Part shown: one piece after another, positions 1 through 64,000 of the stretch
Layout of the letters: every line of letters starts with the position of its first letter
Numbering within the stretch: position 1 is the first letter of the stretch
Origin: Cyanidioschyzon merolae
Taxonomy: Eukaryota
Direction: 5' to 3' (one strand)
Length of the DNA: 64,000 nucleotides
Assembly (NCBI GenBank): GCA_000091205.1
Contig: AP006489.2
Position numbers and translations under genes: made by a program
The notes under the pieces: generated by a model
Database searches by the model: none
Told to the model about the DNA's origin: nothing
Seen by the model: the letters and a program-made list of their open reading frames with translations, nothing else

Positions 1-664
1 CGTCAAATTCGTATGCAGTTCAAACTGGCAGTGCACCGAGCTTTGTACCAATTCATTGCCCTTGATTCAGTCCAATCGAAGACATTTTTACTCTTTTCAA
101 ACGACTTTTTGTACGCTCACGAATCCATAGACGAGTCGTTTGCATCCATGACGCCGTTCTTGGACAAGCCGTTCTCTTCCAGCGCCAGTGATCAAATGCC
201 CTGTTACCGCTCTGCCCGTACACAGGAGCGGGGGTACGGAAAGGCGTGCTTCCGTCTGTGTGCAGATCGGCAATGGAGGACCTGACGAAAGGGTACTTGA
301 TGGATCTTGGAATCATCTATAGACAGAAAAGGTGAACGCCAGTTTCACTGTCCATCGGGCGGGTCTGAAACTAGAGGAATAGAAAACGGATAAATAGCAG
401 GTTAACTAGATGGATATAGAATCGTCAAGTCAACGAAAAGGCGAGGGAACTCCCTCACGAAGAAGGGATACATCTTCGAGAAAAGACGACGAAGGTGACC
501 AGGATCGACGAACTCTCGAAGCGCAAAGATGAGTCTGGAGTCATTGCGTTGGTCTCCCGAAGAATATACGTCAACGGGGAGAGACTTCGAAACAGCGATA
601 TGCAGGACGCCACCAGGAAACTTTCAGGATCTCACTCGAGATGTTTCGTCTCGAGTATCTCGAA

Positions 665-1965
665 TTGAGGTACCTCGTTACGAAGACATTCGCAGGGTTT
701 CCGCTCGTTTCGTTGCCAGCTGTTCACATGCTTCCGGAAGTTTTCGATCAAACCCTTTATGCGACATCACAACGGATGATCGTAGAATTAACAGTGCACA
801 CATGCGCTTCCCAGAATACCTTGACACGTTACCGCACCACATCGGCGTTTAGAACATCCACCGTGCAGGTTGTCACAGAGGATCCATTAGGGCTCGGCAA
901 CAAGATGCGGGTCCATACAGCGCACTTCATGCGGCAAACGATACGGGCATTATACCGTAACCTCGCTCGTCGATCATAGCAGGAAACGGCGGAAGGAATT
1001 CTCACTGTGTCGTTGGAGACAAATGACGAGCTGGTTATGGCGGAAGCGATATCGCAACGAAAGCGAGAATCGCTTCAGAGCGTCCAAACGCATCATGGCG
1101 CTTGGCATACGATCGTACGGATGAACATGGCACACAAAGGAAGGTCGCAACGGAATGACTTTCTTCGTTGTACCTTGCGCTTCCACGTCATCCAGAACAG
1201 AGCGTTTCCTGTCAAGCGTATGTGAGCGTCCACACACGGCTCCTGTGCCCGGTCTTTGGCAAGCGTCCATGAGATGACGCTAGTGCCGCCAGCAATATCG
1301 GTTGCACGCGGACAAGAAGCCGGCATCCGTTGTGTTCTTAGATGAGTTGAAACTGGCACTGACCCGAAAGCCGCGATTGTTTGCGCCCCAGCCTATGACA
1401 CTGCACATGCGGCAGCGTATAAAGGCTGTACTGATGCCCCTTCGGCGGGCGCATAGCGCGCTCGTAAATGATCCGACTGCCTACAGTGCCTGTCGACGCC
1501 TTTAGGACGAAATATAGGCATCACGTGCTCAGATGCACGCTGAAATACCTAGACAGGCTGTGCCAGAAACAGCATTGTCCCCATGAAATGATGCCCCAGC
1601 AGTCGACTGAGCATCACACAGCACGCTATGCAGAGGCTGGCGGCCCGCTACAGTGTGACTCCATCTGCAACCTTGCGCGCAGGCATTACGCGTTTCGTCA
1701 CAGACTTGAACGACTCGATCAGCATCCAGAACTTTCTCGTGCTTCCGCAGCGTCCAGCGCCTCTGTATCTAGCAAACATACGAGACTGCTGTATCGTACA
1801 CCGTGTAGATATTGTGCTGAAACGCTGCGTACTTGCGATGAAAAGCAATCTCATCATCCAGTCTAGGTCCAATTCGATTCCCATCTGTGCAGCACAGCAT
1901 GCTTCCGTTCAGTGCAAGCAATGCCAACAAGAGCCATGTACCGCCGAATATACAAATCGGTAACG
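665..1965. repeat. Left arm of a large inverted repeat (partner arm 14340-15635, about 98-99% identical, no indels across 974-1884)
   Basis: ORF pairs are mirror images with x+y=16291: 1468..1866(+) vs 14425..14823(-), 132 aa with 1 difference; 1093..1359(-) vs 14932..15198(+); 974..1270(-) vs 15021..15317(+); 641..979(+) vs 15312..15692(-). Similarity starts near 668 and ends near 1960, where the left arm carries one degenerate copy of the 63-bp minisatellite unit. Confidence 0.85.
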
Positions 1966-2371
1966 ATTTTCCCGGGCGACCCACGATGGAACAAATATGT
2001 TCCATGGCAAGATACCGCAGGGTACATACATGCAGCAATTGCACTGCACCGACCTACCTCGAGCGAGCAGTCGCGCTTCGACTCCGGCGACGACCAGGCA
2101 CTCCATAGCAGAGCGTTAACACCAAACCCGCCGTCTCGATAAACATCGAAAGCGCGTACCGCACGTACCGTCACGCGGCTACTTCAGCTCGAACCATTGC
2201 GCCTGAGTCGAAACATTCACGCTGCCCTGCTCAGCATCCGTACAGATACCAGACATGACGTTGTGTTCGAACGTTACAGCAGCTACGACTACGACAACTA
2301 CGGAATCTCCGCTATGTGCATGTCGATTCGAGATGCACCCATCCAATCCGTATGTTTGATCTTGCAGCGAT

Positions 2372-4270
2372 TTACGGCTCCATCATGTGCGGGTAGCGCC
2401 AGTCGTCAGGCGGTAGAAAACTTTCCTTGATGGCTCGTGCACTCGTCCAACGCAGTAAATTCAGCACGCTGCCGCTTTTGTCATTGGTACCACTCTGACG
2501 CGCGCCTCCAAACGGCTGCTGACCCACAATCGATCCGGTGCACTTGTCGTTGATGTAGAAATTGCCTGCTGCATCGCGTAAGCGATCCGTCAGGGCCATC
2601 ACCGCGCTGCGCTCTCGAGCAAATATTGCACCCGTCAACGCATAATCCGTCCCGTACAGGGCGTGATCCAACGCTGACTCCATTTCAGTGTCCCGATAGA
2701 CATAGACGGTGAGCACTGGACCGAAGATCTCCTCTCGCATGGTGACAAAATCGGGATCTCGGGTCTCGATCAGTGTTGGCTGGATGAAATAGCCGACACG
2801 ATCGTCGCATGAACCACCGTGGATAATCTTCGCGACGGGATTCATTTGCTGTGACGCAGTCCGAGCTTGTTCAATGTAGTTTCGGATTCGCTCGAAGGCC
2901 TGGCGATTGATGACTGCAGACATGAAAATCGAGAAATCCTCCACTGGGCCCTGTTTGATCTGCTGCATCTCGCGAACCAGGCGATCACGCAGTGTTGGCC
3001 AGAGCGACGACGGTACGTACAATCGAGAGGTGGCCGAGCACTTCTGGCCCTGGTACTCAAAGGCTCCGCGGATGGTATGTGGTACGACCCAGTCCAGATC
3101 TGCGCTGGGGTGCACAAAGTGAAAATTCTTACCGCCGGTTTCGCCCACAATGCGAGGGTAATTGCGATAATGCGGGAGGTTGCTCGCAACCTGTTGCCAA
3201 ATCGTGCGGAATGTTCGCGTGCTCCCAGTGAAATGGACACCCGCCAGTGCTGGATGCTGGAGGCAGGCACGACTGAACGATGGTCCGTCTCCGGGAAGGA
3301 ACTGGATCACACCCTCGGGGAGGCCCGCTTCCCGCAGAACCTGATACACAAACCACGAACTCAGTTCGGTGTTCGGTGACGGCTTCCAAAGTGCCACATT
3401 GCCCATGATCGCCGGGCTGCTCGGCAGGTTCGCCCCTATCGCAGTAAAATTGAAGGGGCTTATTGCCGCCACAAAACCCTCGAGCGGGCGCCATTCCAGC
3501 CGGTTCCAAACACCACGAGGAAAGTGCTCCGGCGGCTGCATATTGTAAATCTCGCGCATGTACTTGACCCCGAAACGCCAAAAGTCTATCGTTTCGACCG
3601 CGGCATCGATTTCAGCCTGCCATACGTTCTTTGATTGGCCAAACATCGTTGCGGCATTGAGTCGATATCGATATTTTTGAGAGGCAAGTTCAGCAGCTTT
3701 TAGAAAGATAGCTGCACGCTCGTCGGCAGGCGTTCGACTCCAGCGCTCGCGAGCCTCCAATGCGCCCTGAATCGCTTTCTGTACCAGTTGGCCGTCGAGC
3801 GGGCGGTACAACGCAATCACTCGCCGGTGATCGTGAGGCATGACCTGTTCTACGGGTTCAGCATCATCAAAGTATTCCTTACCGTTGACAACGCAAGGTA
3901 CACGAACGGGAAACTGGCTTTTCAGAGCTTCCAGCTCTGCTTTGAGCGCTGCCCGCTCCCTCGATCCGGGCGCATAGTGTTTGTACGTTTCGTTTTCGAT
4001 TGGCGGAAGCTGTGCGTTTCCCAAAATATGTCCGAACGCATTCAGCGCTCCCACACTACCGACAGCAGCAGCACTTGGCGTCGGTGCATCAGCAACAGAG
4101 GTGCGAACCGTGCGATGCTGGAGCGCGCGCTTCGAAAGCTGCTCGGGCGCTGCTCGTCGCTGTTTCCATGCTTTGCCTGAAGTTGCGCTCAGTAACGCTC
4201 CGGGTAGTTGTAAGCGTGCTCCTAGATTGCGCACTTGGTAAATAGCAGGCATAACCTTTCCAAACTCCAT
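2372..4270 (-). CDS. P5CDH: Delta-1-pyrroline-5-carboxylate dehydrogenase (ALDH4A1-type aldehyde dehydrogenase), with a presequence-like N-terminus
   Basis: 632-aa ORF with ALDH-fold signatures: catalytic Cys context FEYQGQKCSATSRLYVPSSLWP, GETGGKNFHFVHPSADLD and NAxxFGQ motifs. Length and motifs match mitochondrial P5CDH. Confidence 0.85.
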   Translation of the reverse strand: MEFGKVMPAIYQVRNLGARLQLPGALLSATSGKAWKQRRAAPEQLSKRALQHRTVRTSVADAPTPSAAAVGSVGALNAFGHILGNAQLPPIENETYKHYAPGSRERAALKAELEALKSQFPVRVPCVVNGKEYFDDAEPVEQVMPHDHRRVIALYRPLDGQLVQKAIQGALEARERWSRTPADERAAIFLKAAELASQKYRYRLNAATMFGQSKNVWQAEIDAAVETIDFWRFGVKYMREIYNMQPPEHFPRGVWNRLEWRPLEGFVAAISPFNFTAIGANLPSSPAIMGNVALWKPSPNTELSSWFVYQVLREAGLPEGVIQFLPGDGPSFSRACLQHPALAGVHFTGSTRTFRTIWQQVASNLPHYRNYPRIVGETGGKNFHFVHPSADLDWVVPHTIRGAFEYQGQKCSATSRLYVPSSLWPTLRDRLVREMQQIKQGPVEDFSIFMSAVINRQAFERIRNYIEQARTASQQMNPVAKIIHGGSCDDRVGYFIQPTLIETRDPDFVTMREEIFGPVLTVYVYRDTEMESALDHALYGTDYALTGAIFARERSAVMALTDRLRDAAGNFYINDKCTGSIVGQQPFGGARQSGTNDKSGSVLNLLRWTSARAIKESFLPPDDWRYPHMMEP

Positions 4271-4413
4271 CGGTCCCCGTCTCTATACTTTGACTCGCCT
4301 TGCCTGAGAGCACTTTGGGCGGAATCGGAGGTGCAGCCTCTCCAAGCGATATGCGCCAGACATCGTACTCGAGGCCGTCGTTGCCGCCGCCAGCGCCACC
4401 GCCAGCGTCTTCA

Positions 4414-4878
4414 TACACCGCTGATGTGTACCTCTGATGGGAAGCGTCGACAGTGGAACACGGAAGGAGGACGATGCATAATCGATGCTTCTGTATTCGC
4501 TGGTACGGTGCGTATAATCGGGGATCACTTACACCGCTGATGTGTACCTCTGATGGGAAGCGTCGACAGTGGAACACGGAAGGAGGACGATGGATAATCG
4601 ATGCTTCTGTAATCGCTGGTACGGTGCGTATAACCGGGGATCACTTACACCGCTGATGTGTACCTCTGATGGGAAGCGTCGACAGTGGAACACGGAAGGA
4701 GGACAATGGATAATCGATGCTTCCGTATTCGTTGGTACGGAGCGTATAACCGGGGATCACTTACACCGCTGATGTGTACATCTGATGGGTAGCGTCGACA
4801 GTGGAACACGGAAGGAGGACGATGGATAATCGATGCTTCTGTATTCGCTGGTACGGTGCGTATAATCGGGGATCTCTG
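4414..4878. repeat. 116-bp minisatellite, about 4 tandem copies, immediately 5' of the P5CDH start
   Basis: Identical ORF starts recur at 4453, 4569 and 4801 (116 and 232 bp apart). The unit 'caccgctgatgtgtacctctgatgggaagcgtcgacagtggaacacggaaggaggac...' is read directly with few mismatches. Confidence 0.85.
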
Positions 4879-5402
4879 GTCTGTATGGAAACGTTCTGTC
4901 AAACAAATCGAAAAAATAGAACGCGGATCCGTTCGTCACTGCTCGTCGCGTTGTTCAGAATGCCGATGAGCAGGCGCAATGCGACACTACGGCATGCAGC
5001 GGGGATTCTGTTTTTCCAGCGGCATTCAGAGACACTCGCAACAACAATAGCGTATGCTGGTAGACAGACTAGAAAACACAGATGTCGTTGGATGCGCAAT
5101 CAATGGATCTTTTCTTCAGACGCTCCTGCTGCGCGCTGCACAAAACAGAAATCTTGCGTTTGTCGATGCCTTCGAGAGACGGCACCTGGCATGCCAGCTG
5201 CATGCTTGGCGCTGTGCCAAGCGCGCAAAAAAACGGGACCTGCAGTCCATCAAGGTACAGAAGGGATCTTGTATTGTCAAGTGACAGGCATTTCTCGTGG
5301 AAAAACGCTCTTGCTCGAACACGTTCATCGAGACTCGTAACGATGGTGATCGATGTGTTCACACCAAGTTGGCGCTCGCGCTGGATTCCCTGTTATGGAC
5401 AG

Positions 5403-5590
5403 AGCGCAGAACACGAGGAAAACTGCATATCGACAGATTTGGTCTGTATTTTACCACCGCTTGGCAACGATCCATCAACGCGATGGTATAGTCGCGCACA
5501 ATACGAGGAAAACTGCATATCGACAGATTTGGTCTGTATTTTACCACCGCTTGGCAACGATCCATCAACGCAATCATAGAGTATGCAGCG
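5403..5590. repeat. About 94-bp tandem duplication (2 copies)
   Basis: The motif 'acgaggaaaactgcatatcgacagatttggtctgtattttaccaccgcttggcaacgatccatcaacgc' occurs twice head to tail (5416 and 5510). Confidence 0.8.
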
Positions 5591-6004
5591 TTCCTCATCT
5601 GGTTATCGGTGCTGCGTGCCGAGCTTCCGTATGACGGCGGCTGTAGCAACATTCCAAAACCGAAATCCTTCCGTGGTGCATCAGTTGCAGTGATCCCGCC
5701 CAGTGTCGAACGCGCGGATCTGATTGTCCACCAAATATCTCCAAGTACCATCCTCGCCGCCGTCATCCTCCTCGTCCACGTCCTTCTCGTCGTCGTCATC
5801 GAGAAACATTGTGGAGGTATCTACCAAACGACACAGCGGCAGAATCACTGTACACACCTCTGAGAATCCCTTCGAGCAGTCTCGCTGACAGGCAGCGTCA
5901 ACGCACCTGTCACGCGAGCTATACGTTTATGCACGCCATTTCAGCTGCCTTCATCCTGCCTGGTATGCTTCTCCGCCGATGCGGTGGCATTAGAGTCGAA
6001 GCTT

Positions 6005-7882
6005 TCAATAAATATTTCGACTGTAGAGGTAATGACGCCACTCGCGACGATCCCACAGGTTTTCGATGTAATTAAGGATCGCTGCGTCCACATCGAACCC
6101 GACGAGATCCGTGGTGTTCACACACACGATCTTCGGCTCTGTGAGACGGGTGAGGCCCTCCTCCGGTGTCATGATGTAGCGGGGCGGCGTTTTAGCCTCT
6201 TCCCCTGTGGTGTTACTCCAGCATGACACCTTCAAGTTGAAGTGCTGCTTCATAAGAAGTCGAGTTCCTTCCTGCGGGATCTTCCGCTGATTGCGGTGCA
6301 AGAACATGACAGAACGTCCCATTTTCTCGAGCCGTGCAAGGACATGTTTCCGTGCCGATCCATTCGTGGCGAGCGCGGGTGTCCTGACCAGTTCCTCCGG
6401 AAACGGCCAGAATTGCAACATGCCATGACCCTGAAACAATCCGTGATCGTCGTAGAAGCCCACTGATCCCAGAGCTATCGGTGTAATTTCGGATGGCTCA
6501 TGCAGCGCGAGCGCAGCTAGACGGTACGAGTCCTTGTCGCCGTACAAGTGCCGATAGAAAAAGTCTCGATGGTGGTACATGTACACGGCAAGCATCAAAG
6601 GGCGCCAAAAGCTTCGTTTGCGGTCGATATCACGCCGACGGAGCAGAATCTGACCCGATTCGGAACCGCGCCTGTCCTCTATACGGATGCCACAGGCCTG
6701 CTGCTCGCTTCCAGGCTCCGTGTACTCTACGGTGCCTTCGTACTGGGAGCATGGTGGCGGCCCCAGGGCTTTCAGCATCGTTCGGTACGGAACCAGACGG
6801 CGATAATCTGACGGTTCAAAGAGGCCAAAATAATCGGTCCAGAAAAATCCACCGATATCGCCAAGTCCAAATTTTCCAACGCCAAACAGACCGGTCGGGT
6901 CCAGCAATGGGATATTGTCACTGTCGAGAACAAGGATTTCATCGTACATGCTCAGCACCATCGCAAATACCTTGAGTCCGTATCCCTCAATGTGCAGCTG
7001 TTGCGGACATGACGCATACCAGTTTCGGGTCGTAGCGGAGCCGTTCGCGCGCAGCTCATAAGCCCGTTGGGCAACCTGCTGAATATTTCGGAAGACAACG
7101 GGCGCGAACGTCTTTCGGACCCATGCTTCCAGACCAGGTGTAGGCGCTTCGCCGGCATCCTGGTAGAAGATCTCAACCGGCAGCCGGCATCCAGCACGAT
7201 CTCGCAGGGCCTGCAAAGCCACGAGTCCTAGTTGCATGAGTCCGGGCCCTCCAGCTGGTATCACCACGGCCCTTGTAGCAGTATCCTTGCCGAGTCCGCG
7301 GCGCTGTGCTCGTGCTGGCTGAGGCGGCGGTGACGGTATGGCGGCCATGAATGCCCTCCAGGCATGTGCATGCCCCCGTATGCGTTGCTCATCGTCGTCG
7401 CCCTGGCCTTCTGCGTGTTTCACGTAAACCTCGTGCGCGGAACAGAGCGCATTTTCAATACCGATCCAAACCTTGGCGAGCTCTGTCAACTCCTCAGTCG
7501 TCCAGGGCTCGGGCGCAAGCTCCCAGCCCGACAGGCCGCTGGGCACAACTTTCGACGCATCCTCCGAGTCGCCCTCGGGCTGGGCACCGTGCGGTTCCAG
7601 TGGCGCCGAGCCGACTCCCGTGGGATGCTCCGGCGAATTCGCGTAGCTTTTGAAACGCTGCTGCGACCGAGACAGGGTCAAGTGAAACAAGAGCCCAAAC
7701 AGGAGCAGACCACATAGCACGCCAAGGATCCTCTTCGTGCCCGGCGCCGTGTCCTGCAACAGCGTACCCCACTTGTTCCGTATTCCACGGAACCTGGAGG
7801 CAAGTCTCGGTGCCATAGTCACCGGCAAACCGTCAAGCTCCAAGCGCTTGGAAGTGACTAGTCCATCCCCCGCCGATGACAA
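6005..7882 (-). CDS. Type II membrane glycosyltransferase (nucleotide-diphospho-sugar transferase fold; MNN2/GT71-like DxD-type motif)
   Basis: 625 aa. N-terminal TM helix (ILGVLCGLLLFGLLFHLTL) follows a short cytoplasmic tail. The core 'GYGLKVFAMVLSMYDEILVLDSDNIPLLDPTGLF' resembles the GWxxKxxAL..FxE..xLDADN block of Golgi mannosyltransferases, and a GDKD motif lies downstream. Confidence 0.5.
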   Translation of the reverse strand: MSSAGDGLVTSKRLELDGLPVTMAPRLASRFRGIRNKWGTLLQDTAPGTKRILGVLCGLLLFGLLFHLTLSRSQQRFKSYANSPEHPTGVGSAPLEPHGAQPEGDSEDASKVVPSGLSGWELAPEPWTTEELTELAKVWIGIENALCSAHEVYVKHAEGQGDDDEQRIRGHAHAWRAFMAAIPSPPPQPARAQRRGLGKDTATRAVVIPAGGPGLMQLGLVALQALRDRAGCRLPVEIFYQDAGEAPTPGLEAWVRKTFAPVVFRNIQQVAQRAYELRANGSATTRNWYASCPQQLHIEGYGLKVFAMVLSMYDEILVLDSDNIPLLDPTGLFGVGKFGLGDIGGFFWTDYFGLFEPSDYRRLVPYRTMLKALGPPPCSQYEGTVEYTEPGSEQQACGIRIEDRRGSESGQILLRRRDIDRKRSFWRPLMLAVYMYHHRDFFYRHLYGDKDSYRLAALALHEPSEITPIALGSVGFYDDHGLFQGHGMLQFWPFPEELVRTPALATNGSARKHVLARLEKMGRSVMFLHRNQRKIPQEGTRLLMKQHFNLKVSCWSNTTGEEAKTPPRYIMTPEEGLTRLTEPKIVCVNTTDLVGFDVDAAILNYIENLWDRREWRHYLYSRNIY

Positions 7883-8576
7883 GCATCAGAGGCATGACGC
7901 TCGCGGGAAGGCGACCCCGCGGGACGTATCGACCTCTACGTCCCCGGTTTCCGACGCGGGTACGGATCGCGGCGGCAGCGGCGGCGGCAGCGGCATATCC
8001 GTTGCTGCACCGAATTCTGGCATCGATCCGTGGTCAATCTAGACGTTTTGTCATATGGAAAACGATCCGTTGCTGCGGCAGTAGCGTCGACGGCACGCGC
8101 TTGGCGTCATCAGACGAGGTGTTTAGCGGCGCTGGAGAGCGACGACGGCTGCGACCCTTGCTATCCCCTAGTGCTAGCAGCGCCAGCAGCAGCAGATCGA
8201 CTCCTGCGGGCTGCGCCCTACGACGCTTCCCATCGACACACAAACACACAAACATACCCACACATTCACACAGATACCCAAATCCAGGTACAAAGCGAGA
8301 GTCTGAGATACAAGTCGTACGTTCCCTGTTGTCGTTGTGCGAGGCTCACCTGCGCGCACCAGGCCAGCAGGCCCGACCGCGCGCTCTACTACTATGGCGG
8401 GACATGCTGCATCATGAATGCTCGCTCCGATACCAGTGTCTGTCGCATCATCGCGTATCTGTACGCTGTGATGGAACCCCGTGCCCGCAACCCAGCGCAA
8501 CTGCGAATGCGTACGGTCTACCCGGACACGCACCGTCAGGAACGCTTATGGATAATATGGAACCAAAACATACCAT
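7883..8576. promoter_or_regulatory. Divergent intergenic region between the glycosyltransferase (-) and Rtf1-like (+) genes. Contains (GCGGCG/GCAGCG)n and CA-rich tracts
   Basis: Inferred from position between two divergently oriented ORFs, plus low-complexity GC and CA tracts (7960-8000, 8235-8285). No promoter motifs could be confirmed. Confidence 0.2.
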
Positions 8577-10979
8577 TTGATCCCATTTAATCCAGTCCAT
8601 CGGTGCAGCGTCTCCCGATCCACCACATCGATGGCTGGTATCCAGGAGCCGGAGCTGGTGCGGCTTTTCTCGCAGAAGCACCACGACACTGGCAGCGCTT
8701 GTCCTGATCGAGTTCTGATCGGAAGCAGGCGTGTCAGCATGCGACGTAGTCGGGGAAAGTCCGCAAGGCGAAGCCGCAAGCTGGAGCCATGGGAGCTGTC
8801 CAGCGACGACGATGAAGACGGTGCGTTGGCGTCGGGTTCAGGCGACAGCGATGAGAGCTTTGCGAGTGTTTCGGACACAGAGCGTGCGCGTGCTGTGAAC
8901 CAGGTATCGACAGAGACCTCTGGTCGTGCGATGCTACGGGGCAAACGAGTGTCTGGCGCAGCTGCCGCTGGATCCAGCACGGACGACGCTGGCACGCTCC
9001 AGGACCCTGAGAGCAGAGTGAAGCGGCAGCGCGCGGCGCGTCCCAAGGACGACCGACGGACCGGGAGCGACGCGGATACGGACAACCTGGTAAACGCTGA
9101 CACCGCCGCTGAGAAGGCCAAGGAAGCGTCGACTCAGGACCTGAGCGAGCTGGAAGATATCGAAACGGAACCCGAATTCGACGACGGCTACGACGCCGAG
9201 GGTTACGGCGATGAACAGGATCGTGCGCACCTCCTCTCCCTGACGGCAGTCGAACGGGAAACCATTCTTGCAGAGCGCTTCGAGCGCCGACAGAGGGAGT
9301 ACGAAGCATACTTGTTCCGAAAAGCGCTTCGTGAGCGCCGGCGTGCCGCCATCGACGCTCGAAAGCAGCAGCGGGATGCCTCCAGTGCTGACAAGGCAAC
9401 GCTTGCCGAACGTGAAAGAGCGAAAAAGAGAACCCGCAAACAGGCTTTAGATGCCTTAGCACAAGCAAAGAGGCGAGATAAATCGTCTTCTCGGAGGCGT
9501 GCCAGCGATAGCGAGGCATTATCGCAGGCGTCGGATCTCGATGAAAGTGACTGGAGTGCAACACATCCGCCGGGGCTCTCGGAGACCGACTCGGTATCCG
9601 ACATGCCCCACGGTACCGATGAAGAGGAGGATGGTGCTCAGCGCCGTCGCCGTGGCACCCTGCCCGTTTCGGCTAGCGCGAGCGTTCAACGAAGAACTCC
9701 CGTAGAGCGTTCCCACGGCCTGTTGTCGAAGACCATGACATTCGCGGACCTGGTAGATCCACAGACCGGAGCACCGTCACCGCTTGTGTTGACGCGCGGA
9801 CTTGTGGAACGATTCCATCAGAAGCCATGGTTCACTCGGTTTGCTCTGGGTTCGTTCGTGCGAGTGCCGTTACCGCCCACAGCAAGCGCGAATGCCACGT
9901 CGTCGACACCACAGCAACTGCAACAGTACGTTTTGGCGCGTGTAAGTGCGATCCTGAAGGCACCGAGGCTGTACCCGGTACCGTCGACGCAGGTCGTCGA
10001 GGGCGGGCGCCCCGCACCGCCATTCAAAGTAGGGTTTCGGATTCAGGCAGAGCTCTGCGGTCGTCAAAGGCGCTTTTCGGTTGATCAGCTGTCACGGCAC
10101 GCTCCATCAGAGCTCGAGTGGTTGCACTACGAGAAACGTCACCAGGAGCAACGCCTGCCGCTCCCGTCTCGAGATGAGGTCGAAGCGCTGCGAGCCGAGA
10201 AGCTCGCGTTCATGCGAGGCGAGATCCCTGCGACACCCGAGGAGATTGCCGATTTCCAAGCCGAGTTTGAACGTCTTCACCCCGAAGCCGTGAATTATGC
10301 TCGTCGTATCACACAGGTACGGGCGCAACTGGCGCACGCTCAGGAAGCAGGCGACATGGAGAAGCAAAACGCGTTGGCGGCAGAACTGGAGCGCTTGGCG
10401 GAACTCGAGACTCGTTATGGACAGCGCCCGCGTGAGGGCTCGTCCAACGAACAAGTACGTGATATGCTGCTATCGAGAAGGCATCATATGCCGTCGACAG
10501 AGTCCAAGTTCACACCACAGCGTCCAGCTCCGGAAGCGGAACTCCCGCTGGCAGCCTCGCTCATGCTGCTGAAACGCACTGTCGAGGAGCAGAACGCTGT
10601 GGAGCTGGATCCTTTCGCGCGTCGCGTCGCGCGGGGCACGAGTTACTTCTTCACACCCAGCAAAGCGACGTCCTCTGAGGCAGCCACCGACGCAAGTGCA
10701 TCGCTCGAGTCGGAGACCAGGCGGAGCATCGGTGCTACCGGGCAACCGCCACCGCCTCCGCCTCCGCCTCGTGAAGCGAATATCCCAGCGAACGCACATC
10801 GCGCAGAGGCCTTGCGGGAACTCATCCCTCAAATAGAGCGTTGGCTATGGTATGGCCCGCTTTTGGAGCCTTTACGCAATGTCGAATTATCATCGGCTGA
10901 TGAGGATGTGTTCCTTGCTTCTCGCGCGCGCTTTGAGCACCTTCGACGCGCCCAGGGCGATGCGTCTGTCGCGCTCTGA
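8577..10979 (+). CDS. RTF1: Rtf1-like Paf1-complex protein (Plus3 domain) with acidic/Ser-rich N-terminus and coiled-coil C-terminus
   Basis: The Plus3-like block 'LTRGLVERFHQKPWFTRFALGSFVRVPLPP...YVLARVSAI...RRFSVDQLSRHAPSELEWLHY' matches the Plus3 consensus (PFFe..v.GcfVRv ... Yrla.I ... fsl..iSn..ft.eE...w). Charged K/E/R coiled-coil regions flank it. The true start is probably an internal Met (MAGIQEP or MRRSRGK). Confidence 0.55.
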   Translation: MIPFNPVHRCSVSRSTTSMAGIQEPELVRLFSQKHHDTGSACPDRVLIGSRRVSMRRSRGKSARRSRKLEPWELSSDDDEDGALASGSGDSDESFASVSDTERARAVNQVSTETSGRAMLRGKRVSGAAAAGSSTDDAGTLQDPESRVKRQRAARPKDDRRTGSDADTDNLVNADTAAEKAKEASTQDLSELEDIETEPEFDDGYDAEGYGDEQDRAHLLSLTAVERETILAERFERRQREYEAYLFRKALRERRRAAIDARKQQRDASSADKATLAERERAKKRTRKQALDALAQAKRRDKSSSRRRASDSEALSQASDLDESDWSATHPPGLSETDSVSDMPHGTDEEEDGAQRRRRGTLPVSASASVQRRTPVERSHGLLSKTMTFADLVDPQTGAPSPLVLTRGLVERFHQKPWFTRFALGSFVRVPLPPTASANATSSTPQQLQQYVLARVSAILKAPRLYPVPSTQVVEGGRPAPPFKVGFRIQAELCGRQRRFSVDQLSRHAPSELEWLHYEKRHQEQRLPLPSRDEVEALRAEKLAFMRGEIPATPEEIADFQAEFERLHPEAVNYARRITQVRAQLAHAQEAGDMEKQNALAAELERLAELETRYGQRPREGSSNEQVRDMLLSRRHHMPSTESKFTPQRPAPEAELPLAASLMLLKRTVEEQNAVELDPFARRVARGTSYFFTPSKATSSEAATDASASLESETRRSIGATGQPPPPPPPPREANIPANAHRAEALRELIPQIERWLWYGPLLEPLRNVELSSADEDVFLASRARFEHLRRAQGDASVAL

Positions 10980-11388
10980 CTCGGTCGGGTCCGCTGGCTG
11001 GGGGCAAATACCAGTGATGTGCCCGGGACGGTCTGCTGCAACTGGCGACTGTCGTGCTGCGGCTCGTGATCCAGGGTGTACGCTGGCAAGCGCGAGCGTG
11101 CGCTTGGAACACTAGAAAAAAGAGACAAGTTCGTGGTGTGCCCGTCGACGCCGTGCGTGAAACGTTGCGCGTCTCATGCGCTTGTCCGCCAACCACAGCG
11201 TTGCTGCTGCGTTTTCGAGCAGCATTGGCGACCTGGTGCACTCATGGTCACATGATTAGACGCGGTACCTGGTCGGTAGCGCAGGTCACTGGTTTGGGAA
11301 TGCCGTCCGCGTTTCTTCTTGTCGCGATGGACGTCACCGCAGCACGGTAAAAGCACGAACCCTCGGATCTGGGCGCCCAAGGCCGATT

Positions 11389-13419
11389 CTATGAATCAGG
11401 GAAATCGACCTTTCGTGGCGTGTGTTGGCAGACACCCGGGTCGGTGAATGCATCGCCCACGGGCTCCAGATAGACCACAATACAGGTGGTGTCATCAATG
11501 ACGGATTCCTCGGCCATCCACCGACGCACAGCTTCCTGCACGAGTTGTTCTGCAACAGCTTGCGGCGACTCGCCTTGATCCTTACGTCTGCCAACGAACT
11601 GCACTACATCATCACTGCTGAGGAATTCCCAGATACCGTCGCTACCGAGTACAATGAACGCATCAGCCGGGCATACCTCCAGGTGATAAATTTCCGGATC
11701 GGCGATCACACCGATGTTCTCCACGACCTGGTCACCGAAAGAACGGCTCATGGCGAGGCCAGGGACTCGAGTTGTCGGTAGCCACACTCGCGCCGGTCCT
11801 ATATTGCCATGCCAGGACTCTACGTGGCCTCCCAGGTTCTGGATGCGTTTCCGCTCATCGGGACGGTCGGGCTTGTGGTCGACACTCAGGGCCACCGCGT
11901 AATATCGCGCCTGTTTGCTGCGCGTCGCTGCGGCATCGTCAGACGCCCCGCGTCCAGTCAGCCTTCGACCGAGGACCGCTCGAGAGTCACCGACGTTTGC
12001 GCAGAAGAGTTCGCGGCCGTGAAGCAGGACAATGATGCCCGTGGTGCCGCTAAATCGCGAGTCGATCCCGCCCAGCCCGTCATCCTCATCGTCCACGTCT
12101 GGAATAGATTCCATGCTGGTTGATGGTCGCGAATTTTCCCGAACTGTTGCCACCGCCTGATGCAGCATCGATTTCATGTTGTTCCAGAGGTAGGCAAATG
12201 CATCGGTTTCTGGCTCGAGTTCCAGAAGCTCACCGCGTGCAGTCAAGAGCTGCTCGGCATTCAAACATGTCCGCCGTAGTGCCTCGGCGGGCTTGTCATG
12301 GAGCGCGTGATCGTAGAGGAAGCGCGCAAGCAGTTTCGGAACAATGTTTCGAATGTAGTGCGAACAGAGACGTCCAGCGACACCATGTCCATCGAACACC
12401 GCCCACAGGGCATCGGACAAAACATGCGGTGGAATGTTGCTCCCTGTCGCACGCAGAATCATTTCGTGATACTGTACGGAGGCACCCTTCACGTTCGGGT
12501 TCTCTGGCAAATGCCGCAAACTCAGATGACGTGGAGTCATGACTGTCACAGTCGCAAGCGACGCCTCCGGATCATCGAAGGTGCGCGTTCCCGAACTATC
12601 CTCCATGAGATTGTCGAGGCCATCTCGGGTTGAGATGCGTCGCTCGAGCTTCGACGGCTGACGCGGAATGCACTGCATGTCGCAGGGTTTTGCAACCTCG
12701 TTTTCACCTCTTGGGGCCAAGGTCGAGCAAGTCCACGCTGGGACCAAAGGCATCAATACGCACGCGGAATCCTGGTTCTCCTTGCCTTTCCGCACGGGTT
12801 CCCAGCCGGTTCTGGAAACAACGCCCGCGGATAAACGCAGCGCAGGTCGGGCGGCAGGCGGCTCCAGCGGCAGTTCATAGGACAACTCCGAGTGCAGAAC
12901 CTCTGCAGCACTATCCTGCTTGGTGATAGGCAGTGGTCGCACTACGGCTCCCTTATCGTCAAACTGAACCTTATACTCTTGAAAGTGGTGATGCGCACGG
13001 TTCCGGTTACTTTCTTCGTCTGCGGCGGCAGCCTCGCCGTCCAGGGGAAGCGTTCCCTCGTTCGCGACTGAGAGGCGCCTTCTGGCCCCCAAAAAGGAGA
13101 AAAAGAAACGGTCAGACCGGCGGTCAAGCGAAAGTCGGCCGCCGGAGCTCTCCGAGGCGGCGCCAACTGCCGCGCCCTCCTGCTCTCCAGCAGCGGCACT
13201 TGACTGCTGTTGCGACTTGTGCTCCGTGCGACCGCCACCAGCGTTAGGTTGCACCCCCGCTGCTGTGCTCCGTTCCCCGGGAACTGAAGAAGCGCCCCTG
13301 TTCTTCTTCTGCGCGGTCGTTGAACTGGTCGGTTGCTGGGAGCCTCCGTTGTGAACTGTGTCCACGCAGTCGTCGTCGAGTTTCGTGTCGAGGTCCAACT
13401 TGGACTTGCAGAGACCCAT
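11389..13419 (-). CDS. Protein phosphatase 2C (PPM family) with N-myristoylation/palmitoylation start MGLCKSK and a long Ser/Ala/Gly-rich N-terminal extension
   Basis: PP2C motifs FAVFDGHGVAGRLCSHY, LSVDHKPDRPDERKRIQNLGGHV, GLAMSRSFGD and VLGSDGIWEFLSSDDVV are present. The ATG was checked in the sequence (atgggtctctgcaagtccaag). Confidence 0.9.
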   Translation of the reverse strand: MGLCKSKLDLDTKLDDDCVDTVHNGGSQQPTSSTTAQKKNRGASSVPGERSTAAGVQPNAGGGRTEHKSQQQSSAAAGEQEGAAVGAASESSGGRLSLDRRSDRFFFSFLGARRRLSVANEGTLPLDGEAAAADEESNRNRAHHHFQEYKVQFDDKGAVVRPLPITKQDSAAEVLHSELSYELPLEPPAARPALRLSAGVVSRTGWEPVRKGKENQDSACVLMPLVPAWTCSTLAPRGENEVAKPCDMQCIPRQPSKLERRISTRDGLDNLMEDSSGTRTFDDPEASLATVTVMTPRHLSLRHLPENPNVKGASVQYHEMILRATGSNIPPHVLSDALWAVFDGHGVAGRLCSHYIRNIVPKLLARFLYDHALHDKPAEALRRTCLNAEQLLTARGELLELEPETDAFAYLWNNMKSMLHQAVATVRENSRPSTSMESIPDVDDEDDGLGGIDSRFSGTTGIIVLLHGRELFCANVGDSRAVLGRRLTGRGASDDAAATRSKQARYYAVALSVDHKPDRPDERKRIQNLGGHVESWHGNIGPARVWLPTTRVPGLAMSRSFGDQVVENIGVIADPEIYHLEVCPADAFIVLGSDGIWEFLSSDDVVQFVGRRKDQGESPQAVAEQLVQEAVRRWMAEESVIDDTTCIVVYLEPVGDAFTDPGVCQHTPRKVDFPDS

Positions 13420-13790
13420 GACTCTTCGCCGCTACTTCGATTCCAAAGCGTTACGAAGTTCCGTCGCAAGTCGAGCGCCGATCTATAATCGTTACGGTGC
13501 CGTACTCCAGTGAGAGGCACACGCTGTACGCAGAGCAAGGTTCACCAACAAGGTAGCGCAGGGAGTCGTGTCCAGTGCGTTTCTCGCTCTGACTCTGTCT
13601 CTGACTTTGCCCGGCTGCTTATCCCGTGTGGACACGTCCGAACACGTGTACGTCATTTGCGCGTGGCGATGGCGGCGGTGATGGCGCGTCGTTGGCGGGC
13701 GCGTCATCCCCGCTGCTGCTCGAAGCGCTTGATGAGGCCTCTGCTCCGCTGGTACCAGGTACACGTCGTTGGTTGTATCGGGTACTGGAA

Positions 13791-14355
13791 CACCAGTGCC
13801 TACAACGACTTGTGAAGAGAACTTGTTTCCTGTGTATATTCGGCGGTACATAACACCAGTACCTACAACGACTTGTCAAGAGAAGTTGTTTCCTGTGTAT
13901 ATTCGGCGGTACATAACACCAGTACCTACAACGACTTGTCAAGGGAACTTGTTTCCTGTGTATATTCGGCGGTACATACCACCAGTACCTACAACGACTT
14001 GTCAAGAGAACTTGTTTCCTGTGTATATTCGGCGGTACATACCACCAGTACCTACAACGACTTGTCAAGAGAACTTGTTTCCTGTGTATATTCGGCGGTA
14101 CATAACACCAGTACCTACAACGACTTGTCAAGAGAACTTGTTTCCTGTGTATATTCGGCGGTACATAACACCAGTACCTACAACGACTTGTCAAGAGAAC
14201 TTGTTTCCTGTGTATATTCGGCGGTACATAACACCAGTACCTACAACGACTTGTCAAGAGAACTTGTTTCCTGTGTATATTCGGCGGTACATAACACCAG
14301 TACCTACAACGACTTGTCAAGAGAACTTGTTTCCTGTGTATATTCGGCGGTACAT
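13791..14355. repeat. 63-bp minisatellite, about 9 tandem copies, abutting the inner edge of the right inverted-repeat arm
   Basis: The unit 'caccagtacctacaacgacttgtcaagagaacttgtttcctgtgtatattcggcggtacataa' recurs with a 63-bp period (starts 13791, 13854, 13917, 13980...). A period of 21 codons explains the long repetitive ORFs on both strands (TPVPTTTCQENLFPVYIRRYI x n). Confidence 0.9.
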
Positions 14356-15635
14356 GGCTCTTGTTGGCATTGCTTGCACTGAACGGAAGCATGCTGTGCT
14401 GCACAGATGGGAATCGAATTGGACCTAAACTGGATGATGAGGTTGCTTTTCATCGCAAGTACGCAGCGTTTCAGCACAATATCTACACGGTGTACGATAC
14501 AGCAGTCTCGTATGTTTGCTAGATACAGAGGCGCTGGACGCTGCGGAAGCACGAGAAAGTTCTGGATGCTGATCGAGTCGTTCAAGTCTGTGACGAAACG
14601 CGTAATGCCTGCGCGCAAGGTTGCAGATGGAGTCACACTGTAGCGGGCCGCCAGCCTCTGCATAGCGTGCTGTGTGATGCTCAGTCGACTGCTGGGGCAT
14701 CATTTCATGGGGACAATGCTGTTTCTGGCACAGCCTGTCTAGGTATTTCAGCGTGCATCTGAGCACGTGATGCCTATATTTCGTCCTAAAGGCGTCGACA
14801 GGCACTGTAGGCAGTCGGATCATTTACGAGCGCGCTATGCGCCCGCCGAAGGGGCATCAGTACAGCCTTTATACGCTGCCGCATGTGCAGTGTCATAGGC
14901 TGGGGCGCAAACAATCGCGGCTATCGGGTCAGTGCCAGTTTCAACTCATCTAAGAACACAACGGATGCCTGCTTCTTGTCCGCGTGCAACCGATATTGCT
15001 GGCGGCACTAGCGTCATCTCATGGACGCTTGCCAAAGACCGGGCACAGGAGCCGTGTGTGGACGCTCACATACGCTTGACAGGAAACGCTCTGTTCTGGA
15101 TCAAGTGGAAGCGCAGGGTACAACGAAGAAAGTCATTCCGTTGCGACCTTCCTTTGTGTGCCATGTTCATCCGTACGATCGTATGCCAAGCGCCATGATG
15201 CGTTTGGACGCTCTGAAGCGATTCTCGCTTTCGTTGCGATATCGCTTCCGCCATAACCAGCTCGTCATTTGTCTCCAACGACACAGTGAGAATTCCTTCC
15301 GCCGTTTCCTGCTATGATCGACGAGCGAGGTTACGGTATAATGCCCGTATCGTTTGCCGCATGAAGCGCTCGGTATCGACCCGCATCTTGTTGCCGAGCC
15401 CTAATGGATCCTCTGTGACAACCTGCACGGTGGATGTTCTAAACGCCGATGTGGTGCGGTAACGTGTCAAGGTATTCTGGGAAGCGCATGTGTGCACTGT
15501 TAATTCTACGATCATCCGTTGTGATGTCGCATAAAGGGTTTGATCGAAAACTTCCGGAAGCATGTGAACAGCTGGCAACGAAACGAGCGGAAACCCTGCG
15601 AATGTCTTCGTAACGAGGTACGTCAAATCGAAATA
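14340..15635. repeat. Right arm of the large inverted repeat (partner 665-1965)
   Basis: See left arm. Mirror-image ORFs have coordinates summing to 16291. Identity stays high for about 1.3 kb with a few substitutions (e.g. SHHPV vs PHHPV). Confidence 0.85.
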
Positions 15636-17302
15636 AATTAGGTTAGCCTTGCTCATGCAAGATGCCTCAACATCGTCGATGGTATTCCGCAACTTTCGAT
15701 GTCATCCATGCAAACGACTCGTATACTAGTCCGAATACATGAAATTGGCCTCTGATATCAGAGAAGACGCCTGGACTCTACATATCCGACGAGAAAAAGT
15801 CCGGCACGAAGAGCATCTCGAAGCATATCTATGCTGCGTACGCCTCCACAGCCACGGACGATGGAAAGCGACGCTATCAAAAAGCAGGGCAGGAGCATTT
15901 CGAATACGGAAGCTATGAGTTTCCGCGAATACGAAGGATGAGGCGCTGGTGGATTCTTCTCGTTGGGCGGTTCGTAGACGACCACAAGACGGCATCGCCG
16001 CTGGAGCTGATATTGTCATTAATCTCGCGAGTCTCTGCTTTACAGCCAATGGTTTTGCCCTCGTTGAATAACCATACGCAGATCCACCGTTTCAGCTGAA
16101 GAAACGCTCATCGACTGAAGAAAGAAACCGACGTTTCTTTGCTCCATACCGATCGCTGATTTCTAGGATCTCCCTGGGTGCTTGTTCGGTGGAAGGCTGT
16201 CGTGCATGAGCTAGGACTCATTTGTTGCGACTGTGTCCCAGTATTTTCAGGACCACGAATCCAAGCGGTTGAGAAACTGAGACGTCTGTGGCGGCTTCCA
16301 TCGTTGCTTTCGCTTTCCGTAAGGTGATCAACAGGACTTTTTCTACCATGGACGGCAAGCACTGTTTTAGAGTATTGGTTTTCGGGTAGAGCGCATCTGG
16401 TTTCTTTCAGTGTTGTTCATTCATCTGCGTATTTTCGTATGACTAACTTCAAGGAGAAATACAGTCCTCCTTGCACTGTTCAGAAAAGAACCTATATCCC
16501 AAAACGCAACTTATCTCCGATCTATAGTATACATTACATCGTAATGTCGGTTTCTTGCTACACATCACATCAAGGATGAAACAAATAACAAAGTTGAGAG
16601 ACTATAAAGAAGCCTGTGATTGTAGTATGCGGCACTGGACTCGGAAACGCGGGGCATTGAGGAAAGTCTTCTGTACCCGCCAAGGGCATAAGCCGAGCGG
16701 TGATGCACGCTTTCTCGCGCCAATGGGTGGCGCTCGAAGGGAGCGGTTCGGTTGACCTACGGGAACTCCTGATCACAGCCAGATGTCACAGCTGGGAGCG
16801 GCGCTCCGAGTCTCAATGTAAAGGAGTTGTGAAGGCCAAGCGAACCCAGATGACAACTTGTGCATGAAAAACCTCGAGAACAACCTGAAGCACCGTATTC
16901 GCAACCTGAATGCTGTCTTCGACATCCCTCCGCTGCTGAAAATACAGCTGGCGTCATTGCAGACACCGATGTAATTTAAAGTAGAAAATGAGATAGAGAA
17001 AAAAAGCAGACGCAGAAAAGACCCCTCAAACGCGTGTGTTGATGACTGCTGGAAGAGCATCAAACTCTGGTACCTGCCTACCTATCTACCTATATGTGTG
17101 TATGTGTGGTCTTGGACGTCTGTCCATTTTACGCTTCCAAGACTATCGAAGCACAGAGAGGAACGCGGCAGCTGGTGACTGACGATGGCCCTGACGCCCA
17201 GCGCGCCCGGTCGCCACACTGCCCGAGCTGAACGCTGCGTCTTTACCCAAGCGGAGCGTTCGAAGCGTTCATAGCAGCTGGCGTACTGCCGCTGCCATAG
17301 TT

Positions 17303-19261
17303 ATGGAAAACTTGCTCTTCCAGGCAGAAGGAATCGGAACCGGGAACGACACCGATTCTGAACCCGGCGATGAGCGCAACTCAACAACCGAGCTCTGGGA
17401 GCACAGCGCTGCGGCACTGGCGCGCAACCCCTGCGGCTGTCCTGCAGAAGAAAGCCAAGCACGATGTTGCCGCGACCTAGACGCTAGGCAAAACTCCCAT
17501 AGTCATCCGGAACAACGAGCGATCGTCTGTACGCACGAGGCGGTGTTCAGCCTCGACGAACGCGGCTCAGTAGCGGCTCCGTCGCTGGATACCCGACACT
17601 TACTTGCTGAGCCACCGGCACTCGCAACCTCGCTTGGCACCCATTATCGGCAAATTGGGCTTGCCGTTCCGCCAAATGGGGAACTGCAGTGCTTCACGCC
17701 TCGAGGAGAGGCGCTTTCAGCCTACTGGCGAACGAGTCAACTCGGGGGGCCTGTCACGAGTACCTGCGTCGGCGAACTGGATCCGCTCGAGCACGTCGCT
17801 AACCAGACCGTGCTGGACGCGACATCGAGCCGGGGGCTCACTACACCCGCAGAGCACCATGAAAAGGGCATTGCAGAGCCAGTGACGACGCAACCCGTTT
17901 TCCGAATCGTTCTCACAGGTGGTCCGTGCGCCGGCAAGACCACTGCAATGGCCCTGTTGGCTGAAAGGTTCCGTTCCCGCGGTTTCCGGGTATTCCTCGT
18001 ACCAGAGGCTGCAACGCTGCTCTTTACGGGCGGTGCCGGCCAGGCGAATATCACTGGAGACTCAGAGTGTCGGATCCTGTTCCAGAGCATTCTAGCTCGC
18101 CTCCAGATCACACTGGAGGACGGTTTCTTCGCGCTGGCACAACAGTGTCGAGCGCCGTCTATCGTTCTCTGTGATCGCGGCTTCCTCGATGGTCGTGCCT
18201 ACATGTCTGGAGACGAGTATACCGAAATGCTTGGTCAAAACGCATGGAATCTGATCGAGATGCGCGATCAGCGGTACGACGCTGTCTTGCACCTGGTGAC
18301 TGCAGCGGATGGAGCGGAATCGTTTTACACCTGCGAGGGCCACGCTGCGCGTTCGGAAAGCCTCCGTGAAGCACGACAAGTGGACGCTCGAACCCGGGAA
18401 GCTTGGTCGGGTCATCCGCGCCTGTACGTTATCGAAAATCGCAATCGCTGGCTGGCAGAGCATTCATCGACGTGCTCTCTGGACGAGGCCCCAGCCGCTG
18501 CACCACCGAATGACCAAGAATTCCTACCGCTGGGGCACTGCACACCGTCTCCAGGTTTCGCGGAGAAAATGGAACGTCTCTTCTCCATCGTTTGCCGGCT
18601 TGTTGGCTTGCCAACTCCGGCCCATATGCTGGATCGCAAGTTCCTTCTCACGCCCGACGCGAACATGGTGAATCATTTGCGAGCAGATCCACATGTTCGT
18701 GGCCTGCAGACGTTTCGCGTTGAGCAGACATTCCTCATTCGCGCGCAGGCCTCTAGTAGCAATGACAAGTCGGATCCCAAGAACCAATCCCAGGCACCAG
18801 TGTTTTGGGCCAGTCAGCAAGAGCATGTGCGGCGGCGAGGTCGAGACGGTTTCCATAGCTACACGCACTGCATCCGCCGCCGCTATGCAGAATGGAGTCA
18901 CCAGCAATCGAATCCAATCTCAGAGCGCAAAGCACAGCCGTGGGTTGAACTGCGCCGCAACATCAGCCTCCAAGAGTATCATTTGTTGCTGGGGTACGCA
19001 GACCCACGTCATCGGACGCTTTTAGTATGGCGTTCCTGTTTCTTCTATCACAATGCTTACTTTGTTCTAGACCAGATAGAGAACGCAAACGTTGGGCCGG
19101 TGGCGCTTCTTCGAACGAGCGCTTCGTCAACGTCGCGCTCGGGGTCGACGGACGCGCCGACGCCTGCGGGACTCCCGCTCAGCAACTGCGTTCGCTGTGA
19201 AGTGACCGCTGATGCGAGGTACGCATTCTACGCCCTGTCTCGACGCTGTCCATGTAGTTAG
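17303..19261 (+). CDS. P-loop NTPase (AAA_28/NadR-like nucleoside kinase-type domain) fused to a C-terminal CYTH-like (triphosphate tunnel) domain
   Basis: The Walker A context 'FRIVLTGGPCAGKTTAMALLAERFRSRGFRVFLVPEAAT' and the later 'LHLVTAADGAESFY...PRLYVIEN' match the AAA_28 family. The C-terminal 'HMLDRKFLLTPDA...FRVEQTFLIRAQ...FVLDQIEN' resembles the CYTH EiERKFLv signature. An N-terminal ~190 aa region is unassigned. Confidence 0.5.
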   Translation: MENLLFQAEGIGTGNDTDSEPGDERNSTTELWEHSAAALARNPCGCPAEESQARCCRDLDARQNSHSHPEQRAIVCTHEAVFSLDERGSVAAPSLDTRHLLAEPPALATSLGTHYRQIGLAVPPNGELQCFTPRGEALSAYWRTSQLGGPVTSTCVGELDPLEHVANQTVLDATSSRGLTTPAEHHEKGIAEPVTTQPVFRIVLTGGPCAGKTTAMALLAERFRSRGFRVFLVPEAATLLFTGGAGQANITGDSECRILFQSILARLQITLEDGFFALAQQCRAPSIVLCDRGFLDGRAYMSGDEYTEMLGQNAWNLIEMRDQRYDAVLHLVTAADGAESFYTCEGHAARSESLREARQVDARTREAWSGHPRLYVIENRNRWLAEHSSTCSLDEAPAAAPPNDQEFLPLGHCTPSPGFAEKMERLFSIVCRLVGLPTPAHMLDRKFLLTPDANMVNHLRADPHVRGLQTFRVEQTFLIRAQASSSNDKSDPKNQSQAPVFWASQQEHVRRRGRDGFHSYTHCIRRRYAEWSHQQSNPISERKAQPWVELRRNISLQEYHLLLGYADPRHRTLLVWRSCFFYHNAYFVLDQIENANVGPVALLRTSASSTSRSGSTDAPTPAGLPLSNCVRCEVTADARYAFYALSRRCPCS

Positions 19262-20398
19262 CGTCGGTAACCGTTGCGAGGAACGCACGAGGTCGCAACG
19301 CGAAGATGTGACGGGAGGCCAGCGAACGCGCTCGAGTCCGGGGCGCAGGTGGATGCGCACTGCCGGAAATAGATGGACATGATGGAACAAGACTGAATAT
19401 TTGCGTACAGCGACAATACCGTGCATGCGTTCGTTTCCTTCAACGCCTTCGAAGAGAATACCTTCCTCCGGGGCACCTGTTTCGGTGTCGATGACACCAT
19501 CGAGTCGTCGATTATCGTGGCTATAACATTGTGGCGATTCGTTTGCCTGGAGAGCGACGCCAGTGTGTCGTGTTCACCACGGCCGTCGCTGAGCTCGTGG
19601 TGGTGCGGACGCACGTGGATAACGCGCCACGGGCCACCACCTTCAACAGGCCGCTGCAGGCACGTCAATGCTCGCTGCACGACAACTTTTCATATGTCTC
19701 TGGATTCTCCCGACGCAAGCATTAACCGCATCGTAGTGGCTCAAGAGCCGGTCCGATGCAGGGGCGCAACAGGTTAGCGTCTGTGTCGAGGCTTTTCATT
19801 GAGGCGACGGAACGGATCAGGTAGCAAAACGGGAGCGCACTCCCCGGGCGCCTGACTTGCATAAGCACGATGGCGCGCGAGGATTGCAGAGTTACCGCAG
19901 GTCGATGATGGGCACGAGTGACGGCGCAAGAAGGCCGTTTCGTACACCTTTCTCTCGATTTCATTCGAAGAGGTATGTGTATGGTCATTAAAGAACATGC
20001 GAGGGATGAGCCAAATGCATTGGACAGCACGCTTGTTGTCTGGGAATGCGCAAATCGGTAGCAACAGAAGCAGCGGCAATTCGGTCGCCTCCTGGCCTTA
20101 GCTGCTGGCCCTGCACGGCTGCGGGTGCAGCGCCCCGGACGCTTCGGATGGTATGGACGGCCTCAAGCGTGAGGACCAGAGTTTGAACCTCGCAGATTCT
20201 CGAAACGCATCCCATGAGCGGGGCGATATGGTTCGCGTTCATCACTGGGCCATAGAATGCAGGAGGTGATCAACCAGCACGATCTCTTTATTGAGGAACG
20301 AATTGGCGCTCGGGTTACGATTGCCTACGCAAGAACGTTTCCTATAGGCACGTTCCAGGGAAGAACACGCACATGATGATTTCCGATGAATCCAGGGT

Positions 20399-21337
20399 TC
20401 ACTTTTTGCCGCTGATATCGTTAACTTTTGTTTTCCCCGAGCTCGATCCGCTTTTGGATGGCCCGACTTGCACGGATGCCGGCCGACTCGTTGCGAGAAT
20501 CGATAGGAACATGTTATAAGCAATTTGAATTGAGTTGATGTAAAGAAGGCGCTGACTCGGTGGAACGAAGCGAAAGTTAATGGCGTGCGCAACGGGCCAG
20601 ACCGACCACGAGGCGCGAACTCCCGTGAACGTATCTGCCTTGATTTTCTTCACGGTTTCCTCAGTCGATGCACCGCTCAGCAAGCTTGTGTATCCCAGGA
20701 AAATTGCGGTGAATATGGGCGCCCACAGCAGCTGGTCAAGTGCAACTTTGGAGACCACTTCCCGCACGCCGGTTCCCTTGATCATCTGATCCAGAAATTG
20801 GTACCAATAATGGCCCGTTGATCCGTGAATGAGGAATCCAAACGACATCATGCGGAAAAGGCGCTTCTTATCCAGTTTCTGCTTATCTAAAAAGTGCTGC
20901 GCTAGCACGTCGCCTAACCCGAAACCAACTAGAGACGTGAACATCTTCGTCAAAAGCGGCCGCTTAGCCAGGTTTTGGAGGTAGAGCGCCCACAGGGCAG
21001 CGAGCGGGTTCGGTCGACCCGACGCGCCGCCACCACCTCCGCCACCACCACCACCACCTCCGCCACCACCACCGCTGCCGCTGCGACTACCACCGCTACC
21101 TCCCGTTCCTCCGTACGCAGGAGCCGCAGTACCCTCAGGCGGAACAGCGAAGCAGGCGCGCATCCGACGCTGCATCGGGGCGCCCTGCGCGCTCGCGCCG
21201 AGCGGTCGCCGGTGCCCCTGCGCCGGCACCCTGCGCCCCACAGAGCAACGAAGAGGTGTCGTGTGCACAACCCCGCACGTCCTCGCGGAACGCCCAGGTA
21301 CCTGCAGCAAACCCGACACAAAACATACGTCAATCAT
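20399..21337 (-). CDS. Mpv17/PMP22-family membrane protein with an N-terminal poly-Gly (G15) tract. The N-terminal boundary is uncertain
   Basis: The C-terminal half carries the Mpv17/PMP22 signature (YWYQFLDQMIKG..., LLWAPIFTAIFLGYTSLLSG, WPVAHAINFRFVPPSQRLLYINSIQIAYNMFLSILAT). A (GGN)n tract at 21000-21080 encodes the Gly run. The first ~60 aa of the ORF may be non-coding. Confidence 0.7.
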   Translation of the reverse strand: MIDVCFVSGLLQVPGRSARTCGVVHTTPLRCSVGRRVPAQGHRRPLGASAQGAPMQRRMRACFAVPPEGTAAPAYGGTGGSGGSRSGSGGGGGGGGGGGGGGGGASGRPNPLAALWALYLQNLAKRPLLTKMFTSLVGFGLGDVLAQHFLDKQKLDKKRLFRMMSFGFLIHGSTGHYWYQFLDQMIKGTGVREVVSKVALDQLLWAPIFTAIFLGYTSLLSGASTEETVKKIKADTFTGVRASWSVWPVAHAINFRFVPPSQRLLYINSIQIAYNMFLSILATSRPASVQVGPSKSGSSSGKTKVNDISGKK

Positions 21338-22619
21338 TTAAAAGACTCGCTTCGGTTGTGGAAAGATGGATCCGCACACAAGTTCGCGCACGAAACCGCT
21401 GCCGCTCACTACCGTTACCGGCTGACTCAAGCGACACCACAGCGCGTACGCTCGTGCAAAGCGCGCCGGCGATTCGAGCGAGCGTTACGCGCAGTCATCG
21501 AAGCGCAGCTGGCGCTGCCGGTGTCTGTCGATGATGATCACGGAGGTGCGCGCGCACCAGCGAGATCGTCGAATGCACGCCACGTTGCATCGTGTGTGTG
21601 CGCGCGCGATCTGAAGCAGCAGGCGTGCAACAGTGCCTTGAGTGTGCGTGTACGTGTGCGTGTGCGCCTGCTGCTGGCACGGTATGCTGGAACGGATGCG
21701 TTGGCGAGCGTGCCTTTGTTGTGGTACGCGTTCGCTGGAGCGAGTGCCCGCTATTCGGGAAGCACTGTGATGCTCGTGGCGGTATTTCCATGAGGTAGGT
21801 GTCGGGAGCGGATACGAGTCTAGCCGTACGATCAACTTGCAGAGCGTTGGGTACTGTCCAGTGCATCCTGGGAGCGGTACTGGGTGATGCGGAATCGAGG
21901 CCACCACCGATACGCGAGCGCCAGTATCTCGTTGGGCGGCACGCGGGCGTTGGTCGGTGTCAGCGCGCGGTTCATAGGGTGCAACTGGGCAGACGGGCGG
22001 GTGCGGCGGCGGTCCCTATGCGTTCGTATGTAGGCTATCGTTTGACTCCAGGTGGCTCTGTTTCGGACGGCGTTTGTCGGGGACTTCAGCGCACCTGCTC
22101 GTAATTTTCGCTGAAGATCGTCATGGGAACGACTTCGAGTGGGTACGTTCCGCTCGCAGAGAATGGGGGTTTTCTGAAACCCGACTGAGCACCTCACACT
22201 GCAACTGCGATTCTTGAGTTCCTGTTGATCTGGATGGTTTCCAGTTGGAAATCAATACGGGGGACTCTTGTTGCCAAATTGACAGTGGCGGCTGATAGAC
22301 AAGACCTGCAGAGTGGATTCTACCGGGCCTTCGATTCCCGTTCGGGATTCCGCGCTGCATGCGAATACCCGGAGGCGACGACGTGACCGCCGCCTGGTAT
22401 GAGCCTGGTGTGACCCAGGCCATAAAGTCATCTGTTTGTGATGCCCATGCAGCATGCGATTCAAGGCGCTGTCATGGCGCCCGCTGCCTACTACCGTCCC
22501 GAGTCGGATACGCACCAATCTGAGATCACTGGAGTGCAGTGGCTGCCTCCGCGATATTCACGCGTGTGCTTTACGAACCATCCTTTTCGGATGTGCGAGC
22601 GCACGATCGGCTGCACTGG

Positions 22620-22870
22620 AAAGCGATATTGTGTAACCACCGCAAGGAAGCCGCCCTTGTTAAACGCAATGCGATGCTGAATACGACTGTCGATTTCGCG
22701 ATCAAGCCAATATTGTGTAACCACCGCTAGGAAGCCGACCCTGTTAAAAGCGATACCACACAGAATATGACTGTCGATTTCGCGATCAGGCCAATATTGT
22801 GTAACCACCGCAAGGAAGCCGACCCTGTTAAAAGCGATACCACACAGAATACGACTGTCGATTTCGCGAT
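22620..22870. repeat. 84-bp tandem repeat, 3 copies
   Basis: The unit 'atattgtgtaaccaccgcaaggaagccgaccctgttaaaagcgataccacacagaatacgactgtcgatttcgcgatcaggcca' starts at about 22626, 22710 and 22794. It produces the internally repetitive 22491..22997(-) ORF. Confidence 0.85.
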
Positions 22871-23365
22871 CATGCCATTCGTAGTGCCATGCTCGGACTC
22901 TAGTGTGTAGCACTGTACTGCGCAAGGATCGGGGTGATCTCTTCCATATATCTACACATGACATCGTATGAAGCTGGTGCTTGTTCCGACGCACCACATC
23001 TACATGGATATATAAACAAGGACGGCGTCATGTTTTCCGAGGTCGAGTGCGCTCGGTGAAAGAGGAGAGCATGTTCCCTTCAGGTTCCACACTGATTGAC
23101 ATCTGTGTCTCCCACATGCATACGCCAGTATTTGAAAATCTAGAGAGCGCACCAGTATCGTGCCAGGATGGTGTGTGCCTCTGAAACGGCGAAAGCCGCG
23201 CAGTGCCATGCAGCTGGCAGTACCATCTGGACACTGCGGACACAGGTGGCCGCGCACCGTCTTTTCCCGAGAGCGCATCCCATGATGCGCCACGGACGCG
23301 GGAAATCGCAGGTCGTGTCACGGAAACAGCAGATTCCGTGACGCCGGCGATGAACAGCGCATGCG

Positions 23366-26300
23366 CGCATCACGTATCTAGGCCGCAGCGCGCGACGTGG
23401 TGCGCGGCAGATGTGTATGTATGTGTCATTATTTCCCTGAAGCAGGACGCTGCACCCGCGATGCGCTTCTAACGACGCATCTGATTTTATTGAGACGATG
23501 CGGTAAACACGATATCGGTTAGCACTCGTGTGCCTGCACCGGACCTCTTGGACGGTGAGAATCTCGGGAACTGGTTATCCCGAAGAAATCGAAGCCAGCC
23601 GCGTCGACGAAGCGTTGCCGGAGGAGCTCGGGCGACATAGTCGTATTCGTCCTGTCACCGAAAATCACACGTATAACAGCTTGATAATCTAGAGCACGAC
23701 ACTGATTGGGTGTGTCGATGTGGCGTAAACGGTTGCTCAGCTCAGGCACGTCGGGCCGATACTGCCGACCAAGACACCTGAGCGATCTGGTGTCCCGCGC
23801 AAGCTGGTGCCGGACGCACGCAACATTCGGAGAGAGTCGGCAGTTCCCTTTCGGTGCTGAGTTTGCGTCTGCGACCACTCGATTAGTATACGAAACGCAC
23901 ACCTGCCGTTTACAACCATTGTAGAGCTTGCCGTTCCGGACTTGTGCCCGAACCTTCATGTTTCCTGATGGCGCACTATCTATGCTGTAGTTCGCCTGCA
24001 TTCAAAGAATTCAGCTTTCCATGGAGCCTCCTTTGCGTTTTCAGTATGCGCAAATGCTCCCTGTGTTCTGAATGTACACGATGATGCCAATCTCGTCCGT
24101 GCTCTCGCCGTTGATAGACCAGCGGTTGCCAACTATACGCCATGCAATAGTTCCCACGAAGCAGTCTGCATTTATCTCCGCCACTGCTGCATCATCGACT
24201 TGGTAGAGATATCCATCGGAGTTGGCCTGAAACGGTTCATCGGTAACAGTAACATCATTGATAATGCAGCATTCACCGAAGCATAACGTGTTTCCCTCGA
24301 AGTAATCACCGTTAACCATGCGAACCGTGATGTACGACGGGCAAGATTCGCTGTTGACACTGTAGTCATTTTCGAGGTCACTGGTGTACCACTGAGCTTC
24401 ATAGAGACCGTCCTCGCAACTGGAATAGAAATACGAGCCACTATCGCACAGGTTACTTGGGCTGCAGGAGGAACAGTCCGTTTGAATACTGTTCTCTATC
24501 GTGCCGGTATCTGTATAGCACTCATAATAACAAGTCTGCCCCGAAACGGGTTCCTGCATAAAAGACAAGACAAACACGAGCGTCAAAAACACGAAAAGAG
24601 CACGCTTGCAAGACATAAGGTTGGCGCTTTCGAGCAGAGTCTATAGCTTTTACTTCAACAACAAGCGACGCAGTTACGTACTATGTGACTGTCACGCTGC
24701 GCGACACGCACACCGAGATGCAGCCGTGTCACGCTGCGCGACACGCACACCGAGATGCAGCCGCGTCACGCCACCTGTGCATGGTGCACACGGATGCGCT
24801 CACAACGCCCCCAACGGATAGGAGATCTCCCAACGACGTGCGTTGTATGAGAGCCGCCGCCGCCGCCGCCGAGCTTCACACGAGCGCATGACGTATCTGC
24901 GCGTCGTGTTCGCGCTTTGCGTATCTGGGCGCTGTCGTTGCGCTCGCGAGCGGCGGCGTCGTTTACTGGCGGGCAGCGCTGGTGTATTCGCGGTACGCGG
25001 TGCTGTATGTTGTACGCGAGCGCTGAGGAATCGGAAAGGTGGTATAAGTGTACCGAGTGGTCTGGGTGGCCATTGGGCACGCTCAGGGCGTCGTTGTTGA
25101 CAGCAGGGATCCTGTTTCGCTGCTCGGTAGAGCTAAGAACGACTCAAACAGAAGGAGTTCGCATAGCGACCGAGGGCGGAAACGGCAAACTTTGAACCTA
25201 TTCTAGCTGCTATCGATAGCAGGCTTTGCGGACTTTCTCGGAGACTGTTTCCTTTTCCGCTCTTTTTTTTCTGCAAGTTTGACTGGGCTTGTTTCTCGTG
25301 TCTATCTTGCACTGTTGCTGTGAGCTGTTGAAGGATGTACACAACAGCGGTATAGCTCCGACCTCGCTGCCTCTGGTTGCTTTTCACGCTTCTCATATGC
25401 AGTATTTCGTTGCAACCTACGCTCCTGTTGCCTTTTTCATGAACTTTGGTGGCAGGAACGATGCGCCTTTTGCAGCGGTGTCACCTGGCAATGCTCGGAT
25501 GTTGCAGCAGGTCTGGTGCACCTGCTGCAGCGCGGGCTCGCCCTGCAGCCCACGAAGGCTTGTCGCACCGCTCGGTACATGCCCGTGCGGGCCAGGGAAG
25601 GGTCGCGCGATGGTCTCCCCAGTTTCCACACCGGGTGCCGTATCCTACGTTCACGGGCTACTGCATGGCGACTGTATTGGCAAGTAGGCCGTCGGCCGGA
25701 GAATCAAGCGGAGGCTGTTCCATTCTGTCGAAGATTTGCGGGACGAAACTTCGTCTATGGTGAAACCAGCACCGGGAAGGAACCCCAGGCTGAAGCACAA
25801 ATCGAGATATTTCGATCCGTATGCGCTCGCCTGGGGCAGTTCGGTGGAGCGTTTCCACAGGGAGCTGTGGTAGCCACGAGACGAACTCGTATCCAAGATC
25901 TTTTTTTTACGCGCAAACAGAAGAGACCCGAGTCTCCGGGAGCATATCCGTGCGAAATATGATGATGCTACTGTTGCGTGCCGTTTTGCAAACCGCCACA
26001 GAGAGACGCACACCTTTCGAACAGATAGAATTACTAGCCGTGACAGGTTCAATGAACTTTTATGTTTGAGCTTGTGGAGAAATCGAGAAAGGACGGCGCC
26101 CAGTTTATCCATGGTCATTGCAACAGAAGGCATTGTTGCGCCTTCGCAATACCTTGGCCCAGGGAGTTTGGAAACATGAACCATGCGTGATATGCGCACG
26201 CTGCTTCGGAGGAAAGGAGACAAGCCGAGGCTCCTGCGTATCCACTGGACCATGAAATAGAGTCTTTTGAAAGGCCTCGTATAAGAGCATCCCGAATCAT

Positions 26301-26611
26301 GAAGAATCCGATGGTGTACCAAATTCTAGCGGCAAGGCGTTGAATAAACCACTTCGAACATTCGACCCAGAATCCTAAAACTACGAATACGTCGGAACGT
26401 TCGTACTGGCGCACTTTGAGTCTCAAGTCTGCGGGTCAAAAAACAGTCCGAGAACCTCGAAGACCAGGAACAAAAGCGCGCAGTTATGTGGTTCTTTTCA
26501 GTCTGCCATGAGTCGAGGGCGAGCGACTGAGCGCGAACGCTCAAGGCAGTACCGCCCCAAAGTCGTATTCTTCCTCGCTATACGCGGAATCTCTGGGGCG
26601 TAGTGAGCCGA
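23366..26611. repeat. Copy A of a ~3.2 kb direct segmental duplication (copy B at 30849-34077)
   Basis: Offsets between paired ORFs are constant at 7482 bp, then 7475 bp: 23519..24001 vs 31001..31483 (160 aa, 3 differences); 25289..25687 vs 32764..33162; 25651..26322 vs 33126..33797 (223 aa, identical). The junctions can be read directly ('gcgcatcacgtatctaggccgcagcgcgcg...' at both starts; divergence after '...tctggggcgt' at both ends). Confidence 0.9.
24041..24616 (-). CDS. Secreted cysteine-rich protein (signal peptide plus about 162-aa mature region with 10 Cys), paralog A
   Basis: 191 aa. The N-terminal MSCKRALFVFLTLVFVLSFMQEPVSG is a clear signal peptide. Cys spacing is conserved with the paralog at 31523..32095. 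No known domain was recognised. Confidence 0.6.
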   Translation of the reverse strand: MSCKRALFVFLTLVFVLSFMQEPVSGQTCYYECYTDTGTIENSIQTDCSSCSPSNLCDSGSYFYSSCEDGLYEAQWYTSDLENDYSVNSESCPSYITVRMVNGDYFEGNTLCFGECCIINDVTVTDEPFQANSDGYLYQVDDAAVAEINADCFVGTIAWRIVGNRWSINGESTDEIGIIVYIQNTGSICAY

Positions 26612-29600
26612 AAAAATACAGAAAAAACAAAACAAACTAGTTGCAAAATATTGATTAAAGAACACCTATCTTATGGACCTACACACCACGGCCGCCTAAG
26701 AGGTTCCAATTTTCCTGGAGAAGCTCTGAAAGTGGGTTAACACGGGGTGCTTGGACGACGGCGATAGAAGACCACGACAGGAACCTTGACCGCAACGAAC
26801 GGAGAGGCGGAGGCAGTAGCATCACAAAGTATTGACGAAAATGCTGAGCAGACATTCGCACCTCCCGAAACAACGCTGCAGGTGCGGGCACATATTCTGG
26901 ATCCATCCTCGAACTCGGACTCAGGATTACCTCCTACCATGGGTACCTACCTCGACTTTGGAAACAGTCTCGGCGGATACTTTGGAAGACGGCTGGCGGC
27001 ATGTTCACGGTCGAAACTGGAGTAAGCGACTTGCCCGCGTATGTGTTTGGGGAGCGGATACGTAGCTGCTGAAAGGGTGTTTTGCAGACTGTTCCCAATG
27101 GTTGCGGGTAGCTTCACGCGTCCGGCAAGATAAAGTTTGCATTCGAATCGACCAAGACTAATGTACTTCTGTTGCTAACTTCGCGCTGTGCCAAGCACTC
27201 AATGGACGACTGGAATGCAGGAAGCGCTGGTGGCGTGTGCGTTCACACACCCCGTGGAGCGTGCGTCTAAATCGACGACGTATCTCTGGAGCACCGCAGC
27301 GCCATTCCTATTTCCTTATGCGCTATGACTCGATAGGTTTCGCATCATGGAATATTTGTGAGATAGCCCCGATACTAGACGACGAGAAGTCGAATTACCA
27401 GTACAGTAATGAGGAACTGATACAAATCGAGGACTCTACCTTAGCGATAGAGACCCAACGAGATACGGAGAAGGAGGTACAGAGCCATCATGATCCAACC
27501 AGAAGCAAAATAACCAGAGAAAGTAGCTCAGGACAGAGCCCGAAGAAGAAGACCAGCAAGAGAAAACAAGAGAATAGAAAGAAGAACTCCGAAACGAGCC
27601 CATCACAAGTCATCCCCGGAAAGAACACCCCAGCCGGAACTCAAGAAAGCTGTCAAAAAACTCAGTCACCTACTCACAACGCGGTAGATCCGAAAAGCCG
27701 TGCATGCAAATCATTAGACCAACCGGGACGGCTGGCACCAGAACGTAAAAGTTGCAATCCGCAGTACCTGAAACGACGTACCAATACCCAGATTGATGAA
27801 TGCCACCGACTCTATCAGATCGTCAACCGCACCGCCTTACGCGCCAACGCCGGAGACAAGGAAGCGAAGGCAGTCCTAACGGCGCTACAGGCGCAACGTG
27901 AAGAAGCTATCAAAAGAAAGAAGAAACTTTCCAGAGAAGACAAACGAGAGGATCGAAGCCGCAAAATCGCCTCCCTGGCGAAATCTATGCTGGAGAGCAC
28001 CACCGAAGATGAGACTTGGCGCTCCATTCGATCGAGACTGGAGCCACCAAAAAAGTGCTTGGGGCTCACACCAATCGTTGATAAGGAAGAGCTGAGGACG
28101 GAGGGTGCCTCAGTGAATGAGGCCTGGACAGACCACGGGACAGAGCTGCATGAAGACGCAACTGGGCACTGCCAAGACCCAATCTATCGGCACCAATATG
28201 CCGCAGAAGTACCGCGCATCGAACCGGTACTTGGAATGGAACGACCCAATCTTCTGGCCTGAAATCGCTGAGACACTCTTAAGCTCATGCAACCGCAAAA
28301 CACCTGGCATCGACGGTATCGCTGCCGAGTGGGTGAAACTGGCGACACCAGAAGGCGAGACAACAGGGACACCATGGATACCAGATGAACCTGACACAAG
28401 CTTAGGCAAACGCTTTCTGGAGCTCATCCAACGCATGTTTGAAGAGGCATACATCCCTGATGTATGGGGGACTGCCGAGGTCGTACCGGTCCTCAAAAAA
28501 GACTCCCACACAGACATGAACAGCTACCGGCCTATTCGCCTCATCCCGTCAATCATGAAGCTACTTTGCGCCATCCTCACGAACCGTATCCACAGCGGCC
28601 TCCAGGAGCGCAAGTTCTTCGCCCCAGAACAGGCTGGATTCCGGAGCCGCGAGGAGTGCATGAGCCATGCCCTGACCTTCATTGAAGTGGTGCAACGTCG
28701 CTTCACTAGCGACCAACAACCAACTTACGTATGCTTCATCGACTTCCAAAAGGCCTCGGACACGGTCCCGCACGAGGCTCTATTTCTGAAGATGGAACGT
28801 GCCGGAGTCTCCGAAAAGTGCTTAGCGTTCTTCCGTGCGCTCTATGTAGACTCATGGATGCGCATCCGACTGGGCGACGGCTCAAGAACCCCTTCGATAA
28901 GAATGCGCCGTGGACTGCGACAGGGCGATCCCGCATTCCCGCTCCTTTTCAACATCTTCATCAACGACCTGCTGAACAACTGCAGACAATACGTGCTTGA
29001 GGTGCCGTGGATAGACTGGGGAGATGCCCGATGAGGAGCCCTCATGTAGGAACCGCCTCGCAGGCCTTCTATTTGCGGACGATGTCGTGCTGTTGGTACC
29101 CGCCCCGGAAACGCTTGCGGGTAGCATGGAACAAGTCAGCGACTGGGCCGATCGCTGGGAGATAAGCATAGGAGCATCGAAGTGCGGCGTCATGGTCATT
29201 CATGGAGACTCGCAGAGCATTCGCAATCGCTCGTGGCGGTTGCAGAATCAGGAAATTCCGATCGTGGAAAAATATCGCTACCTGGGGGGTCTGTCGCACA
29301 TCGACGCTCGACGAAAAGGCACACGTCGACGAGATGATCGCCAAGATGCATAGACGTACAGCGATCGCACGCCCATTCTTATCCGACCCCTCTACCTGCA
29401 TAGCAATCCGTACCAGCGCACTAAGGATGTGTATCATCCAGCCTGCGACCTGGGGTGCTGAATGGTGCGGCATGAAGCACCCAAATGCCTCGCGTCTGCA
29501 GGCAGCCGCCAACAGGGCAATGCGACTCGTTGTTGTTGGGTGCTCAGTACAGAGCAGAGCAACCACCGCGCTGGCACTCGGACTTGAACTCCAAATACCC

Positions 29601-30848
29601 TCGACAGAGGCGATAGCAGCAGGCTGCCGGGCATGTATACGGGCGAAGGGCTCCACTATGCGCACCTCTTTGAGTCGGATTTTCATGCAGACCCCAACGC
29701 ACCGCAAGAACTCTTGGATGAAATCGACGCAGATTTGGCTGAAGCGCCTCTTGGGCGAAAACACGCTCCCCAATCTTTCCCCCAGGGATATAGAAGGCTC
29801 CCGCCGCCTCAAGCGAACGGTCCAAACACCAATATGGGATCGTAGACACGGAACAAGTCGCGCCGGTAACGCCGGCTTTACTCTATACCGGAACTACACC
29901 CTAGCATACACATGCAAGTACTGGCGGGAGGCGCTGGAATTCCCGGGACTTGCTCGAGGTACCCAGTGGCTCGCCAAAATGCGCGTTGGTGGCTTCTGGC
30001 TAGCAGCACCGGCTCTAAGCCGTATAGGAACACTGGAATCGCACTGGGAATCACACTGTCCCTGCTGTGGAAACGAGACCCCCGAGACGCTGACACATTT
30101 AGGCCTACAGTGGCCGCGCTGGAAACAGGAGCGCAGCGAGCTCCTTGAAGGACAGCAGCAGCTGGGCATCACCGTGATAGACGAAGGTCGGACACTCACT
30201 CTGAGTGTAGCACTGGCAATTGATGGTCCGCTAACCGAGCCTCAGCGCTCATTAGTGGCCAAAAAACTCACATGCTACCTTGTAGGTAAAAGGTCCAGCG
30301 AATCGGATGCGCATACGGGCGCAGTGCGCTTTCTGCGCCTACCTTCTGTGGTGGGTGTCAAGCACAAACCCGCATTGCCAACCAAGAACGCATTCCGTGC
30401 ATGATCACGAGGAAGAGAGGCGGCTCCCAGAATTCATCCTAACAGCCAAGTTTCTCCAGCGTGTCGTGTAGCGAAGGCAGGCCTGCATCCGCAGACTGCC
30501 CGAGCGCAAACTGACGACGAGACCCGATTCTACGTCGGGTGAACCACGCCTCGAGCCGACGCCCTCTGAGGTATAGGAAAGCTGTTCTAGCTCTATGAAC
30601 TATCTGCTCCAGCGGTTCAGGTGCCAAGGCGGATACGGAACGGCAGGCACTCGGAACACACGATAGGACATATGAGGCGACAAGAATATCCGAGATGAAA
30701 CATGGGTAATGTAATTTGAGAGTATGGTGTTGATGGACACCTCTCCTCGCACTGAAAAAAAAACACACAAAACAAGTAAGAAAAGAAAAATGCGCATAAT
30801 CGGGGAACGCTGGCCTAAGAAAACGTTTTATCAATGAAAAAAAAATGC
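26612..30848 (+). mobile_element. Degenerate non-LTR (L1-like) retrotransposon lying between the two duplication copies. It has an ORF1-like basic region, an RT broken by frameshifts, a zf-RVT zinc knuckle and a 3' A-rich tail
   Basis: RT motifs appear across three frames: KTPGIDGI and FRSREECM...QGDPAFPLLFNIFINDL in 28117..29034; the F/YxDD box 'LLFADDVVLL' in 29024..29353; and 'HCPCCGNETPETLTHLGLQCPRW' (zf-RVT, C..C...ET..H....C...W) in 29202..30404. No endonuclease domain was recognised (a 5'-truncated copy, or an upstream K/E-rich ORF). The A-rich tail (aaaaaaaaatgcgcat, 30760-30848) abuts copy B directly. Confidence 0.8.
28117..30404 (+). pseudogene. LINE reverse transcriptase ORF2 remnant (frameshifted between 28117..29034, 29024..29353 and 29202..30404)
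   Basis: See the mobile_element entry. The three overlapping ORFs in frames 0, 1 and 2 together rebuild a colinear RT plus zf-RVT. Confidence 0.75.
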
Positions 30849-33800
30849 GCATCACGTATCTAGGCCGCAGCGCGCGATGTGGTGCGCGGCAGATGTGTAT
30901 GTATGTGTCATTATTTCCCTGAAGCAGGACGCTGCACCCGCGATGCGCTTCTAACGACGCATCTGATTTTATTGAGACGATGCGGTAAACACGATATCGG
31001 TTAGCACTCGTGTGCCTGCACCGGACCTCTTGGACGGTGAGAATCTCGGGAACTGGTTATCCCGAAGAAATCGAAGCCAGCCGCGTCGACGAAGCGTTGC
31101 CGGATGAGCTCGGGCGACATAGTCGTATTCGTCCTGTCACCGAAAATCACACGTATAACAGCTTGATAATCTAGAGCACGACACTGATTGGGTGTGTCGA
31201 TGTGGCGTAAACGGTTGCTCAGCTCAGGCACGTCGGGCCGAGACTGCCGACCAAGACACCTGAGCGGTCTGGTGTCCCGCGCAAGCTGGTGCCGGACGCA
31301 CGCAACATTCGGAGAGAGTCGGCAGTTCCCTTTCGGTGCTGAGTTTGCGTCAGCGACCACTCGATTAGTATACGAAACGCACACCTGCCGTTTACAACCA
31401 TTGTAGAGCTTGCCGTTCCGGACTTGTGCCCGAACCTTCATGTTTCCTGATGGCGCACTATCTATGCTGTAGTTCGCCTGCATTCAAAGAACTCAGCTTT
31501 CCATGGAGCCTCCCTTGCGTTTTCAGTATGCGCAAATGCTTCCCGTGTGCGGAATGTACACGATGACGCCAAATGCGTCCGTGCTCTCGCCGTTGATAGA
31601 CCAGTTTCTGGCATTTGCAGCCCATGCAATAGTTCCCACGAAGCAGTCTGCATTTATCTTCGCCACACCTGCATAATCGACTTTGTACAGATGCCCATCG
31701 GATTTGGCCCGATACGGTTCATACTTAACAGCAACATCATTGGCACTGCAGCATTCGTCGAAGCATATCGTGTTGGCCTCGAGGTAATGATAGTTAACCA
31801 AGCGAAACGTAATGTAGGACGGGCAAGGAACGCTCTTGACACTGTAGTCTACATCCAGAAAACTGGTGTACCACTGAGCGTCAAAAGTGCCGTCCTTGCA
31901 ATTGGAAAAGAAGCTCAAGTCTCTGCAGAGGTGACTTGGACTGCAGGAGGAACAGTCCGTATGAATAGTTTTCTCAATCGTGCGGTTTTCTGTATAGCAC
32001 AGATAGGAACAAGTCTGCCCCGAAACGGGTTCCTGCATAAAAGACAAGACAAACACGAGCGTCAAAAACACGAAAAGAGCACGCTTGCAAGACATAAGGT
32101 TGGCGCTTTCGAGCAGAGCCTATAGCTTTTACTTCAACAACAAGCGACGCAGTTACGTACTATGTGACTGTCACGCTGCGCGACACGCACACCGAGATGC
32201 AGCCGTGTCACGCTGCGCGACACGCACACCGAGATGCAGCCGTGTCACGCCACCTGTGCATGGTGCACACGGATGCGCTCACAACGCCCCCAACGGATAG
32301 GAGATCTCCCAACGACGTGCGTTGTATGAGAGCCGCCGCCGCCGCCGAGCTTCACACGAGCGCATGACGTATCTGCGCGTCGTGTTCGCGCTTTGCGTAT
32401 CTGGGCGCTGTCGTTGCGCTCGCGAGCGGCGGCGTCGTTTACTGGCGGGCAGCGTTGCTGTATTCGCGGTACGCGGTGCTGTATGTTGTACGCGAGCGCT
32501 GAGGAATCGGAAAGGTGGTATAAGTGTACCGAGTGGTCTGGGTGGCCATTGGGCACGCTCAGGGCGTCGTTGTTGACAGCAGGGATCCTGTTTCGCTGCT
32601 CGGTAGAGCCAAGAACGACTCAAACAGAAGGAGTTCGCATAGCGACCGAGGGCGGAAACGGCAAACTTTGAACCTGTTCTCGCTGCTATCGATAGCAGGC
32701 TTTGCGGACTTTCTCGGAGACTGTTTCCTTTTCCGCTCTTTTTTTCTGCAAGTTTGACTGGGCTTGTTTCTCGTGTCTATCTTGCACTGTTGCTGTGAGC
32801 TGTTGAAGGATGTACTCAACAGCGGTATAGCTCCGACCTCGCTGCCTCTGGTTGCTTTTCACGCTTCTCATATGCAGTATTTCGTTGCAACCTACGCTCC
32901 TGTTGCCTTTTTCATGAACTTTGGTGGCAGGAACGATGCGCCTTTTGCAGCGGTGTCACCTGGCAATGCTCGGATGTTGCAGCAGGTCTGGTGCACCTGC
33001 TGCAGCGCGGGCTCGCCCTGCAGCCCACGAAGGCTTGTCGCACCGCTCGGTACATGCCCGTGCGGGCCAGGGAAGGGTCGCGCGATGGTCTCCCCAGTTT
33101 CCACACCGGGTGCCGTATCCTACGTTCACGGGCTACTGCATGGCGACTGTATTGGCAAGTAGGCCGTCGGCCGGAGAATCAAGCGGAGGCTGTTCCATTC
33201 TGTCGAAGATTTGCGGGACGAAACTTCGTCTATGGTGAAACCAGCACCGGGAAGGAACCCCAGGCTGAAGCACAAATCGAGATATTTCGATCCGTATGCG
33301 CTCGCCTGGGGCAGTTCGGTGGAGCGTTTCCACAGGGAGCTGTGGTAGCCACGAGACGAACTCGTATCCAAGATCTTTTTTTTACGCGCAAACAGAAGAG
33401 ACCCGAGTCTCCGGGAGCATATCCGTGCGAAATATGATGATGCTACTGTTGCGTGCCGTTTTGCAAACCGCCACAGAGAGACGCACACCTTTCGAACAGA
33501 TAGAATTACTAGCCGTGACAGGTTCAATGAACTTTTATGTTTGAGCTTGTGGAGAAATCGAGAAAGGACGGCGCCCAGTTTATCCATGGTCATTGCAACA
33601 GAAGGCATTGTTGCGCCTTCGCAATACCTTGGCCCAGGGAGTTTGGAAACATGAACCATGCGTGATATGCGCACGCTGCTTCGGAGGAAAGGAGACAAGC
33701 CGAGGCTCCTGCGTATCCACTGGACCATGAAATAGAGTCTTTTGAAAGGCCTCGTATAAGAGCATCCCGAATCATGAAGAATCCGATGGTGTACCAAATT

Positions 33801-34077
33801 CTAGCGGCAAGGCGTTGAATAAACCACTTCGAACATTCGACCCAGAATCCTAAAACTACGAATACGTCGGAACGTTCGTACTGGCGGACTTTTAGTCTCA
33901 AGTCTGCAGGTCAAAAAACAGTCCGAGAACCTCGAAGACCAGGAACAAAAGCGCGCAGTTATGTGGTTCTTTTCAGTCTGCCATGAGTCGAGGGCGAGCG
34001 ACTGAGCGCGCGCGCTCATAGCAGTACCCCCCAGCACCATATCCTTCCTTGCTATACGCGGCATCTTTGGGGCGTGT
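30849..34077. repeat. Copy B of the ~3.2 kb direct segmental duplication
   Basis: See copy A. Confidence 0.9.
31523..32095 (-). CDS. Secreted cysteine-rich protein, paralog B. The signal peptide is identical and the mature region is about 60% identical to paralog A
   Basis: 190 aa. The first 29 aa and the last ~30 aa match paralog A; the middle is heavily substituted with all Cys retained. Confidence 0.6.
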   Translation of the reverse strand: MSCKRALFVFLTLVFVLSFMQEPVSGQTCSYLCYTENRTIEKTIHTDCSSCSPSHLCRDLSFFSNCKDGTFDAQWYTSFLDVDYSVKSVPCPSYITFRLVNYHYLEANTICFDECCSANDVAVKYEPYRAKSDGHLYKVDYAGVAKINADCFVGTIAWAANARNWSINGESTDAFGVIVYIPHTGSICAY

Positions 34078-35417
34078 CTGCGCAAACAATCATGTAGACG
34101 AGCGCCCCGCCAGGACACTCGTTCAGGGCGCTGCCTCTACCACCGTGCACATCCTGTGCGAGTCCGACAAACGCACGCCGTCTCACTACGGAGCAAACCT
34201 AACCACCCACACACTCATTCGCTCTGGTATCCACGCACCGATTGTCGATAGCATGGTCATCGAGCGCCCCGCGAACATGCGTCAGGACGCCCGGACATCC
34301 TTGCACGGAGCCGGTAACCTTCTTGCCAGACTCGCGTCTCACCAGTGCTCGGAATCGCTCCAGAGAAACACCAGAGGCAACATAACCGTAATGTGTGCCA
34401 GATTATGCGATGAAGCTGCTGTCGATACCAGTATTCTGGCAGCGGTGATTCTTGCGCTGATTTCATACGACGGACGTGCTCCCATTGCCACGTTCGCCGT
34501 GTCATGATGTTATCAGTTACCGAGCAGGTAGTTGCGCACTCATTCAACTCAGCTAGCGTCCCGATGCCCTGCAAAACACGAGTCACGTTGCTTATCGTCT
34601 GTCGATCGAGCAAGTTGGAGACACGAGTGAGGCTCGTCCTATGCGCATGGATGCGGTATTCGAAGCAAGCTGCACCTTTTGATGTTTTACGCGATGCATC
34701 ATGGTGTGCTTTGTTCTCACGGCGACACAGGAATCAAGTTGACCAACAGGCGTTGCCATCGCAAGGCTCAGCAAGACGCAAACATATGGTCGCTCTCGCA
34801 AGTACAGCTCGCGTGCGGGTTGCTGTCTTCGTCTAGCGATACTTGTGCCGGGTAAGCGGGAGTGTGCCAGTCGTGCATGTGCAACGACAGCAAAGAAAGC
34901 GTTGAAGATCAGCGCGACACGTTGGCTGTTGATACCAACGCTCTCGCGTGCCCGTTGTTCGACGTGCACCGCCTAAGCAAGGCGTACCTTGGGCACACAC
35001 ACGTAGCTCGACACCGCGCACATTGAAGGACCAGTTTGTCGCCAGCTCGAGCCCAGTACCTAGAACGCGCTTCTTGTGCAACGTATCACAGAGCTAGTTC
35101 TCCGGCAGCGCAACGTGCTAGTAGCCAGTCACGTGCAAAATTCCCAGCTACAAAACTGGCTCCGCGCGTTGACGACAAGCTCCAAGCGCCCAGGCAGAGT
35201 CGCTTTGGCTCCCAGCTTGGCGCCCGTTGCTCCAGCACCGCACTTGACCGAACAAGGTCTTCACGCGCTACGCTCACTTCTGTGTACCGGTCACGATTGC
35301 CGCGCGTACTTGGTGACTCCAGGTACAGCGTTTCTCGTGCAACGCCCACAACTTGCGGCAAGTGAAGCTTCGTTATGAGACAGTCGCGAACGACAACCGT
35401 CAAATGATGCACCAATA

Positions 35418-35538
35418 ACAGCACAAGCAGTAGCACAAGCAGCAGCACAAGCAGCAGCACAAGCAGCAGCACAAGCAGCAGCACAAGCAGCAGCACGAGC
35501 AGCAGCACAAGCAGCAGCACAAGCAGCAGCACAAGCAG
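35418..35538. repeat. (CAGCAGCACAAG)n 12-bp microsatellite, about 10 copies, just upstream of the TRAF-ZnF gene
   Basis: Read directly: cagcacaagcagcagcacaagcag... It produces spurious poly-Leu and poly-Cys ORFs on the minus strand. Confidence 0.9.
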
Positions 35539-35642
35539 AGATATTGCTGGTGACACAAGAAGCAGCACCGGCGATTGTCCCCGAGATTGCTAGCAGCGTA
35601 TTGCGTGGCAACCTGGCGCTCGCCTTCGGTGTCGGGTGAGCT

Positions 35643-36329
35643 TTGACTGAATACCAACCTCCTTGGCTCGTTCTCGTATGGCTCATGTCCCTTACTGCAG
35701 CAGAGAATAGTGGTGCTCGAGTTGTTGATACCGAGCCGAATGAGGTTGAGGCTCGTCGTTGCCAGGTCTGTGGGCACCAGGTGCCGCTCTCTAACTGGAC
35801 ACTTCACGAAGTTCGCTGCGCCCGTGGTGCCTGTACCTGTGAGCACTGCGGCTCCCGGATGCACGAATCAGAACTGGACGCACACTGGAAGACCGAGTGT
35901 CCCTGCACCTTAGTGGATTGCGTGTACTGTGAGCTACCGGTCAAGAGGAGCGACATGGAAGGCCACGTGCGCCGCTGTGGCGCACGTACCGAACGCTGTA
36001 AGGCCTGCGGCGACTACATTCGTTTAATTGATCGGCTTGAGCACGAGTTGTATATCTGCTCGGCGTCAAGAGCGCATAACGGTGAAAGCGATGCGTCGCA
36101 CCCTGCGAAGGAGTCTGTCCACGCGTGCGCAGCCTCGCTCCCGGAGAGCGCCCCGGACACGGTGACTTCGACAACCCCAGCCAGGCGACCGCAGACAGCG
36201 CGAGGGCGCTCGGGAGTACCCTCCAGAAAGCTCTCCGCAAGCAAACCTTGGCTGCTAACCATGGGAGCAATTCTCGCCGTTGTCGTTTTGCAGGGTCTCC
36301 GGAGCCGTGAGCGACGCCCCGCTCCATAG
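35643..36329 (+). CDS. TRAF-type zinc-finger protein with a C-terminal transmembrane (tail) anchor
   Basis: Cys/His spacing is typical of TRAF-type zinc fingers: CQVCGHQVPLSNWTLHEVRC..CEHCGSRMHESELDAHWKTEC.....CVYCELPVKRSDMEGHVRRC....CKACGDYIRLIDRLEHELYIC. The C-terminus is hydrophobic (KPWLLTMGAILAVVVLQGL). Confidence 0.6.
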   Translation: MTEYQPPWLVLVWLMSLTAAENSGARVVDTEPNEVEARRCQVCGHQVPLSNWTLHEVRCARGACTCEHCGSRMHESELDAHWKTECPCTLVDCVYCELPVKRSDMEGHVRRCGARTERCKACGDYIRLIDRLEHELYICSASRAHNGESDASHPAKESVHACAASLPESAPDTVTSTTPARRPQTARGRSGVPSRKLSASKPWLLTMGAILAVVVLQGLRSRERRPAP

Positions 36330-37263
36330 GCCGCGGTCGGCGGGAAGCGCCAAGTTTCGATCGAACTGTAACTATGACGCTCGAGGAGCTGCCTCCTATT
36401 CTCTCAATTGTTGACGGAACCGTCGCTCGTAGCGAGGCTTGTTGTGCTTGTGTCTCGCGTCGATCGCAAGCCGCCACTGACTATGCACGACAACAAGCGG
36501 AATGCTTTGAACACGAAGGAATATCACAGGGTAGCGACATAGCTGGTGGCGTGGTTGAGCCCCAGCGCTTCACTGGAGCGCTGCCTCTTGTCGGACGTCT
36601 CCAGGCTGTTACTTACCCGGCAGCACTGCGCTTTCCACAGCTCTCCTTGGCGCTGATGCGAACTTTGCTGTCTCCCTCGGACGCATTTGGCTATGAGCAC
36701 CGAATTGTTCGTGGACTTGTAGGCATCGTATTCGTCTAGCTTCCAGAAGAATTCTGACTCTTCTGACTCATCGGGGTAGATGGTCTGACGCTAGAGCAAT
36801 CCATGCCAGATGCGAATAAAGTCGTATCCGCATAGACAGACACTCTTGTGGAATTCACTGACCAAACCAAGGAAGAGCTCGTCGAATACAGCGTGGCGAG
36901 AGTGCCCAGCGCGGTTCAACGGCTTGGGGCCTTGGTCAGGCATCCGCTGTGAAGTCAGCGACCAGGCAGCGAGAACGCGTTTGTCCTTTGGTTCTCGAGG
37001 TGTTGTCGTTGTTCTGCGAGTACGCGGCCGGCATTCGAGTCTAGGCGGCTGGCACACTCCTTGTCCTTCCGAAGAAACGCAGTCACTTGGGAGGAGGTTC
37101 CAGCGGCGAACACGGTGCTCGTTAGCGAGGCTTGCTGCCGTCAACCAGCCAGCTGGCCGGCTTGGAGCGCGCGCTACCTGCTCGCACTGATACTTTTCTC
37201 TGTTTCCTGGGCGGTTTTCGGTACGAAGCACCCGTTGAAGCAGCGGATTCTGTGTAGTAGTGC

Positions 37264-38886
37264 GTGTTCGCGCTATCTAGTGCACAATCAGTTCCGTTTC
37301 ACGCCATGGCTCGCAGGCACCTTTTCGCTGGCAGGTTTGCGGGATTCGCACCCGTCACTGGTGCGCTCTGGTTACGTCCAGGGCAGCGGGCGAGCTCACC
37401 GGTGACAGGCGCCTCGGACTCAGTATCGCGCCTTGGACAACGGCATCCGGTTTCTAGGCGTTGGCGGCAACAGCGAACCGGGCTGTTCAACGTGCGACTG
37501 TCCACGCGTCGGCTCCGGGTCTTTATCTCCACGGGGGAGGTCTCTGGTGATATGCACGGTGCTGCGCTAGCCCGGAGCCTCAAGCAGCAAGCGATGCATC
37601 GAGGTGGCTCGAGACAGCAGCAGCAGCTGCTGCTGCTGCGCGGAGTAGGCGGCCCAGCGATGCGACAAGAAGGTGTCGAGCTCTACGCCGACACGCTTCG
37701 CATCTCCTCCATTGGCCTCTATGAGGCACTGCGCTTTGTGGTGCCTGCTTATCTCGCATACGAAAAAGCAAAAAAGGAGCTGCTCGAGGATCCTCCGGAT
37801 GTCGCCGTTCTGATCGATTACACTGGACCGAATATGGCGCTGGCCACCTGGTTTCGCCAAAACCTGCCTGGTGTGCCGGTAATCTCGTACATCGGACCTC
37901 AGCAGTGGATCTGGGAAGCGAATGGGAAGCCAGCGCACCGTCTATTGGATTATTTTCCGATTCTGGCGACATGCTGCCGTTGTCTGGTTGCGATTTTCCC
38001 GCTAGAGGCAGCGTTCTACTGCCGAAAGCTCGAGGAGCTCGGGGCGCTTCCAAATCCACCGCCGCAAATTGTCTACGTAGGACATCCGATTCTGGATCTG
38101 GTTGAGCCCGTGACGCGAGACGCCGCTCGGGCAATGCTTCCATGGACAAGCTCGGAGCACGTGTGTGTGGCGTTGATGGTCGCCTCACGCCTACAGGAAA
38201 TCGGTGCTTTGCTTCCGGCGACAACGCGCGCAGCCCTGGCTATGGAAAAGTCGCTAGAGGCGAAGGACCCCCCGAAGCGCATTCGGTTTATCATTCCAAC
38301 GGCTAGACCTGAGTTTTCGGATCAAATTCGTCGTGTCTTGTTGGATCAGGGCGTGCCGTCGTCACGTATTGCGTCATGGGATCCGAACCTGCGCGAGATG
38401 CATCCCGAGACGCTCTTTTTCCTGGTACCACGAGATTATGCTCGCCTGGTGCTTGCAGCAGCCGATCTTGCAATCTGCAAGTCGGGCACGGTAAATTTGG
38501 AGGCGGCGGTGCTCGGTGTACCTCAAATCGTGCTGTATCGTTTATCGTGGACCTCGGCCTTTGTCATCCGTCACCTATTCCAGATGCAACTACCGTACGT
38601 GTCAGCAGTGAATGTAGTCTGTCTGGATCAGGCGATTGTGCCGGAGCTGCTGCAGGAGCACGTCACACCGGAGCGAATCCACGAAGAGGCCATGGCGTTG
38701 CTAGAGAATCGCAACGGCTGTGCTGACCGGATGCGTCACTCGTACCAGAGCCAGGTGCTGCCGCGCCTGCGTCTAGCCGAGGACTGCCCTGAGCCGGTCG
38801 TCGAGCGAACTGCGGCCGGCAGAGCTGCCGCCGTTGTTTGGCGCTACCTAGACCAGGCGCAAGAAAGCCGCACACTGGTCACCTGA
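37264..38886 (+). CDS. lpxB: Lipid-A-disaccharide synthase (LpxB, GT19) with an organellar-presequence-like N-terminal extension and an internal QQQQLLLL insertion
   Basis: Colinear with bacterial LpxB: 'RVFISTGEVSGDMHGAALARSLK' vs '[22 protein letters not shown]', 'GVGGPAMRQEGVE', 'PDVAVLIDYTGPNMALA', 'AICKSGTVNLEAAVLGVPQIVLYRLSWTSAFV'. A (cag)4(ctg)4 tract lies at about 37610-37640. Confidence 0.85.
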   Translation: MFALSSAQSVPFHAMARRHLFAGRFAGFAPVTGALWLRPGQRASSPVTGASDSVSRLGQRHPVSRRWRQQRTGLFNVRLSTRRLRVFISTGEVSGDMHGAALARSLKQQAMHRGGSRQQQQLLLLRGVGGPAMRQEGVELYADTLRISSIGLYEALRFVVPAYLAYEKAKKELLEDPPDVAVLIDYTGPNMALATWFRQNLPGVPVISYIGPQQWIWEANGKPAHRLLDYFPILATCCRCLVAIFPLEAAFYCRKLEELGALPNPPPQIVYVGHPILDLVEPVTRDAARAMLPWTSSEHVCVALMVASRLQEIGALLPATTRAALAMEKSLEAKDPPKRIRFIIPTARPEFSDQIRRVLLDQGVPSSRIASWDPNLREMHPETLFFLVPRDYARLVLAAADLAICKSGTVNLEAAVLGVPQIVLYRLSWTSAFVIRHLFQMQLPYVSAVNVVCLDQAIVPELLQEHVTPERIHEEAMALLENRNGCADRMRHSYQSQVLPRLRLAEDCPEPVVERTAAGRAAAVVWRYLDQAQESRTLVT

Positions 38887-40022
38887 TCCACTGCGAGCAC
38901 TGCTTGTGTGCTGGTCCAGCGTTGCCAAAGTCGCTCTCTCCGCTCGGAACGAAAAGTTCGCAGTGCGCACTCATCGTTCCACCGAGGATGACACATGCAA
39001 ATTCAGGAGCGGGCGAGGTCTCACAGACGCTGCCAAGACGCAGAAAGTCATCTAATTGGCGATCGAGTTTCTCATTTACGTAAGGTAAAAGGAGCAAGCA
39101 TGATTCAGGTCGACTTGGAGGGTTTGTGGCCTTTGTAGCCGCACAAATCCATGTGCATGGCATTGCAAATTACAGGTAAGTGCGTGGTGCCTCCTTGCGG
39201 TATAGGATATAGCCCTCATATCGGATTCCTCCAGCTGCGCGATCATCGTCCGTATCGAGTACGCAGGTCTCGCCCCGTGGATATGCATTCCGTCGAACAC
39301 ATATGAAGTCTGTTGCCACGCTCGCCAAGACACGCGTCGATAAGGTTATTCGATTGCGTTCCCACGAACGTCCTAACTCGCTCGCATTTGGACTCGGGGC
39401 CAGCACAGCACATTGTTTCGCGTTGCCTGCTTGGTGCACGCAGGACAAGGCCTCGTCCTCACCTCCGGAACATCGTGGCGATACCGTCTCTTCAGCGAGC
39501 GCAACCGATCGCGCGTTGTGAATGCTGTGCCTTCGACAGGGTCTTCGCTATCGCTTCGAGATACCGAATTCGTACACGACTTCGAAGTCAGCAGGCATGC
39601 TCCTGAGTCTGGATGGAGGCGGCAGTAACGCATATGCAGCATGGTGCGCCCAGCAACCGCCCGGAAGAGTGCTCTGCGTTCACCTCAGGTTTTCAGATGG
39701 GCGCCCATAACCCATATACATTCGACGATGCGCCTTTTCAATGACCAGCGCGAATGCTTCGAAGAGCGATTTCAGTCACCATCACATGATACAGATAAAA
39801 GTTCCGTGCACGATATTTGGTGCAAGCTGCTTCCTGGCCAGCGCTGCTGCCCAAGCAGACGCTCACAACGACTCGGCATCGTGCTCGGCGCTCATGCGGC
39901 GCCCCAAGTCACGCTACCGAGTCGTTGTGAGCGTCTCCGTCCATTCAAACGGTTGCCGCTCTCGATCGACAGCATGAGCGCGAAAGCAACGACAATTGCG
40001 TCGTAGCATCATGTGCATCGCG

Positions 40023-41984
40023 TCAAACGCCTGATTCGAATGGTGTACGATCCTCGCGTTCTGTCTCCGCGTCAAGGTGCTGGCGACGTCGATCCTGCCG
40101 TTTTGTCCATCGATGGAAGGCTAGTGCTCCTGTCGAGATGCTCATCGTACTCATGGTCGCCAATGTCGGAAACCGTCGGGGCGACGACAGCGTAAAAGAT
40201 ACGCCGTACATGAGCAGTTCAGCGAGTGAGCACAGGGCGGCTTCGACGGCGGAGACCTCGCCGACAGCGCTTGCATCGACCATGGTTTGCATGATTTCGG
40301 TTTCGGCGGTGTCCCAGCACCAGAGGCCCCAGCGAGAGAGTGTCACGAAGACGAGAACACCAATGAGCAAGGGCGGTTGCTGATACGTTATCTGCGCGAC
40401 TGAGTTCTGCGCGGCGCTGGGGAGCGGCACCTCAGGAACGCGGACGAGCCACAAAAGCAGCTGCGCTGGGAGCAAGCACGCAAGCTGGCACAGCACGCCA
40501 ACGCGGCCTACCTGCAGCACAGACCAGTGGAGACGGGTGACAAGGATCTCGAAACTGAAGGTTGCAAGGATACCGATGATTGCGGATGCAGCACGGAAGA
40601 TGCCAATGGTGCTGCCATTCACGCCGCAATACGTCAGGAAACCGAACAGGAGGCCGCCAGGCGAAAGCACCGTGAAATAGAGACTAACATGTGCAAGGGA
40701 TGGTACAAAAGTTTCCTGTTCGTAATATAGTCGCCAGGATGAGAAGAGCTCTCGCAGGTGTTGATAAACCGTTCGAGCCGCAACCGCGACTCTAGTGGTT
40801 GTGCTTGGGATTGGCTCCTCACGAGTCGATGCTGTGCCCTGTACTTTGCGCCCGGTTCTCCGCGCTGCATCCTGCTGCTCGTTTGAGGCGTTCACGTTCT
40901 CGCCTCGGGCGCAGATTTGGCTCGCCCTGAACAGCGCAACGAGCTGAATAGCTAGCAGAAACGCCCCGAAACGCGCCACAAGTACAGAGCCTTGCACTTC
41001 ACCGCGCGAGGAGAGGAGCCAACCCACCAGCAGCGGCATTCCGATATCGATCGTCATGGTGATACGGCGCATACGCGCGTTTGCGATCGCCAGCTGCTCC
41101 TCTGTTTTGGAGCCATCTATTGCACCACTTTGGTACTGCTGGGCATGCACAGTGAGCGGTAACCACCGTTTCCAGAGCGAAATTTCCAGTGCGAATTCGC
41201 TGAGTGCCGCAATTGTACCGAAAACACAGAACCATAAAGTACCCTCAGGAATCGCGGTTGCCTGATCGTTTGGCCGGTACCGCGCAAGCAGAGGCATCCA
41301 AATCGCACAGAGCGATGTGCTGACTCCATACAATACGGAGGCAACGGCCGCTGTTCGGAAGCGCCAGCCCCAATCCAGCATTTTTCCAACCGTTGGGCCG
41401 AGTAGAAAGCACGCTCCGCGGCTGCTCAGCATGTAGATTGCCGCCGGCACGAACGAGCCATCCGTCCGGTTCAGCGCTCGCTGTGAGACTATCATTAAGA
41501 ATATTGGAACAACGAAGGTGAACGCCCTCTGGACGCCGCAGATGAGGGCATATGCAGTGTACAGCGGCAGGAACGCCAAAATGGACGGCTTCGCTTGTCG
41601 GCTGTGCTGCGTCGCTGGCTCACCGGTGCGGTTGGCGTCGTTCGCGGGGGTACTTTCGACTTCCGAACTTGCGTGAGTCCCTCCCGAGTCACTTTCAGGG
41701 GGTCTGCGACTCTCTGAAGGTGGCAGGAATTCCGTGTCCGCAGAGACAGTCGCAGACCTGCTCTCCGCAACGTGCTGTGCCTTCTGAGTGACCGCCTGCT
41801 GGAAGCCCGACGTTGCGACCTTTTCGGGCTGCGCAAGCACTACGCAGGTTTCAGCGGTCGCTTCAGCACACATATCAGAGCACACAGTGCCTCTCGTCAG
41901 GGTCAAAGTGACGGCTCCTGGTAAACAGTCTTGCCTCGCGTCGCCTCTGGGACAAGTCGACCGACCGTGCCTCAATTTGAGCAA
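40023..41984 (-). CDS. Multi-pass membrane transporter of the MFS-like superfamily, probably ferroportin/SLC40 family
   Basis: 653 aa with about 10-12 hydrophobic helices. 'RWGLWCWDTAETEIMQTMVDAS' resembles the ferroportin 'RIGLWSFDLTVTQLLQENV' block. N- and C-termini are hydrophilic. Confidence 0.4.
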   Translation of the reverse strand: MLKLRHGRSTCPRGDARQDCLPGAVTLTLTRGTVCSDMCAEATAETCVVLAQPEKVATSGFQQAVTQKAQHVAESRSATVSADTEFLPPSESRRPPESDSGGTHASSEVESTPANDANRTGEPATQHSRQAKPSILAFLPLYTAYALICGVQRAFTFVVPIFLMIVSQRALNRTDGSFVPAAIYMLSSRGACFLLGPTVGKMLDWGWRFRTAAVASVLYGVSTSLCAIWMPLLARYRPNDQATAIPEGTLWFCVFGTIAALSEFALEISLWKRWLPLTVHAQQYQSGAIDGSKTEEQLAIANARMRRITMTIDIGMPLLVGWLLSSRGEVQGSVLVARFGAFLLAIQLVALFRASQICARGENVNASNEQQDAARRTGRKVQGTASTREEPIPSTTTRVAVAARTVYQHLRELFSSWRLYYEQETFVPSLAHVSLYFTVLSPGGLLFGFLTYCGVNGSTIGIFRAASAIIGILATFSFEILVTRLHWSVLQVGRVGVLCQLACLLPAQLLLWLVRVPEVPLPSAAQNSVAQITYQQPPLLIGVLVFVTLSRWGLWCWDTAETEIMQTMVDASAVGEVSAVEAALCSLAELLMYGVSFTLSSPRRFPTLATMSTMSISTGALAFHRWTKRQDRRRQHLDAETEREDRTPFESGV

Positions 41985-44900
41985 CCACCACTCTGTCTAT
42001 GTGTATATGCCCGCTAGAGCCTGCAATGAAGAGCCAGGTTTAAGTTCCTCAGGTATCCCACGGCTTATCTGAGAACCATTCTGCATGCAGCGTACTTCTG
42101 AGTCCTCAGCTGCGTCACCAGCTGTGTAGCGCAGCACTTGGTGGATGCTCGTGCTGACGGCAGACGCAGGCCCCCCTGCGGACACCCGGGGATTCGTTGC
42201 GATCGACTCATCGGGGACATACCCCGAGCGGGTGGATGGGCGCTCTCCAGCTGGGTAGTTATCCACCCTGAGGTGCGTTTCATGAAATGCTTTTACGTGG
42301 CCTATAGCAGATGCTTGTGAAGTGGGTTCGTTGGAAGAAATAAAAATGTATGGGAAAGGTATGGATGTGGAAGCTGGCGGACTAGAGAGTCGTCATCGCT
42401 GGCTACCGACAAACTCAAAGCGAACAATCCTCTTCTCATTGAGCATCGAGCGAGGAGGAGCGAGTGACGAATAAAAGCAGAAGAGGGGAAATAGTCGAGA
42501 TATCGTGTTTAACCGATGGGAGTATGATGAGACTTTAGGGGTAGAGCGGGCACGAGTTCCAGTTATTCATGCATCGGTGCTAGCGAAAATACACACATGG
42601 AGTTCTTGAATCGATACTTGAACGCCGCCTTCAATATCATACGATGTGCGGCGCTGAAGACGAGAACCGAGGAGCTGACGCGAGCCAATTTTGTGGGGAA
42701 GCCTCTCAGGCTCGAAGCGTGCAGGGAAAATCTGAAACAGACAGCAGTGGGCAAGTCAAAAATTGCTTGGAGCGTGTCTTTGAGTCCATACATATAAATG
42801 TACATACGTAGGTATCCTCCATGGTAGCAAAGCTCTTTCTATTCCACTGATCACGTACATACAGAGGGCGGGGAGTCGAAGGTTCTGCATGTTGCCTCCT
42901 TGAGACGCTGCCGATTCGACATACTTGGTGCTTCGTTGGGATGCGTCCATTTTAGGTAAAGATTTTTTTTTTGATCTGTAGCAGAGCGGCAAACGAGTCT
43001 TTTCAGATACTGCGAGATGCACGAGTGCAGCTGCGAATGAGACCAGACGCCGTAAGTTTTGCAAGCGTGTTCAATGCTGAATACTGCCATGCAACATCGA
43101 TGAATCGCCCAGCACGTGGCGACGCTGGATCGAGTCCCTACATAGCATAGAGTAGCTAGTCTGGATAAAGGAGCTTGGGATGGTGCGCGAATGCGTTCCC
43201 GTCGTTGACCTTGCAGCCTGTAGCGCCCGCATACATGGCGCGAGCCCAGAATATTTATCAAGTCAAATGCGCCGTGGTTCGTTGGTCTTTCGTCGTCAGT
43301 TCGAGGTGCCCTGGATGCCCTTTGGAGAACGAATTTTCTGAAGTTCGCTTCTTCCTGGCTGTCTGGCTGGGTGCACCAGGGCCATTGTGCGACAGGTTCG
43401 TGGCAAACAACACGTCAACAGATGCGTGCGTCTTGTAGGGATGGTGCCGTCGCATCCAGGCCTCCCGCCGGGGCGCTGAGCAAACTTCACGCGACTCCAG
43501 CACGGCTTCGCCATCCAGCCGGCTCCGTCAATCACGTGGCGGACGCTGGGCTCCAGCACAGCGAAGCTGGATCACGTCCCGTACGTTTCGGGAGTCGCCA
43601 GCAGCCCCCGATCATTGAACTGGGAAACATTCACAAATAAAATACCTCCTTGTCGTTGATGCCAAGACGCGCTGGATTTCCCCAGGCTACCTGATGGCCT
43701 TCTCAACTGTGCTCGGTATCTGGTATCGAGCGCCCACAAACATGGGCAGTCGCACCAGCGACTCAACTCCACATCCAGTCACGCGAAGCCTGTCACTGCG
43801 AGATCCCCGATCAACGCCCTGTATAGCCAGCCCCGGGCACCGTGCCCCGACTTGCACCAGCGCGTCCATCTGTTGTCCATAGTGAGTCCAGCGAGCGATC
43901 AACCACGCAAATCGGCGACTCGAGAACGGACACGTAGCAGCGATCGCACCGTGCGACTCCAGGTGCTGCGTACGCATGCCCGCCGCCACAGCACGGATGA
44001 CGGCGAGTTTTTTTTCATGGACAAAACGTTTACCTAGCCAGCGTTCTCCGATTATGCACATTTCTCTTTCCTTTTGGTTTTTTTTCAGTGCACGGTGAGG
44101 TATCCATCAAGCCCCTACTCCCATGTTACATGACCTGCACTTCATCTCGAATATTCTGGTCGTATCATAAGTCCTATCGTGTGTGCCTAGTGCCTGCCGA
44201 AAGCGACAGCAATGGCGCCTGTAGCGCCGGGGCGGTCGCAGCACGGAGACAGAACGGCGTTGCCGTACCACAAAGGGCGTCGGCTCGAGGGGATACCGGC
44301 GAGTACGCACGCATTTGCGGCCGGTGGTGCGAGTCGTTGCGAGCCGCTTCCGCCGCCATCGGATACAGCAGCGCAGGCGTCCGTTTTGTTTTCTGATCCT
44401 GCAGCATCGATGTATCCGAGAGACTGGGCGTATGCAGCGGAAACGCGCATACCACTATCAGCTCGAACAGAGACAGCAATTCGCCTGCACGGATACGCCT
44501 TAGATTCCACCAGGTCCAGTCTACTGTCTCCCGCGAACGCACCCAGTGAATACTGCGAGCCTCTAGACTCGGGGCCTGCAGCGGGCGCTCTCGCTGTGGC
44601 GCCGTGTGCGCATCGAGCGTGCCATGGCGGCTTCTGTGCGCCGCTGCGGGCGTTCGCCCTGCAAGGCGGCGCACTGTCCAACTGAATGGCGCGTCGCTGC
44701 TCGGCTCGCTGGCTCCTGTGTGGGGCTCTGTTCCGCAACGGCTTTGTACTCTGTGGGTGCAGTTGAGACGGCGTACTCTCGGGGAGCGGGTTGCTCACTG
44801 GTACGCAGGACCAATTGAGGTGCAAGATAAATCATTTCAAGCTCTCACAGTTACTGTTACGCTGATTCTACACAGCATCTGTGACATAATTTGGTACTGT

Positions 44901-45523
44901 TGGAACTCGGGTGTTGTTTACACTCGACTCGGGTGGCGCATTGTCACCGACCAGCTGTTTCACTGACTGTTCCACAGCATCTGTGCGTACTTCGGATCTC
45001 TCGGGACAAGTGTGTCGGTTGTGTACAACGCAAGCGGTGCTTTGTTATCGAGTTGGTGTTCCACTGGCTTTTCCAAAGCATCACTGACACAATCGGCTCC
45101 GGTTGGAGCGTTTGCGTCGTTTGTGGTTGACGCAGCTGTGTCGCTCTGTTATTGTTTTGCTCGCCGGGCAGCCTAGTAACCCCAGCATTCTTTCAAAAGG
45201 CTTCGGACCACCAGAGTGTGTGCACACGCCGCCGCACACTGTGGAATTTTAATGTCGATTGCGTTTCAAAGGCTATTCACGGTGTCTGCACACTAGAGCC
45301 GTGTTCTTGCCGAAGACGTGTATCACGAGTTCGGGACGGTGACGCCAGCGACAAGTGCCCCGAGCGTAAGCGGCAGTTGGCCGTCTCCGACTGTGTTACG
45401 ACGATTTAGCGGGCGCTTCTTCGGCTCTGCTTTGGGGGGAGTAACTGAACGCGCAAAAAATCGCTCCACGGCAGAGCGGCTGGACGGCGACTGAACAGCT
45501 CCTCAACTGCCCGCAAGCTGGGA

Positions 45524-47617
45524 ATGTCTCTAGTGCGTTCTCTAACAGAGCGCCGCTCCATATGTCTCCAATCTGTTTCGTCTCTTCTGCGCACTGAAGT
45601 GACGCCTAGCGAATACACGCAACGAAGGTCACGTGAGTGTGCAGCGCACCAGTCATCCACGTTGAACGCTCAAAGGGCGTGCTCACGGCACGCGCCTGCC
45701 TGGCAGCTGGTCGCGGGCTTCCAGCAGTCGTGCAGATCGCTTGAGAGGTCCGCTGAATACGATGCGAAATCACTCAGATATCCAGCGACAGGCACAACAG
45801 GACAAATCATGTCCATGCGACAGCGATCTTTTGGGGTGCAGTCACGGAGCCTGGGAGTGACCGTTGGTCCGGCCTCATCGCTGCCGCTCGAGTCGGAGGA
45901 GTCCGGATCTGGCACCAGCAAGCGCTCCAGTGGACCAGCTACTGAGGAGCGTGCCGCTGTCGCAGCAGCACTCGCATCGAGTGCTTCAGAAGCGAACGAA
46001 GTTGCCTCGTCTGCCAAGATATCTGGACTGCTACCACCGCCGCCTTCTGCTGAAACTCGCTTGGAGTCAGCTCCGCCCCTGAACCTGTTCGACGTGGAGG
46101 CGACATACGGCACAACGCCAACGCGTGATCTCATTCGATCGCTTTTTGTTCTCCGCACCGCTCAAATGGGATGGCTGGTGCGCTACGCACCGACACTTTA
46201 TCGCTGGACACAGCGCGTGCCATTGTTGCGAGAATCAACAAACCTATTCATTAAGTACACATTTTTCCGGCATTTCTGTGGCGGCGAGACGCTTTCCGAA
46301 TGCCGCGAGTACGTTGAAAAATTGCGTGCTCGTGGCGTCGGCTCTATTCTCGACTATTCGGCAGAGGGCGAAGCGGCGCCAATGAACGCGGCCGCAGTCG
46401 GGCGTCGCCGCGGAGATGGTCTGCTCCTGGAGGAATCGGATATCTCTCCTGATGAGGTACGTTACGACGGCGCCGCAAATGTGCTCATGACGACGGTGCA
46501 ATGGGCTGGCAACGAGGCCAGACACTGCGACACGATCAGCTGTCTCAAGGTATCAGCGCTTGCTCGGTTCGAGTTGCTGGAAAGGATCAGCGAGGCATTA
46601 GCTATTCGTTTTGGGAATCTGACGACGACCCACGATGGCACGCCATTCCTGCTATTAGGTCACTTTGATGCAAATGGCCTCGTTCGAGCGATAGCTGACT
46701 CTTACGAATTCGACGAGTCGGAAATTGGCATGGCAGGTGCTGTCGGCATGGCAGCGTCGGGCTCTGGAGCTGCTGTGGATCACGAGCCCAAGCAGCCGTC
46801 GGATTCGATTTTGGACCACGTGTCACTGCATCTTTTCAATGAGTATTTGTCGCCTGCGGAGCGCCTCGAATTCGCGCGGGTACTCTGTCGCCTCGATGCG
46901 GTGTGTTCTGAGGCAAGGCGCTATCGAGTCCCGATGCTGATCGATGCAGAGCAGTACTCCATTCAGACTGCGATTGATTTCTGTGCGGGACTGATGATGT
47001 TGCGACACAATCGCTCGTTTGAGTCCGACCAGGAAACACCAGCAATTATGTACTCCACTGTACAGTCGTATCTGAAAGATTCACCGGAACGCCTCAAGGC
47101 CTACCGCGAGCTTGCGAGTCGTTTCCGTTTCCGCTACGGTGTCAAGCAGGTGCGTGGTGCCTACATGGCCTCAGAGCGTCGACGCGCTGCTGCGGCGGGT
47201 CGCCCAGACCTATCACCCATCCACGACACGATCGAGGATACACACGCGAGCTACAATGCTGGACTGAGTGCGCTCATCGACGAGGTGCGGGCTGGCCACG
47301 CGGCGGCTCTATTTGCCACGCACAACGTGGAGTCGCTCCAGCGAGCAGTGGAGCTTGTTGGCTCCGACTCTTTACTGCGCCGAAACGCGGCGTTACGTTT
47401 CGCTCAGCTCTACGGGATGGGTGATTCGCTAACTTTCGGCCTTGCCAGGGCAGGCTTCAGAGCCTGCAAATACGTTCCATTCGGGCGCGTCGATGAGGTG
47501 ATGCCGTACCTGTTACGACGGCTGGAGGAGAATCACAGCGCGTTGGGAACGGCACCACGAGATATCTCGCACTTCTTGGCCGAACTGCGGCGTAGAGACC
47601 TCCGTGTGCCTTTATGA
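45524..47617 (+). CDS. PRODH: Proline dehydrogenase (PRODH, proline oxidase), mitochondrial-type
   Basis: PRODH signatures are present: 'VPMLIDAEQYSIQTAIDF', 'YGVKQVRGAYMASERRRA', 'QLYGMGDSLTFGLARAGFRACKYVPFGRVDEVMPYLLRRLEENHSALG'. Confidence 0.9.
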   Translation: MSLVRSLTERRSICLQSVSSLLRTEVTPSEYTQRRSRECAAHQSSTLNAQRACSRHAPAWQLVAGFQQSCRSLERSAEYDAKSLRYPATGTTGQIMSMRQRSFGVQSRSLGVTVGPASSLPLESEESGSGTSKRSSGPATEERAAVAAALASSASEANEVASSAKISGLLPPPPSAETRLESAPPLNLFDVEATYGTTPTRDLIRSLFVLRTAQMGWLVRYAPTLYRWTQRVPLLRESTNLFIKYTFFRHFCGGETLSECREYVEKLRARGVGSILDYSAEGEAAPMNAAAVGRRRGDGLLLEESDISPDEVRYDGAANVLMTTVQWAGNEARHCDTISCLKVSALARFELLERISEALAIRFGNLTTTHDGTPFLLLGHFDANGLVRAIADSYEFDESEIGMAGAVGMAASGSGAAVDHEPKQPSDSILDHVSLHLFNEYLSPAERLEFARVLCRLDAVCSEARRYRVPMLIDAEQYSIQTAIDFCAGLMMLRHNRSFESDQETPAIMYSTVQSYLKDSPERLKAYRELASRFRFRYGVKQVRGAYMASERRRAAAAGRPDLSPIHDTIEDTHASYNAGLSALIDEVRAGHAAALFATHNVESLQRAVELVGSDSLLRRNAALRFAQLYGMGDSLTFGLARAGFRACKYVPFGRVDEVMPYLLRRLEENHSALGTAPRDISHFLAELRRRDLRVPL

Positions 47618-48191
47618 GCGTGAAAACCGCCAGTGCGAGCAGTACAGCGTCTTGCTGCGGGTCAGCTGGAGCTTGATTGTGCTCCTTCGTGCACAAAGAG
47701 TGCTGCATGGATGAAAGCTCGAAAAGGCCACACAGAGTCCCTGGTACCTGAGACGTGGAAAACAGCGCAACTGCTCTCTATGACGCGTGTGTTTCATACC
47801 GATATCGTGTTTGTACGCGTAAAATCATGATCCGTTATCGAATGAGTCATCACCATTCAGTTCCGCAAGCACCGCCAGTGAATGCCATGGGCGAAGCATG
47901 CCATCAAATTTGAACGTAGCGGACGCCATCCGCATGCGTATTTAGCCTTGAATGGCTTCTTGCCACCGGTGCCGCGAGACGTCAGCTTGTGTTGCTGCAA
48001 GTGGGCAGTGCGCGCCTTGAAACATCTGGATTTGGGTTGATTAGGTCCAGGACGTGCGCAGAAGCATGTCGCATAATCAGAGAGCCACCTGCGGCGCCAA
48101 TTCTCACTAGAACGGATTCTCTCGGTCGTTGGCGGTTCGATGAGTGAGTCTGGCGCGTTGCTCAATGAGAGTTAAGGTGCTGATGCCCTGG

Positions 48192-49919
48192 TCAACTGGA
48201 TTTGGCGAGATGGTTGACGAGCGCGAGTCCGAGCGCTCCTGGCGCCCGGCCGACGAAAACTGTCGAGGGCGGAATGGATTCGGGGACACGTCCGTCGCAG
48301 GCTTCCATTGGCTGCTGCGGGTAGACGTGCGCAAGCCTTTCTAGCAGTTCCAGGGTTGCGAGCCGCCAATACTTGGCGAGCTCGGGACCAGTCTCCCTCC
48401 ATAAAGGCGCAGTTGTGAGGCGCTGGCTGAACTCTGCCCACTCTTCCGGGTCGAGATCTTCCAGGCTGCCAATCTCTCGGCCGCTAATGAACGGTTGCTC
48501 ATCAGTATCTGTAGTACGAAGCGAACCACTTGCGATGGCAAAGTCTGGCGGACATGCGTGAAAGACCAGTACGACCGGCGCAGGGAGCGAACGCTCTTCG
48601 TGTCGAGACGACTCCAGCCGGCCACTGGTAGCCCGCACCGATGAAATCGCGACAGAGTCCTGAATAGTCTCAATAAAATTACAGAAAGTGTCTAATAGTC
48701 GATCGAAGGTAACAAAATCGTCCTGATGAAGTCGAAGCGCATCATCCAGCGGTGAGGTAACTGGTGTCGATCCCACCGCGGTGATCAGGTCCAGCCCCGA
48801 TGTGGTTAGATCGATCCTCCCGAGAAGCGTGCAGGCACATGTTCGTGTCGCAGCTCTGCTTCGCTGGTCTATCTGGATGTCGGTGCATCCTGCGGATGCA
48901 TCCTGGCGGATGCTGGTCCCTGAAATAGACGTTGGCAATTTCGACAGGTCCCCTGTCTCAAGGCGCCTAGCTGAGGAAGTAGACTCTATGGCGGCCGTCA
49001 ATGGTAGCGTTTTTGCGGGCTCGGAAGCCGCATCGAAGCAAACACCCCGAGGTATGCGGTGTGGATCGCGCTCTTCAGGCACATCAGATACGGAATGCGT
49101 CCCCGAATCGCCGTACGGACGCTCGAGTCCTAGCCAGTCATGTTCGCGGTTGATGACGCGACCAGCACGAATTAGAATTTGTACCATATCACGACTTGCT
49201 CCTGGTGGAAAAAAATCGCGGAACGGGAGATGCAGGCGCAGAACTGGTACAGGCAGGTGCGACGATGCGACCGGGCACCGTGCAGAGGTCGCAGGTGTTT
49301 CCGCTCGAGAGCTCGTCGGCGGTGGCAACGTTCCAGTCTGGGCCCAGGCTACCGCAGCTGGATATGCCCTGGCTGCTGCAGTCGCTAACTGGAAGGCACA
49401 ATCTGGGGTATCCCCTACGATATACAGGTCCACAGACAGTGAGTCCCGCAACCTGTGAGTCTCTACCGGTCGCGTACCATACCCAGACCATTTCTCTTCG
49501 ATGCGTTGCCGCAGTTCAGGCATGGGGTAGCTACTCTTTAGGCGGTACGGTGCCGTCAACCCAATTTGTATTGCAAGGTAGCCTAGAACCTTTTTTACCG
49601 TCTTTAGAGACGACTCCAACGGGGGCACCGCGAGGCCAAGCCAGTCGAGACCTCGCAGCGCTGCCGAGCAGCCATGAAGAGCGTGACGCCTTAGTCGCCT
49701 ACTAACGTGCACGGCAGCCGTACGAATGCTCTGGAACCTGCCGTCAACCACGCGTAGATCTGTCTGGTCAACGGCGGCGGAGTAGAAAGCGCTCGGTAGT
49801 GTTGGTTCAGCGAGGGCGTTTCGGCGCACCCACCAGGCGCCCGCAGCGCACCCGAGCCCCCAAACCACAAGCACGCCCTTCAGGCGCCGAAACCGTGACC
49901 CCTGCTGGTACCCATACAT
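48192..49919 (-). CDS. Hypothetical protein. There is a possible N-terminal GxGxxA dinucleotide-binding-like motif and no confident family
   Basis: 575-aa ORF with non-repetitive composition. 'VVWGLGCAAGAWW' fits GxGxxA. It may be interrupted by introns. Confidence 0.3.
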   Translation of the reverse strand: MYGYQQGSRFRRLKGVLVVWGLGCAAGAWWVRRNALAEPTLPSAFYSAAVDQTDLRVVDGRFQSIRTAAVHVSRRLRRHALHGCSAALRGLDWLGLAVPPLESSLKTVKKVLGYLAIQIGLTAPYRLKSSYPMPELRQRIEEKWSGYGTRPVETHRLRDSLSVDLYIVGDTPDCAFQLATAAARAYPAAVAWAQTGTLPPPTSSRAETPATSARCPVASSHLPVPVLRLHLPFRDFFPPGASRDMVQILIRAGRVINREHDWLGLERPYGDSGTHSVSDVPEERDPHRIPRGVCFDAASEPAKTLPLTAAIESTSSARRLETGDLSKLPTSISGTSIRQDASAGCTDIQIDQRSRAATRTCACTLLGRIDLTTSGLDLITAVGSTPVTSPLDDALRLHQDDFVTFDRLLDTFCNFIETIQDSVAISSVRATSGRLESSRHEERSLPAPVVLVFHACPPDFAIASGSLRTTDTDEQPFISGREIGSLEDLDPEEWAEFSQRLTTAPLWRETGPELAKYWRLATLELLERLAHVYPQQPMEACDGRVPESIPPSTVFVGRAPGALGLALVNHLAKSS

Positions 49920-50984
49920 CGAGGCGCCATGCTCGAGTGCAAACTCTCAAGTCGCTGTCGTTGGAGCAACAGTGCCAGTTAGGAATAAAATAGTAATAGT
50001 GGACACGCGGCGTTATGGCTGCCGTGCATGCGTGCGTTGTCACACTCGTGTCACACATTTGGACGTTCGATCCATTGTGTGTGCGGGCGCTGTGGGAAAG
50101 AGAATCTGCTGCGCTCCAGGCTGTCTATGTGTGTCTATGTGCCTGTGTAATTGTATGCCCACGCAGAAGGTGTAGAGTATCCTGTGTATGCGGGTGGATT
50201 CAGGGGTGCGGCACGCGTTCGTGATGAACGCTGCTGGGCGTTCCGAGACGCGTCGATTGCTGATGGTTTCAGAGGCACCGTCTGCGAGGCGATTCTCAAT
50301 GTTCGTTCAATCGAAATGCGATGAAAATCATAGCTTTAGGTGCAAGCACAGATGCAAGTCCTACGGTGGAAGTCTTCAGGTCTGTAACTTGCACACGAAC
50401 CGTCGTCCTGTACCGACCTGGACCGCTCGATCGCTTCGAATTCTAGCCGAGGATTCCTGTTCTGTTGCCTTGCTCCGCGTCCTGGGTATCACCGGAGAGA
50501 TCATCAGAGTACTACCAGTAGCGTTGGGTGTTGAGCGCAAGCAGATGTGCTCGACACGGGAGCAGTGCACGTGCCCAGGTCGACCTAGTGGGCAGTGAGT
50601 AGTGTCCAGAACGGCAATTGGGCATATCGACTGCATAATTGGAGCAGAAAAGCACACTTCCGGATGTGTGCGTTCGCCACGTACACTAAACGTCTGTTGG
50701 AAAATAGATTCCCTGCGATGCGCCCCTTAAAAAAAGGAGCACCGCATCGCGATCGGCGAACGCGTCTACCGAGCACCTTGTCCTGCCGCTTAAGAACTAC
50801 GTTTGACGTTTGAAAGGCGTTCTCAAACGCACTGGCGCGTTCTTTGCCTCTTTGGTTCGGTTGCAGAGCACGGCCCGCGCGGCGCGATCAGCGAACCTGA
50901 CAGACTGGCGCCAAGCGCTTCGACTTCAAAACCAGGTTCGGCAACCCAAAAAGCCTTTGCAATCCGTACAAACTCGTTATTTTC

Positions 50985-51188
50985 CTACTTGAGGCGGACG
51001 AAAAGCTTCGAGGCTACGCACAAGTCAATGCACCGCCAAAAGTCCAGGTACTGGCCGGTGCAGTGCGCCTCGCCGGCTGGGTCGTTTTCGATTCGTTTGG
51101 TGCAGTCTTCGTACTCTATTAGTTGCCTTATACACTGCGGCCGACATGACTCCTCAATCTCGACTTTTGGATCGACCGTCTCTGACAT
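50985..51188 (-). CDS. QCR6: Cytochrome bc1 complex subunit 6 (hinge protein, QCR6/UQCRH), plant-type short form
   Basis: 67 aa 'VDPKVEIEESCRPQCIRQLIEYEDCTKRIENDPAGEAHCTGQYLDFWRCIDLCVASKLFVRLK' aligns almost residue for residue with plant QCR6 (VDPKKYLEESCKPKCVKPLLEYQACVKRIQGD..HKHCTGQYFDYWQCVDKCVAPKLFAKLK). Confidence 0.85.
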   Translation of the reverse strand: MSETVDPKVEIEESCRPQCIRQLIEYEDCTKRIENDPAGEAHCTGQYLDFWRCIDLCVASKLFVRLK

Positions 51189-51400
51189 TTCCTGCGTGTT
51201 CTACGATCAGCGAACGACTTTCGAAAGACAAACGTCGCTGCGGTCGACAGTACAGTAGTGGCGAGAAACCCGCCTTGACGAGACGTCTCCAACTGATGTG
51301 CAGACGCCTCTGTCTTTTTGGACCGGCCACCTACTACTGCTTCCATTGTTTTCTCATATAGTTCCACTTTGGCATATTGTCCAACAAAGTTCCCTCGTGT

Positions 51401-52012
51401 CTATTCTGGAGGACTCGTCTCCATCACCGCATATCTTGTTGTATTGATAGCGGCATTGTAGTCACGATTCACGAATGCCATATGTTTCTCACCATCATTG
51501 GTTGTACATACTAACGCAAGTAGCCCGCGAACTTTTGCCCTCCTTTCCGTTTGCTCTTCCGTCAGCGGTCTGTACTTTTTTGTATCATCAAGGCTCCGCA
51601 GGCACTTTTCCATCTCCACCCTCTGAGGTGTGCATTCCAACTCATGGTGTGTATACGATGTTCGGAACTCATCCATCGGTATCGTAACGAAATGCCTTGC
51701 GCAAGCTTTGTACGTTCTCGTCGTTGATGCTGATGCACACCCTTTTCGGGTCTTCCAGCGCCATGCTCCGTGTGCTACTACGAGCCCCTGACGTACATCC
51801 TCCTTCAGGGCGCACAACTCATTGAAAAAGTTCGCGAACGCACGCCATTTCCCCCAGTATAGATTCATACGAAGACGAGCCCACCGGGGCTTTGTATACT
51901 CTTTACAGAGCGCATCCAAATAAGCAACGCGAACTTCCATGAATTTCCGAAAAGATTTAAAGTACGCGCCGCGGCTCGTCGCCTCGCTGATACCTTCCAG
52001 GTGATCCTTCAT
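51401..52012 (-). CDS. C-terminal RuvC-II/zinc-ribbon/RuvC-III region of a TnpB/Fanzor-like (OMEGA-type RNA-guided) nuclease
   Basis: '...LYWGKWRAFANFFNEL.......HFVTIPMDEFRTSYTHHELEC...C...LVCTTNDGEKHMAFVNRDYNAAINT' matches the TnpB/Cas12 terminal architecture: WgeF...L.YKa block, v.vdp.yTSq.C zinc-ribbon entry, then the RuvC-III 'DxNAAxNI' motif (here RDYNAAIN). Confidence 0.5.
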   Translation of the reverse strand: MKDHLEGISEATSRGAYFKSFRKFMEVRVAYLDALCKEYTKPRWARLRMNLYWGKWRAFANFFNELCALKEDVRQGLVVAHGAWRWKTRKGCASASTTRTYKACARHFVTIPMDEFRTSYTHHELECTPQRVEMEKCLRSLDDTKKYRPLTEEQTERRAKVRGLLALVCTTNDGEKHMAFVNRDYNAAINTTRYAVMETSPPE

Positions 52013-52081
52013 ACCTACATTCCATGTCTCAATTTTCTTCCTTGCATTCGTTATCCCAGATTCTCGGCAGCATCTCGATCT

Positions 52082-53577
52082 TTAGAGCTTTAAAAGACGC
52101 ATGTCCTTCTGATGTAAGTTGTTGTCGTTACCATCTTACACACGCTTGGGTACAGCGATGGTTACGATGTTCGTGTTCCCAGCGTCCGCGCAAAACGACA
52201 ATGTCATTCTCATGCACTTCCTGCATCGCAGGATCCGCCTCCTTCTCATCTCCGTGCTTCGTCACCGGCGCAGCCGAGGGCGGGACTGGACAATGTTTCT
52301 TCGACCCCGATAGTTTACACGCATAGACATGCCATCGGTTTCCATGGTGCCTGTGAATGCATTATTTCTTGCCCGCATCGAGACGTATGAAATGGAGGGG
52401 TAATTTTCATGTTCGTCTCCCGGTTTTCGCAAGTGAACTCTATCTTCCTTACATCGAACTCCGTACAAAAAATCCCTCATGGTATCTTGAAGAGCTGAGG
52501 AGTCCATTGTCACACACTGTAATCTGATGCTCCGTAAGGGAACGACGTCGAAGCGCTTCCCCATTAGGGCAGCGTTCCGGTTCTCCGACTGTATACTTTC
52601 CCACATCCAGCTGCTTTTCGGTCTTGCGTTCGAGTTCTCGTTCCAACAACACGAGAAACGGCAGAATGAAGCGATAACATCTTTCTTCATCTTTTTACAT
52701 ATCTGATATTTTGTCTGCTGGGTTGAGCAGCCTCAGAAAAGCACGGTGCTCTTGAATAGCCGCCGGGATTACAGAAGCTTCATTCCTTCCCCTGCGTAGT
52801 ATCTTCTTGCCGACAAATTCGATCTCCTCTTCATGCTGGCGACCGTTGGCGATGCCATTGATGATGGCCCATATACCTTTGCGAGAGACGCTCGGGTACA
52901 GCGCAGAGGTGCAGCGTATCATGAAGCGTTCGAGGTTCACAATCACGTGTTTCTCCAGGTTGGTGAGGTACTTCATGGCCCCAGAGCAGTAAATATCCCC
53001 GTCTTCCTTGTATCGATAATTGTTGAACCGGAATTCGGCGTTGGTTTCGTGGAGGGAATGCACTAGCCCATTTATTGTAGACGTTTCCCCGTGCCAACCA
53101 TCAGGTGGCGAATAAAGGTCTTGTCGAAGAGTTCTTCCGGAAACTGGTCTCTTTTGATGCACGTAACGTCGTAGTACATCTCCTTGACCATATAAACCAG
53201 TGCTAAAGAAGCTTTACGAATACTCCTGGAGTACAAATTGACACAGTTTCTGATGGCCTCTCACAAATTTTCCTTGTACGGGTTCTTAACATGTTTAAGA
53301 AGAGAGGCATTCACGAGCATCTCGTCGTACTGTCGCTTCCTTGCATCGTTTGACGTAGGGCCTCCTGCCTTTGGTTCTTGGTCCTCTCCCGTTCCTATGA
53401 GCTTGGCACTGGTTTTCGATTTTTCTCCCGCAGCCGGCGATACCGGCTCTCCAGGATCCTCCACTCCCTATTCCACAACTTTCCTTTCTTATTATTTTGA
53501 AAATGAACGCATTCTGAATGCTTCTGGCATAAACCGCGAAAAATCAGTTGGACATACTTACTTGGGGATTGGTACAC
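52082..53577 (-). pseudogene. Upstream (N-terminal) portion of the same TnpB/Fanzor-like gene. It is broken by in-frame stops and frame changes, either from introns or from pseudogenisation
   Basis: ORFs 52262..52690(-) (same frame as 51401..52012), 52695..53162(-), 53261..53464(-) and 53395..53577(-) tile about 2.1 kb upstream. That is Fanzor-sized (~700 aa) rather than bacterial TnpB-sized (~400 aa). A possible RuvC-I-like 'KGIWAIINGIANG' (GIDLG-like, with D->W) is only weakly supported. Confidence 0.3.
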
Positions 53578-54819
53578 GGTTGAACTGAAATCTATTCTTT
53601 GCTACGACTTTAGTAAATATATTTTACGTTAGCGCAACACGCGAATACAAAGGATCGCGTCTCGCTTTAGCTGCGAGATGCAAGTCGTGTCTCATGCCTG
53701 CCAGCTATGAAGGTGCGCTTATCGACCGCGCAACAGAAAAAAAAGAACAGAAACTAAACACTAACTAGTAACGAAAGATAAATTTCGTTCGAACTTCATG
53801 CTAAGCGATAAAAGAAGAAAAGGTTTCCGTATTTTAGAAAGCTTGCCTTCTAGGAGGAAGGCCACGCGAGCCGCACATGTGTGCGGGGCACGTGCTCTAT
53901 GCTTCCCAAGTGACAGGTGCTTTAGTGCGATCTGGGCAACTCATCCACAACGCAGTTTATTCTTCCGGTAGGAGAGGGTATGCTGCAGGTGAGCGTCGCA
54001 CTGGTCGAAGATGACTCCCAGTATAAAGCGCCGCGCTGTTACAGGCAGTAGGTCAGCGTGTCCAGCTTGGAGGCTCCCAGAAGTATAAATAGCCCTGGTT
54101 CCGTGTCAAGGGAACCAAGCCTCTTCCGACGCGCTCAGTGGTATGCCGAAGCTGTTCTGTTTCCGTAGCGCATCCGCATCAGCGATAGAGATGCTACGGC
54201 GGGTGCTCATGGCAAGCAAACGGAGCACGATAGAAAGTATGAATCAACCAGTACAGCCGAGAGTAAATAAAAACGTTGGAACGTACAGAAATTTTTCACC
54301 ATGATGGACGCATTCCCGACAGCCAATATCTATCAAGCAATCTGGGATATATGTTGAGTGGAAACGTTCCGTCGAACCAAAGAAAGCATAGCACGTGAGG
54401 GAATTCCCTAATGTCTCTGGTATTCGAAGCATCGCCTTGGCAGATGCATGTGCGCTCAAATTATCCCGCAGGAGTAAATTCCCTTATACCTCCGCTGCGC
54501 TATTCGTCGGCAGGCAGCGATCGTCGTGATCTCGGAGGAAGACTTTGCGGAGCTCTTAGCGCGAAGTATTTGCGAGGTTACTGGTCCGAAAACTGGGAGC
54601 TTTAACTGGTTTCTGAAAAGGATACAGAGCGCTTGTGCTAGTTCCACTCAACGCTTGGAAGTCTACACGAGACTGAGGTCAGAATCTGTGTAATTGACGG
54701 ACGATCACTCGTGCAGCTACACCAAAGAGGTTTTTGACTGGATACGCACGCTTACGCGAACGTTCCTAGTTGGTGGCGCGATTGGCAGCTTTGCACCGGA
54801 GAAAATCTAATCCAAGAAA

Positions 54820-56031
54820 ATGCAAGCTCTTTTCGTTTCTGTTCCGCTGTACCAGGAAAGACATATTGTTTGCGCGCGCGCTGCAACTCGAGCACCGTTC
54901 CCGCTGCGTACGCCTCGTAACGGGTGCTTCGCAGCTGGACATCGTCACCACTGCCAGCATCCGCTTCCTTTGGTGGTGCAGCGTTTGCCTGTAGCGCGCC
55001 GGCACCACGCGCTGCATCTTCGTATGGGCCCGAAACAGTCGCAGATCGCCGTGATCACTGGCGCGTCCTCTGGGGTCGGTCTGTATGCAGCTCGCGCTCT
55101 GATCAACAAGGGCAACTGGCACATCGTCATGGCATGTCGTGACGTCGACCGGGCGGAGCGCGCAGCAAACAGCGTAAACCTTCCAAAAGACGCCTATACA
55201 GTGCTGCATTGTGATCTGGCTGATTTCGCCTCTGTGTTGAAGTTTGTGAGAGAGCTGTCAAGTGTGGCGCGCGTCGACCACCTGGATGCCCTGATCTGCA
55301 ATGCCGCAATCTGGCATCCGCGGGACAAGAAACCGCGTTTCACGGTGGACGGCATCGAGGAAACCATGCAGGTATGCCATCTGAGCCATTTGCTTCTATG
55401 TCGGGAGCTGTTGCCGAAGCTGAAAATATCGCGCGGGCGCATTGTGTTTCTGACGACTCAGACACACTCGCCGAATTCGTTGCCGGGAAAGATTCCCCCG
55501 CAGGCTCGTCTCGGTGATTTGTCTGGTCTAGCCGCGGGGCTTGGTCCGCAGACGACGGGCATGGTGGACAGTGGCCCGTTTGAGCCCACAAAAGCCTACA
55601 AAGACGCCAAAGCCGCGAACGTGTTGACAATGAAGGCGCTTAGTGATCGATACGGCCGCGACGGGGTGACCTCTGTGGCGATTTTTCCGGGATGTGTCGC
55701 CGACAGCAACCTCTTCCGCGAAAAGCGTGGCTGGTTCCGCTACGTATTCTTCCCGATTCTTCAGAAGTACATCACTCGGCAATACGTTCCGAATGATGAG
55801 GCCGGCCGCCGCGTAGCCGAAGTGGCGACCCAGGGACAGTTCTCGGACTCGGGCTCGTATTATCAGTGGCGTGGCAAATATACGGAAGGTCGAGAGAAGA
55901 CGAAACCGCAGGTTATTGAACCAACATACGAAATCGACAAGGCAGATCAGCTTTACGAACTGAGTCTTGATCTGATCGACCAGGCGTTACGGCGGCGAGG
56001 CCTCAAGTCGACTATCTTGGCCCCTGTCTAA
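54820..56031 (+). CDS. POR: Light-dependent NADPH:protochlorophyllide oxidoreductase (LPOR, SDR family) with an N-terminal transit-peptide-like extension
   Basis: Colinear with plant POR: 'ITGASSGVGLYAARALINKGNWHIVMACRD..AERAA', 'PKDAYTVLHCDLADFASV', 'RLGDLSGLAAGL', 'TKAYKDAKAANVLTM', 'PGCVADSNLFRE', 'LQKYITRQYVPNDEAGRRVAEVA'. The ATG start was checked in the sequence. Confidence 0.9.
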   Translation: MQALFVSVPLYQERHIVCARAATRAPFPLRTPRNGCFAAGHRHHCQHPLPLVVQRLPVARRHHALHLRMGPKQSQIAVITGASSGVGLYAARALINKGNWHIVMACRDVDRAERAANSVNLPKDAYTVLHCDLADFASVLKFVRELSSVARVDHLDALICNAAIWHPRDKKPRFTVDGIEETMQVCHLSHLLLCRELLPKLKISRGRIVFLTTQTHSPNSLPGKIPPQARLGDLSGLAAGLGPQTTGMVDSGPFEPTKAYKDAKAANVLTMKALSDRYGRDGVTSVAIFPGCVADSNLFREKRGWFRYVFFPILQKYITRQYVPNDEAGRRVAEVATQGQFSDSGSYYQWRGKYTEGREKTKPQVIEPTYEIDKADQLYELSLDLIDQALRRRGLKSTILAPV

Positions 56032-56368
56032 GGTTTGTTAGTGATGAAAATGAGATGCAGCTTCGGAGCGCAGACCGCTGCTTCAAGAACAGATGTAAGA
56101 GCAACAGCGTAACGATGAGACGACACCCCACTGTCACAATCGGATATTGAACGGATGGGTGGGCATTCCTCCTGTAGTGGTGAACCAAAATTGCTTCGCA
56201 AGTCATAAAGCGTACTGAAGTAGTGATTAATATAGCTATAGCTATGACCTACTTCGCATCGAACGCGCCAGAGAATGCTGACTGCGGTCGTTGAAGAGGG
56301 CAGAGCGTGTTTATTTGGGTATTTTTTTGCGGTGAAGAATATGGCAATAGAAGCGCACTTGCAGACGT

Positions 56369-57808
56369 TTGAACGATCTGTGGGTATTCGATATCAAACT
56401 GGGTCAACGGGCGTGGATTAATGGAAGCTCGGTAGTGAATGCTCCAGCAAGATATGGAGCATTGAACGAATCCCACCCAAGGATTGTACCAGGTGCTCGC
56501 CATGGATCAGCCTTCTGGAACACCAGTGAGACCGATTCGATCATATTTGTTGGAAATGGATACATAAACACGACCGGCAGTGACTTTCTCAATGGTATCT
56601 TTGCATTAAAGAAAACATTCCCTACTCCAACACCGAAACCTACGCGGACACCCACCCCCATCTGCACCGATGAGCTCTGCGGATCTCCGGTACAGTGCAT
56701 CAACCAGGACGCTTGCGAGCAAGTCGGGCGCTGCTTCAACTCCCAGACGAACGCGTGCACCCTGAAGAGCGTCTCAGCGGCGTGCAGCGCTGTTCCAGTG
56801 ACGCAGCGCGTCACCTGCGGTTGGAGCTACATCTACCCCGACGAGTGCACTGCGATACCGGGATGCTGCTGGCAGCCAACGGCAAACGGCATCCTCGCGC
56901 CCTGGTGCTACTACGACATCAACCATGCACCCCAGGCTTCCGTAGCGCGCCAGGAGGTGCAGGCACCAGTTCCCCTCTGCCCGTCACCGAGAGCGCAGCG
57001 CCAGCCGTGCGGCAACGCGGGTATCAACCAGTTTACCTGCTATGCCCAGGGCTGCTGCTACGACTCGCAGGCGCAGAACCAGTGGGTGCAGAACGGCAAG
57101 CAGCAGAGCGACTTTGCGTCGAACCTGTACTGCTTCCAGCCTGAGAAGACGTGCGCGGTGGGCGAGTTTGAGCGCCAACCGTGCTCGAACGCGCTGAACC
57201 AGAACCAGCAGCTGAACAATAACATCAACAGTAGCCAGTTTGTGCGTCTGCTGAACACGGTCCTTTACGGAGAGCAGCACGGGACGCAGCGCACGAGCTA
57301 CCCGCCGCAGCAGTGTCTTTAGGCTGGTTGCTGCCTGGGGCCCGGCAACGAGTGCTCCCAGCCGGTTACCGAGTATGTTTGTCAGGCGTATGGGTACGTC
57401 CCGAACTCGCTGAACAGCACGACCGGCAACGTATCGAACTCGACGTATATTCTGTGCGGCCCGGAGCGCTGCAACGCCGAGATGGAGAATTGCACGTCAA
57501 ACCCGTTCAGCAACAGCAATAACGTGCAACAGCAGCAGCAGCAGCAGCAGCAGCGACAGGTGCCGTTGCCGTCATTCTGTGTATGCAAGGACTCTACAGT
57601 TCACTCCGGGACGTACCTGATGCCTTCGGACAACCTTGTGAACAAGGTGCGTTGCTGCCGCTCTGGCGAGGAGTGTATCAACAGGCAGTGTGTGGTGTTT
57701 AGTGCTACACGGTCTCCGAGTGCCGTTATTGCGACTGCAACTGCGTCTCCAAGTGTGTCGGTATTGGTGTCGACCTCGACGCATGCCTCAGCAAGTGCTT
57801 CAGTATGA
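56369..57808 (+). CDS. Secreted-type mosaic protein (probably the 3' exons). From N to C: a kelch-repeat blade, a PT-rich linker, a Cys-rich module, about 2-3 trefoil (P-type) domains, a polyQ tract, then a Cys-rich tail and Ser/Thr-rich tail
   Basis: Kelch-blade motif 'DLWVFD...W...PARYGA...HGSAFW'; linker 'PTPTPKPTRTPTP'; trefoil 'RVTCGWSYIYPDECTAIPGCCWQP...APWCYY' and 'RQPCGNAGINQFTCYAQGCCYDS...'. The two ORFs 56369..57322 and 57482..57808 are in different frames, so an intron or frameshift is likely. The tool start is TTG, so the true 5' exons probably lie upstream. Confidence 0.5.
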
Positions 57809-58489
57809 ACCACTGCGTTGACGCAAGCTATCTGGACGGCCCCGCGCGCGAACACAGAACTAAAATATGTTTCAGTTATTGGTATATTGATTCCATGAGG
57901 AACGTGGTTGTACAATATAGTTCGCACGTGCATGCACGCAACCTTTCCGGCCGGGCAGAAAGCCCATAATCCAATGTTGAGGGTATCTGGACGCCTAACG
58001 AACCCCCAGTCTGGGTGTCAAGAAACATGCAGATAGCGTGCAGAAAGAGGGAGTTTTTCGTACTGGGGCACATCAGGCCGGGTCTGAATGCGCGACGGGC
58101 ACGACATTAGCCTTTTTGGAGGTTTGGACTCTGCATGCATATCTGAAACACGACTGCGGCGTAGACGACTATCTTGTGCTGCCATTACGAGAGCGCCATC
58201 ATGAAACTCAGTAGCAGACGCTGCAAAATATCTTTGTCCGTTTATACTAGAAATGTCCCGTTTCGGGAGCGCCGTGCGCAGATCTGCGTCATTCAGACGG
58301 CGGTGCTTGACGCGCTCCCGTGCTGCTTACCTCAGAATACTTCGTGGAGGCTCGTAGTGGTACGGACGGAGACAGCAGTGACAACAGTACCAGCAGCTGG
58401 AGGCTCCCCTATCCCAATAGATAGTAAGCAACTCGTTTCTCTGGGAGGCGTTTTCTTTTCACTGGTGCAGAACCCCTTTCGTATCCCAT

Positions 58490-60676
58490 ATGCGAAAAAG
58501 ATATTTTTCCATAGTGAGACTACTGGTGATAGTATTGGTTGTGTCGAGTACACACTCAGTTCGTGGAGTTTTGTCATCCGAAGATACTTTTTTATGGACC
58601 TGGATCGGTGGCAGTAACTCTACCGACAGTTCAGGTAGCTACGGTGTTCAGGGTGTGCCAAACACCAGCACCGTGCCTCCGGCGCGGTACGGTGCGGCCT
58701 TCTGGACCGGCGTTGACGGGGTGCTCTGGTTGTTTGGTGGCAGCGACTCGAGCGGCGTCTTCGGTGATCTCTGGAACTACAATCTGAGCACGTTCTCTTG
58801 GACCTGGGTTGGAGGCTCTGCATCCCTCAACTCTGAAGGGGTATACGGCTCCCTCGGAGTTCCCAACAAGAGCAACTATCCGCCTTCGAGGACGGAATCC
58901 GCTTCATGGAGCGACAGCTACGGAAACCTTTGGCTATATGGAGGCCAGAATTTTAACTCGGGCTATAGTGATATGTGGATGTATAATGTATCGTCGGGCG
59001 AATGGACCTGGGTGCAGGGATCCACCGAGACCAATGTTTCCCCGATATATGGTACTCTTGGGAACTCTTCTTCTAGCAACACGCCTGGCGCCCGTTTCCA
59101 ACCCGCAACCTGGGTTGGCCTAGATGGCCAGTTTTATCTCTTTGGTGGATTCAAACCTTTTGGTCCTCTTTACGGTGACTTGTGGCAGTACAACACAGTG
59201 ACCAACGAATGGAGCTGGATAGGTGGCACTCAACAGCAGACTCCCTCTGGAAGCTATGGTACGTTTCGCCAGGCATCGCCGAACAATTATCCCGCTGGAC
59301 GTGCCGGAGCCACATCGTGGCGAGACCTTGATGGGAACTTTTGGCTCTTTGGAGGTTTCGGACAGATTGTCGGATCTAGCAATCTTCTCAATGATTTATG
59401 GCTGTACAATGTCAGCTCCAAAGAATGGACTTGGATGTCTGGAAATGACAGTGTTGGTTCGAATGGGTCGGTATACGGCGAGAAAGGAGTGCCGTCATCG
59501 AGCAACACTCCGGGGTACAGATCCGGTTCCTCTGGATTTGTAGACTCGTCAAACACTCTGTATCTCTTCGGTGGTAGTTCACCCGGTGTCTGCAACGACC
59601 TGTGGACGTTCAATATTACGAGTCTTGAATGGACTTGGGTAGACGGTGACGATACAACGAATGGAGCCTATAGCTACGGCGAGGTTAACAAGACAAGCAA
59701 TACAACGCTTCCACCTCCGCGATACGGTGCAGTTCTTTGGAATACCGATCAAAACGACCCGGTCCTATTCGGAGGCCAAGGCAGCTCCGGTAGCTATAAC
59801 GACCTCTTCACATTATACATCGCAACATCGACGCCTATGCCGACCGCAACACCGACTCCGACGGCATCACCGACGCCCTCCGTTACTGCATCACCGTCGG
59901 CAACAACGAATGTGACGCAGACCGCTGTAGGCGAAGGTTCTGCGGTCTGCTTCCCCGCGGATGCCTCGGTGCTGATCGATGGTCTGGGCAACAGTCTGCT
60001 TATAAGCGAGCTTCGATCAGGTATGGCCGTGATCGGCGTCAATGGGCGTGGGCAACTGGTCGAAGACAGTGTACTAGGATGGTTGCATAACGAGCCCGGC
60101 GCTACTGCAGAGATTCTTGCGATCAAGACGCTTTCCGGAAAGCAGCTGCGTCTGACGAGACAGCATCTGGTATATCGAGTGATCGAACACTCTAGAGACT
60201 TTGATAGTATGACGACCGCTTTCTCGTGTATTTCACAGAAGCAGCAGCAGCAGCATCAGAAGCACGTAGGTCAGAGCCTTGAGCTGGGTACCTCCGCCGT
60301 TGTGGCAGTTTTCGCGGAAGATATCCGCGTTGGCGACGCTCTGCTGGACGTTGCTGCGCAGCTGCCGGACCCCGTTGTGGCAATCGAGACTTTAGTAACG
60401 CACAATGGTCTCTATGCGCCGTTGACTCGCTCAGGGCGCCTTGCGGTCGACGGTGTTCTCGTGAGCTGCTACGGGACGTACGCATCGCATGCCGTGGCAC
60501 ATGCAGTGTTGTGGCCTGCGCGGGTCGATGCTCTGCGCAAGGTATGGGGATCAGGGCTCGGCACAGAGGGTATTGTGGGTATCATGCCGTATGCAGAAAG
60601 GCTCTATCACATTTGGACGAGTGCAGCACGTGTTCTAACGGAGGCTCGCGTAAGTGTTGTGGTTGCAGCCTGCTGA
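58490..60676 (+). CDS. Secreted kelch-repeat (beta-propeller) protein with a Pro/Thr linker and a C-terminal Hedgehog-type Hint (Hog) autoprocessing domain
   Basis: Signal peptide MRKRYFSIVRLLVIVLVVSSTHSVRG; six or more kelch blades (repeated 'DLW.YN....W.W..G...P..R'); linker 'TPMPTATPTPTASPTPSVTASPS'. The Hint module starts at the conserved Cys ('GSAVCFPADASVLIDG...ISELRSGMAVIGVNG...LTRQHLVY' vs Hh-C 'GCFPGDA.V.L.G....ISEL..GDRVLA...LTPAHL') and ends 'HNGLYAPLTRSGRLAVDGVLVSCYGTYASHAVAHAV'. Confidence 0.8.
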   Translation: MRKRYFSIVRLLVIVLVVSSTHSVRGVLSSEDTFLWTWIGGSNSTDSSGSYGVQGVPNTSTVPPARYGAAFWTGVDGVLWLFGGSDSSGVFGDLWNYNLSTFSWTWVGGSASLNSEGVYGSLGVPNKSNYPPSRTESASWSDSYGNLWLYGGQNFNSGYSDMWMYNVSSGEWTWVQGSTETNVSPIYGTLGNSSSSNTPGARFQPATWVGLDGQFYLFGGFKPFGPLYGDLWQYNTVTNEWSWIGGTQQQTPSGSYGTFRQASPNNYPAGRAGATSWRDLDGNFWLFGGFGQIVGSSNLLNDLWLYNVSSKEWTWMSGNDSVGSNGSVYGEKGVPSSSNTPGYRSGSSGFVDSSNTLYLFGGSSPGVCNDLWTFNITSLEWTWVDGDDTTNGAYSYGEVNKTSNTTLPPPRYGAVLWNTDQNDPVLFGGQGSSGSYNDLFTLYIATSTPMPTATPTPTASPTPSVTASPSATTNVTQTAVGEGSAVCFPADASVLIDGLGNSLLISELRSGMAVIGVNGRGQLVEDSVLGWLHNEPGATAEILAIKTLSGKQLRLTRQHLVYRVIEHSRDFDSMTTAFSCISQKQQQQHQKHVGQSLELGTSAVVAVFAEDIRVGDALLDVAAQLPDPVVAIETLVTHNGLYAPLTRSGRLAVDGVLVSCYGTYASHAVAHAVLWPARVDALRKVWGSGLGTEGIVGIMPYAERLYHIWTSAARVLTEARVSVVVAAC

Positions 60677-63600
60677 GCTGGCAATCTGCCCTGCAGGACA
60701 GGGGCGAACAGTACCGATGGTACCACTCTAGGTGCTGCTTTTTCTGCCATAGGATAGTGTTTGAGCAATGATGGTAAAACGCGCTCTATCGCGAAAAAGC
60801 AACCCGCAGCATATTGCCAGGCATTTTTGATATGTGATGGTACCAGATCCACTTATATAAACGAGCGGAGTTGCAAAGAAGTATTCGTGTGTGTGTGTAA
60901 TCGAGGCACGCCGCGAAATACAGTTTTATGTACCAAGATGTACTGTAGCGCTAATACTTGCGGAGAGCAATAGCGGCAGCTGCCGGTTACATGAGACTGA
61001 GTGAGCAGAGGTTTGCATGCATCTATGCTTCGAAATAGTATTGTGGCTGGGTAGTTGTGGAACGCTCCGCTCGGACATATATTCAGATATGAAAATTGGC
61101 TCTTAGCACTGGGGCGTGGTTCTTGGAACGGTGCAGTGAGAGCGATAAGGATTTCACAGTTGGGAAGATACGAGAAAAATCTATGAAAATTTTTTCAAGA
61201 AAGAAGAGCTGTATTGAATGCAATATGATCAAGATTCGCGACTGAATGTGGAGAAATAGAATTGGTTATAGTCGTACAATTCTACAGCTCCTGCAGTGGA
61301 AAGCATGAAAACGGAAAGTTATAAGGCCAAGGAGTAAATATCTCACGGTTATTCCGTTGATGCACTGCAGATGAGAAGGACTACCAGGAAAAATATCGGC
61401 AGTGAAATGAACCTGGCTGTCAGTAGACTTCACTAGAAAGAACGTAACCACAGCCTGATCCCCATAGTTATAAGGCAGAGTGTACTGTGCCAGAGGCTCT
61501 GCACACTGCTCCAAACTTTGTGTAAGAAGATGTTTATATTTATGTTCTGGTGCCCTGGAGGGTGCACAGTATGTATATACTTCATAATTAATGTAAAGCA
61601 AGTTCCCGTGCTGATGAGCTCAGTCGTGCCAGTCCTGCTGATCGCACAAGGCAGCCTACTGGTAGCAACAAACCGGTGCTTATGGAACGATCGACCTGAT
61701 TGGGCCTGTCGCCACGACTCCGACCGACGAGGCGTACCGCAGAGCGAATCCTGCATACAGTGGAGCTAGTCAGAAAGTCCATGATGTAAGTCTAGATGAA
61801 GCTCAAGTGGGCGCGCGACATTCAACTGGTACCTTGGAGTTTGCTACAGTCTCGTCCTGACAAGCTCCGAGTCTGCCGCGGTACACGCGTTTGGAGTTGT
61901 TCGAGTTCTGGCTCTAGTGCGTTTATCGGCAAAAACCGCTACATGTCCGGAGTGAGCTACAGGTGAAGCCAGTCTGTGCTTTGTGGATACGGTGCAGCCA
62001 GCATGTGCCAGGAGCTGCATCCGGTAAACTCTGGGCCATAAGGAATGAAGGCGAGACGCCAAGCAGCAAGCTTTGAAAAATAAACAAGAAGCAAGGACGC
62101 TAAGGTCAGAGTTTGGGTGCTCGCGATCTTTGCCTCCAACCAAGCATCCCTGAAGCAGCCGCAAGCAGACCTGTATGGGCGAAAAGCTCATTGTCATATC
62201 GGGGCCAGCTGCTCTTCGATGCCGAGGCGGCGCGGTGGCTGATTCCGCCTTCCAGGAACGGTAGCGCGGAACATTGCTATTGCTACTCTAGAGATGTGTA
62301 GGGGCAATAACTAGATAGATTAGTGAACAGTGGTGCGTGAATTCAGTGTACGCGTACAAGAAAGAGCATAGGGAACAATGTTGTGCGTGAATCCAACGAA
62401 TCAGAATACAGACCAGAAAAAGAGGCCTCGATCATGGTCTGTTTCTAGTGCACATGTAGTTCCCTGCATGCTGCCCTGCGACAATGTGTTCATTCCTGTA
62501 AACAATCTATATTGATGGTAAACAATGTTGGATCTCAGCTTGTATGAAAATATGCCTGGTACCGCAAGCACTGCCAAAGCGATAGACTGAGGTGCATTGC
62601 TAGACCGTATTGATGGGCATGGGGGAGGGTAATCAGCTGTACTGGATCTTCTCAACTTCACTGAAAACGGTATCCGAGTCGGAATGCCGAATACGGGTCG
62701 GCAGCAGAAAAACAGTTATAACGTACGCTTAGCGCCTGTGGATGCTTATGGTAAGGACGCGAAGCTAGACGTACATTCAAATCCTGAATAGACCCAACAA
62801 ATTATATCCATGTACTTTGTCTGAACAACCACGGCACGCGCATCGATACGTAGGGTCGCATTCCCGTATACGGCGATTCCTCCGGAGGCCTGCCCTGTCG
62901 ACGTGCGACGCGCAGCTGCTGTTCGCAGTGGCGCCTACTCCGGTGTGCTGCGTGCTGCATAGCGACCGCGCAAAGTGATTACGAGCGCCTCCTACACAAT
63001 GATCGGTAGGCCGAAAAGGAGATTGGAGCTCCTAATAGAAGTAACGTGCCCACCGCTACTGTATTGCTGCGTGAGACCCAAGGGCCGGGTCGTCTTTTTT
63101 TTCCAACATTGCTCTCGGATCATCCATGAATCGGATCCACACGCAGGCAACAACAGGTCCCGGACCTACAAGCTGTCGACGAAGAAACCGCACCAGAGTC
63201 GCCTGGAAGCTAGCCACTAGCAAATTTGAGCTTAGTTACGGCTAGTGCTAGGAACGCTGACAGGGAAGAGATAGAGTTGCAACTGAGAAGATGTTCCAAA
63301 AAAGATATGTAGCTTTGTGCTTGCAGCTGAGTAGGGTGACTTACAGCAAGTTCATAACAATGAAAGAAATACGAACAATGATGACTACTGTGGATATTCG
63401 GAAAGCTCTGAAACGCGGTGGATATGAATGTATGGACGAAGGGCTTGCAAACAACCATCAAAATCGTGTGAAGAAAAACGATGAGGATAGCAGAGTTACT
63501 AAGCGGAGCAAACAACGCACACAGCCATTGGGCTGGTCTGAAGTCGCAGATAATTGAAAGCTCAACAATACCAAGCCATGTGCAGATAAAAGGCCATTCA

Positions 63601-64000
63601 TTAGGTACGATGGGAACACAATTCGACAAGAATATAAGCAGAAATATATCGAAAATAACATGAAAAGAGCACTTTCTTTGTTCAGTTAAGATATTTGTGT
63701 AACAATGGAGACAACCTAGCACCGAAAAAGCAGCATTTAAGTACTGTGAGATGTTGAGAGAAGAAAACGGAGACAAAAAATGTTGAAGAACGACACACAC
63801 GAAACCAACACAAGCGAGCGCGCGATTCAGACCACGCGCGAAGGCCGGGGCCCAAAACATAGGAAACGACGAGGCGGTCAAGCTAAAATGCATCGATACT
63901 ACTGCGCGTACTGGAGTATCCAGGTGGCCACACACAGTCCAATGATGGAAAAGATTCCCCTCGGATCAATCGCTAGAGACATTAATACTGGAATGGGGGG

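Follow-up and report, generated by a model that had tools for sequence, protein, structure and literature searches.

The 64,000-nt window that we analyzed (the whole stretch of DNA under study, from the Cyanidioschyzon merolae genome) contains an inverted low-copy repeat, which is genuine and rather ordinary in kind. We think that it probably stems from an inverted segmental duplication, specific to this species, in which a stretch of intergenic, non-coding DNA of about 1.3 kb came to be present in two copies, and that it was not carried by a transposon. The two copies bracket a block of four genes, and an inversion polymorphism of this block is plausible but unproven.

The repeat and the block that it brackets

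A repeat search of the window returned a single inverted pair, 656-1954 and 14337-15635, with 1,299 nt in each arm and 99% complementarity. When we compared the left and right arms base by base, we found 14 mismatches and no indels (98.9% identity). The arms are 12,382 nt apart, the center of symmetry is at 8145.5, and the edges are sharp: beyond either end, the similarity becomes random at once. Thus, the original prediction of a 1.3-kb inverted repeat with about 98-99% identity was accurate, as was the mirror symmetry without indels that it described around 8145. Of the span that it gave for the repeat (665-15635), the right edge is correct, but the left edge is at 656. With inverted arms of this length and identity on the same chromosome (chromosome 7 of C. 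merolae 10D), the pair qualifies as an inverted low-copy repeat, for which two copies of 1 kb or more and an identity of 95% or more are expected. The features of the locus are:

1..655, no strand: left outer flank (C), non-coding
656..1954, no strand: left arm, non-coding, 1,299 nt, 418 nt downstream of the stop codon of P5CDH
656..669 (mirror 15622-15635), no strand: outermost 14 nt of the arm, with three arm-specific differences (659, 664, and 669)
1955..14336, no strand: block between the arms, 12,382 nt, four genes
2372-4270, minus strand: P5CDH (Aldedh), inside the block
6005-7882, minus strand: Mannosyl_trans3 glycosyltransferase, inside the block
8577-10979, plus strand: Plus-3/Rtf1-like gene, inside the block
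11389-13419, minus strand: PP2C, inside the block
13789..14355, plus strand: 63-bp minisatellite (TRF: 9.0 copies, 98% matches)
14337..15635, no strand: right arm, within the divergent PP2C/AAA_28 intergenic region
15636..17302, no strand: right outer flank (D), non-coding, reaching the AAA_28 gene
17303-19261, plus strand: AAA_28 gene, to the right of the block, beyond the right outer flank

All four of the genes that had been proposed to lie in the 12.4-kb block (P5CDH, the glycosyltransferase, the Rtf1-like gene, and PP2C) were confirmed, and P5CDH is a 100% match to C. merolae 10D. An exact-protein look-up of AAA_28 found no record. The GC content of the arms and flanks is 0.45-0.55, which is not distinctive, so we dropped the idea of a centromere or an AT-rich island.

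The arm itself was said to encode nothing recognizable, and we agree: it has no match in Pfam or Rfam, no tRNA match, and no ORF longer than 132 amino acids. Exact-protein look-ups of the right arm's ORFs of 98 and 114 amino acids found no record. Searching for the concatenated arm ORFs in a database of 5.8 billion proteins also gave no match, but this search missed ORFs that are known to be on record, so it is uninformative. ORFs within the minisatellite did have Pfam matches, which we rejected as repeat artifacts, as no stretch passed on its own.

The minisatellite adjoins the right arm, with nine copies of a 63-bp unit as originally described, and it shares its final 19 nt with the inner end of that arm. 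The left arm had been thought to retain a degenerate unit, but all that it shares with the minisatellite is 19-20 nt (CATGTACCGCCGAATATACA), and these belong to the arm itself. In particular, the left inner flank (1955-2371) does not resemble the unit any more than shuffled sequences do (score of 11, versus 9.6 ± 1.6 and a maximum of 16 for shuffles). The number of copies, as assembled, varies between individuals (9.0 in 10D, 10.0 in environmental contig L015, and 6.0 in L026), as expected for a minisatellite, whose units of 10-100 bp are arranged head to tail. We regard it as a local tandem expansion separate from the duplication, with the 19-nt overlap at the right arm's inner end. We also compared the tandem units of 63, 84, 90, and 116 bp for signs of a common origin, and their similarity was no higher than that of shuffles.

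Independent assemblies and the mobile-element reading

All four arm/flank junctions were recovered across about 30 independent environmental contigs. These contigs are 99.0-99.7% identical to the window over the overlaps, or 0.3-1% diverged from 10D. Because the four junctions are present in independent contigs, the repeat is real, not a mis-assembly, and it is common to strains that, over the aligned stretches, are 0.3-1% diverged from 10D. This effectively refutes a mis-join, which the original prediction had named as an outcome that would overturn it. More broadly, we consider it highly improbable that the repeat is an artifact of the reference assembly, such as a mis-join or a duplicated consensus: beyond the general difficulty of assembling repeats, we found nothing in favor of this, whereas the arms differ at 14 sites and the junctions are reproduced in contigs from both JGI and ENA and from many samples, some of which span the whole arm and both flanks.

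Alternatively, a mobile or dispersed element might have inserted on either side of the block, with the arms as its two copies. Candidates include a foldback element, a MITE-like element, or part of the interspersed element of C. merolae, which has 253 copies of about 3.2 kb, accounts for about 5% of the genome, is reported to be transcribed, and is marked by a truncated ORF, present in hundreds of copies, with weak similarity to WSV486 (Nozaki et al. 2007, PMC1955436). Insertion would fit with both intergenic regions being over 1.3 kb longer than their counterparts in Cyanidiococcus, and with relatives having no homolog of the arm at either site. Like the 3.2-kb element, the arm is non-coding or degenerate repeated DNA in the intergenic space of the same genome; and like foldback transposons and MITEs, the arms are inverted non-coding copies, with a tandem repeat beside one of them.

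However, the structure of the arm argues against insertion, and we view this explanation as very unlikely. First, the arm has no terminal inverted repeats (its internal inverted matches are just 14-15 nt, which is the level expected by chance), no internal tandem structure, and no ORF for a transposase or reverse transcriptase (RT). Second, we read the flanks of both arms directly, and they share no direct repeat that could be a target-site duplication. Third, the tandem repeat is found at the end of one arm only. Fourth, the arm is not dispersed. There is no further copy in the 64-kb window, and in a set of 12 contigs chosen independently of context, through matches to an arm ORF or to a 24-mer from the arm, none placed the arm in a third context: it adjoins only the inner flanks A and B and the outer flanks C and D. 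The low copy number thus holds for near-identical copies in these 12 contigs and in the window, as distinct from any copies below about 90% identity elsewhere in the 16.5-Mb genome. Finally, the arm is not similar to the 3.2-kb repeats in the window (direct repeats at 23365-26601 and 30847-34075) or to the RT element elsewhere in it, and it differs from the 3.2-kb element in being 1.3 kb long and having two contexts. A paper on dispersed repeats (PMC11050394) contains nothing on this locus.

The proposal of a dispersed or foldback-like element with subterminal tandem repeats is therefore not supported: we found neither terminal inverted repeats nor a target-site duplication, no near-identical copies beyond the two contexts in the 12 contigs or the window, and no tandem repeats in both arms. 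Also unlike foldback elements or MITEs, the two copies are 12.4 kb apart, around conserved syntenic genes.

Relatives and the origin of the duplication

The genes Mpv17-AAA_28-PP2C-Plus3-GT-P5CDH-mTERF follow one another in the same relative order, and with the same orientations, in Cyanidiococcus and in relatives at 79-87% identity. In particular, the block in 10D is collinear with Cyanidiococcus yangmingshanensis and with related metagenome contigs. None of these relatives has the inverted repeat. Since the sister genus has the same arrangement and lacks the repeat, the duplication is specific to Cyanidioschyzon, and the orientation in 10D is ancestral. Checking synteny in relatives had been suggested as a test, and the outcome indicates a lineage-specific duplication. 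(Cyanidium caldarium was not informative: its contig has no synteny around P5CDH.)

The two intergenic regions that contain the arms are 1,285 nt and 676-1,153 nt in the relatives but 3,883 nt and over 3,279 nt, respectively, in C. merolae. Using sensitive blastn, we found no homology between either expanded region and the Cyanidiococcus or Cyanidium loci, as the intergenic DNA is too diverged. No homolog of the arm is detectable in relatives that would point to one of the two arms as the parent copy. One contig (L027) carries the left outer flank for 908 nt past the start of the window, and this extension has no homology to the mTERF gene, which is the neighbor of P5CDH in the relatives.

The duplication would have arisen after the split from Cyanidiococcus and before 10D diverged from Yellowstone-like strains, probably as a selectively neutral side effect of template switching or of the repair of a double-strand break. 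Of the two explanations originally offered for the similarity of the arms, recent duplication is supported, and homogenization is possible: the youth of the duplication explains the 98.9% identity of the arms, perhaps together with some gene conversion between them. At site 1371, both arms of 10D differ from the Ga0504 and Ga0506 contigs, which include arms in both contexts. At the outermost edge of the arm, the differences at 664 and 669 were constant across every contig we examined, regardless of strain. Together, these patterns give a hint from sequence comparison of concerted evolution, based on very few sites and on contigs in which the assembler may have collapsed the left and right arms into one. 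The right arm also has a cluster of four changes at 15367-15377 (mirrored by 914-924 in the left arm). This cluster is present in some environmental arms that are joined to the right outer flank (L028, L029, L030, and L034) and was never found in those joined to the left outer flank, and a right-arm allele is polymorphic among arms joined to the right outer flank.

We also considered whether the arms are the footprint of an inversion with staggered breaks. In this scenario, the segment between the nicks was duplicated in inverted orientation at both breakpoints, and the block in 10D was later flipped back via the arms. Inverted duplications exactly at both ends of a segment are a known signature of staggered-break inversions in Drosophila. 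As in those cases, the arms are inverted copies of a short unique sequence that sit exactly at the ends of a multigene segment, and contigs with the inverted configuration do exist (see below). However, the one-step model from Drosophila does not apply, as the segment is not inverted relative to the outgroup: with the 10D block collinear with Cyanidiococcus, two successive events are required. Also, the ancestral single-copy state is not visible in such diverged intergenic DNA. We consider a staggered-break origin to be unlikely.

Orientation of the block and possible transcription across the arms

The original prediction treated the arms as a substrate for inversion, and their size, identity, and orientation are indeed those of a textbook substrate. 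Arms of 1.3 kb at 99% identity are ample for homologous recombination, which is very efficient in C. merolae, as is gene targeting. Nonallelic homologous recombination (NAHR) between the arms would invert the 12.4-kb block without breaking any gene. A known parallel is at human Xq28, where repeats of 11.3 kb with over 99% identity flank the 48-kb FLNA-EMD segment, which has a common inversion polymorphism. As with such inverted low-copy repeats, the arms in C. merolae are highly identical, inverted, on one chromosome, and on either side of intact housekeeping genes; they are also non-coding and intergenic, so inversion would be neutral for genes, and their identity may be maintained by conversion. 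Unlike the Xq28 repeats, the arms are about 10 times smaller and lie in a haploid algal genome of 16.5 Mb that is nearly free of repeats, and unphased contigs only hint at inversion. Inverted arms on either side of a unique segment are also found in plastid genomes, the yeast 2-micron plasmid, and herpesvirus genomes, and by analogy would predict equimolar isomers if recombination is frequent. However, those replicons are multicopy, and some have recombinases of their own, while this locus is nuclear and single copy and has no recombinase.

Thirteen contigs cross the whole arm. Eight have the configuration of 10D and five have P5CDH joined to the AAA_28 flank, in short-read assemblies that cannot phase a 1.3-kb repeat:

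10D configuration: L009, L010, L011, L020, L040, and L041 (left arm); L015 and L016 (right arm)
Inverted configuration: L012 and L017 (42-49 nt of flank), L029 (351 nt), L030, and L026

The five inverted contigs come from five different samples. Among them, L030 was assembled with MEGAHIT, is 21 kb long, and includes about 8 kb on the AAA_28/Mpv17 side; L026 (from contig Ga0080006_1135110) is 46.8 kb.

These contigs raise the possibility that, beyond the duplication itself, the block is actively flipping: both orientations would coexist in natural populations of C. merolae, with the arms kept alike by gene conversion. We put this somewhat short of an even chance. It would account for the five contigs from five samples that run from the P5CDH side through a complete arm into the AAA_28-side flank, for the polymorphic right-arm allele, and for the change at site 1371 that both arms share within a lineage; and the recombination capacity of the arms and of the alga fits as well. 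On the other hand, phasing the repeat is impossible with reads and inserts shorter than 1.3 kb, and an assembly graph offers both orientations as equivalent paths, so every contig that crosses an arm reflects an uninformed choice. Of the contigs that come in from the P5CDH side, six have the 10D orientation and five the inverted one, a split that chance would give. None of the contigs has the reciprocal junction, in which the left outer flank would lead through the arm to the minisatellite, though the minisatellite hinders assembly. Two of the five inverted contigs end just 42-49 nt past the arm, and one inverted contig looks like an RNA assembly, which could merge two transcripts that share the arm. 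Strain SNPs in the P5CDH-side flank did not cleanly separate the inverted contigs from the standard ones, as the contigs are mosaics of the polymorphisms in the population.

If both orientations do occur in the wild, then 10D and Yellowstone strains would differ by a small structural polymorphism. It would be a cryptic and gene-neutral inversion that was missed by the published whole-genome comparison of 10D and MS1, in a genome celebrated as nearly repeat-free: a whole-genome dot plot would probably miss an inversion of 12 kb. If the block does not flip, then the locus is an ordinary segmental duplication. In either case, C. merolae 10D is a model organism whose genome is 100% complete and is usually described as lacking structural complexity, and the locus offers a defined, PCR-testable site at which to measure gene conversion and spontaneous NAHR in a haploid/diploid alga for which crosses are now possible. 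Work at the P5CDH, PP2C, and AAA_28 loci that involves read mapping or homology arms also calls for caution.

Contig ends and one poly(A) tail suggest that both arms are transcribed outward from their inner ends. The left arm would be transcribed as the tail of P5CDH transcripts, and the right arm as a transcript that is divergent from PP2C and that may end at an AATAAA (15632..15637, plus strand) that straddles the junction between the right arm and the outer flank. If the block flips, then the P5CDH read-through transcripts and the PP2C-divergent transcripts would swap the outer flanks, and hence the poly(A) sites, at which they end. The AATAAA at the junction is the only plus-strand copy in 13420-15800, and one contig (L017) has a non-templated A15 tail after 15684, which is 47 nt downstream of it.

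A two-copy inverted duplication around a conserved gene block

The feature is a real, two-copy, lineage-specific inverted low-copy duplication of noncoding intergenic DNA, and it surrounds a syntenically conserved gene block. A repeat search of the first 20 kb and of the whole window found a single large inverted pair, with arms of 1,299 nt that are 99% complementary and 12,382 nt apart. By base-by-base mirror comparison, the arms have 14 mismatches, which fall in clusters, and no indels, with a symmetry center at 8145.5; beyond both arm ends, similarity falls sharply to random.

Arms of the inverted repeat and mismatches between them
656-1954: left arm
14337-15635: right arm
659, 664, and 669: mismatch cluster at the outer edge
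within 914-924: mismatch cluster of four sites
within 1175-1189: mismatch cluster of three sites
1321, 1368, 1849, and 1863: isolated mismatches

The original prediction of an inverted repeat bracketing a 12.4-kb block held up, as did its naming of the four enclosed genes: Pfam identified P5CDH as an aldehyde dehydrogenase, the glycosyltransferase as Mannosyl_trans3, the Rtf1-like protein as Plus-3, and the fourth product as a PP2C phosphatase. The P5CDH protein matches that of C. merolae 10D with 100% identity. Just beyond the right arm is an AAA_28 gene. Approximately 30 independent environmental contigs (from JGI, ENA, or Logan; recovered by exact-protein look-ups and one 24-mer scan) are each 99.0 to 99.7% identical to the window over the overlap. 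All four arm/flank junctions recur in these contigs and the reference arms differ at 14 sites, so an assembly error, which had been considered in the form of a mis-join, is excluded.

In relatives (Cyanidiococcus yangmingshanensis, JANCYV010000018.1, and metagenome contigs that are 79 to 87% identical), the gene order is Mpv17(+) - AAA_28(-) - PP2C(+) - Plus-3(-) - GT(+) - P5CDH(+) - mTERF(-). This matches the window read on the reverse strand, so the orientation of the 10D block relative to AAA_28 is ancestral. No inverted repeat was found at the relatives' locus and no nucleotide homology to the arm was detectable; thus, the duplication is specific to the Cyanidioschyzon lineage. The AAA_28-PP2C spacer is 3,883 nt in the window versus 1,285 nt in the relatives, and the P5CDH-mTERF spacer is over 3,279 nt versus 676 to 1,153 nt; there was no mTERF homology in the first 3 kb of the window or in the 908 nt that precede it. 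Cyanidium has no synteny at this locus. Since the duplication is common to strains that are 0.3 to 1% diverged from 10D (over aligned stretches), it is older than the split of those strains. The divergence between the arms is 1.08%, or about 1.5 times the divergence of 10D from another strain, MS1 (0.71%; PMC13353863).

The arms had also been proposed to be a dispersed or foldback-like element. At word size 9, the arm has no match elsewhere in the 64-kb window, and it does not match the 3.2-kb direct repeats (23365-26601 and 30847-34075) or the reverse transcriptase-bearing segment between them. Terminal inverted repeats, internal tandem structure, and a target-site duplication are all absent. 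As predicted, the arm encodes nothing recognizable: it has no ORF of over 132 amino acids and no match to Pfam, Rfam, or tRNAs. On the inner side, we call the flank toward P5CDH A and the flank toward the minisatellite and PP2C B; the outer flanks are C (left) and D (AAA_28 side). In all 12 of the contigs that were retrieved without regard to context (via a 24-mer from the arm or an ORF inside it), the arm adjoins A or B and C or D, and a third context was found in none of them, which gives a 95% upper bound of less than 1 for further near-identical copies. Therefore, a foldback, MITE, or dispersed repeat is unsupported; judged by near-identical copies, foldback and MITE-like elements are rejected as readings of the feature.

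The predicted minisatellite does run into the right arm, whose first 19 nt are the final 19 nt of an array of 63-bp units (98% matches by TRF). However, the "one degenerate unit" described at the left arm is not there: only those 19 to 20 nt are in common with the 63-bp unit, and the inner flank of the left arm does not score above shuffled sequence. The minisatellite is a separate feature that overlaps one inner arm end.

Tandem arrays
4414-4874: 116 bp x 4, intergenic
5404-5571: 90 bp x 2, intergenic
13789-14355: 63 bp x 9.0, minisatellite
22626-22877: 84 bp x 3, intergenic

When compared with one another, the units of these four arrays showed no relatedness. In the environmental contigs, as assembled, the 63-mer array has 6 to 10 units, and the 116-bp array has one unit fewer in L026, L030, and L040. 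A 12-nt microrepeat of the coding type (GCACAAGCAGCA-like, about 12 copies) lies at 35385-35576.

Orientation of the block and possible exchange between arms

Inverted segmental duplications mediate inversions by NAHR in other eukaryotes, and the C. merolae repeat would work alike, although here inversion is only possible. Environmental contigs that cross a whole arm fall into three of the four possible classes.

Whole-arm crossings by environmental contigs
C-arm-A (10D orientation): L009, L010, L011, L020, L040 (14.5-kb contig), and L041; 6
D-arm-B (10D orientation): L015 and L016; 2
D-arm-A (opposite to 10D): L012, L017, L026, L029, and L030; 5
C-arm-B (opposite to 10D): none; 0

These configurations are how an inversion polymorphism is expected to appear. 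The D portion is merely 42 to 49 nt in L012 and L017 and 351 nt in L029, while L030, a 21-kb MEGAHIT contig, runs from about 8 kb of the Mpv17/AAA_28 flank through the arm to P5CDH and GT. In L026, the final 13.6 kb of a 46.8-kb contig, 198 nt of D are followed by an arm, the entire block (A through B), a minisatellite of 6 units, and 186 nt of the second arm. However, the same set of contigs is exactly what uninformed assembly yields: the two orientations are equivalent paths in the graph, with 1.3 kb spanned by no read or insert; many contigs end at or within the arm (L007, L008, L018, L019, L027, L028, L033-L036, and L042); the A-linked crossings split 6:5, like a coin toss; and the minisatellite may explain the absence of the C-arm-B class by hindering assembly. 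That both orientations really exist is plausible but somewhat doubtful. A whole-genome dot plot could well fail to show a 12-kb event on chromosome 7.

Across all contigs, sites 664 and 669 are fixed differences between C-linked and D-linked arms, and site 659 is polymorphic. The D-linked arms of L028, L029, L030, and L034 also have the cluster seen at 914-924 in the 10D right arm, but no C-linked environmental arm does; other D-linked arms have the left-type allele. The changes at 1175-1189, 1321, and 1863 are in the 10D right arm only. The change at 1368 is in the 10D left arm only; so is the change at 1849, apart from L008 and the 186-nt second arm of L026, which are both short fragments of an arm. 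At site 1371, the two 10D arms share one state, and arms from the Ga0504/Ga0506 series have the other in either context. Taken together, this pattern is a hint that some gene conversion occurs between the arms and spares the extreme edge, as judged from few sites in arms that assemblers may have collapsed. Separately, window position 791 is where L019 (3731-3799; JGI 3300054994) exits the arm; it resumes at about 1320 in the same orientation. An assembly loop within the arm could account for this, as could a tandem duplication or a circular or back-spliced junction.

Possible transcription of the arms

Straight after window position 15684, L017 has an A15 tail (4045-4059) that is absent from the genome. 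Between 13420 and 15800, the + strand has a single AATAAA, at 15632-15637; it straddles the arm/D junction, 47 nt upstream of the tail. The hexamer arises from the joining of the right arm to its outer flank, and the left arm/outer flank junction does not contain it. Several Ga0506 contigs start slightly upstream of P5CDH, cross the left arm, and end 53 to 119 nt past its outer edge; L001 and L015, from one sample, overlap by 38 nt at 13651-13688, upstream of PP2C. These patterns are consistent with RNA-derived assemblies. A Yellowstone project (Lemonade Creek) includes both metagenomes and poly-A metatranscriptomes, with 10D-like C. merolae present (PMC11662350). The contig ends and the A15 tail give a slight indication that transcription runs through both arms, outward from the inner end.

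Other repeats and genes in the window

The two 3.2-kb direct repeats are 96% identical and 7.48 kb apart, and the ORFs between them (26602-30846) include a reverse transcriptase (RVT_1, 28117-29034). This arrangement looks LTR-like or like tandem non-LTR copies, although C. merolae is said to lack LTR elements. Adjoining the second repeat, 30549-30844 has a diverged (74%) inverted partial copy about 13 kb away, at 44008-44290, which is probably a further, older copy of this dispersed element. In size, the direct repeats match the "253-copy interspersed element" that was described in C. merolae (3.2 kb; Nozaki 2007, PMC1955436).

Between the glycosyltransferase and Plus-3 genes, a 234-amino-acid ORF (7876-8580, + strand; 228 amino acids on JGI contigs) was predicted on the JGI contigs by prokaryotic gene callers. 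Its DNA is 63 to 65% GC, and it has no Pfam match and no counterpart in the Cyanidiococcus annotation; it is probably spurious. A proline dehydrogenase gene (45524-47617) is about 41 kb from P5CDH, so chromosome 7 carries both enzymes of proline catabolism in loose linkage. Finally, 58490-60676 encodes a 728-amino-acid protein with Kelch repeats and a C-terminal Hint (hedgehog/intein-type) module.

Follow-up and report, generated by a model that had tools for sequence, protein, structure and literature searches.

The gene described here is nuclear and single-exon, and it is the cyanidiophyte red alga's local orthologue of the TTD14 family. It is probable (roughly 60%, in our estimate) that this TTD14-family protein combines an intact P-loop domain with a tunnel domain that is a non-catalytic binder, localising or gating the P-loop domain. 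The acidic ligands of the tunnel are lost and its basic residues are kept, and therefore the most likely task of the tunnel is to bind a phosphate-rich ligand without catalysis and to position or regulate the P-loop domain, as in Arabidopsis TTM1. The features of the gene are collected in Table 1, with positions counted in the window (the whole stretch of DNA that was analysed, 64,000 nucleotides).

Gene structure and domain order

From its N-terminus, the protein has a lineage-specific extension, the AAA_28 P-loop domain, a linker helix in which some residues are invariant, and a tunnel of the CYTH fold. M1 is taken as the start, since the sole further in-frame methionine before or around the P-loop region, M216, is located after Walker A. 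The proposal of the earlier note that both domains belong to one gene holds, as the open reading frame is single and uninterrupted and the same order is found in complete red-algal transcripts of homologues. An identical protein is present on metagenome contigs, its 90%-identity cluster contains 28 more sequences, and the closest named relative among the matches listed is from Cyanidiococcus yangmingshanensis (69% identity).

The conserved island inside the N-terminal extension is matched by a weaker SLxxHF motif in other red algae, as seen in the family alignment. The inserted interdomain loop (aa 383-417) occurs with divergent sequence in P0002, P0135 and P0004 and is missing elsewhere in the alignments. 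A cryptic intron at this insertion was considered and rejected; the sole GT...AG pair is out of frame and its removal would delete a conserved motif. Judged from its sequence, the insertion is coding and not an intron. In the linker helix, F419, K422 and R425 (alignment columns F225, K228 and R231) are invariant from bacteria to eukaryotes. Nine full-length natural variants show only 4 variable sites among the 422 of the two domains, but 7 among the 230 of the extension plus insertion. The predicted two-domain model has a pLDDT of 84 and a pTM of 0.84, and therefore a defined orientation between the domains is predicted. The scan for sigma-70 promoters and terminators, which is uninformative for a eukaryotic gene, gave counts near the shuffled expectation, and PADLOC (anti-phage defence) gave zero matches for the algal protein and for two bacterial homologues.

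Residues of the P-loop and tunnel domains

The AAA_28-type P-loop domain that had been claimed from the sequence is confirmed by the Pfam match and the Walker A motif of Table 1, and the same Pfam model is matched by 30 of 30 aligned family members. Every P-loop residue that is invariant in the family is kept, namely Walker A GGPCAGKT, E235 and D291-R292-G293. P208 in Walker A is the counterpart of Pro75, which is mutated in fly ttd14(P75L), and VLCDRG corresponds to hhhhDxG, as in TTD14, or to the DR motif of nucleoside and nucleotide kinases. The suggested link to NadR ribosylnicotinamide kinase extends to the shared Pfam family only: the NadR-specific models of NCBIfam are unmatched (E<=1), Pfam finds AAA_28 only, and no NadR chain is found in PDB sequence searches at E<=1. 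The JGI automatic label of thymidylate kinase is also rejected, with 11.6 bits for Pfam Thymidylate_kin (cut-off 27) and 12.8 for the NCBIfam dTMP kinase model TIGR00041 (cut-off 83.25).

The presence of a CYTH-like C-terminal domain in the same polypeptide, also claimed earlier, is supported by bacterial full-length homologues (BLASTP, E = 9e-21), which themselves pass Pfam CYTH, and by the predicted fold. The HMM search proposed in the earlier note, which finds AAA_28, gives no match between Pfam CYTH (PF01928) and the algal protein itself at E<=1; five other eukaryotic members also fail. A profile made from red-algal sequences only reaches E = 39 against NeuTTM (the inorganic triphosphatase NE1496 of Nitrosomonas europaea; PDB entries 2FBL and 3TYP), and together with the Pfam result this means that the CYTH assignment needs the bacterial intermediates or fold evidence. 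An eight-stranded beta-tunnel fold is predicted; the AlphaFold models were built on alignments that include bacterial CYTH-positive members, so that the fold does not count as evidence apart from these.

The CYTH enzymes are marked by two metal-binding motifs, ExExK and ExE. ExExK, near the N-terminus, serves in metal coordination and in substrate binding; ExE is on a late tunnel strand and provides ligands of metal 1 and metal 2, its first glutamate being the central metal 1 ligand (PMC8233210). The acidic/basic constellation expected for the tunnel is present in its basic part (K446, R510, R512 and R525, which are phosphate-binding residues), but when aligned to NeuTTM the acidic metal ligands are gone (E4 to M442, E6 to D444, E99 to V588, E114 to R604 and E116 to S606, in the order NeuTTM to alga). 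The equivalent of Tyr28 is a phenylalanine, and the equivalents of K85 and R87 are in an ambiguous register, being L and W, or V and R with a shift of one residue. Acidic tunnel residues that survive are D444, E549, D590 and E633, and these could form a non-canonical metal site. The side chains of the mapped residues are presumed to face the tunnel from the alignment to NeuTTM. The net charge of the tunnel-domain core is +10 in the algal protein versus -5 to +3 in 11 bacterial or metagenome-type members of the same alignment.

Table 1. Features of the TTD14-family gene and its protein, with positions in the window
Feature	Position	Strand	Residues and remarks
TTD14-family protein gene, complete single-exon ORF	17303..19261	+	652 aa and stop codon; ORF list
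N-terminal extension, lineage-specific	17303..17887	+	aa 1-195; alignments; mostly divergent, low complexity; bacterial members without it
Conserved 39-aa island inside the extension, ALATSLGTHYRQIGLAVPPNGELQCFTPRGEALSAYWRT	17618..17734	+	aa 106-144; common to Cyanidiococcus P0002 and P0135
AAA_28 (NadR/Ttd14-type) P-loop domain, kinase fold	17903..18448	+	aa 201-382; Pfam PF13521, E=7.9e-24
Walker A GGPCAGKT	17918..17941	+	aa 206-213; columns invariant in family alignment
VPEAAT motif, invariant	17999..18016	+	aa 233-238; E235 after strand 2; aligns with thymidylate kinase REP motif (3uwk)
Walker B-like VLCDRG	18164..18181	+	aa 288-293; C, D, R and G invariant in family alignment
Loop insertion between P-loop and tunnel domains	18449..18553	+	aa 383-417; cyanidiophytes only; pLDDT <50
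Linker helix between domains	18557..18607	+	aa 419-435; helix 223-239 of predicted model
Beta-tunnel domain, CYTH/TTM fold, catalytically degenerate	18626..19258	+	aa 442-652; bacterial homologues and predicted fold
Degenerate ExExK, M442-L-D444-R-K446	18626..18640	+	hmmalign onto NeuTTM numbering: E4 to M, E6 to D, K8 kept
Low-confidence loop in tunnel domain	18740..18820	+	aa 480-506; pLDDT 52-62; bacterial members gapped
HVRRRG, retained basic RxR pair	18824..18841	+	R510, R512 = NeuTTM R39, R41
R525, stand-in for NeuTTM K52	18875-18877	+	hmmalign mapping
Second tunnel-domain loop	18884-18940	+	aa 528-546; pLDDT 52-62; bacterial members gapped
Degenerate ExE, ALL-R604-T-S606-A, late tunnel strand	19103..19123	+	NeuTTM E114 to R, E116 to S
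Third tunnel-domain loop	19124-19171	+	aa 608-623; pLDDT 52-62; bacterial members gapped

Distribution in the family and the probable role of the tunnel

The combination of AAA_28 and CYTH, in the earlier note a different kinase partner for the tunnel module, is not a new one. It is that of the TTD14 family (PMC4624897), for which more than 3600 homologues are found, from the genomes of at least 560 bacterial species and from many eukaryotic lineages (among them red algae, ciliates, oomycetes, heteroloboseans and haptophytes). Many homologues already have the label 'CYTH domain-containing protein/predicted ATPase' or, in UniRef entries, 'NadR/Ttd14 AAA domain-containing protein'. The full-length matches have 85-100% query coverage, about 35-69% identity and E-values from 1e-57 to 1e-203; the Porphyridium protein P0018 is named 'TRPL translocation defect protein 14' (E = 1.5e-69, 98% coverage), and no animal member is among the best 120 matches listed in the homologue searches. 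The architecture is thus known, widespread and already annotated, and the algal protein is an ordinary family member.

An intact ExExK is found in none of the 27 named eukaryotic members scored. The glutamate equivalent to E114 is missing in 24 of these 27, and both ExE glutamates are kept by the haptophyte Prymnesium only. Among the members scored, red algae and several others, from ciliates and further eukaryotes, have an arginine where the central metal-1 glutamate would be (R604 here). Of 80 bacterial species genomes, 51 have every canonical tunnel residue, and in another 12 the one departure is a lysine for E116. In the neighbour-joining tree, one split separates 100 degenerate proteins, with no canonical protein on that side. 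In these sequences, losing the acidic ligands is the rule on the eukaryotic side of the TTD14 family, and the bacterial members keep the full enzyme signature. No conserved partner is found in the bacterial gene neighbourhoods of two metagenome loci and 80 genome loci, where the commonest neighbour family occurs at 9 of 80 loci. It is possible, as a tentative reading, that the eukaryotic tunnel was a two-metal hydrolase and in a single early event became a pseudoenzyme without metal, which senses a phosphate-rich ligand and gates the P-loop kinase or NTPase, as an independent parallel of plant TTM1/2, with the bacterial ancestors remaining true bifunctional enzymes. Candidate ligands would then include polyphosphate, an inositol phosphate and the head group of a phosphoinositide or of phosphatidic acid.

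The protein could instead be an active bifunctional enzyme, its AAA_28 kinase and a functional CYTH phosphohydrolase sharing one nucleotide or polyphosphate pool (for example by making and hydrolysing a triphosphorylated metabolite). For the bacterial members, with their intact ExExK, RxR, K and ExE and their Pfam CYTH match, this is plausible; for the algal protein it is unlikely. Here three of the four canonical metal-ligand glutamates are non-acidic (M442, R604 and S606) and the fourth is shortened to aspartate, the superfamily-wide central metal 1 glutamate is an arginine, the Tyr28 equivalent is the phenylalanine, and the same losses are seen throughout the eukaryotic clade. In favour of activity are the four surviving acidic tunnel residues and also AtTTM2, for which pyrophosphatase activity in vitro is reported despite its missing the same motifs (PMC8233210), so that degenerate motifs are no proof of inactivity. 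Given MLDRK and R604-T-S606 in place of ExExK and ExE, the tunnel is unlikely to be the 'same phosphohydrolase module' as had been supposed, and the idea of a coupled nucleotide/polyphosphate metabolism is unsupported because the CYTH metal-binding hallmarks are lost; regulation or ligand sensing is more likely.

The protein could also be a metabolic nucleoside or nucleotide kinase (a thymidylate kinase or a NadR-type ribosylnicotinamide kinase) with the C-terminal domain as a mere structural appendage, in line with the automatic JGI cluster name, with the invariant PE and DR motifs, which resemble those of such kinases, and with the Foldseek results, where the P-loop domain is closest in structure to deoxyadenosine kinase, deoxycytidine kinase and thymidylate kinases. 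This is quite improbable, as the Thymidylate_kin and dTMP kinase scores are below their cut-offs and the NadR models are unmatched. Moreover, the linker helix and the tunnel domain are conserved in bacteria and eukaryotes alike, with some residues invariant, and they show little natural variation; the C-terminal domain is therefore under selection and no passive appendage. The poor conservation of two long segments (aa 1-195 and aa 383-417) might point to a gene-model artefact, that is to two separate genes or products, a pseudogene or a chance reading frame, but this is hardly credible with an uninterrupted frame, an insertion without in-frame splice boundaries, a confident two-domain model and the same domain order in thousands of homologues, including complete MMETSP/EukProt red-algal transcripts (P0006, P0008 and P0009) and bacterial single genes of about 366 aa.

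In the preferred reading, that of a TTD14-family protein with a non-catalytic tunnel, the P-loop domain would bind, and probably turn over, a nucleoside triphosphate (GTP or ATP). The algal tunnel would have given up triphosphate hydrolysis. Its pocket, free of metal, may instead take up a phosphate-rich ligand (for example polyphosphate, a nucleotide, or the head group of a phosphoinositide or of phosphatidic acid), and by way of the rigid linker and a fixed domain interface the tunnel would localise or gate the P-loop domain.

The discovery value is small and the uses are modest. What is added, on the sequences compared, is that the bacterial members keep ExExK and ExE and that the eukaryotic members scored are without an intact ExExK; this provides a testable contrast between an intact tunnel enzyme signature in the former and none in the latter. 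The automatic label 'thymidylate kinase' on the algal protein cluster is corrected, and a family known from one fly photoreceptor trafficking mutant is shown to be ancient. Genetically tractable cyanidiophytes, such as Cyanidioschyzon merolae, would provide a simple system for the conserved cellular role of TTD14-type proteins and for the ligand of the degenerate tunnel.

Comparison with known systems

To our knowledge, the sole studied member of the family is the fly protein TTD14, from a photoreceptor trafficking mutant. Drosophila TTD14 (CG30118, TRPL translocation defect 14) was described in 2015 as a P-loop plus CYTH-like protein, with Walker A at 73-80 and Walker B at 152-158, and it binds GTP, which is abolished by P75L (Cerny et al. 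2015, PMC4624897). Lipid binding by TTD14 was seen on PIP strips only and was not mapped to the CYTH-like domain. As in the algal protein, an N-terminal P-loop domain is followed by a CYTH-like domain about 200 residues on, Walker A is GxPxxGKT with the conserved proline (P75 in the fly, P208 in the alga), a Walker B hhhhDxG lies about 80 residues downstream (IVLCDRG, aa 287-293, in the alga), and the P-loop domains have the Pfam family 'NadR/Ttd14 AAA' in common. The algal protein differs by its 195-aa N-terminal extension and four cyanidiophyte-specific loops, and its host is unicellular with no known TRPL or photoreceptor context. The evidence that Drosophila TTD14 itself is a homologue consists of database names, the common architecture and the motif positions published for the fly protein.

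The bacterial AAA_28-CYTH proteins (about 366 aa; for example P0019 or the Hallella mizrahii gene) match the algal protein in their architecture over the full length (identity about 35%, coverage about 98%), and the linker-helix residues and P-loop motifs are invariant between them and the alga. Unlike the algal protein, they have the full CYTH signature (E-E-K, Y, R-R, K, E-D, E-E) and a Pfam CYTH match, and neither the extension nor the loops. NeuTTM works as a stand-alone enzyme and carries ExExK, Tyr28 and ExE, whereas the algal protein has M/D/K, Phe and R/S at these sites. The ribosylnicotinamide-kinase domain of NadR has Pfam AAA_28 in common with the algal protein but is associated with NMN adenylyltransferase and HTH domains, both of which the algal protein lacks.

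The Arabidopsis thaliana proteins TTM1 and TTM2 (PDB entry: 7z67; Pesquera et al. 2022, PMC9582702) are likewise built from a P-loop kinase at the N-terminus, a helical linker and, at the C-terminus, a tunnel in which basic residues are kept and the metal-binding glutamates are lost. Their kinase is of the UCK/PRK type and is accompanied by a C-terminal coiled coil and a tail anchor, whereas the algal protein has no PRK match in Pfam and ends in ...YALSRRCPCS, with no hydrophobic tail; the superposition on 7z67 (Foldseek) has a TM of 0.22-0.25. In AtTTM1, the catalytically incompetent tunnel keeps its basic residues, binds citrate, packs onto the inactive kinase and regulates it (PMC9582702). 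By analogy, this inactive tunnel clamping its kinase fits as a precedent for the mechanism suggested for the algal protein.

The gene, its setting and the N-terminal extension

The target gene consists of a single ATG-to-stop ORF of uninterrupted frame, lying on a contig of 48-60% GC whose layout is eukaryotic, with wide spacing between genes. Its neighbours in the window encode an aldehyde dehydrogenase, a PP2C, an Mpv17/PMP22-family protein, a ferroportin, a proline dehydrogenase, an Rtf1-type Plus-3 protein and a Kelch-Hint protein; finding Kelch repeats joined to a Hint domain is unusual for a red alga. M216, which lies 3' of the Walker A motif, is the sole methionine between M1 and the P-loop region, so the N-terminal extension belongs to the product. 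This extension is divergent except for a 39-aa island, and a weaker SLxxHF motif is found at the equivalent position in other red algae. A gene-model artefact behind this ORF is excluded for practical purposes: the 35-aa inter-domain insertion has no in-frame splice boundaries, and complete transcripts of red algae (MMETSP and EukProt entries) as well as single bacterial genes of ~366 aa show the same order of the two domains.

Features in the window (window positions)
Feature	Position	Strand	Remarks
Target gene	17303..19261	+	one ATG-to-stop ORF, 652 aa
39-aa island ALATSLGTHYRQIGLAVPPNGELQCFTPRGEALSAYWRT	17618-17734	+	within the N-terminal extension; conserved in three cyanidiophyte species
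Mpv17/PMP22-family gene	20399-21337	-	convergent with the target gene; run of 14 glycines in the N-terminal half of the protein
LpxB (lipid-A-disaccharide synthase) homologue	37264-38886	+	Pfam E=2.4e-62; on a eukaryotic nuclear contig
575-aa ORF	48192-49919	-	no Pfam match at E<=1e-5
Kelch-Hint ORF, 728 aa	58490-60676	+	Kelch beta-propeller repeats aa ~56-350; C-terminal Hint (hedgehog/intein-type) module aa 484-708, Pfam E=2.1e-30

Identity and spread of the two domains

The three strings quoted in the earlier note are all present in the product (aa 202-214, 443-449 and 471-479), and the HMM search that it proposed bears out the P-loop domain, with Pfam AAA_28 matching aa 201-382 (E=7.9e-24, 85 bits). 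No other P-loop family reaches the cut-off in the Pfam and NCBIfam searches, which include the thymidylate-kinase and NadR models. The closest structural matches of this intact domain are deoxynucleoside and thymidylate kinases, and its invariant PE and DR motifs are of the type used by these enzymes. The JGI/IMG automatic name of the target's cluster, 'thymidylate kinase', is unsupported (Pfam Thymidylate_kin, 11.6 bits versus a cut-off of 27).

For the C-terminal domain the same search is negative, as Pfam CYTH finds nothing at E<=1 on the target itself, and a profile of red-algal sequences only matches the solved CYTH enzyme NeuTTM (NE1496 of Nitrosomonas europaea) with E=39. Despite this, sequence comparison through the family confirms the domain as a CYTH homologue. 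It aligns over its whole length with the C-terminal region of full-length homologues from bacteria, among them P0019 (BLASTP E=9e-21), of which aa 207-343 exceed the Pfam CYTH gathering score (30.3 versus 23.2 bits); CYTH is matched in 17 of 30 aligned family members, and family profiles match NeuTTM (PDB entries 2FBL/3TYP) end to end (E=3.2e-8 and 5.1e-9). The earlier note had recognized the fold correctly from two short strings.

The combination is not new, contrary to what had been supposed. The search returned 3624 homologues, most of which span 85-100% of the query and have both domains, with source names such as 'CYTH domain-containing protein/predicted ATPase' and 'NadR/Ttd14 AAA domain-containing protein', and a P-loop domain together with a CYTH-like one had been reported for Drosophila TTD14 in 2015 (PMC4624897). 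A protein identical to the target is encoded on metagenome contigs, and its cluster at >=90% identity comprises 29 sequences. Among named organisms, Cyanidiococcus yangmingshanensis has the most similar protein (69%), followed by Cyanidium caldarium (51%) and other red algae (~40%), which places the source of the target among the cyanidiophyte red algae; the Porphyridium homologue is named 'TRPL translocation defect protein 14'. A second search adds ciliates, oomycetes, Naegleria, Acrasis and haptophytes, and animal members are absent among the matches listed in the homologue searches. The gene is present in at least 560 bacterial species genomes, including Bacteroidota, Bacillota, Myxococcota-type and Saccharibacteria MAGs and the isolate Hallella mizrahii. 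Given these thousands of annotated homologues and this wide spread, the architecture is old, common and already annotated. The target very probably belongs to the TTD14 family: its GGPCAGKT and IVLCDRG motifs have the same spacing as the published positions of the TTD14 Walker A (aa 73-80, including the proline altered by ttd14 P75L) and Walker B hhhhDxG (aa 152-158) motifs (PMC4624897).

Larger architectures also occur among the matches, namely protein-kinase domains (PF00069/PF07714) with AAA_28 in P0029 (631 aa; JGI name 'CYTH domain-containing protein/predicted ATPase') and PF08010 with AAA_28 in P0073 (514 aa). The 80 best bacterial genome loci are mostly from rumen and gut MAGs (Prevotella, Bacteroidales, Clostridia, Erysipelotrichaceae), habitats in which ciliates with the eukaryotic form of the family also abound. 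No conserved partner gene is found in the bacterial neighbourhoods (metagenome loci and the 80 genome loci), and PADLOC finds no defence-system match for the target and two bacterial homologues. In a single bacterial contig, the AAA_28-CYTH gene (6001-7101) is preceded on the same strand, at a distance of 18 nt, by a separate gene for a CYTH-domain protein of 328 aa (4997-5983); none of the 80 genome loci repeats this pairing.

A basic tunnel without the canonical metal site

The metal-binding hallmarks of CYTH enzymes are the ExExK and ExE motifs, the first glutamate of ExE being the central metal-1 ligand superfamily-wide (PMC8233210). When all available family members are mapped to NeuTTM numbering, the bacterial enzyme signature (E4, E6, K8, Y28, R39, R41, K52, E99, D101, E114, E116) is exact in 51 of the 80 bacterial species genomes and differs only at E116 in 12 more. 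The corresponding target residues are M442, D444, K446, F477, R510, R512, R525, V588, D590, R604 and S606. By this alignment the basic, phosphate-binding side is retained. Of the four glutamates that are canonical metal ligands, E4, E114 and E116 have non-acidic replacements, as does the additional glutamate E99, and E6 is the sole canonical ligand position still acidic, as an aspartate. The conserved tunnel core has a net charge of +10, compared with -5 to +3 in 11 bacterial or metagenome-type members of the same alignment. The interior of the target tunnel is basic, and the canonical metal site is missing from the domain.

An intact ExExK is absent in all 27 named eukaryotic members and the E114 equivalent in 24 of them, with arginine at this position in red algae and several ciliates. 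A neighbour-joining tree covering 190 members contains a split with 100 degenerate and no canonical proteins on one side, consistent with the signature having been lost once, early, in a eukaryotic clade. The added insight is modest: a pseudoenzyme tunnel across the eukaryotes scored and an intact tunnel in bacteria.

Function of the tunnel and precedents

The earlier note suggested that the fusion is an active kinase-phosphohydrolase pair, a reasonable proposal for the bacterial members; pyrophosphatase activity has also been reported for AtTTM2 despite missing motifs (PMC8233210). For the target, the residue losses make this reading unlikely, and 'phosphohydrolase' is probably wrong for a tunnel in which E4, E114 and E116 are all replaced by non-acidic residues. 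An ordinary metabolic kinase with a passive C-terminal appendage is at odds with how strongly tunnel and linker are conserved, as F419, K422 and R425 of the linker helix are invariant from bacteria through eukaryotes. The high pTM of the two-domain model argues for a fixed predicted interface.

We tentatively favour, with a probability of about 0.45 for the mechanism as a whole, that the P-loop domain binds, and probably turns over, GTP or ATP, and that the tunnel would hold a phosphate-rich ligand without hydrolysing it, thereby localizing or gating the P-loop domain. This proposal by analogy draws on two precedents, one of them Arabidopsis TTM1, whose tunnel has glutamines in place of glutamates, still binds an anionic ligand via basic residues, and packs onto its kinase, inactivating it (PMC9582702). 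In Drosophila TTD14, the CYTH-like domain (aa 279-437) begins within a stretch (aa 254-320) that its authors describe as weakly PX-like (PMC4624897).

Follow-up and report, generated by a model that had tools for sequence, protein, structure and literature searches.

A tandem duplication in Cyanidioschyzon merolae with near-identical flanks and a diverged secreted-protein core: probable old origin, flank conversion and a LINE spacer

How can two tandem copies of a 3.2-kb unit be almost identical over most of their length, non-coding DNA included, and yet differ at one position in five across the mature part of the secreted protein that each is predicted to encode? The question arises in a window of 64,000 nucleotides of Cyanidioschyzon merolae contig AP006489.2 (GenBank assembly GCA_000091205.1), which is the whole stretch of DNA that was analysed and to which all positions refer. 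The ORF at 2372-4270 equals BAM79695.1 of strain 10D, which assigns the window to that strain. The two units and the features within them are as follows.

23365-26601, minus strand: duplicated unit, copy A (self-BLAST, sliding identity and boundary alignment)
30847-34075, minus strand: duplicated unit, copy B (delimited in the same way)
24041-24616, minus strand: CRP-A, CDS for a predicted secreted 191-aa protein with 12 Cys (open reading frame, orthologs, simulation and charge)
31523-32095, minus strand: CRP-B, CDS for a 190-aa paralog (open reading frame, comparison with CRP-A, and charge)
24539-24616, minus strand: signal-peptide codons 1-26 of CRP-A, with the same sequence in CRP-B (32018-32095)
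24059-24528, minus strand: divergence peak, CRP-A codons 30-186, matching 31541-32007 in copy B
26530-26601, no strand assigned: putatively unconverted non-coding edge, adjoining the LINE 5' end and matching 34005-34075 in copy B
24690-24771, no strand assigned: 37-nt tandem repeat, a possible promoter element, 75-155 nt upstream of the CRP start codon (32169-32250 in copy B)
23481-23494, minus strand: AATAAA-containing motif, a candidate polyadenylation signal within the unit, about 550 nt downstream of the CRP-A stop codon (30963-30976 in copy B)

Copy A comprises the CDS with 676 nt of flank on its 3' side and some 2 kb on its 5' side, and by self-BLAST is 96.0% identical to copy B over 3240 columns. 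The differences are concentrated: outside a 470-bp core block the units are 99.3% identical, with 18 substitutions in 2695 nt of flank (0.67%), whereas the core block itself is 80% identical, and 94 of the 130 differing columns lie at 24059-24528, within the CRP-A CDS. Sliding 100-nt identity is 97-100% except at 23990-24530 (76-86%) and in the final 70 or so nucleotides (63-88%). An earlier note had described near-identical direct duplicates of about 3.2 kb with flanks about 99% identical and a sharply localised divergence, and this description is borne out, with the second dip at the end of the unit as an addition. The same note had also pointed to 223-aa and 160-aa reading windows in the flanks; these lack a counterpart in the outgroup loci L016 and L017, and are probably chance ORFs in non-coding DNA.

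The CRP gene call appears to be real, because an open frame with all 12 Cys would survive 97 random substitutions with a probability of only 2e-5 in simulation. The two predicted proteins are identical at 134 of 191 residues, residues 1-29 all being the same, as had been claimed for the signal peptide; cleavage, with the site read from the sequence by eye, is predicted before Q27, following V-x-G at the -3/-1 residues. In the mature region the Cys residues are all conserved between the copies, as had also been proposed, although they number 12 and not 10, and overall identity there is about 65% rather than about 60%. CRP-A and CRP-B are identical to the metagenome proteins P0003 and P0002 respectively; the protein collection searched held no NCBI accession for either gene, and neither a Pfam model nor a solved structure was matched. 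A structure model built from the A and B types alone was useless (pLDDT 59), and one with the outgroups added reached pLDDT 83.8; a search for fold neighbours of the latter found none.

Family searches with a word index over 5.8 G proteins and a profile HMM over 1.84 G representatives together returned the A type, the B type, two outgroup orthologs and a spurious signal-peptide match (P0021), and nothing else; a metagenome scan with the family alignment gave one locus among the matches listed. On this evidence the CRP family is restricted to Cyanidioschyzon and Cyanidiococcus. Cyanidiococcus yangmingshanensis (CCYA18G4452) and one metagenome lineage each have a single, syntenic copy. C112 and C117 have both been lost in Cyanidiococcus, from which it is predicted that these two form a pair. 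A third paralog was considered as a possible conversion donor, and neither of the two family searches found one.

The age of the duplication is indicated by its silent and non-coding sites. Four-fold degenerate sites in the core differ at 8 of 42 positions (19%) versus 0.67% in the flanks (p = 2e-9), and the non-coding edge has 13 substitutions in 72 nt (18%), again far above the flank value (p = 1e-13). The duplication thus appears to be old, at roughly 0.2 substitutions per silent site, and the principal reading of the earlier note, a young duplicate under strong diversifying selection, does not hold: the mature region has a dN/dS of 0.88, which together with the raised silent divergence is the very outcome that the note had named as refuting it. 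Its alternative, that gene conversion has homogenised everything except the core, is strengthened by the diverged edge and by the strain comparisons that follow. No unconverted block was seen at the left edge of the unit, which counts against an explanation by gene conversion.

Comparison with X, a B ortholog from another strain (contig L005), gives a core tree of ((B,X),A), with 90 sites at which B = X ≠ A versus 8 and 2 of the other patterns, whereas the same three-way comparison of the flanks is star-like (9/24/8). In a four-sequence comparison that includes a further contig, Y, the flanks contain seven concerted sites (10D-A = 10D-B ≠ X = Y) versus two positional and two other sites, a count that must be read with the knowledge that X and Y are short-read metagenome contigs, in whose flanks the two copies could have been collapsed into one consensus; the edge contains seven positional sites, copy-specific across strains, and no concerted ones. 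Both core types predate the strain split, whereas the flanks coalesce roughly when the strains diverged. All 20 contigs fall into discrete core classes but for a sole intermediate, L019, whose core begins, at its 5' end, with four A-type diagnostic sites and is otherwise B-type; this appears to show a conversion tract creeping into the core, its last A-type and first B-type sites lying about 13 nt apart, less than an assembler k-mer. These comparisons indicate concerted evolution of the flanks, with core and edge remaining copy-specific across environmental strains, and point firmly to repeated interlocus gene conversion of the flanks since the duplication.

The arrangement of some contigs calls for caution. 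In L008 and L009 an A core adjoins the LINE 3' end, and in L020 and L021 a B core stands at position A; since L020 equals L007 apart from its core, such position-swapped contigs are probably assembly chimeras, or alternatively may derive from copy-number-variant arrays. Linkage across the identical flanks is unreliable because several contigs join core types to the 'wrong' position. A transcription start 31-36 nt upstream of the ATG, where many contigs begin, was also considered and set aside, as these ends fit an assembly-graph fork 118-126 nt past the last A/B difference.

What, then, has kept the core apart? Two independent conversion limits each lie within 5 codons of an end of the mature protein, and the mature parts differ markedly in charge: K+R+H number 3 in CRP-A, which is very acidic, and 17 in CRP-B, where 16 basic residues have been gained versus 2 lost (p = 0.0013) and 10 acidic residues have been lost, such that the calculated charge at pH 1-2, as in the habitat of the alga, is +18 for CRP-B versus +4 for CRP-A. 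At 15 of the 16 sites of basic gain, neither outgroup ortholog is basic. It is plausible that selection shields the core from conversion, given how closely the block matches the mature protein and that charge has shifted in one direction; the basic gain in CRP-B suggests in particular that selection holds the two cores apart. To this extent the earlier proposal of a selected core is plausible, although the omega is 0.88.

That value, with a dN of 0.22 and a dS of 0.25 (Nei-Gojobori), is composed of an omega of 0.64 in the N-terminal half of the mature region and 1.22 in the C-terminal half, and pervasive positive selection, with a dN/dS significantly above 1, was not found for the pair. A weakly constrained protein drifting almost neutrally would equally yield 0.88. 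It could therefore be argued that the duplication is old and its flanks converted, and that the core escaped by chance or through mismatch-repair blockage alone, drifting under relaxed constraint with no selection for difference; the equal spread of core differences over the three codon positions (32/32/33) is in keeping with this, as are B-type polymorphism, which is likewise mostly nonsynonymous, and the orthologs, which evolve 3-fold faster than neighbouring genes (dN 0.355 versus 0.10-0.12). A McDonald-Kreitman-type contrast gives nothing here and is without power, because the A type has a single polymorphism and the B type, with about 13, has a nonsynonymous/synonymous ratio similar to that of the A/B divergence. 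We nevertheless consider chance escape rather unlikely, given the two independent limits near the ends of the mature protein, the retention of frame and cysteines, the strongly directional charge change, and a dN/dS of about 0.4 between orthologs, by which the family is normally constrained.

Long-lived balanced alleles would also leave a sharp divergence peak, and the two cores might have been alleles of a single-copy gene, their flanks recombined, that were both captured when a heterozygote later underwent a young LINE-associated duplication. The discreteness of the two core classes, L019 being the one exception, and the occurrence of each core type at either position in contigs would agree with such a history, which is very unlikely all the same. 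It does not lead one to expect a deeply diverged non-coding edge 2 kb from the core; the concerted flank sites demand exchange between copies in any case; LINE bridging between sister chromatids copies one allele and not two; and the position-swapped contigs, which match reference-arrangement contigs outside the core, are probably chimeric. C. merolae is handled as a haploid and has no known sexual cycle, which also counts against this explanation.

Still less probable, to the point of being hard to sustain, is a young duplication in which strong diversifying selection or local hypermutation produced the 20% divergence of the mature region before the flanks had time to change. The match between block limits and mature protein, the directional charge shift, the elevated dN/dS of the C-terminal half and the multi-nucleotide changes in 21 of 56 altered codons could be cited for it, but it is largely refuted by the divergence of four-fold silent sites, and further opposed by an edge that is equally diverged and copy-specific across strains and by core types that are older than the strain split at about which the flanks coalesce. 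Neither does the locus bear a mutational signature. Targeted hypermutation by the neighbouring reverse transcriptase, in the manner of a diversity-generating retroelement or otherwise, was rejected: neither copy has its differences restricted to adenines (the differing sites carry T31/C25/G19/A19 in copy A and G26/T25/A23/C17 in copy B), the ts/tv is 35/56, and there is neither an adenine bias nor a RIP-like transition bias.

The content of the spacer between the units is given below together with a related fragment elsewhere in the window.

26602-30846, plus strand: degenerate non-LTR (LINE) retrotransposon, filling the spacer exactly (Pfam RVT_1, ORFs, PDB matches, junctions and an A-rich plus strand)
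27237-28262: broken ORF of the LINE
28117-29034: broken ORF of the LINE, with RVT_1
29024-29353: broken ORF of the LINE, with the FADD box
29202-30404: broken ORF of the LINE, with a C-terminal CCHC-like motif
44008-44199, minus strand: 5'-truncated fragment of the same LINE family, 79% identical to 30641-30844

The element had been missed by the earlier note. Its RVT_1 match has an E-value of 1.4e-18, and the best PDB sequence matches of its reverse transcriptase are R2 and LINE-1 ORF2p (5e-17 to 1e-10), with LTR-type enzymes absent. It ends in a run of nine A at 30837-30845 that touches copy B, and the fragment at 44008-44199 shares this 3' end (...CCATGAAAAAAAA) and the A-run. No short target-site duplication was found at the element, which is flanked by the 3.2-kb units instead. 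Because the 4.2-kb spacer is a degenerate LINE with its A-tail against copy B, the arrangement appears to be a LINE-bridged tandem duplication. A search for a LINE target motif found none, which counts against bridging; no APE or RLE endonuclease family was detected in the upstream ORF at E ≤ 0.001 (Pfam), which is weak evidence because the copy is degenerate. An LTR retrotransposon that has the 3.2-kb repeats as its LTRs and carries the Cys-rich ORF in them as a passenger might be supposed from the RT-encoding segment between direct repeats and the purine-rich run ahead of the downstream one, but can be dismissed with near certainty, as the reverse transcriptase matches R2/LINE-1 type enzymes only and has a FADD box, the repeats lack TG...CA termini and no obvious tRNA-complementary primer-binding site was seen at the junction, the 5'-truncated copy has only the 3' end and A-run in common, what the supposed LTR contains is the CRP locus, ancestrally single-copy and syntenic in Cyanidiococcus, and the genome has only 26 retroelements, all of them non-LTR (PMC1955436).

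The history that we favour, and regard as probable taken as a whole, would begin with the gene order LpxB - TRAF-like zinc finger - CRP - Mpv17, in which CRP was present once and encoded a small protein with 12 Cys, predicted to be secreted and all-beta. A 3.2-kb unit comprising the CDS, some 2 kb of promoter region and 0.7 kb of 3' flank was then duplicated in tandem in the lineage of C. merolae, and exactly at the junction lies a non-LTR retrotransposon, its A-tail facing the downstream copy; LINE cDNA may have been primed at one break and then linked to a second one on the sister chromatid, an event for which this architecture would be expected. Repeated interlocus conversion has since kept promoter, 5'UTR, signal peptide and 3' flank about 99.3% identical, with the last 70 or so nucleotides at the homology border and the mature-protein block escaping, the latter most likely through selection against conversions that erased a functional difference. 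Copy B would have been remodelled from a very acidic ancestral form (16 basic residues gained, 10 acidic lost), and silent sites lying between selected sites would have diverged along with them.

Divergence peaks of this kind are expected in tandem duplicates under interlocus gene conversion (Innan, 2003; Teshima & Innan, 2008; reviewed in PMC3924837), with exon 5 of the primate red/green opsin genes and RHD/RHCE as examples (PMC3924837). As in those pairs, the CRP copies barely differ over kilobases of coding and non-coding sequence, a sharp block of high divergence, silent sites included, covers the function-determining part of the protein, and paralogs within a lineage share flank alleles that are absent from orthologs; unlike them, the peak takes in the entire mature protein (157 codons) and not just a few sites, selection is deduced from boundaries and charge shift, and the host alga is haploid and presumably clonal. 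Tandem duplications bridged by L1 have been described in human tumours, where they arise somatically (PCAWG retrotransposition study, 10.1101/179705, Fig. 7), and have the same order of duplicate, LINE with poly(A) and duplicate, with the A-tail against the downstream copy and no short target-site duplication. The CRP event differs in being inherited, old and just 3.2 kb in size, in a genome with 26 LINE copies, and in a junction at which no endonuclease motif was found, so that its mechanism is read from architecture. The pair also resembles tandem families of secreted Cys-rich effector, toxin or gamete-recognition proteins in having a signal peptide, a conserved Cys scaffold and a surface that changes rapidly, in being lineage-restricted and in its duplication in tandem.

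A more ambitious interpretation, and as a package distinctly unlikely, is that CRP-A and CRP-B form a functional two-variant system in which selection opposes homogenisation, with CRP-B highly cationic at pH 1-2, a heritable LINE-bridged origin on sister chromatids and a new disulfide-stapled beta fold. If true, an extremophile whose genome otherwise contains almost no duplicates would possess a system that might function in recognition at the cell surface or as an antagonistic protein.

These findings overturn nothing in current understanding. They do provide a clean natural case in which a haploid, supposedly clonal eukaryote combines concerted evolution with a divergence peak, and what appears to be an inherited counterpart to the LINE-bridged duplications of tumours. 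As a model alga, C. merolae is valued for having a minimal gene set free of redundancy, and the pair adds to its reference genome two apparently unannotated, evidently functional genes. They belong to a small, fast-evolving, predicted secreted family of the Cyanidiaceae without known fold relatives, and as such are candidates for studies of the extracellular biology of acidophiles.

The window comes from the nuclear genome of the red alga Cyanidioschyzon merolae, strain 10D: the ORF at 2372-4270 is identical at every residue to BAM79695.1 of that strain, and the domains encoded by its long intronless ORFs are eukaryotic and of the plastid lineage. Self-comparison returned two direct repeats of a 3.2-kb unit, each containing an ORF for a secreted cysteine-rich protein (CRP).

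23365-26601, direct repeat, duplicated unit copy A
30847-34075, direct repeat, duplicated unit copy B
24041-24616, minus strand, CRP-A ORF, 191 aa
31523-32095, minus strand, CRP-B ORF, 190 aa

In 100-nt windows the copies are 97-100% identical save at 23990-24530 (76-86%) and over the unit's final ~70 nt (63-88%), and 94 of the 130 differing columns fall within 24059-24528, codons 30-186 of the copy A ORF. These comparisons confirm, with minor numerical corrections, the duplication with localised divergence described in an earlier note. CRP-A and CRP-B are 70% identical overall; residues 1-29 are without any difference, as had been claimed, and the cysteines of the mature protein are indeed all common to both, although they number 12 and not 10. 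In the flank upstream of CRP, a CGG/CCG microsatellite (24853-24872, equivalent to 32332-32350) varies in length, copy B being 3 nt shorter and strain L005 12 nt longer than copy A.

The diverged block coding for the mature protein (the core), the near-identical remainder (the flank) and the end of the unit (the edge) differ as follows.

Divergence between copies A and B
Four-fold degenerate sites, amino acid unchanged: 8/42 differ, 19%
Flanks: 18/2695 differ, 0.67%
Edge, non-coding last 72 nt of the unit: 13/72 differ, 18%

Four-fold sites are distinct from the flanks (p = 2e-9), and edge divergence is not distinguishable from that of the core silent sites. For the mature region the Nei-Gojobori estimates are dS 0.25, dN 0.22 and omega 0.88, with differences distributed 32/32/33 over the codon positions. 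The main reading of the earlier note, a young duplicate under diversifying selection, is therefore not supported: the dN/dS check that it had set beforehand came out against it, through both this omega and the raised silent divergence. DGR-like or RIP-like targeted mutation is excluded, since the core substitution spectrum has neither adenine nor transition bias.

Gene conversion sparing the core, which the same note held in reserve, is supported by the strain comparisons. The environmental contig L005, from a strain ~1.1% diverged from 10D, has a B-type gene whose LpxB side runs securely into 8 kb of unique sequence. Core sites uniting L005 and 10D-B against 10D-A number 90 (other patterns, 8 and 2), and in the flank the three are roughly equidistant (9/24/8). 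With L021 added, a contig with its flank joined to the 5' end of the LINE between the copies, 7 sites in 2 kb of flank unite the 10D copies against both environmental sequences, 2 are positional and 2 other, and all 7 informative sites in the 72-nt edge sort by position. Site patterns of this kind show concerted evolution of the flank and old copy-specific divergence of edge and core. A further contig, L019, is A-type at diagnostic sites one to four and B-type through the rest of the core; the switch lies in a ~13-nt gap between diagnostic sites, shorter than an assembler k-mer, and so is a real conversion tract end, shifted into the core. In several contigs a core type is linked to the 'wrong' side relative to 10D (L008, L009, L020 and L021; A-type core at the LINE 3' end, B-type core at the Mpv17-side flank or LINE 5' end), one of these contigs being identical, core excepted, to one arranged as in the reference; they are either assembly chimeras across identical flanks or A-A-B / A-B-B arrays produced by unequal exchange. 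Because of these contigs, and because metagenome contigs may merge both copies across identical flanks, core-to-position linkage was excluded from the evidence.

The core would be kept different by selection acting against any conversion that removes a functional difference between A and B, silent sites nearby diverging alongside. The diverged block starts and stops within 5 codons of where the mature protein does, and two independent conversion limits would hardly match it so closely by chance. CRP-A has no Lys, no His and 3 Arg, and its calculated charge at pH 7 is -23; P0020, the ortholog from a metagenome lineage, is acidic like A (-19), and the Cyanidiococcus protein is at about -9. In copy B basic residues show 16 gains and 2 losses (p = 0.0013), and acidic residues 2 gains and 10 losses. 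At pH 2 the calculated charges are +18 for B and +4 for A. Of the 16 sites of basic gain, 15 are ones where both outgroup orthologs are without a basic residue. Outgroup-polarised changes at informative sites number 13 in B and 7 in A, and among contigs B-type sequences are variable and A-type nearly invariant. The main rival is relaxed drift on a cysteine scaffold, which would likewise give an omega near 0.9. Selection against erasing conversions is the basis of the 'peak of divergence' model, in which adjacent silent sites diverge as well (PMC3924837), and the divergent core is consistent with that model without proving it.

The 4.2 kb spacer (26602-30846) is a LINE, which the earlier note overlooked. 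Its plus strand is A-rich, with broken ORFs that encode a reverse transcriptase (Pfam RVT_1), a FADD box and a C-terminal Cys/His motif; the solved structures nearest to the reverse transcriptase by sequence are R2 and LINE-1 ORF2p only. The 3' end reads CAATG followed by nine A, abutting the first bases of copy B, and the same ending is found on a partial copy of this element elsewhere in the window.

44199-44008, 5'-truncated LINE fragment, ~190 nt

Twenty-six retroelements have been reported in the C. merolae genome, every one non-LTR, with LTR elements absent (PMC1955436). The LINE fills the junction exactly, giving a duplicate - LINE(A)n - duplicate layout, with no short target-site duplication at the spacer LINE. 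Unequal exchange between two flanking LINEs is argued against by the absence of LINE remnants beyond the two units in the self-comparison, and a LINE landing by chance exactly on an already existing junction is very unlikely. The architecture points instead to coupling of LINE and duplication, and is like that of L1-bridged tandem duplications in tumours, which have been explained by joining of the cDNA to a second break on the sister chromatid (10.1101/179705).

The CRP gene is real, restricted to its lineage and fast-evolving. When 97 random substitutions with the observed spectrum were placed on the 492-nt mature region, the frame stayed open in 2.3% of simulated trials, 12/12 Cys codons were kept in 0.05%, and both held in 0.002%. 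A search of 5.8 billion proteins matched solely A and B types, all from hot-spring metagenomes and none with an NCBI accession; the CRP genes therefore appear to be missing from the annotated reference proteome. One distant relative, P0020, was added by a profile search of 1.84 billion representatives, and as query it led to CCYA18G4452 of Cyanidiococcus yangmingshanensis. Each outgroup has one copy of the gene, with the same neighbours (LpxB - TRAF-like - CRP - Mpv17), and the two products are ~31% identical to A/B, the neighbouring genes being at 65-70%. Between the outgroups, CRP has dN 0.355 and omega ~0.4; dN is 0.10-0.12 for Mpv17 and LpxB. C112 and C117 are jointly absent from the Cyanidiococcus protein, which suggests that they form a disulfide pair.

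The orthologous locus of Cyanidiococcus yangmingshanensis has its own independent direct duplication of ~2 kb (JANCYV010000018.1, contig L016, 7029-8937 / 11930-13968, ~97% identity), comprising a TRAF-like zinc-finger gene and the LpxB 5' end on either side of the single CRP gene; the locus seems prone to duplication in both genera. In contig L001 (~1170-1289; window ~23481) the genomic match ends ~10 bases past an AATAAA motif and gives way to an A-rich stretch and then unrelated sequence. One possible reading is a metatranscriptome assembly in which a polyadenylated transcript became fused to a second one; that would speak for expression. The tail of L010, an environmental A-type contig, has a deletion in the 3' flank immediately upstream of this motif (window ~23495-23640), roughly 100 nt by eye.

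Elsewhere in the window, a gap-free inverted repeat of 1299 bp (656-1954 / 14337-15635, 98.9% identity) encloses ~12.4 kb with four genes (P5C dehydrogenase, mannosyltransferase, Plus-3 protein and PP2C). The repeat holds no convincing ORF and may be a further product of recent conversion or duplication, or else a substrate for inversion. Of the ORFs at 58490-60676 and 56369-57322, one encodes Kelch repeats and a C-terminal Hint (hedgehog/intein-type) module and its neighbour two Trefoil domains. Tandem repeats are also present.

4414-4874, period 116 nt
13789-14355, period 63 nt
22626-22877, period 84 nt, between Mpv17 and copy A
35385-35576, period 12 nt, coding for (AQAA)n, shortly upstream of the TRAF-like gene at 35685-36326

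The CRP pair is a good, well-resolved case of a known evolutionary pattern. What is new is local: a gene pair apparently absent from the annotation of the reference genome, a LINE-bridged duplication that is inherited and lies in a genome nearly free of LINEs, and what is predicted to be an orphan secreted protein fold.

Follow-up and report, generated by a model that had tools for sequence, protein, structure and literature searches.

The window analysed here, 64,000 nucleotides read on one strand, is the right end of chromosome 7 (7R) of Cyanidioschyzon merolae 10D: seven of the eight ORFs that were looked up are exact matches to 10D chromosome 7 proteins. It closes with the first telomere repeat unit, and a search of the window for two tandem units found none, only this single one at the very end. 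The gene for NADPH:protochlorophyllide oxidoreductase (POR) corresponds to BAM79708 and a kelch-Hog gene downstream of it to BAM79709. These numbers are consecutive, so no annotated gene stands between the two, and the trefoil-encoding sequence found there (56369-57808) is without annotation in 10D. The order of POR and a hedgehog-like gene, with the telomere repeat adjoining and copies at other chromosome ends, is that of a PH element. Paralogs are present on chromosomes 6, 11 and 14, the last carrying a POR paralog with more than 90% identity, and 7R is among the chromosome ends listed with PH elements (PMC1955436). The adjacency of the trefoil and Hog neighbours is the standard layout of this repeated subtelomeric block, copies of which occur at several chromosome ends (PMC1955436). 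The region is very probably the distal part of the 7R PH element, holding an intact kelch-Hog gene and a pseudogene remnant of a kelch-trefoil gene (Table 1).

Table 1. Features of the 7R chromosome end, with positions in the window
Feature	Position	Strand	Evidence
NADPH:protochlorophyllide oxidoreductase (POR) gene, the 'P' of the PH element	54820-56031	+	Exact match to BAM79708.1; adh_short E=2.6e-23
Deletion junction and decayed remains of the kelch strand before it	56292-56368	+	blastn against L007 and L004
Sole kelch blade left, blade 6 of the kelch-trefoil type	56369-56608	+	BLASTP; blade alignment
Short Pro/Thr linker, KKTFPTPTPKPTRTPTPI	56609-56662	+	Alignment
Cys-rich trefoil-like unit 0	56663-56767	+	Alignment
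Two canonical trefoil (P-type) domains	56783-56914, 56978-57136	+	Pfam, phmmer
Third trefoil-like unit with Asn/Gln-rich insertion, cut by TAG	57152-57385	+	Alignment
C-terminal Cys-rich module, polyQ (57527-57553), Ser/Thr/Ala tail, terminal TGA	57446-57808	+	
Kelch-Hog gene, BAM79709.1, 'similar to hedgehog protein'	58490-60676	+	Pfam; exact protein match; SHH alignment
Kelch-Hog signal peptide	58490-58567	+	Hydrophobic N-terminus
Kelch-Hog six kelch blades	58589-59818	+	Six W[TS]W blades
Kelch-Hog Thr/Pro/Ala/Ser linker	59819-59947	+	
Kelch-Hog Hint/Hog module	59948-60673	+	PF01079
First telomere repeat unit, AATGGGGGG, end of the window	63992-64000	+	Sequence; repeat unit per PMC1955436

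The Hog domain assigned to the downstream gene by the first-pass annotation stands, with a Pfam match to the Hint family PF01079 at E=2.1e-30. Kelch families match the same gene down to E=1e-36 (PF24681, E=1.3e-36), and this match together with the W[TS]W blades describes a six-blade propeller. No Pfam match to the HhN (Hedge) domain was found in the protein, which has the propeller at its N-terminus, and the literature reclassifies such hedgehog-like proteins as non-Hh Hog (PMC13353863). When the protein is aligned to human SHH, the CFP, TxxH and SCY motifs fall in register, placing the key Hint residues at Cys487 (in CFPADA), His533, Thr556 and His559 (in LTRQHL) and Cys660 (in SCYG), with roles as given in PMC9163320. 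Like non-Hedgehog Hog proteins (Burglin 2008, PMC2362128) and the autoprocessing domain of Hedgehog, the kelch-Hog Hint module has the CFP cysteine, TxxH and SCY and lies at the C-terminus of a predicted secreted precursor. Unlike Hedgehog, it follows a kelch propeller in place of HhN, and His533 takes the place of the general-base Asp for sterol transfer (D303 in Drosophila Hh), aligning to D243 of human SHH. This His is no argument against autoprocessing, because D303H Hedgehog keeps its activity (PMC9163320).

For the kelch-Hog protein, we infer secretion, autoprocessing chemistry and glycosylation. By analogy with Hedgehog C-terminal domains, the precursor would enter the secretory pathway, and Cys487, with the help of Thr556 and His559, would attack the Val486-Cys487 bond in an N-to-S acyl shift. 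The resulting thioester would be resolved by a nucleophile, for which a sterol, another lipid or water are possible, and a kelch-linker fragment, possibly lipid-tagged, would be released at the cell surface. The Thr/Pro/Ala-rich linker is probably O-glycosylated.

Between POR and this gene, the sequence at 56292-57808 is a 5'-truncated, stop-containing pseudogene remnant of the kelch-trefoil subfamily. Pfam Trefoil (PF00088) matches the ORF at 56369-57322 (+) in two stretches with E=1.4e-15 (57.3 bits, curated gathering cutoff 21), far below the limit of 0.01 above which the first-pass annotation was prepared to give up its trefoil assignment. The family also matches the read-through ORF, the full-length metagenomic form L006, the chromosome 8 protein BAM79920.1 and the Cyanidium protein P0126. 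A phmmer search against the PDB matched TFF2 (porcine spasmolytic polypeptide), TFF3 and TFF1 with E=4.5e-6 to 2e-4 and their cysteine columns aligned. Units 1 and 2 retain all six cysteines in the order C..C..C..CC..C, and five of the six cysteine columns of unit 1 align with TFF2. The six-cysteine signature CG...C...GCC[WY]...WC[YF] is that of TFF1-3 and of the P-type domains of GH31 glucosidases. Unlike vertebrate TFFs, the algal trefoils are embedded in a large kelch-linker protein and have longer loops (CX5CC in unit 1, a long loop 3 in unit 2 and an insertion in unit 3), and a convergent origin is considered possible (Plant Cell 2026, PMC13353863). On the three-loop trefoil fold (disulfides 1-5, 2-4 and 3-6), an AlphaFold2 model of the Cyanidium homologue from a six-sequence alignment had a mean pLDDT of 42, too poor for fold comparison. 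As noted in the first pass, the frame runs on into Cys-rich and trefoil modules and a polyQ tract, (GCA)9.7 at 57526-57554; past a single TAG (57320-57322), it stays open to the TGA at 57806-57808.

The kelch part of the remnant is a single blade, not a propeller of about six, and its linker is far shorter than in the full-length L006 and L007. The view that both neighbours begin with kelch sequence and a Pro/Thr linker is therefore true of the downstream gene with its six blades, while upstream one blade and a short linker are left. Pfam reported no kelch match for this blade even at E≤1, and its FGG diglycine has turned into FVGNG. Despite this, its alignments mark it as real kelch sequence: it shares 61–69% identity with blade 6 of the full-length kelch-trefoil genes and about 35–36% with that of its neighbour (BLASTP E=1e-13). 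The kelch portions of the two genes are thus related; the recent duplication for which the proposed alignment was to test is contradicted by their identity of 36–38%. That figure places them in two old subfamilies, and therefore no recent local swap occurred between the neighbours, which removes the case for local domain shuffling. It is very unlikely that one kelch gene was recently duplicated in tandem and had its C-terminal module replaced afterwards at the Pro/Thr linker. Such an event would fit the common strand, the succession of kelch, linker and differing C-terminal module, and the jump in nucleotide identity to relatives at the linker, from 72–76% in the blade to 89–95% beyond it. It does not fit a blade 36% identical to that of the neighbour against 61–69% for the kelch-trefoil type, nor the 38% identity obtained when complete kelch domains of both subfamilies are compared. 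In addition, genes combining kelch and trefoil (K+T) are found in Cyanidium and those combining kelch and Hint (K+Hint) in Cyanidiococcus and Cyanidioschyzon (PMC9812998), so the subfamily split predates these genera.

The relatives of the remnant show what it once contained. The secreted kelch-propeller family proposed in the first pass, whose members bear either a trefoil or a Hog module behind a Pro/Thr-rich linker, exists in C. merolae (L006, L007, BAM79243.1; PMC9812998). The loci numbered with L are metagenomic, and their contigs may be assembly chimeras of paralogs, which weakens both the lineage assignments and the gene-conversion reading made from them. L006 (55-2781, 908 aa), L007 (4429-7026, 865 aa) and L004 all encode the full-length form, in which a signal peptide is followed by six kelch blades, a linker and trefoils. 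The full-length gene in 10D is BAM79243.1 (901 aa) on chromosome 5. These full-length relatives are intronless single ORFs, and in L007 the gene order is POR, about 2.8 kb, kelch-trefoil, kelch-Hog. With blastn, window positions 54402-56291 correspond to L007 1-1904, and the match resumes at L007 5595 and window 56368, so that about 3.7 kb of L007 (1905-5594) is replaced by 76 bp; homology to L004 extends back to window 56325. The truncated copies that have the blade region (the window and eight loci: L002, L008-L013 and L015) share a common homology start at L006 coding position 1167. An old deletion common to all truncated copies took away the promoter-proximal part of the gene, with its start codon, its signal peptide and blades 1–5. 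Blade 6 is left, together with the linker, the trefoil modules and a Cys-rich module at the C-terminus.

The comparison bears on the 5' exons that had been assumed for the upstream gene: set against L007, L006 and L004, the missing part is deleted, not encoded in upstream exons. A functional secreted kelch-trefoil gene whose upstream exons are joined by splicing is accordingly a very remote prospect. A CAG lies just before the ORF (56362-56364), 317 codons are open (480 if the TAG is ignored), and pairwise dN/dS in the trefoil part is of the purifying type. Against this, the 337 bp from the POR stop (56031) to the ORF encode neither a signal peptide nor kelch blades in three frames. The sole GT...AG pair read in this spacer (56332-56364) would span 33 nt and leave the frame unchanged. 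The full-length relatives are intronless, the missing 5' part is absent from the window, and the TAG and the cysteine losses would be unexplained. C. merolae has very few introns, which also counts against such exons. In-frame stops lie just upstream of 56369 (TGA 56333-56335 and TAG 56348-56350); the 'TTG start' at 56369 is a mere convention of the ORF tool. That both gene products are secreted can be maintained, as a prediction, for the downstream one, whose hydrophobic N-terminus reaches a maximum 12-residue hydropathy of 3.01. The upstream ORF reaches 0.60, lacks a signal peptide and offers no in-frame ATG upstream of 57482; therefore, as encoded, it is not a gene for a secreted protein.

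Since the deletion, the window copy has gained the nonsense codon and lost three conserved cysteines. The premature TAG at 57320-57322 is common to the window and L004 only; at this codon 15 related loci read GAG (Glu), and Cyanidium P0126 has Gln. Stop-codon reassignment or readthrough at this TAG was considered and rejected on the basis of these residues and of a frame that has no start. A Cys-to-Arg change at 56729-56731 disrupts the conserved GCC motif of unit 0 (CGC in the window against TGC in 15 of the 15 other loci that cover it), and two further changes, Cys-to-Arg at 57467-57469 and Cys-to-Ser at 57605-57607, lie in the C-terminal module. Among the sister truncated copies, L009, L013, L012, L015 and L010 carry frameshifts or stops, while L002 and L008 keep all cysteines and an open frame.

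Substitution patterns point in the same direction. Derived changes in the window lineage comprise 23 nonsynonymous and 8 synonymous substitutions, with 6 and 1, respectively, private to the window, and the expected nonsynonymous to synonymous site ratio is 3.56. Estimated from private substitutions, omega is about 0.88 for the window against 0.26–0.31 for full-length copies (Fisher p=0.03); the lineage changes put it at about 0.8–0.9. The first such count excluded L004 and L005, and on recount most of the 'private' changes were shared with these two, so relaxed constraint is a property of a small lineage and not of the window copy alone. The remnant lineage evolves at a roughly neutral rate. 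Pairwise dN/dS of the trefoil part against full-length copies is 0.23–0.33 for the window and 0.12–0.16 for some truncated copies (L002, L008); values this low may point to continuing selection on truncated copies. The long open frame and low dN/dS are best explained by recent origin from, or exchange with, intact paralogs. The upstream ORF thus has no start codon, an interrupted frame and no purifying selection on its own lineage.

The closest relative of the window shifts along the sequence, from L009/L013 at 56350 to L002 at 56650, L005 at 56800 and L004 (100%) at 57100-57400. The tract 56991-57481 differs by one base from L004, which has a full kelch domain and the same TAG, so that a 490-bp near-identical tract, TAG included, is shared with a full-length locus. 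This mosaic pattern hints at gene conversion of the remnant, which we infer on these similarities. A truncated copy still in use, whether for a trefoil-only product (through non-AUG or downstream initiation, or readthrough) or as a sequence reservoir for gene conversion, would agree with the changing nearest relative, with the near-identity to L004, with the open frames and complete cysteines of L002 and L008, and with the annotation of the truncated chromosome 8 copy as a protein. We regard this as unlikely: with no signal peptide, the disulfide-rich trefoil modules would miss an oxidising compartment, substitution in the window lineage is neutral-like, and a mosaic seen against contigs assembled from short metagenomic reads can be an artefact of the assembly. 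It is likewise doubtful that unannotated truncated trefoil remnants in PH elements exchange tracts with full-length kelch-trefoil genes in a pseudogene-assisted diversification of cell-surface glycoproteins.

The pseudogene is readily placed among known C. merolae genes. Like the K+T genes annotated as 'similar to trefoil factor' (BAM79243.1, CMR001C), which form a subtelomeric family of Cyanidiales (Cho et al. 2023, PMC9812998), it joins blade 6 and the Pro/Thr linker to the Cys-rich unit, the three trefoil-like units, polyQ and a Cys-rich module at the C-terminus, and its ORF has about 75% protein identity to residues 390-892 of L006, a near-identical metagenomic K+T form. Unlike them, it is unannotated, lacks the signal peptide and blades 1–5, and carries a premature TAG along with the loss of three cysteines. 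BAM79920.1 (373 aa, 'similar to trefoil factor') on chromosome 8 is also a 5'-truncated copy that starts in blade 6 or the linker and has cysteine changes (e.g. DAYEQ for DACEQ). It owes its annotation to a fortuitous ATG and to a frame free of internal stops, neither of which the 7R copy has. Cyanidium P0126 (CDCA10G3079) is an odd trefoil-only, non-subtelomeric member (Cho et al. 2023, PMC9812998). Its lack of kelch had suggested a kelch-trefoil fusion specific to Cyanidioschyzon, an idea rejected since Cyanidium has K+T genes (PMC9812998).

Chromosome-end families joining kelch to trefoil or Hint have already been described (Nozaki 2007; Cho 2023; Plant Cell 2026), and ploidy-specific expression is found in published data for kelch genes with trefoil or Hog; only the unannotated pseudogene and its mosaic pattern are new here. 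The trefoil sequence between POR and Hog at 7R should be labelled a pseudogene and not taken as evidence of fresh domain shuffling, and such remnants are probably among the 'T-only' gene copies counted in the family. In a red alga of acid hot springs, trefoil and Hog modules joined to kelch propellers may form cell-surface or acid-protective glycoproteins. If tract exchange between remnants and full-length genes were true, the chromosome ends would be a pseudogene-assisted diversifying system, loosely like the families of surface proteins encoded in the subtelomeres of parasites and yeasts.

The window closes with AATGGGGGG, the telomere repeat unit of C. merolae (PMC1955436). Since it ends exactly at the first such unit, it represents the terminal ~64 kb of the right end of chromosome 7 (584,452 bp in strain 10D), and the trefoil/Hog pair lies 3.3–7.6 kb from the telomere. 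Seven of the eight long ORFs looked up were exact matches to annotated 10D chromosome 7 proteins. Nozaki et al. 2007 listed 7R among the ends bearing the 'PH element', in which P is POR and H a hedgehog-like gene, and noted that other terminal elements carry 'T' (trefoil factor) genes (PMC1955436). POR and the Hog gene have consecutive accessions, and hence no annotation falls in the space separating the two. The LpxB ORF, matching a bacterial-type lipid A pathway enzyme here in a red alga, and the ferroportin ORF are unrelated to the trefoil/Hog finding.

Features of the window, with accessions and Pfam matches
Feature	Position	Strand	Accession	Pfam match
ORF, lipid-A-disaccharide synthase LpxB	37264-38886	+		LpxB, E=2e-62
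ORF, ferroportin	40023-41984	-		Ferroportin, E=4e-58
ORF	51401-52012	-		None
Diverged repeat segment	52000-53691			
POR, NADPH:protochlorophyllide oxidoreductase	54820-56031	+	BAM79708.1	
In-frame stops 5' of upstream ORF	56333-56335, 56348-56350	+		
Upstream ORF	56369-57322	+		Trefoil, two stretches, E=1.4e-15, 57 bits (cutoff 21)
Single kelch blade of upstream ORF	56369-56608	+		None, even at E<=1
TAG interrupting upstream frame	57320-57322	+		
polyQ tract of upstream ORF	57526-57554	+		
TGA closing upstream frame	57806-57808	+		
Kelch-Hog gene, 'similar to hedgehog protein'	58490-60676	+	BAM79709.1	Kelch, E down to 1e-36; Hint, E=2.1e-30
His533 codon of Hog gene	60086-60088	+		
CAG repeat (polyQ insertion in Hint domain)	60236-60264	+		
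ORF, 241 codons, hydrophobic-rich, <0.8 kb from telomere	63210-63935	-		None
First telomere unit	63992-64000			

The trefoil assignment of the upstream ORF in the first-pass annotation was correct. Using phmmer against PDB sequences, the ORF matched TFF2, TFF3 and TFF1 as well as P-type domains in sucrase-isomaltase and maltase-glucoamylase, the cysteine columns being in register. One TAG interrupts the frame, which then stays open to the TGA and encodes, in order, a third trefoil-like unit, the polyQ tract, a Cys-rich module at the C-terminus and finally a tail of Ser/Thr/Ala; the polyQ and Cys-rich module had also been recognized accurately. The description of both genes as beginning with kelch sequence stands for the Hog gene, with its six blades, but the upstream ORF retains a single blade. 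Although too short to match any Pfam kelch model, this blade is clearly kelch: its best BLASTP match is blade 6 of the Hog gene (E=1e-13, 35% identity). The view of the upstream member as a secreted gene is not sustained: no signal-peptide-like segment was found in the ORF, the frame has no in-frame ATG before 57482, and it is bounded by upstream stops and broken by the TAG. Judged from its sequence, the upstream member does not qualify as a gene; it is an unannotated remnant, truncated and interrupted by stops.

Protein searches with the upstream ORF retrieved closely related sequences from hot-spring metagenomes, together with a Cyanidium caldarium 'trefoil factor' of 395 aa. Among the seventeen metagenomic loci compared, three (L004, L006 and L007) each carry one long ORF of 865–908 codons, starting with the signal peptide MFRARSL...LLLAATFSVSLVAA and continuing into six kelch blades and a long Pro/Thr linker, after which come the trefoil region and C-terminal module seen in the window; Pfam confirmed both kelch and trefoil in L006. 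Strain 10D also has a full-length kelch-trefoil gene on chromosome 5 (BAM79243.1, 901 aa). The layout of L007 is POR, ~2.8 kb, kelch-trefoil and kelch-Hog. Window positions 54402-56291 align to L007 1-1904, and the alignment restarts at window 56368 (L007 5595); therefore, ~3.7 kb containing the start codon, signal peptide and blades 1–5 is replaced by 76 bp in the window. In all truncated copies with the blade region (window, L002, L008-L013 and L015), homology starts at L006 coding-sequence position 1167, and this shared position points to one ancestral deletion that would later have been propagated along with the element.

Other parts of the element also vary. POR is intact in 10D 7R and carries frameshifts or in-frame stops in L002 (174-1433), L007 (385-1641), L009, L011, L013 and L015, so the P gene of the PH element may also decay in some lineages, with sequencing or assembly errors in the metagenomic contigs as a possible alternative. 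The diverged repeat segment is common to L011-L014 and L017 at 64–77% identity, and its counterpart in L017 lies downstream, not upstream, of the Hog gene, which suggests an additional subtelomeric module, both older and rearranged. L003 conserves the region of the telomere-proximal 241-codon ORF at 94% as far as position 63530. The gene call of P0127, a protein from a 1559-bp JGI metagenome contig, joins sequence of ribosomal L39 and a C2 domain to the C-terminal third of a trefoil gene, from ...YAPQQCLEAGCC onwards; this indicates a further trefoil remnant with another truncation point beside unrelated genes, a chimeric contig being the alternative.

Several features of the window copy are those of decay. 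The TAG codon (57320) is GAG in 15 related loci and Gln in Cyanidium, and only L004 has the same TAG. Three otherwise conserved cysteines are substituted: at 56729, in the GCC motif of the first Cys-rich unit, in the window only; at 57467 also in L004 and L005; and at 57605 also in L005, L011 and L012. In the small lineage that groups the window with L004 and L005, 23 derived codon changes are nonsynonymous and 8 synonymous; for those private to the window the counts are 6 and 1. With a site ratio of 3.56, omega is ~0.8–0.9 for the window lineage. The full-length L006 and L007, at 0.26–0.31, differ significantly from neutrality, and Fisher's test of the window versus full-length copies returned p=0.03. 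Among the other truncated copies, L009, L012, L013 and L015 have frameshifts, while additional stops and lost cysteines are seen in L010, L011 and L012. The truncated copy on 10D chromosome 8 is annotated as a 373-aa protein with a fortuitous ATG start, and has lost one cysteine and gained others. Counting against decay, pairwise dN/dS in the trefoil part is low (0.12–0.33), and the truncated copies of L002 and L008 keep an open frame and all cysteines; we read this as recent origin from intact paralogs, or exchange with them. At the C-terminus, the codon that follows ECINN (...ECI[NS]NE; L007 7024-7026, L008 and L011) is a stop in several copies, whereas L002 has Trp there and others have Cys by way of Gln-Cys, so that the Ser/Thr/Ala-rich tail is present or absent among copies. 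The Asn/Gln runs vary in length by multiples of three bases.

The first-pass annotation proposed local domain shuffling between the two neighbours, but the kelch portions do not support a recent local swap. The remaining blade shares 61–69% identity with blade 6 in the full-length kelch-trefoil proteins, against only 36% with its counterpart, blade 6, in the neighbouring Hog gene. Across the whole propeller, the kelch-trefoil and kelch-Hog subfamilies are 38% identical, and the window contains no additional fragment of kelch, trefoil or Hog. The pair therefore did not arise by a recent tandem duplication in which the tail was exchanged. A trefoil sequence is followed by Hog ~0.7 kb on in L002, L003, L005, L007, L008, L009, L012, L013 and L016-L018, and the pair belongs to two old subfamilies co-travelling in a repeated subtelomeric block. 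In the upstream sequence, the blade is 72–76% identical to relatives, and the figure rises abruptly at the linker to 89–95% beyond it. The closest relative also shifts along the length, and a 490-bp tract (56991-57481) differs by one base from L004, a copy that combines a full kelch domain with this TAG. This mosaic fits gene conversion among paralogs, although the sequences compared are contigs assembled from short metagenomic reads of a repeated family, which makes chimeric assembly a possible alternative.

For the downstream gene, the kelch and Hog assignments were borne out. Its ORF opens at the N-terminus with a hydrophobic, signal-like segment and goes on to six W[TS]W blades, a Thr/Pro/Ala/Ser linker and the Hint module. 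Alignment to human SHH shows that the nucleophilic Cys (Cys487, within CFPADA), the TxxH motif (Thr556/His559) and the SCY cysteine (Cys660) are kept; PMC9163320 reviews what these residues do. His533 occupies the position of the general-base Asp (Drosophila D303, SHH D243), mirroring in a natural red-algal Hog domain the engineered D303H Hedgehog, which reportedly keeps activity with broadened sterol tolerance (PMC9163320). Given that activity, autoprocessing of the kelch-Hog protein remains plausible. The dN/dS against relatives is 0.34–0.65; thus, the Hog gene evolves fairly fast. Its Hint domain carries a polyQ insertion.

Hog proteins are established in red algae generally (Burglin 2008), and the C. 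merolae 'hedgehog' genes have been reassigned to the non-Hh Hog proteins, with 17 Hog and 15 trefoil-like genes counted and a convergent origin of trefoil domains considered possible (2026 Plant Cell, PMC13353863). In Cho et al. 2023, fusions of kelch to trefoil or Hint, joined by a linker rich in Thr, Pro and Ala, rank as the most prevalent gene duplication in Cyanidiales subtelomeres, with 11 kelch+Hint copies in Cyanidioschyzon and a non-subtelomeric, trefoil-only gene, CDCA10G3079 (P0126, from Cyanidium) (PMC9812998). That paper, the only one checked on this point, says nothing of pseudogenes, truncation or gene conversion for this family. Hog genes are expressed mainly in haploid and trefoil-like genes mainly in diploid cells, a role in acid protection has been suggested (PMC13353863), and several trefoil-factor genes are induced by nickel stress (PMC12112623). 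The tandem arrangement first noticed is real and its domain assignments are right, and both architectures and their subtelomeric amplification were already known; what is modestly new is only the pseudogene status of the PH-element trefoil sequence, together with a hint of exchange between remnant and intact copies.

Follow-up and report, generated by a model that had tools for sequence, protein, structure and literature searches.

CMG220C, a subtelomeric kelch–Hog protein of the red alga Cyanidioschyzon merolae with a predicted self-cleavage site

Metazoan Hedgehog is made as a precursor that enters the secretory pathway with a Hedge cargo (HH_signal, PF01085) joined to its Hog domain. The non-Hedgehog Hog proteins (nematode Warthog and Groundhog, choanoflagellate Hoglet, GIN1-type AIG1-Hog of Glomus, Hog proteins of Porphyra/Pyropia; Bürglin, 2008) have the same modular design, in which any cargo may be combined with a Hog domain, usually behind a signal peptide, and a histidine is common at their general-base position. 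The term "ARR" was coined for their tails (Bürglin, 2008) because the adduct of non-Hedgehog Hog domains is not known. Whether Hog domains outside animals self-cleave or attach sterols has stood as a question since then, and the searchable literature yielded no biochemical study that put a non-metazoan Hog domain to the test.

A subtelomeric K/T/H gene family has been described in C. merolae (Nozaki, 2007), and 11 kelch+hint (K+H) copies with a Thr/Pro/Ala-rich family linker were reported by Cho et al. (2023). The literature reclassifies the K+H "hedgehog" proteins as non-Hedgehog Hog proteins. In a later study (Plant Cell 2026; PMC13353863), CMG220C is labelled "K+Hog" and its transcript is about 14–24-fold higher in wall-less haploids (~224 and ~377 TPM) than in walled diploids (~16 TPM), values that multi-mapping reads among ~90%-identical paralogs can blur. 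A part in building the extracellular matrix is one of the possible roles considered in the same study. A K+Hog protein of Cyanidiococcus was detected mainly in the haploid proteome. The CMG220C gene, its domain fusion, the subtelomeric family and the haploid-biased expression were thus all already known. A first-pass annotation of the present sequence had regarded the architecture as unusual; the kelch–Hog fusion itself is real, but it belongs to a published multigene family and is not an unrecognised oddity. As a discovery CMG220C is a small addition, since fusion, family and expression are published, and its value is that of a test case for the question standing since Bürglin (2008).

The window analyzed here, a stretch of 64,000 bp, contains an open reading frame at 58490..60676 on the plus strand, as are all features described below. 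It begins with ATG, encodes 728 residues and runs uninterrupted through the kelch and the Hog halves. Its product matches BAM79709.1/CMG220C exactly, a protein encoded on chromosome 7 (584,452 bp) of C. merolae 10D and annotated as "similar to hedgehog protein". At its very end (63992..64000), the window carries one unit of the telomere repeat AATGGGGGG, whose identity is taken from Nozaki (2007). The distance from the end of CMG220C to the window end is 3,324 bp, which places the gene some 3.3 kb away from the end of the chromosome. The order of signal peptide, kelch domain (K), T/P/A linker and Hint domain (H), together with the subtelomeric position, is the same as in the K+H family of C. 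merolae and Cyanidiococcus, and the open reading frame is CMG220C, a subtelomeric K+Hog family member. Paralogs on other C. merolae chromosomes are 85-90% identical to it and show no family-level difference. CMG220C is a mosaic, being identical to BAM81404.1 over residues 228-728, with all 32 differences confined to residues 1-227.

The preceding gene is CMG217C (54820..56031; Pfam adh_short, E 2.6e-23), a NADPH:protochlorophyllide oxidoreductase and the 'P' of the subtelomeric PH element, which is present at 7R (Nozaki, 2007). The gene table of PMC13353863 lists no gene between CMG217C and CMG220C. We found a K+T (kelch+trefoil) relic at 56369..57322, which is truncated at its 5' side, has no ATG, and retains a single kelch blade, together with a PT linker and two trefoil domains (PF00088, E 1.4e-15, two stretches). 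The kelch piece of this relic aligns best with blade 6 of the K+Hog protein. The possibility that the kelch and Hint parts of CMG220C belong to two separate genes was rejected, since a single open reading frame corresponds to the annotated, expressed protein and the kelch–Hog architecture recurs in paralogs and orthologs.

The first-pass annotation, made from the letters alone, had proposed a signal peptide, at least six kelch blades, a PT-rich linker and a Hog module in one gene of a photosynthetic protist, and this layout is borne out in every part. Residues 1-26 (58490..58567; MRKRYFSIVRLLVIVLVVSSTHSVRG) form a signal peptide with an approximate cleavage position. Residues 6-24 are the most hydrophobic stretch of the protein (highest Kyte-Doolittle window), and published predictions for CMG220C are SP(Sec/SPI) by SignalP-5.0 and no transmembrane segment by Phobius (PMC13353863, Data Set 8). 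The cargo is a six-bladed kelch beta-propeller at residues ~27-444 (58568..59821). Pfam Kelch families match the N-terminal half from E 1.3e-36, and six WxW-marked repeats follow each other at a spacing of ~68-72 residues. The AlphaFold model of the propeller (pLDDT 92.2, pTM 0.90) has 24 strands, arranged as six blades of four. Its top Foldseek matches, at about 1e-15, are the six-bladed kelch domains of LZTR1, KLHDC3, NS1-BP and KLHDC2. The propeller is followed by a T/P/S/A-rich, mucin-like linker with an approximate start, residues 445-486 (59822..59947; ATSTPMPTATPTPTASPTPSVTASPSATTNVTQTAVGEGSAV), which contains an 18-bp tandem repeat at the DNA level (59840-59874) and ends at the predicted scissile Val486.

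Galactose oxidase is a seven-bladed propeller with a copper site that includes a Tyr-Cys cross-link. The K domain has been labelled galactose oxidase (Cho et al., 2023). In CMG220C, the propeller has six blades and a single cysteine (C368), the protein has no match to Pfam NANM, and galactose oxidase is not among the 50 best Foldseek matches listed for the propeller. On these grounds, we rejected an enzymatic galactose-oxidase or NanM reading.

Secreted kelch propellers of bacteria (Bacteroidota and others, often with T9SS tails) are 32-45% identical to the CMG220C propeller and share its long-blade signature, LNDLW.Y....WTW..G...G.YG..G.....N.PG.R....W.D..G.LWLFGG. Such proteins carry the JGI label 'N-acetylneuraminic acid mutarotase'. 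They are mostly ~900-1,250 residues long, longer than CMG220C, and therefore probably have more repeats; among those listed, none has a Hint domain. A bacterial source for the propeller cargo is conceivable.

All 14 N-glycosylation sequons of the protein lie N-terminal to C487, 13 of them within the propeller. Shuffling gave an expectation of 8.1±2.4 for this region, and the fraction of shuffles reaching 14 was 0.0145. The Hog domain has no sequon in CMG220C or in six relatives. Because the Hog half is poor in Asn, the absence of sequons there is not significant by itself (expectation 0.5), so that only the N-terminal enrichment and the consistency across relatives carry weight.

The Hint module of the Hog domain comprises residues 487-662 (59948..60475). 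Pfam Hint (PF01079) matches residues 484-708 over profile positions 10-207 of 213 with E 2.1e-30 and 106.4 bits (cutoff 29.7), which is far beyond chance. The blocks previously quoted as Hog motifs are all present, namely CFPADA at 487-492, ISELRSGMAV at 505-514 and VDGVLVSCYGTYASHAVAHA at 653-672. Structure prediction of this half gave a Hint fold, with pLDDT mostly 75-93 in the core, closest to Drosophila Hh-C in Foldseek (1AT0, E 1.3e-11, TM 0.87, rmsd 2.6), followed by 6TYY (E 2.1e-11). Bacterial intein-like (BIL) domains and inteins rank behind Hh-C, at E 2e-8 and weaker, with TM scores (normalised to target) of 0.35-0.78 among matches with E <= 1e-3. They share with CMG220C the Hint fold and the first-step N-S acyl shift chemistry. 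However, CMG220C lacks a C-extein, splicing motif G and the terminal Asn, and it has an SRR-like tail instead, ending in ...VVVAAC 66 residues past the Hint module. With no C-extein and a fold closer to Hh-C, the intein reading was rejected. HH_signal (PF01085) found no match in CMG220C, whose N-terminal half is Kelch by Pfam, and with no such cargo a bona fide Hedgehog was rejected as well.

Catalytic residues were mapped by profile alignment to 1AT0, 6TYY and SHH, and the Cys, Thr and His anticipated from Hh-C were all found. The nucleophile C487 (59948-59950) is the first residue of the Hog domain (motif A) and aligns to Drosophila C258 and SHH C198; of the 139 aligned relatives that reach this site, 138 have a cysteine there. 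T556 and H559 form the TxxH of motif B in LTRQHL (60155-60166) and align to Drosophila T326 and H329. C660 (60467-60469), in the SCY of motif J (VSC660YG), aligns to Drosophila C400 in ASCYA. Metazoan Hh-C (1AT0, 6TYY; SHH 7E2I) thus shares with CMG220C the Hint fold, the nucleophilic Cys at the domain start, TxxH, the SCY Cys and SRR motifs J and K. CMG220C also keeps the motif-J Cys that Hog domains of multicellular red algae often lack. It differs from metazoan Hh-C in a Gln-rich, low-complexity insertion inside the Hint module after the TxxH block (residues ~568-600, 60191..60289), where model residues 99-131 have pLDDT below 50; other Hog domains vary or have gaps here.

Two further positions deviate from metazoan Hh-C. 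The residue before C487 is Val486 (...GEGSAV|CFPADA) instead of Gly, so that the predicted scissile bond is V486|C487, a V|C junction and not the G|C junction previously assumed. The general base, Asp303 (D46) in Drosophila Hh-C, is replaced by His533 (60086-60088). Among 160 aligned sequences, comprising the best Hog matches and cyanidiophyte paralogs, the general-base position is His in 108 and Asp in 45. The engineered D303H enzyme (PDB 6TYY) has lost neither its structure nor its activity, and the range of sterols that it accepts is wider (PMC9163320). Since D303H is functional and His is in the majority among the best Hog matches, His533 separates CMG220C from Hedgehog proper, not from Hog domains. 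Judged by alignment, the catalytic residue set of CMG220C is intact, and the same holds for all full-length paralogs and orthologs examined.

The Hint module is followed by an SRR/ARR-like tail, residues 663-728 plus the stop codon (60476..60676), into which the Pfam match extends and which was compared with Hedgehog tails by MAFFT alignment. Two of its segments have counterparts in sturgeon Shh and ascidian Hh: AHAVLWPARV aligns to their AH..AP.R motif, and GIMPYAERLYHIW (motif K) to G(V/I)..Y(S/A)..L. The ...AAC end is conserved. In the model, the tail forms helices at low confidence (pLDDT 30-44). Between Cyanidioschyzon and Cyanidiococcus the tail is conserved although the Hog domains are only ~53% identical, which, together with the motifs shared with the Hedgehog SRR, argues for selection on the tail.

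A word-indexed search with the Hog half as query returned matches only in cyanidiophytes and one Porphyra protein. An exhaustive profile search reached Hedgehog and other Hog proteins; among its 146 new matches, the 70 proteins of at least 300 residues were scanned with Pfam for their cargo. AIG1 (11 proteins) and HH_signal (9) were among the cargos, and only one other kelch–Hog protein was present, from Compsopogon caeruleus. Its kelch repeats have no significant similarity to the CMG220C propeller: a phmmer search with the propeller against the 146 Hog matches found nothing, so the Compsopogon kelch is not detectably of the same subfamily.

The reading that we favor, with about an even chance of being right, is import into the ER, self-cleavage at V486|C487, and release of a glycosylated, probably sterol-esterified propeller for display on the haploid surface. 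The signal peptide would bring the 78-kDa precursor into the ER, where the propeller would be N-glycosylated and the T/P/S-rich linker probably O-glycosylated. Cys487 would then attack the Val486 carbonyl with the assistance of T556 and H559, and this N-to-S acyl shift would give a thioester as in Hedgehog. The thioester would be resolved by a nucleophile that the SRR-like tail holds in place and His533 activates; the 3-OH of a membrane sterol is the likeliest candidate. For C. merolae, sterol synthesis by way of cycloartenol has been predicted (PMC2817430), and the sterols of this alga were uncharacterised as of a 2009 survey. The expected products are the propeller with its stalk, ~49 kDa without glycans and carrying a lipid ester at its C-terminus, and a ~26-kDa Hog fragment that would be discarded; cleavage at this bond would leave peptides ending in ...GEGSAV and beginning with CFPADASVLIDGLGNSLLISELR. 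On its mucin-like stalk, the propeller would be one of several variant surface glycoproteins that sit at the plasma membrane of the wall-less haploid, on its outer side. Against this reading count the low confidence of the tail model and the beta-branched Val in place of the Hedgehog Gly at the -1 position.

The same two points lend the sterol step no support, and this favors self-cleavage without a lipid. The thioester at V486|C487 would then be resolved by water or a small thiol, the product would be a soluble secreted glycoprotein, and the Hog domain would serve only as a maturation or quality-control module. The intact core nucleophile and TxxH, the lack of a transmembrane segment and the nameless adduct of non-Hedgehog Hog domains all fit such a course. 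However, neither a general base nor an SRR is required for hydrolysis alone, whereas the cyanidiophyte genera have kept H533 and the SRR-like motifs (AH..L.P.R and G-I-x-x-Y-A-x-x-L-Y), which they have in common with true Hedgehog. We consider this alternative possible, though on the doubtful side.

The acceptor could also be something other than a sterol, for example a different lipid, the hydroxyl of a glycan or some component of the matrix; the name "adduct recognition region" would then fit the tail literally. A histidine general base, as in D303H, loosens the substrate geometry, the tail is unlike the Hedgehog SRR outside the short shared motifs, and extracellular-matrix construction is among the roles suggested in PMC13353863. 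Motif K, however, is also present in cholesterol-transferring Hedgehog proteins, and no precedent for a non-sterol Hog adduct was found in the searched literature, which makes transfer to such an acceptor unlikely. A Hog domain without catalytic activity, or a gene that is subtelomeric junk, with a protein secreted uncleaved or not made, is very improbable: the family is subtelomeric, recently duplicated and gene-converted, and a truncated K+T relic adjoins, but the open reading frame and the catalytic positions of all full-length paralogs and orthologs examined are intact, CMG220C is transcribed at 200-380 TPM in haploids, and an orthologous K+Hog protein is present in the proteome.

If the favored route of ER import, self-cleavage and sterol esterification applies, the K+Hog proteins might, as a tentative extension, form a sterol-anchored variant surface coat, with Hedgehog-type cholesterolysis taking the place of GPI anchoring in a non-animal lineage. 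It is conceivable, though we would not bet on it, that ~11 interchangeable, gene-converting subtelomeric kelch glycoproteins are tethered in this way to the naked membrane of mating-competent haploids at pH 1-2. With similar reserve, the natural His general base could be seen as tolerating varied sterols. Were the surface-coat reading true, protein sterylation would be older than animals and would have been recruited here for cell-surface display, not signalling. The residue map can be used for mutants at V486|C487, H533 (equivalent to the engineered D303H), T556/H559, C660 and motif K (GIMPYAERLY). The alga itself is amenable to genetics and has hardly any introns.

The 58490..60676 (+) open reading frame proposed in the first-pass annotation, with an ATG start and 728 codons, was recovered exactly. 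Its product is identical to BAM79709.1 / XP_005535995.1 of C. merolae 10D ("similar to hedgehog protein"), whose gene, CMG220C, sits on chromosome 7 (584,452-bp record). The final nine bases of the window (63992-64000) are AATGGGGGG, one unit of the telomere repeat described at every C. merolae chromosome end (Nozaki et al. 2007, PMC1955436). This makes the window the right-hand end of chromosome 7, with 3,324 bp between the end of CMG220C and the window end. Chromosome end 7R is among those bearing a "PH" subtelomeric element, named for protochlorophyllide oxidoreductase (P) and a hedgehog-like protein (H) (Nozaki et al. 2007, PMC1955436). The gene directly preceding CMG220C, at 54820..56031 (+), is a short-chain dehydrogenase by domain scan and is listed as CMG217C, NADPH:protochlorophyllide oxidoreductase (gene table, PMC13353863).

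The C-terminal half of CMG220C belongs to the Hog family. The three expected blocks were found as CFPADA (residues 487-492), ISELRSGMAV (residues 505-514, for ISEL..G.xV) and VDGVLVSCYGTYASHAVAHA (residues 653-672, for VDGVLVSCYG...SH..AH). PF01079 matched residues 484-708 with 106.4 bits (E 2.1e-30, gathering score 29.7), covering profile positions 10-207 of 213, and a PDB sequence search identified human Sonic hedgehog (E 3.1e-10) and Drosophila Hedgehog. At the sequence level, these matches are beyond chance. The predicted structure of residues 470-728 contains a confident Hint core (pLDDT mostly 75-93 at ~485-567 and ~601-662), and only a Gln-rich insert and the helical tail (663-728) are of low confidence. 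Foldseek against the PDB placed Drosophila Hh-C, the Hedgehog autoprocessing domain (1AT0), first (E 1.3e-11, TM 0.87, rmsd 2.6), followed by its D46H mutant (6TYY); BIL domains and inteins ranked lower. Every sequence and fold feature of the family that was tested was thus present, except for the Asp general base. CMG220C is not a Hedgehog proper because the Pfam scan found no HH_signal domain, and not an intein because a C-extein is absent.

The Gln-rich low-complexity insertion (60191-60289, residues 568-600) lies in the Hint module directly after the TxxH block. Inteins bear an endonuclease domain at the topologically matching site, and inserts occur there in some ascidian Hh proteins too.

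To map the active-site residues, Hh-C and SHH were aligned with a profile made from Hog domains of cyanidiophytes and Porphyra. The anticipated catalytic Cys, Thr and His are all in place: C487 corresponds to the nucleophile C258 of Drosophila Hh, T556 and H559 of the TxxH motif to T326 and H329, and C660 of the SCY motif to C400, while the general base D303 (D46) is replaced by H533. A cleavage junction between Gly and Cys had been proposed, but the nucleophile is preceded by Val486, and the predicted scissile bond is therefore Val-Cys. A His in place of the general-base Asp is not a defect. An engineered D303H enzyme retains structure and cholesterolysis activity and accepts a wider range of sterols (review PMC9163320). 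Exhaustive searching with a profile yielded 7,466 Hog representatives, and in an alignment of 160 sequences (best Hog hits plus cyanidiophyte paralogs, a sample biased toward His because the profile itself has His), His outnumbered Asp at this position by 108 to 45, and C-H-T-H-C was the commonest catalytic combination.

[quoted passage not shown] The shared motifs are motifs J and K of Bürglin (Bürglin 2008). Copies from Cyanidioschyzon and Cyanidiococcus share a strongly conserved tail, even though their Hog domains are only ~53% identical. The tripeptide A-A-C (residues 726-728 of CMG220C, 60665-60673) forms the C-terminus of every complete cyanidiophyte Hog protein examined.

The N-terminal part is a kelch propeller, as suggested, with Pfam Kelch families matching from E 1.3e-36. 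Six WxW-marked repeats spaced ~68-72 aa apart, in line with the estimate of at least six blades, and 24 strands in the model (pLDDT 92.2, pTM 0.90) indicate a six-bladed propeller. Its closest structural matches are the six-bladed kelch domains of LZTR1, KLHDC3, NS1-BP and KLHDC2 (Foldseek). None of the 50 structural matches listed is a galactose oxidase, and only one Cys occurs in the propeller, so that the label "galactose oxidase" used in the literature is a superfamily name and not an enzymatic assignment. The predicted T/P/S/A-rich linker, ATSTPMPTATPTPTASPTPSVTASPSATTNVTQTAVGEGSAV (residues 445-486), follows. All 14 N-glycosylation sequons are N-terminal to C487 (shuffle expectation 8.1±2.4, fraction of shuffles reaching 14 = 0.0145) and none is in the Hog domain; six relatives show the same split (9-16 against 0). 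This distribution agrees with a cargo that is glycosylated and exported while the processing domain is discarded.

Among the 120 best matches to the full protein, all named non-cyanidiophyte sources were bacterial, the remainder being unnamed metagenome sequences. These matches are 32-45% identical over the propeller (58568-59821), share its long-blade motif LNDLW...WTW..G...YG...N.PG.R...W.D..G.LWLFGG, and many carry a PF18962 tail, a T9SS sorting domain. The matches, from a mostly prokaryotic database, hint at acquisition of the propeller from bacteria by horizontal transfer. Among 70 Hog representatives with a length of 300 aa or more, cargos included HH_signal (9), AIG1 GTPase (11) and a single Kelch, in the red alga Compsopogon caeruleus (UniRef A0A7S1TJP3). 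Like CMG220C, this protein has a propeller, an S/T/P linker and a Hog domain with a His base, but its kelch repeats are of the classical short type. Because they have no significant similarity to the CMG220C propeller, the two fusions may be independent and convergent.

The kelch-Hog architecture, described as unusual, is real, but it is already documented as a family, and as a discovery CMG220C is thus of low interest. Among the duplicated subtelomeric genes of Cyanidiales, those with kelch (K), trefoil (T) and hint (H) domains are the most prevalent; a Thr/Pro/Ala-rich linker connects the domains, and Cyanidioschyzon has 11 K+H copies against three in Cyanidiococcus (Cho et al. 2023, PMC9812998). 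[quoted passage not shown] Data Set 8 of that study lists CMG220C as "KTH variants: K+Hog", SP(Sec/SPI), with 0 TM segments, and with TPM of ~16 in diploid MS1, ~224 in haploid MS1-Ha3 and ~377 in haploid 10D (logFC -3.5 and -4.3, FDR 0); a Cyanidiococcus K+Hog ortholog is likewise much more abundant in the haploid proteome (PMC13353863).

CMG220C thus encodes a precursor for the secretory pathway in which a propeller and mucin-like stalk precede a Hog domain with a full catalytic set, and it is transcribed chiefly in haploid cells that lack a wall. By homology to Hedgehog autoprocessing, attack of C487 on the carbonyl of V486 would produce a thioester; a nucleophile that the SRR-like tail positions and H533 activates would then resolve it, yielding a ~49-kDa propeller-stalk (without glycans) and a ~26-kDa Hog fragment. 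We give this whole scheme, with a sterol as the favoured nucleophile, about an even chance. The main rival, cleavage without lipid attachment, is rather unlikely; simple hydrolysis needs neither a conserved general base nor SRR motifs, which favours a sterol, as does the predicted sterol synthesis of C. merolae (PMC2817430). A non-sterol adduct is still less probable, and an inactive Hog domain, with the catalytic residues in place, is very improbable. The first-pass observation is confirmed, and its interpretation, a secreted kelch propeller fused to a Hog-type domain that would release it autocatalytically and possibly tether it to a sterol, is supported. The moderate residual interest of CMG220C lies in Hog biochemistry: the literature searched contained no experiments with Hog domains from outside the metazoans, and the residue map gives a direct experimental design.

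A paralog on another chromosome (BAM81404.1, 852,727-bp record) differs from CMG220C at 32 positions, all in residues 1-227, and is identical over residues 228-728, a mosaic that suggests recent gene conversion between subtelomeres. Between CMG217C and CMG220C, where the published gene table (PMC13353863) has no entry, lies a 5'-truncated kelch+trefoil relic (56369-57322, +), an ORF with no ATG, in which a single kelch blade, most similar to blade 6 of the K+Hog protein, is followed by a PT linker with two trefoil domains. Elsewhere in the window, genes encode ferroportin (40023-41984, -), proline dehydrogenase (45524-47617, +) and a homologue of LpxB, lipid-A-disaccharide synthase (37264-38886, +), the last being mildly notable in a red alga.
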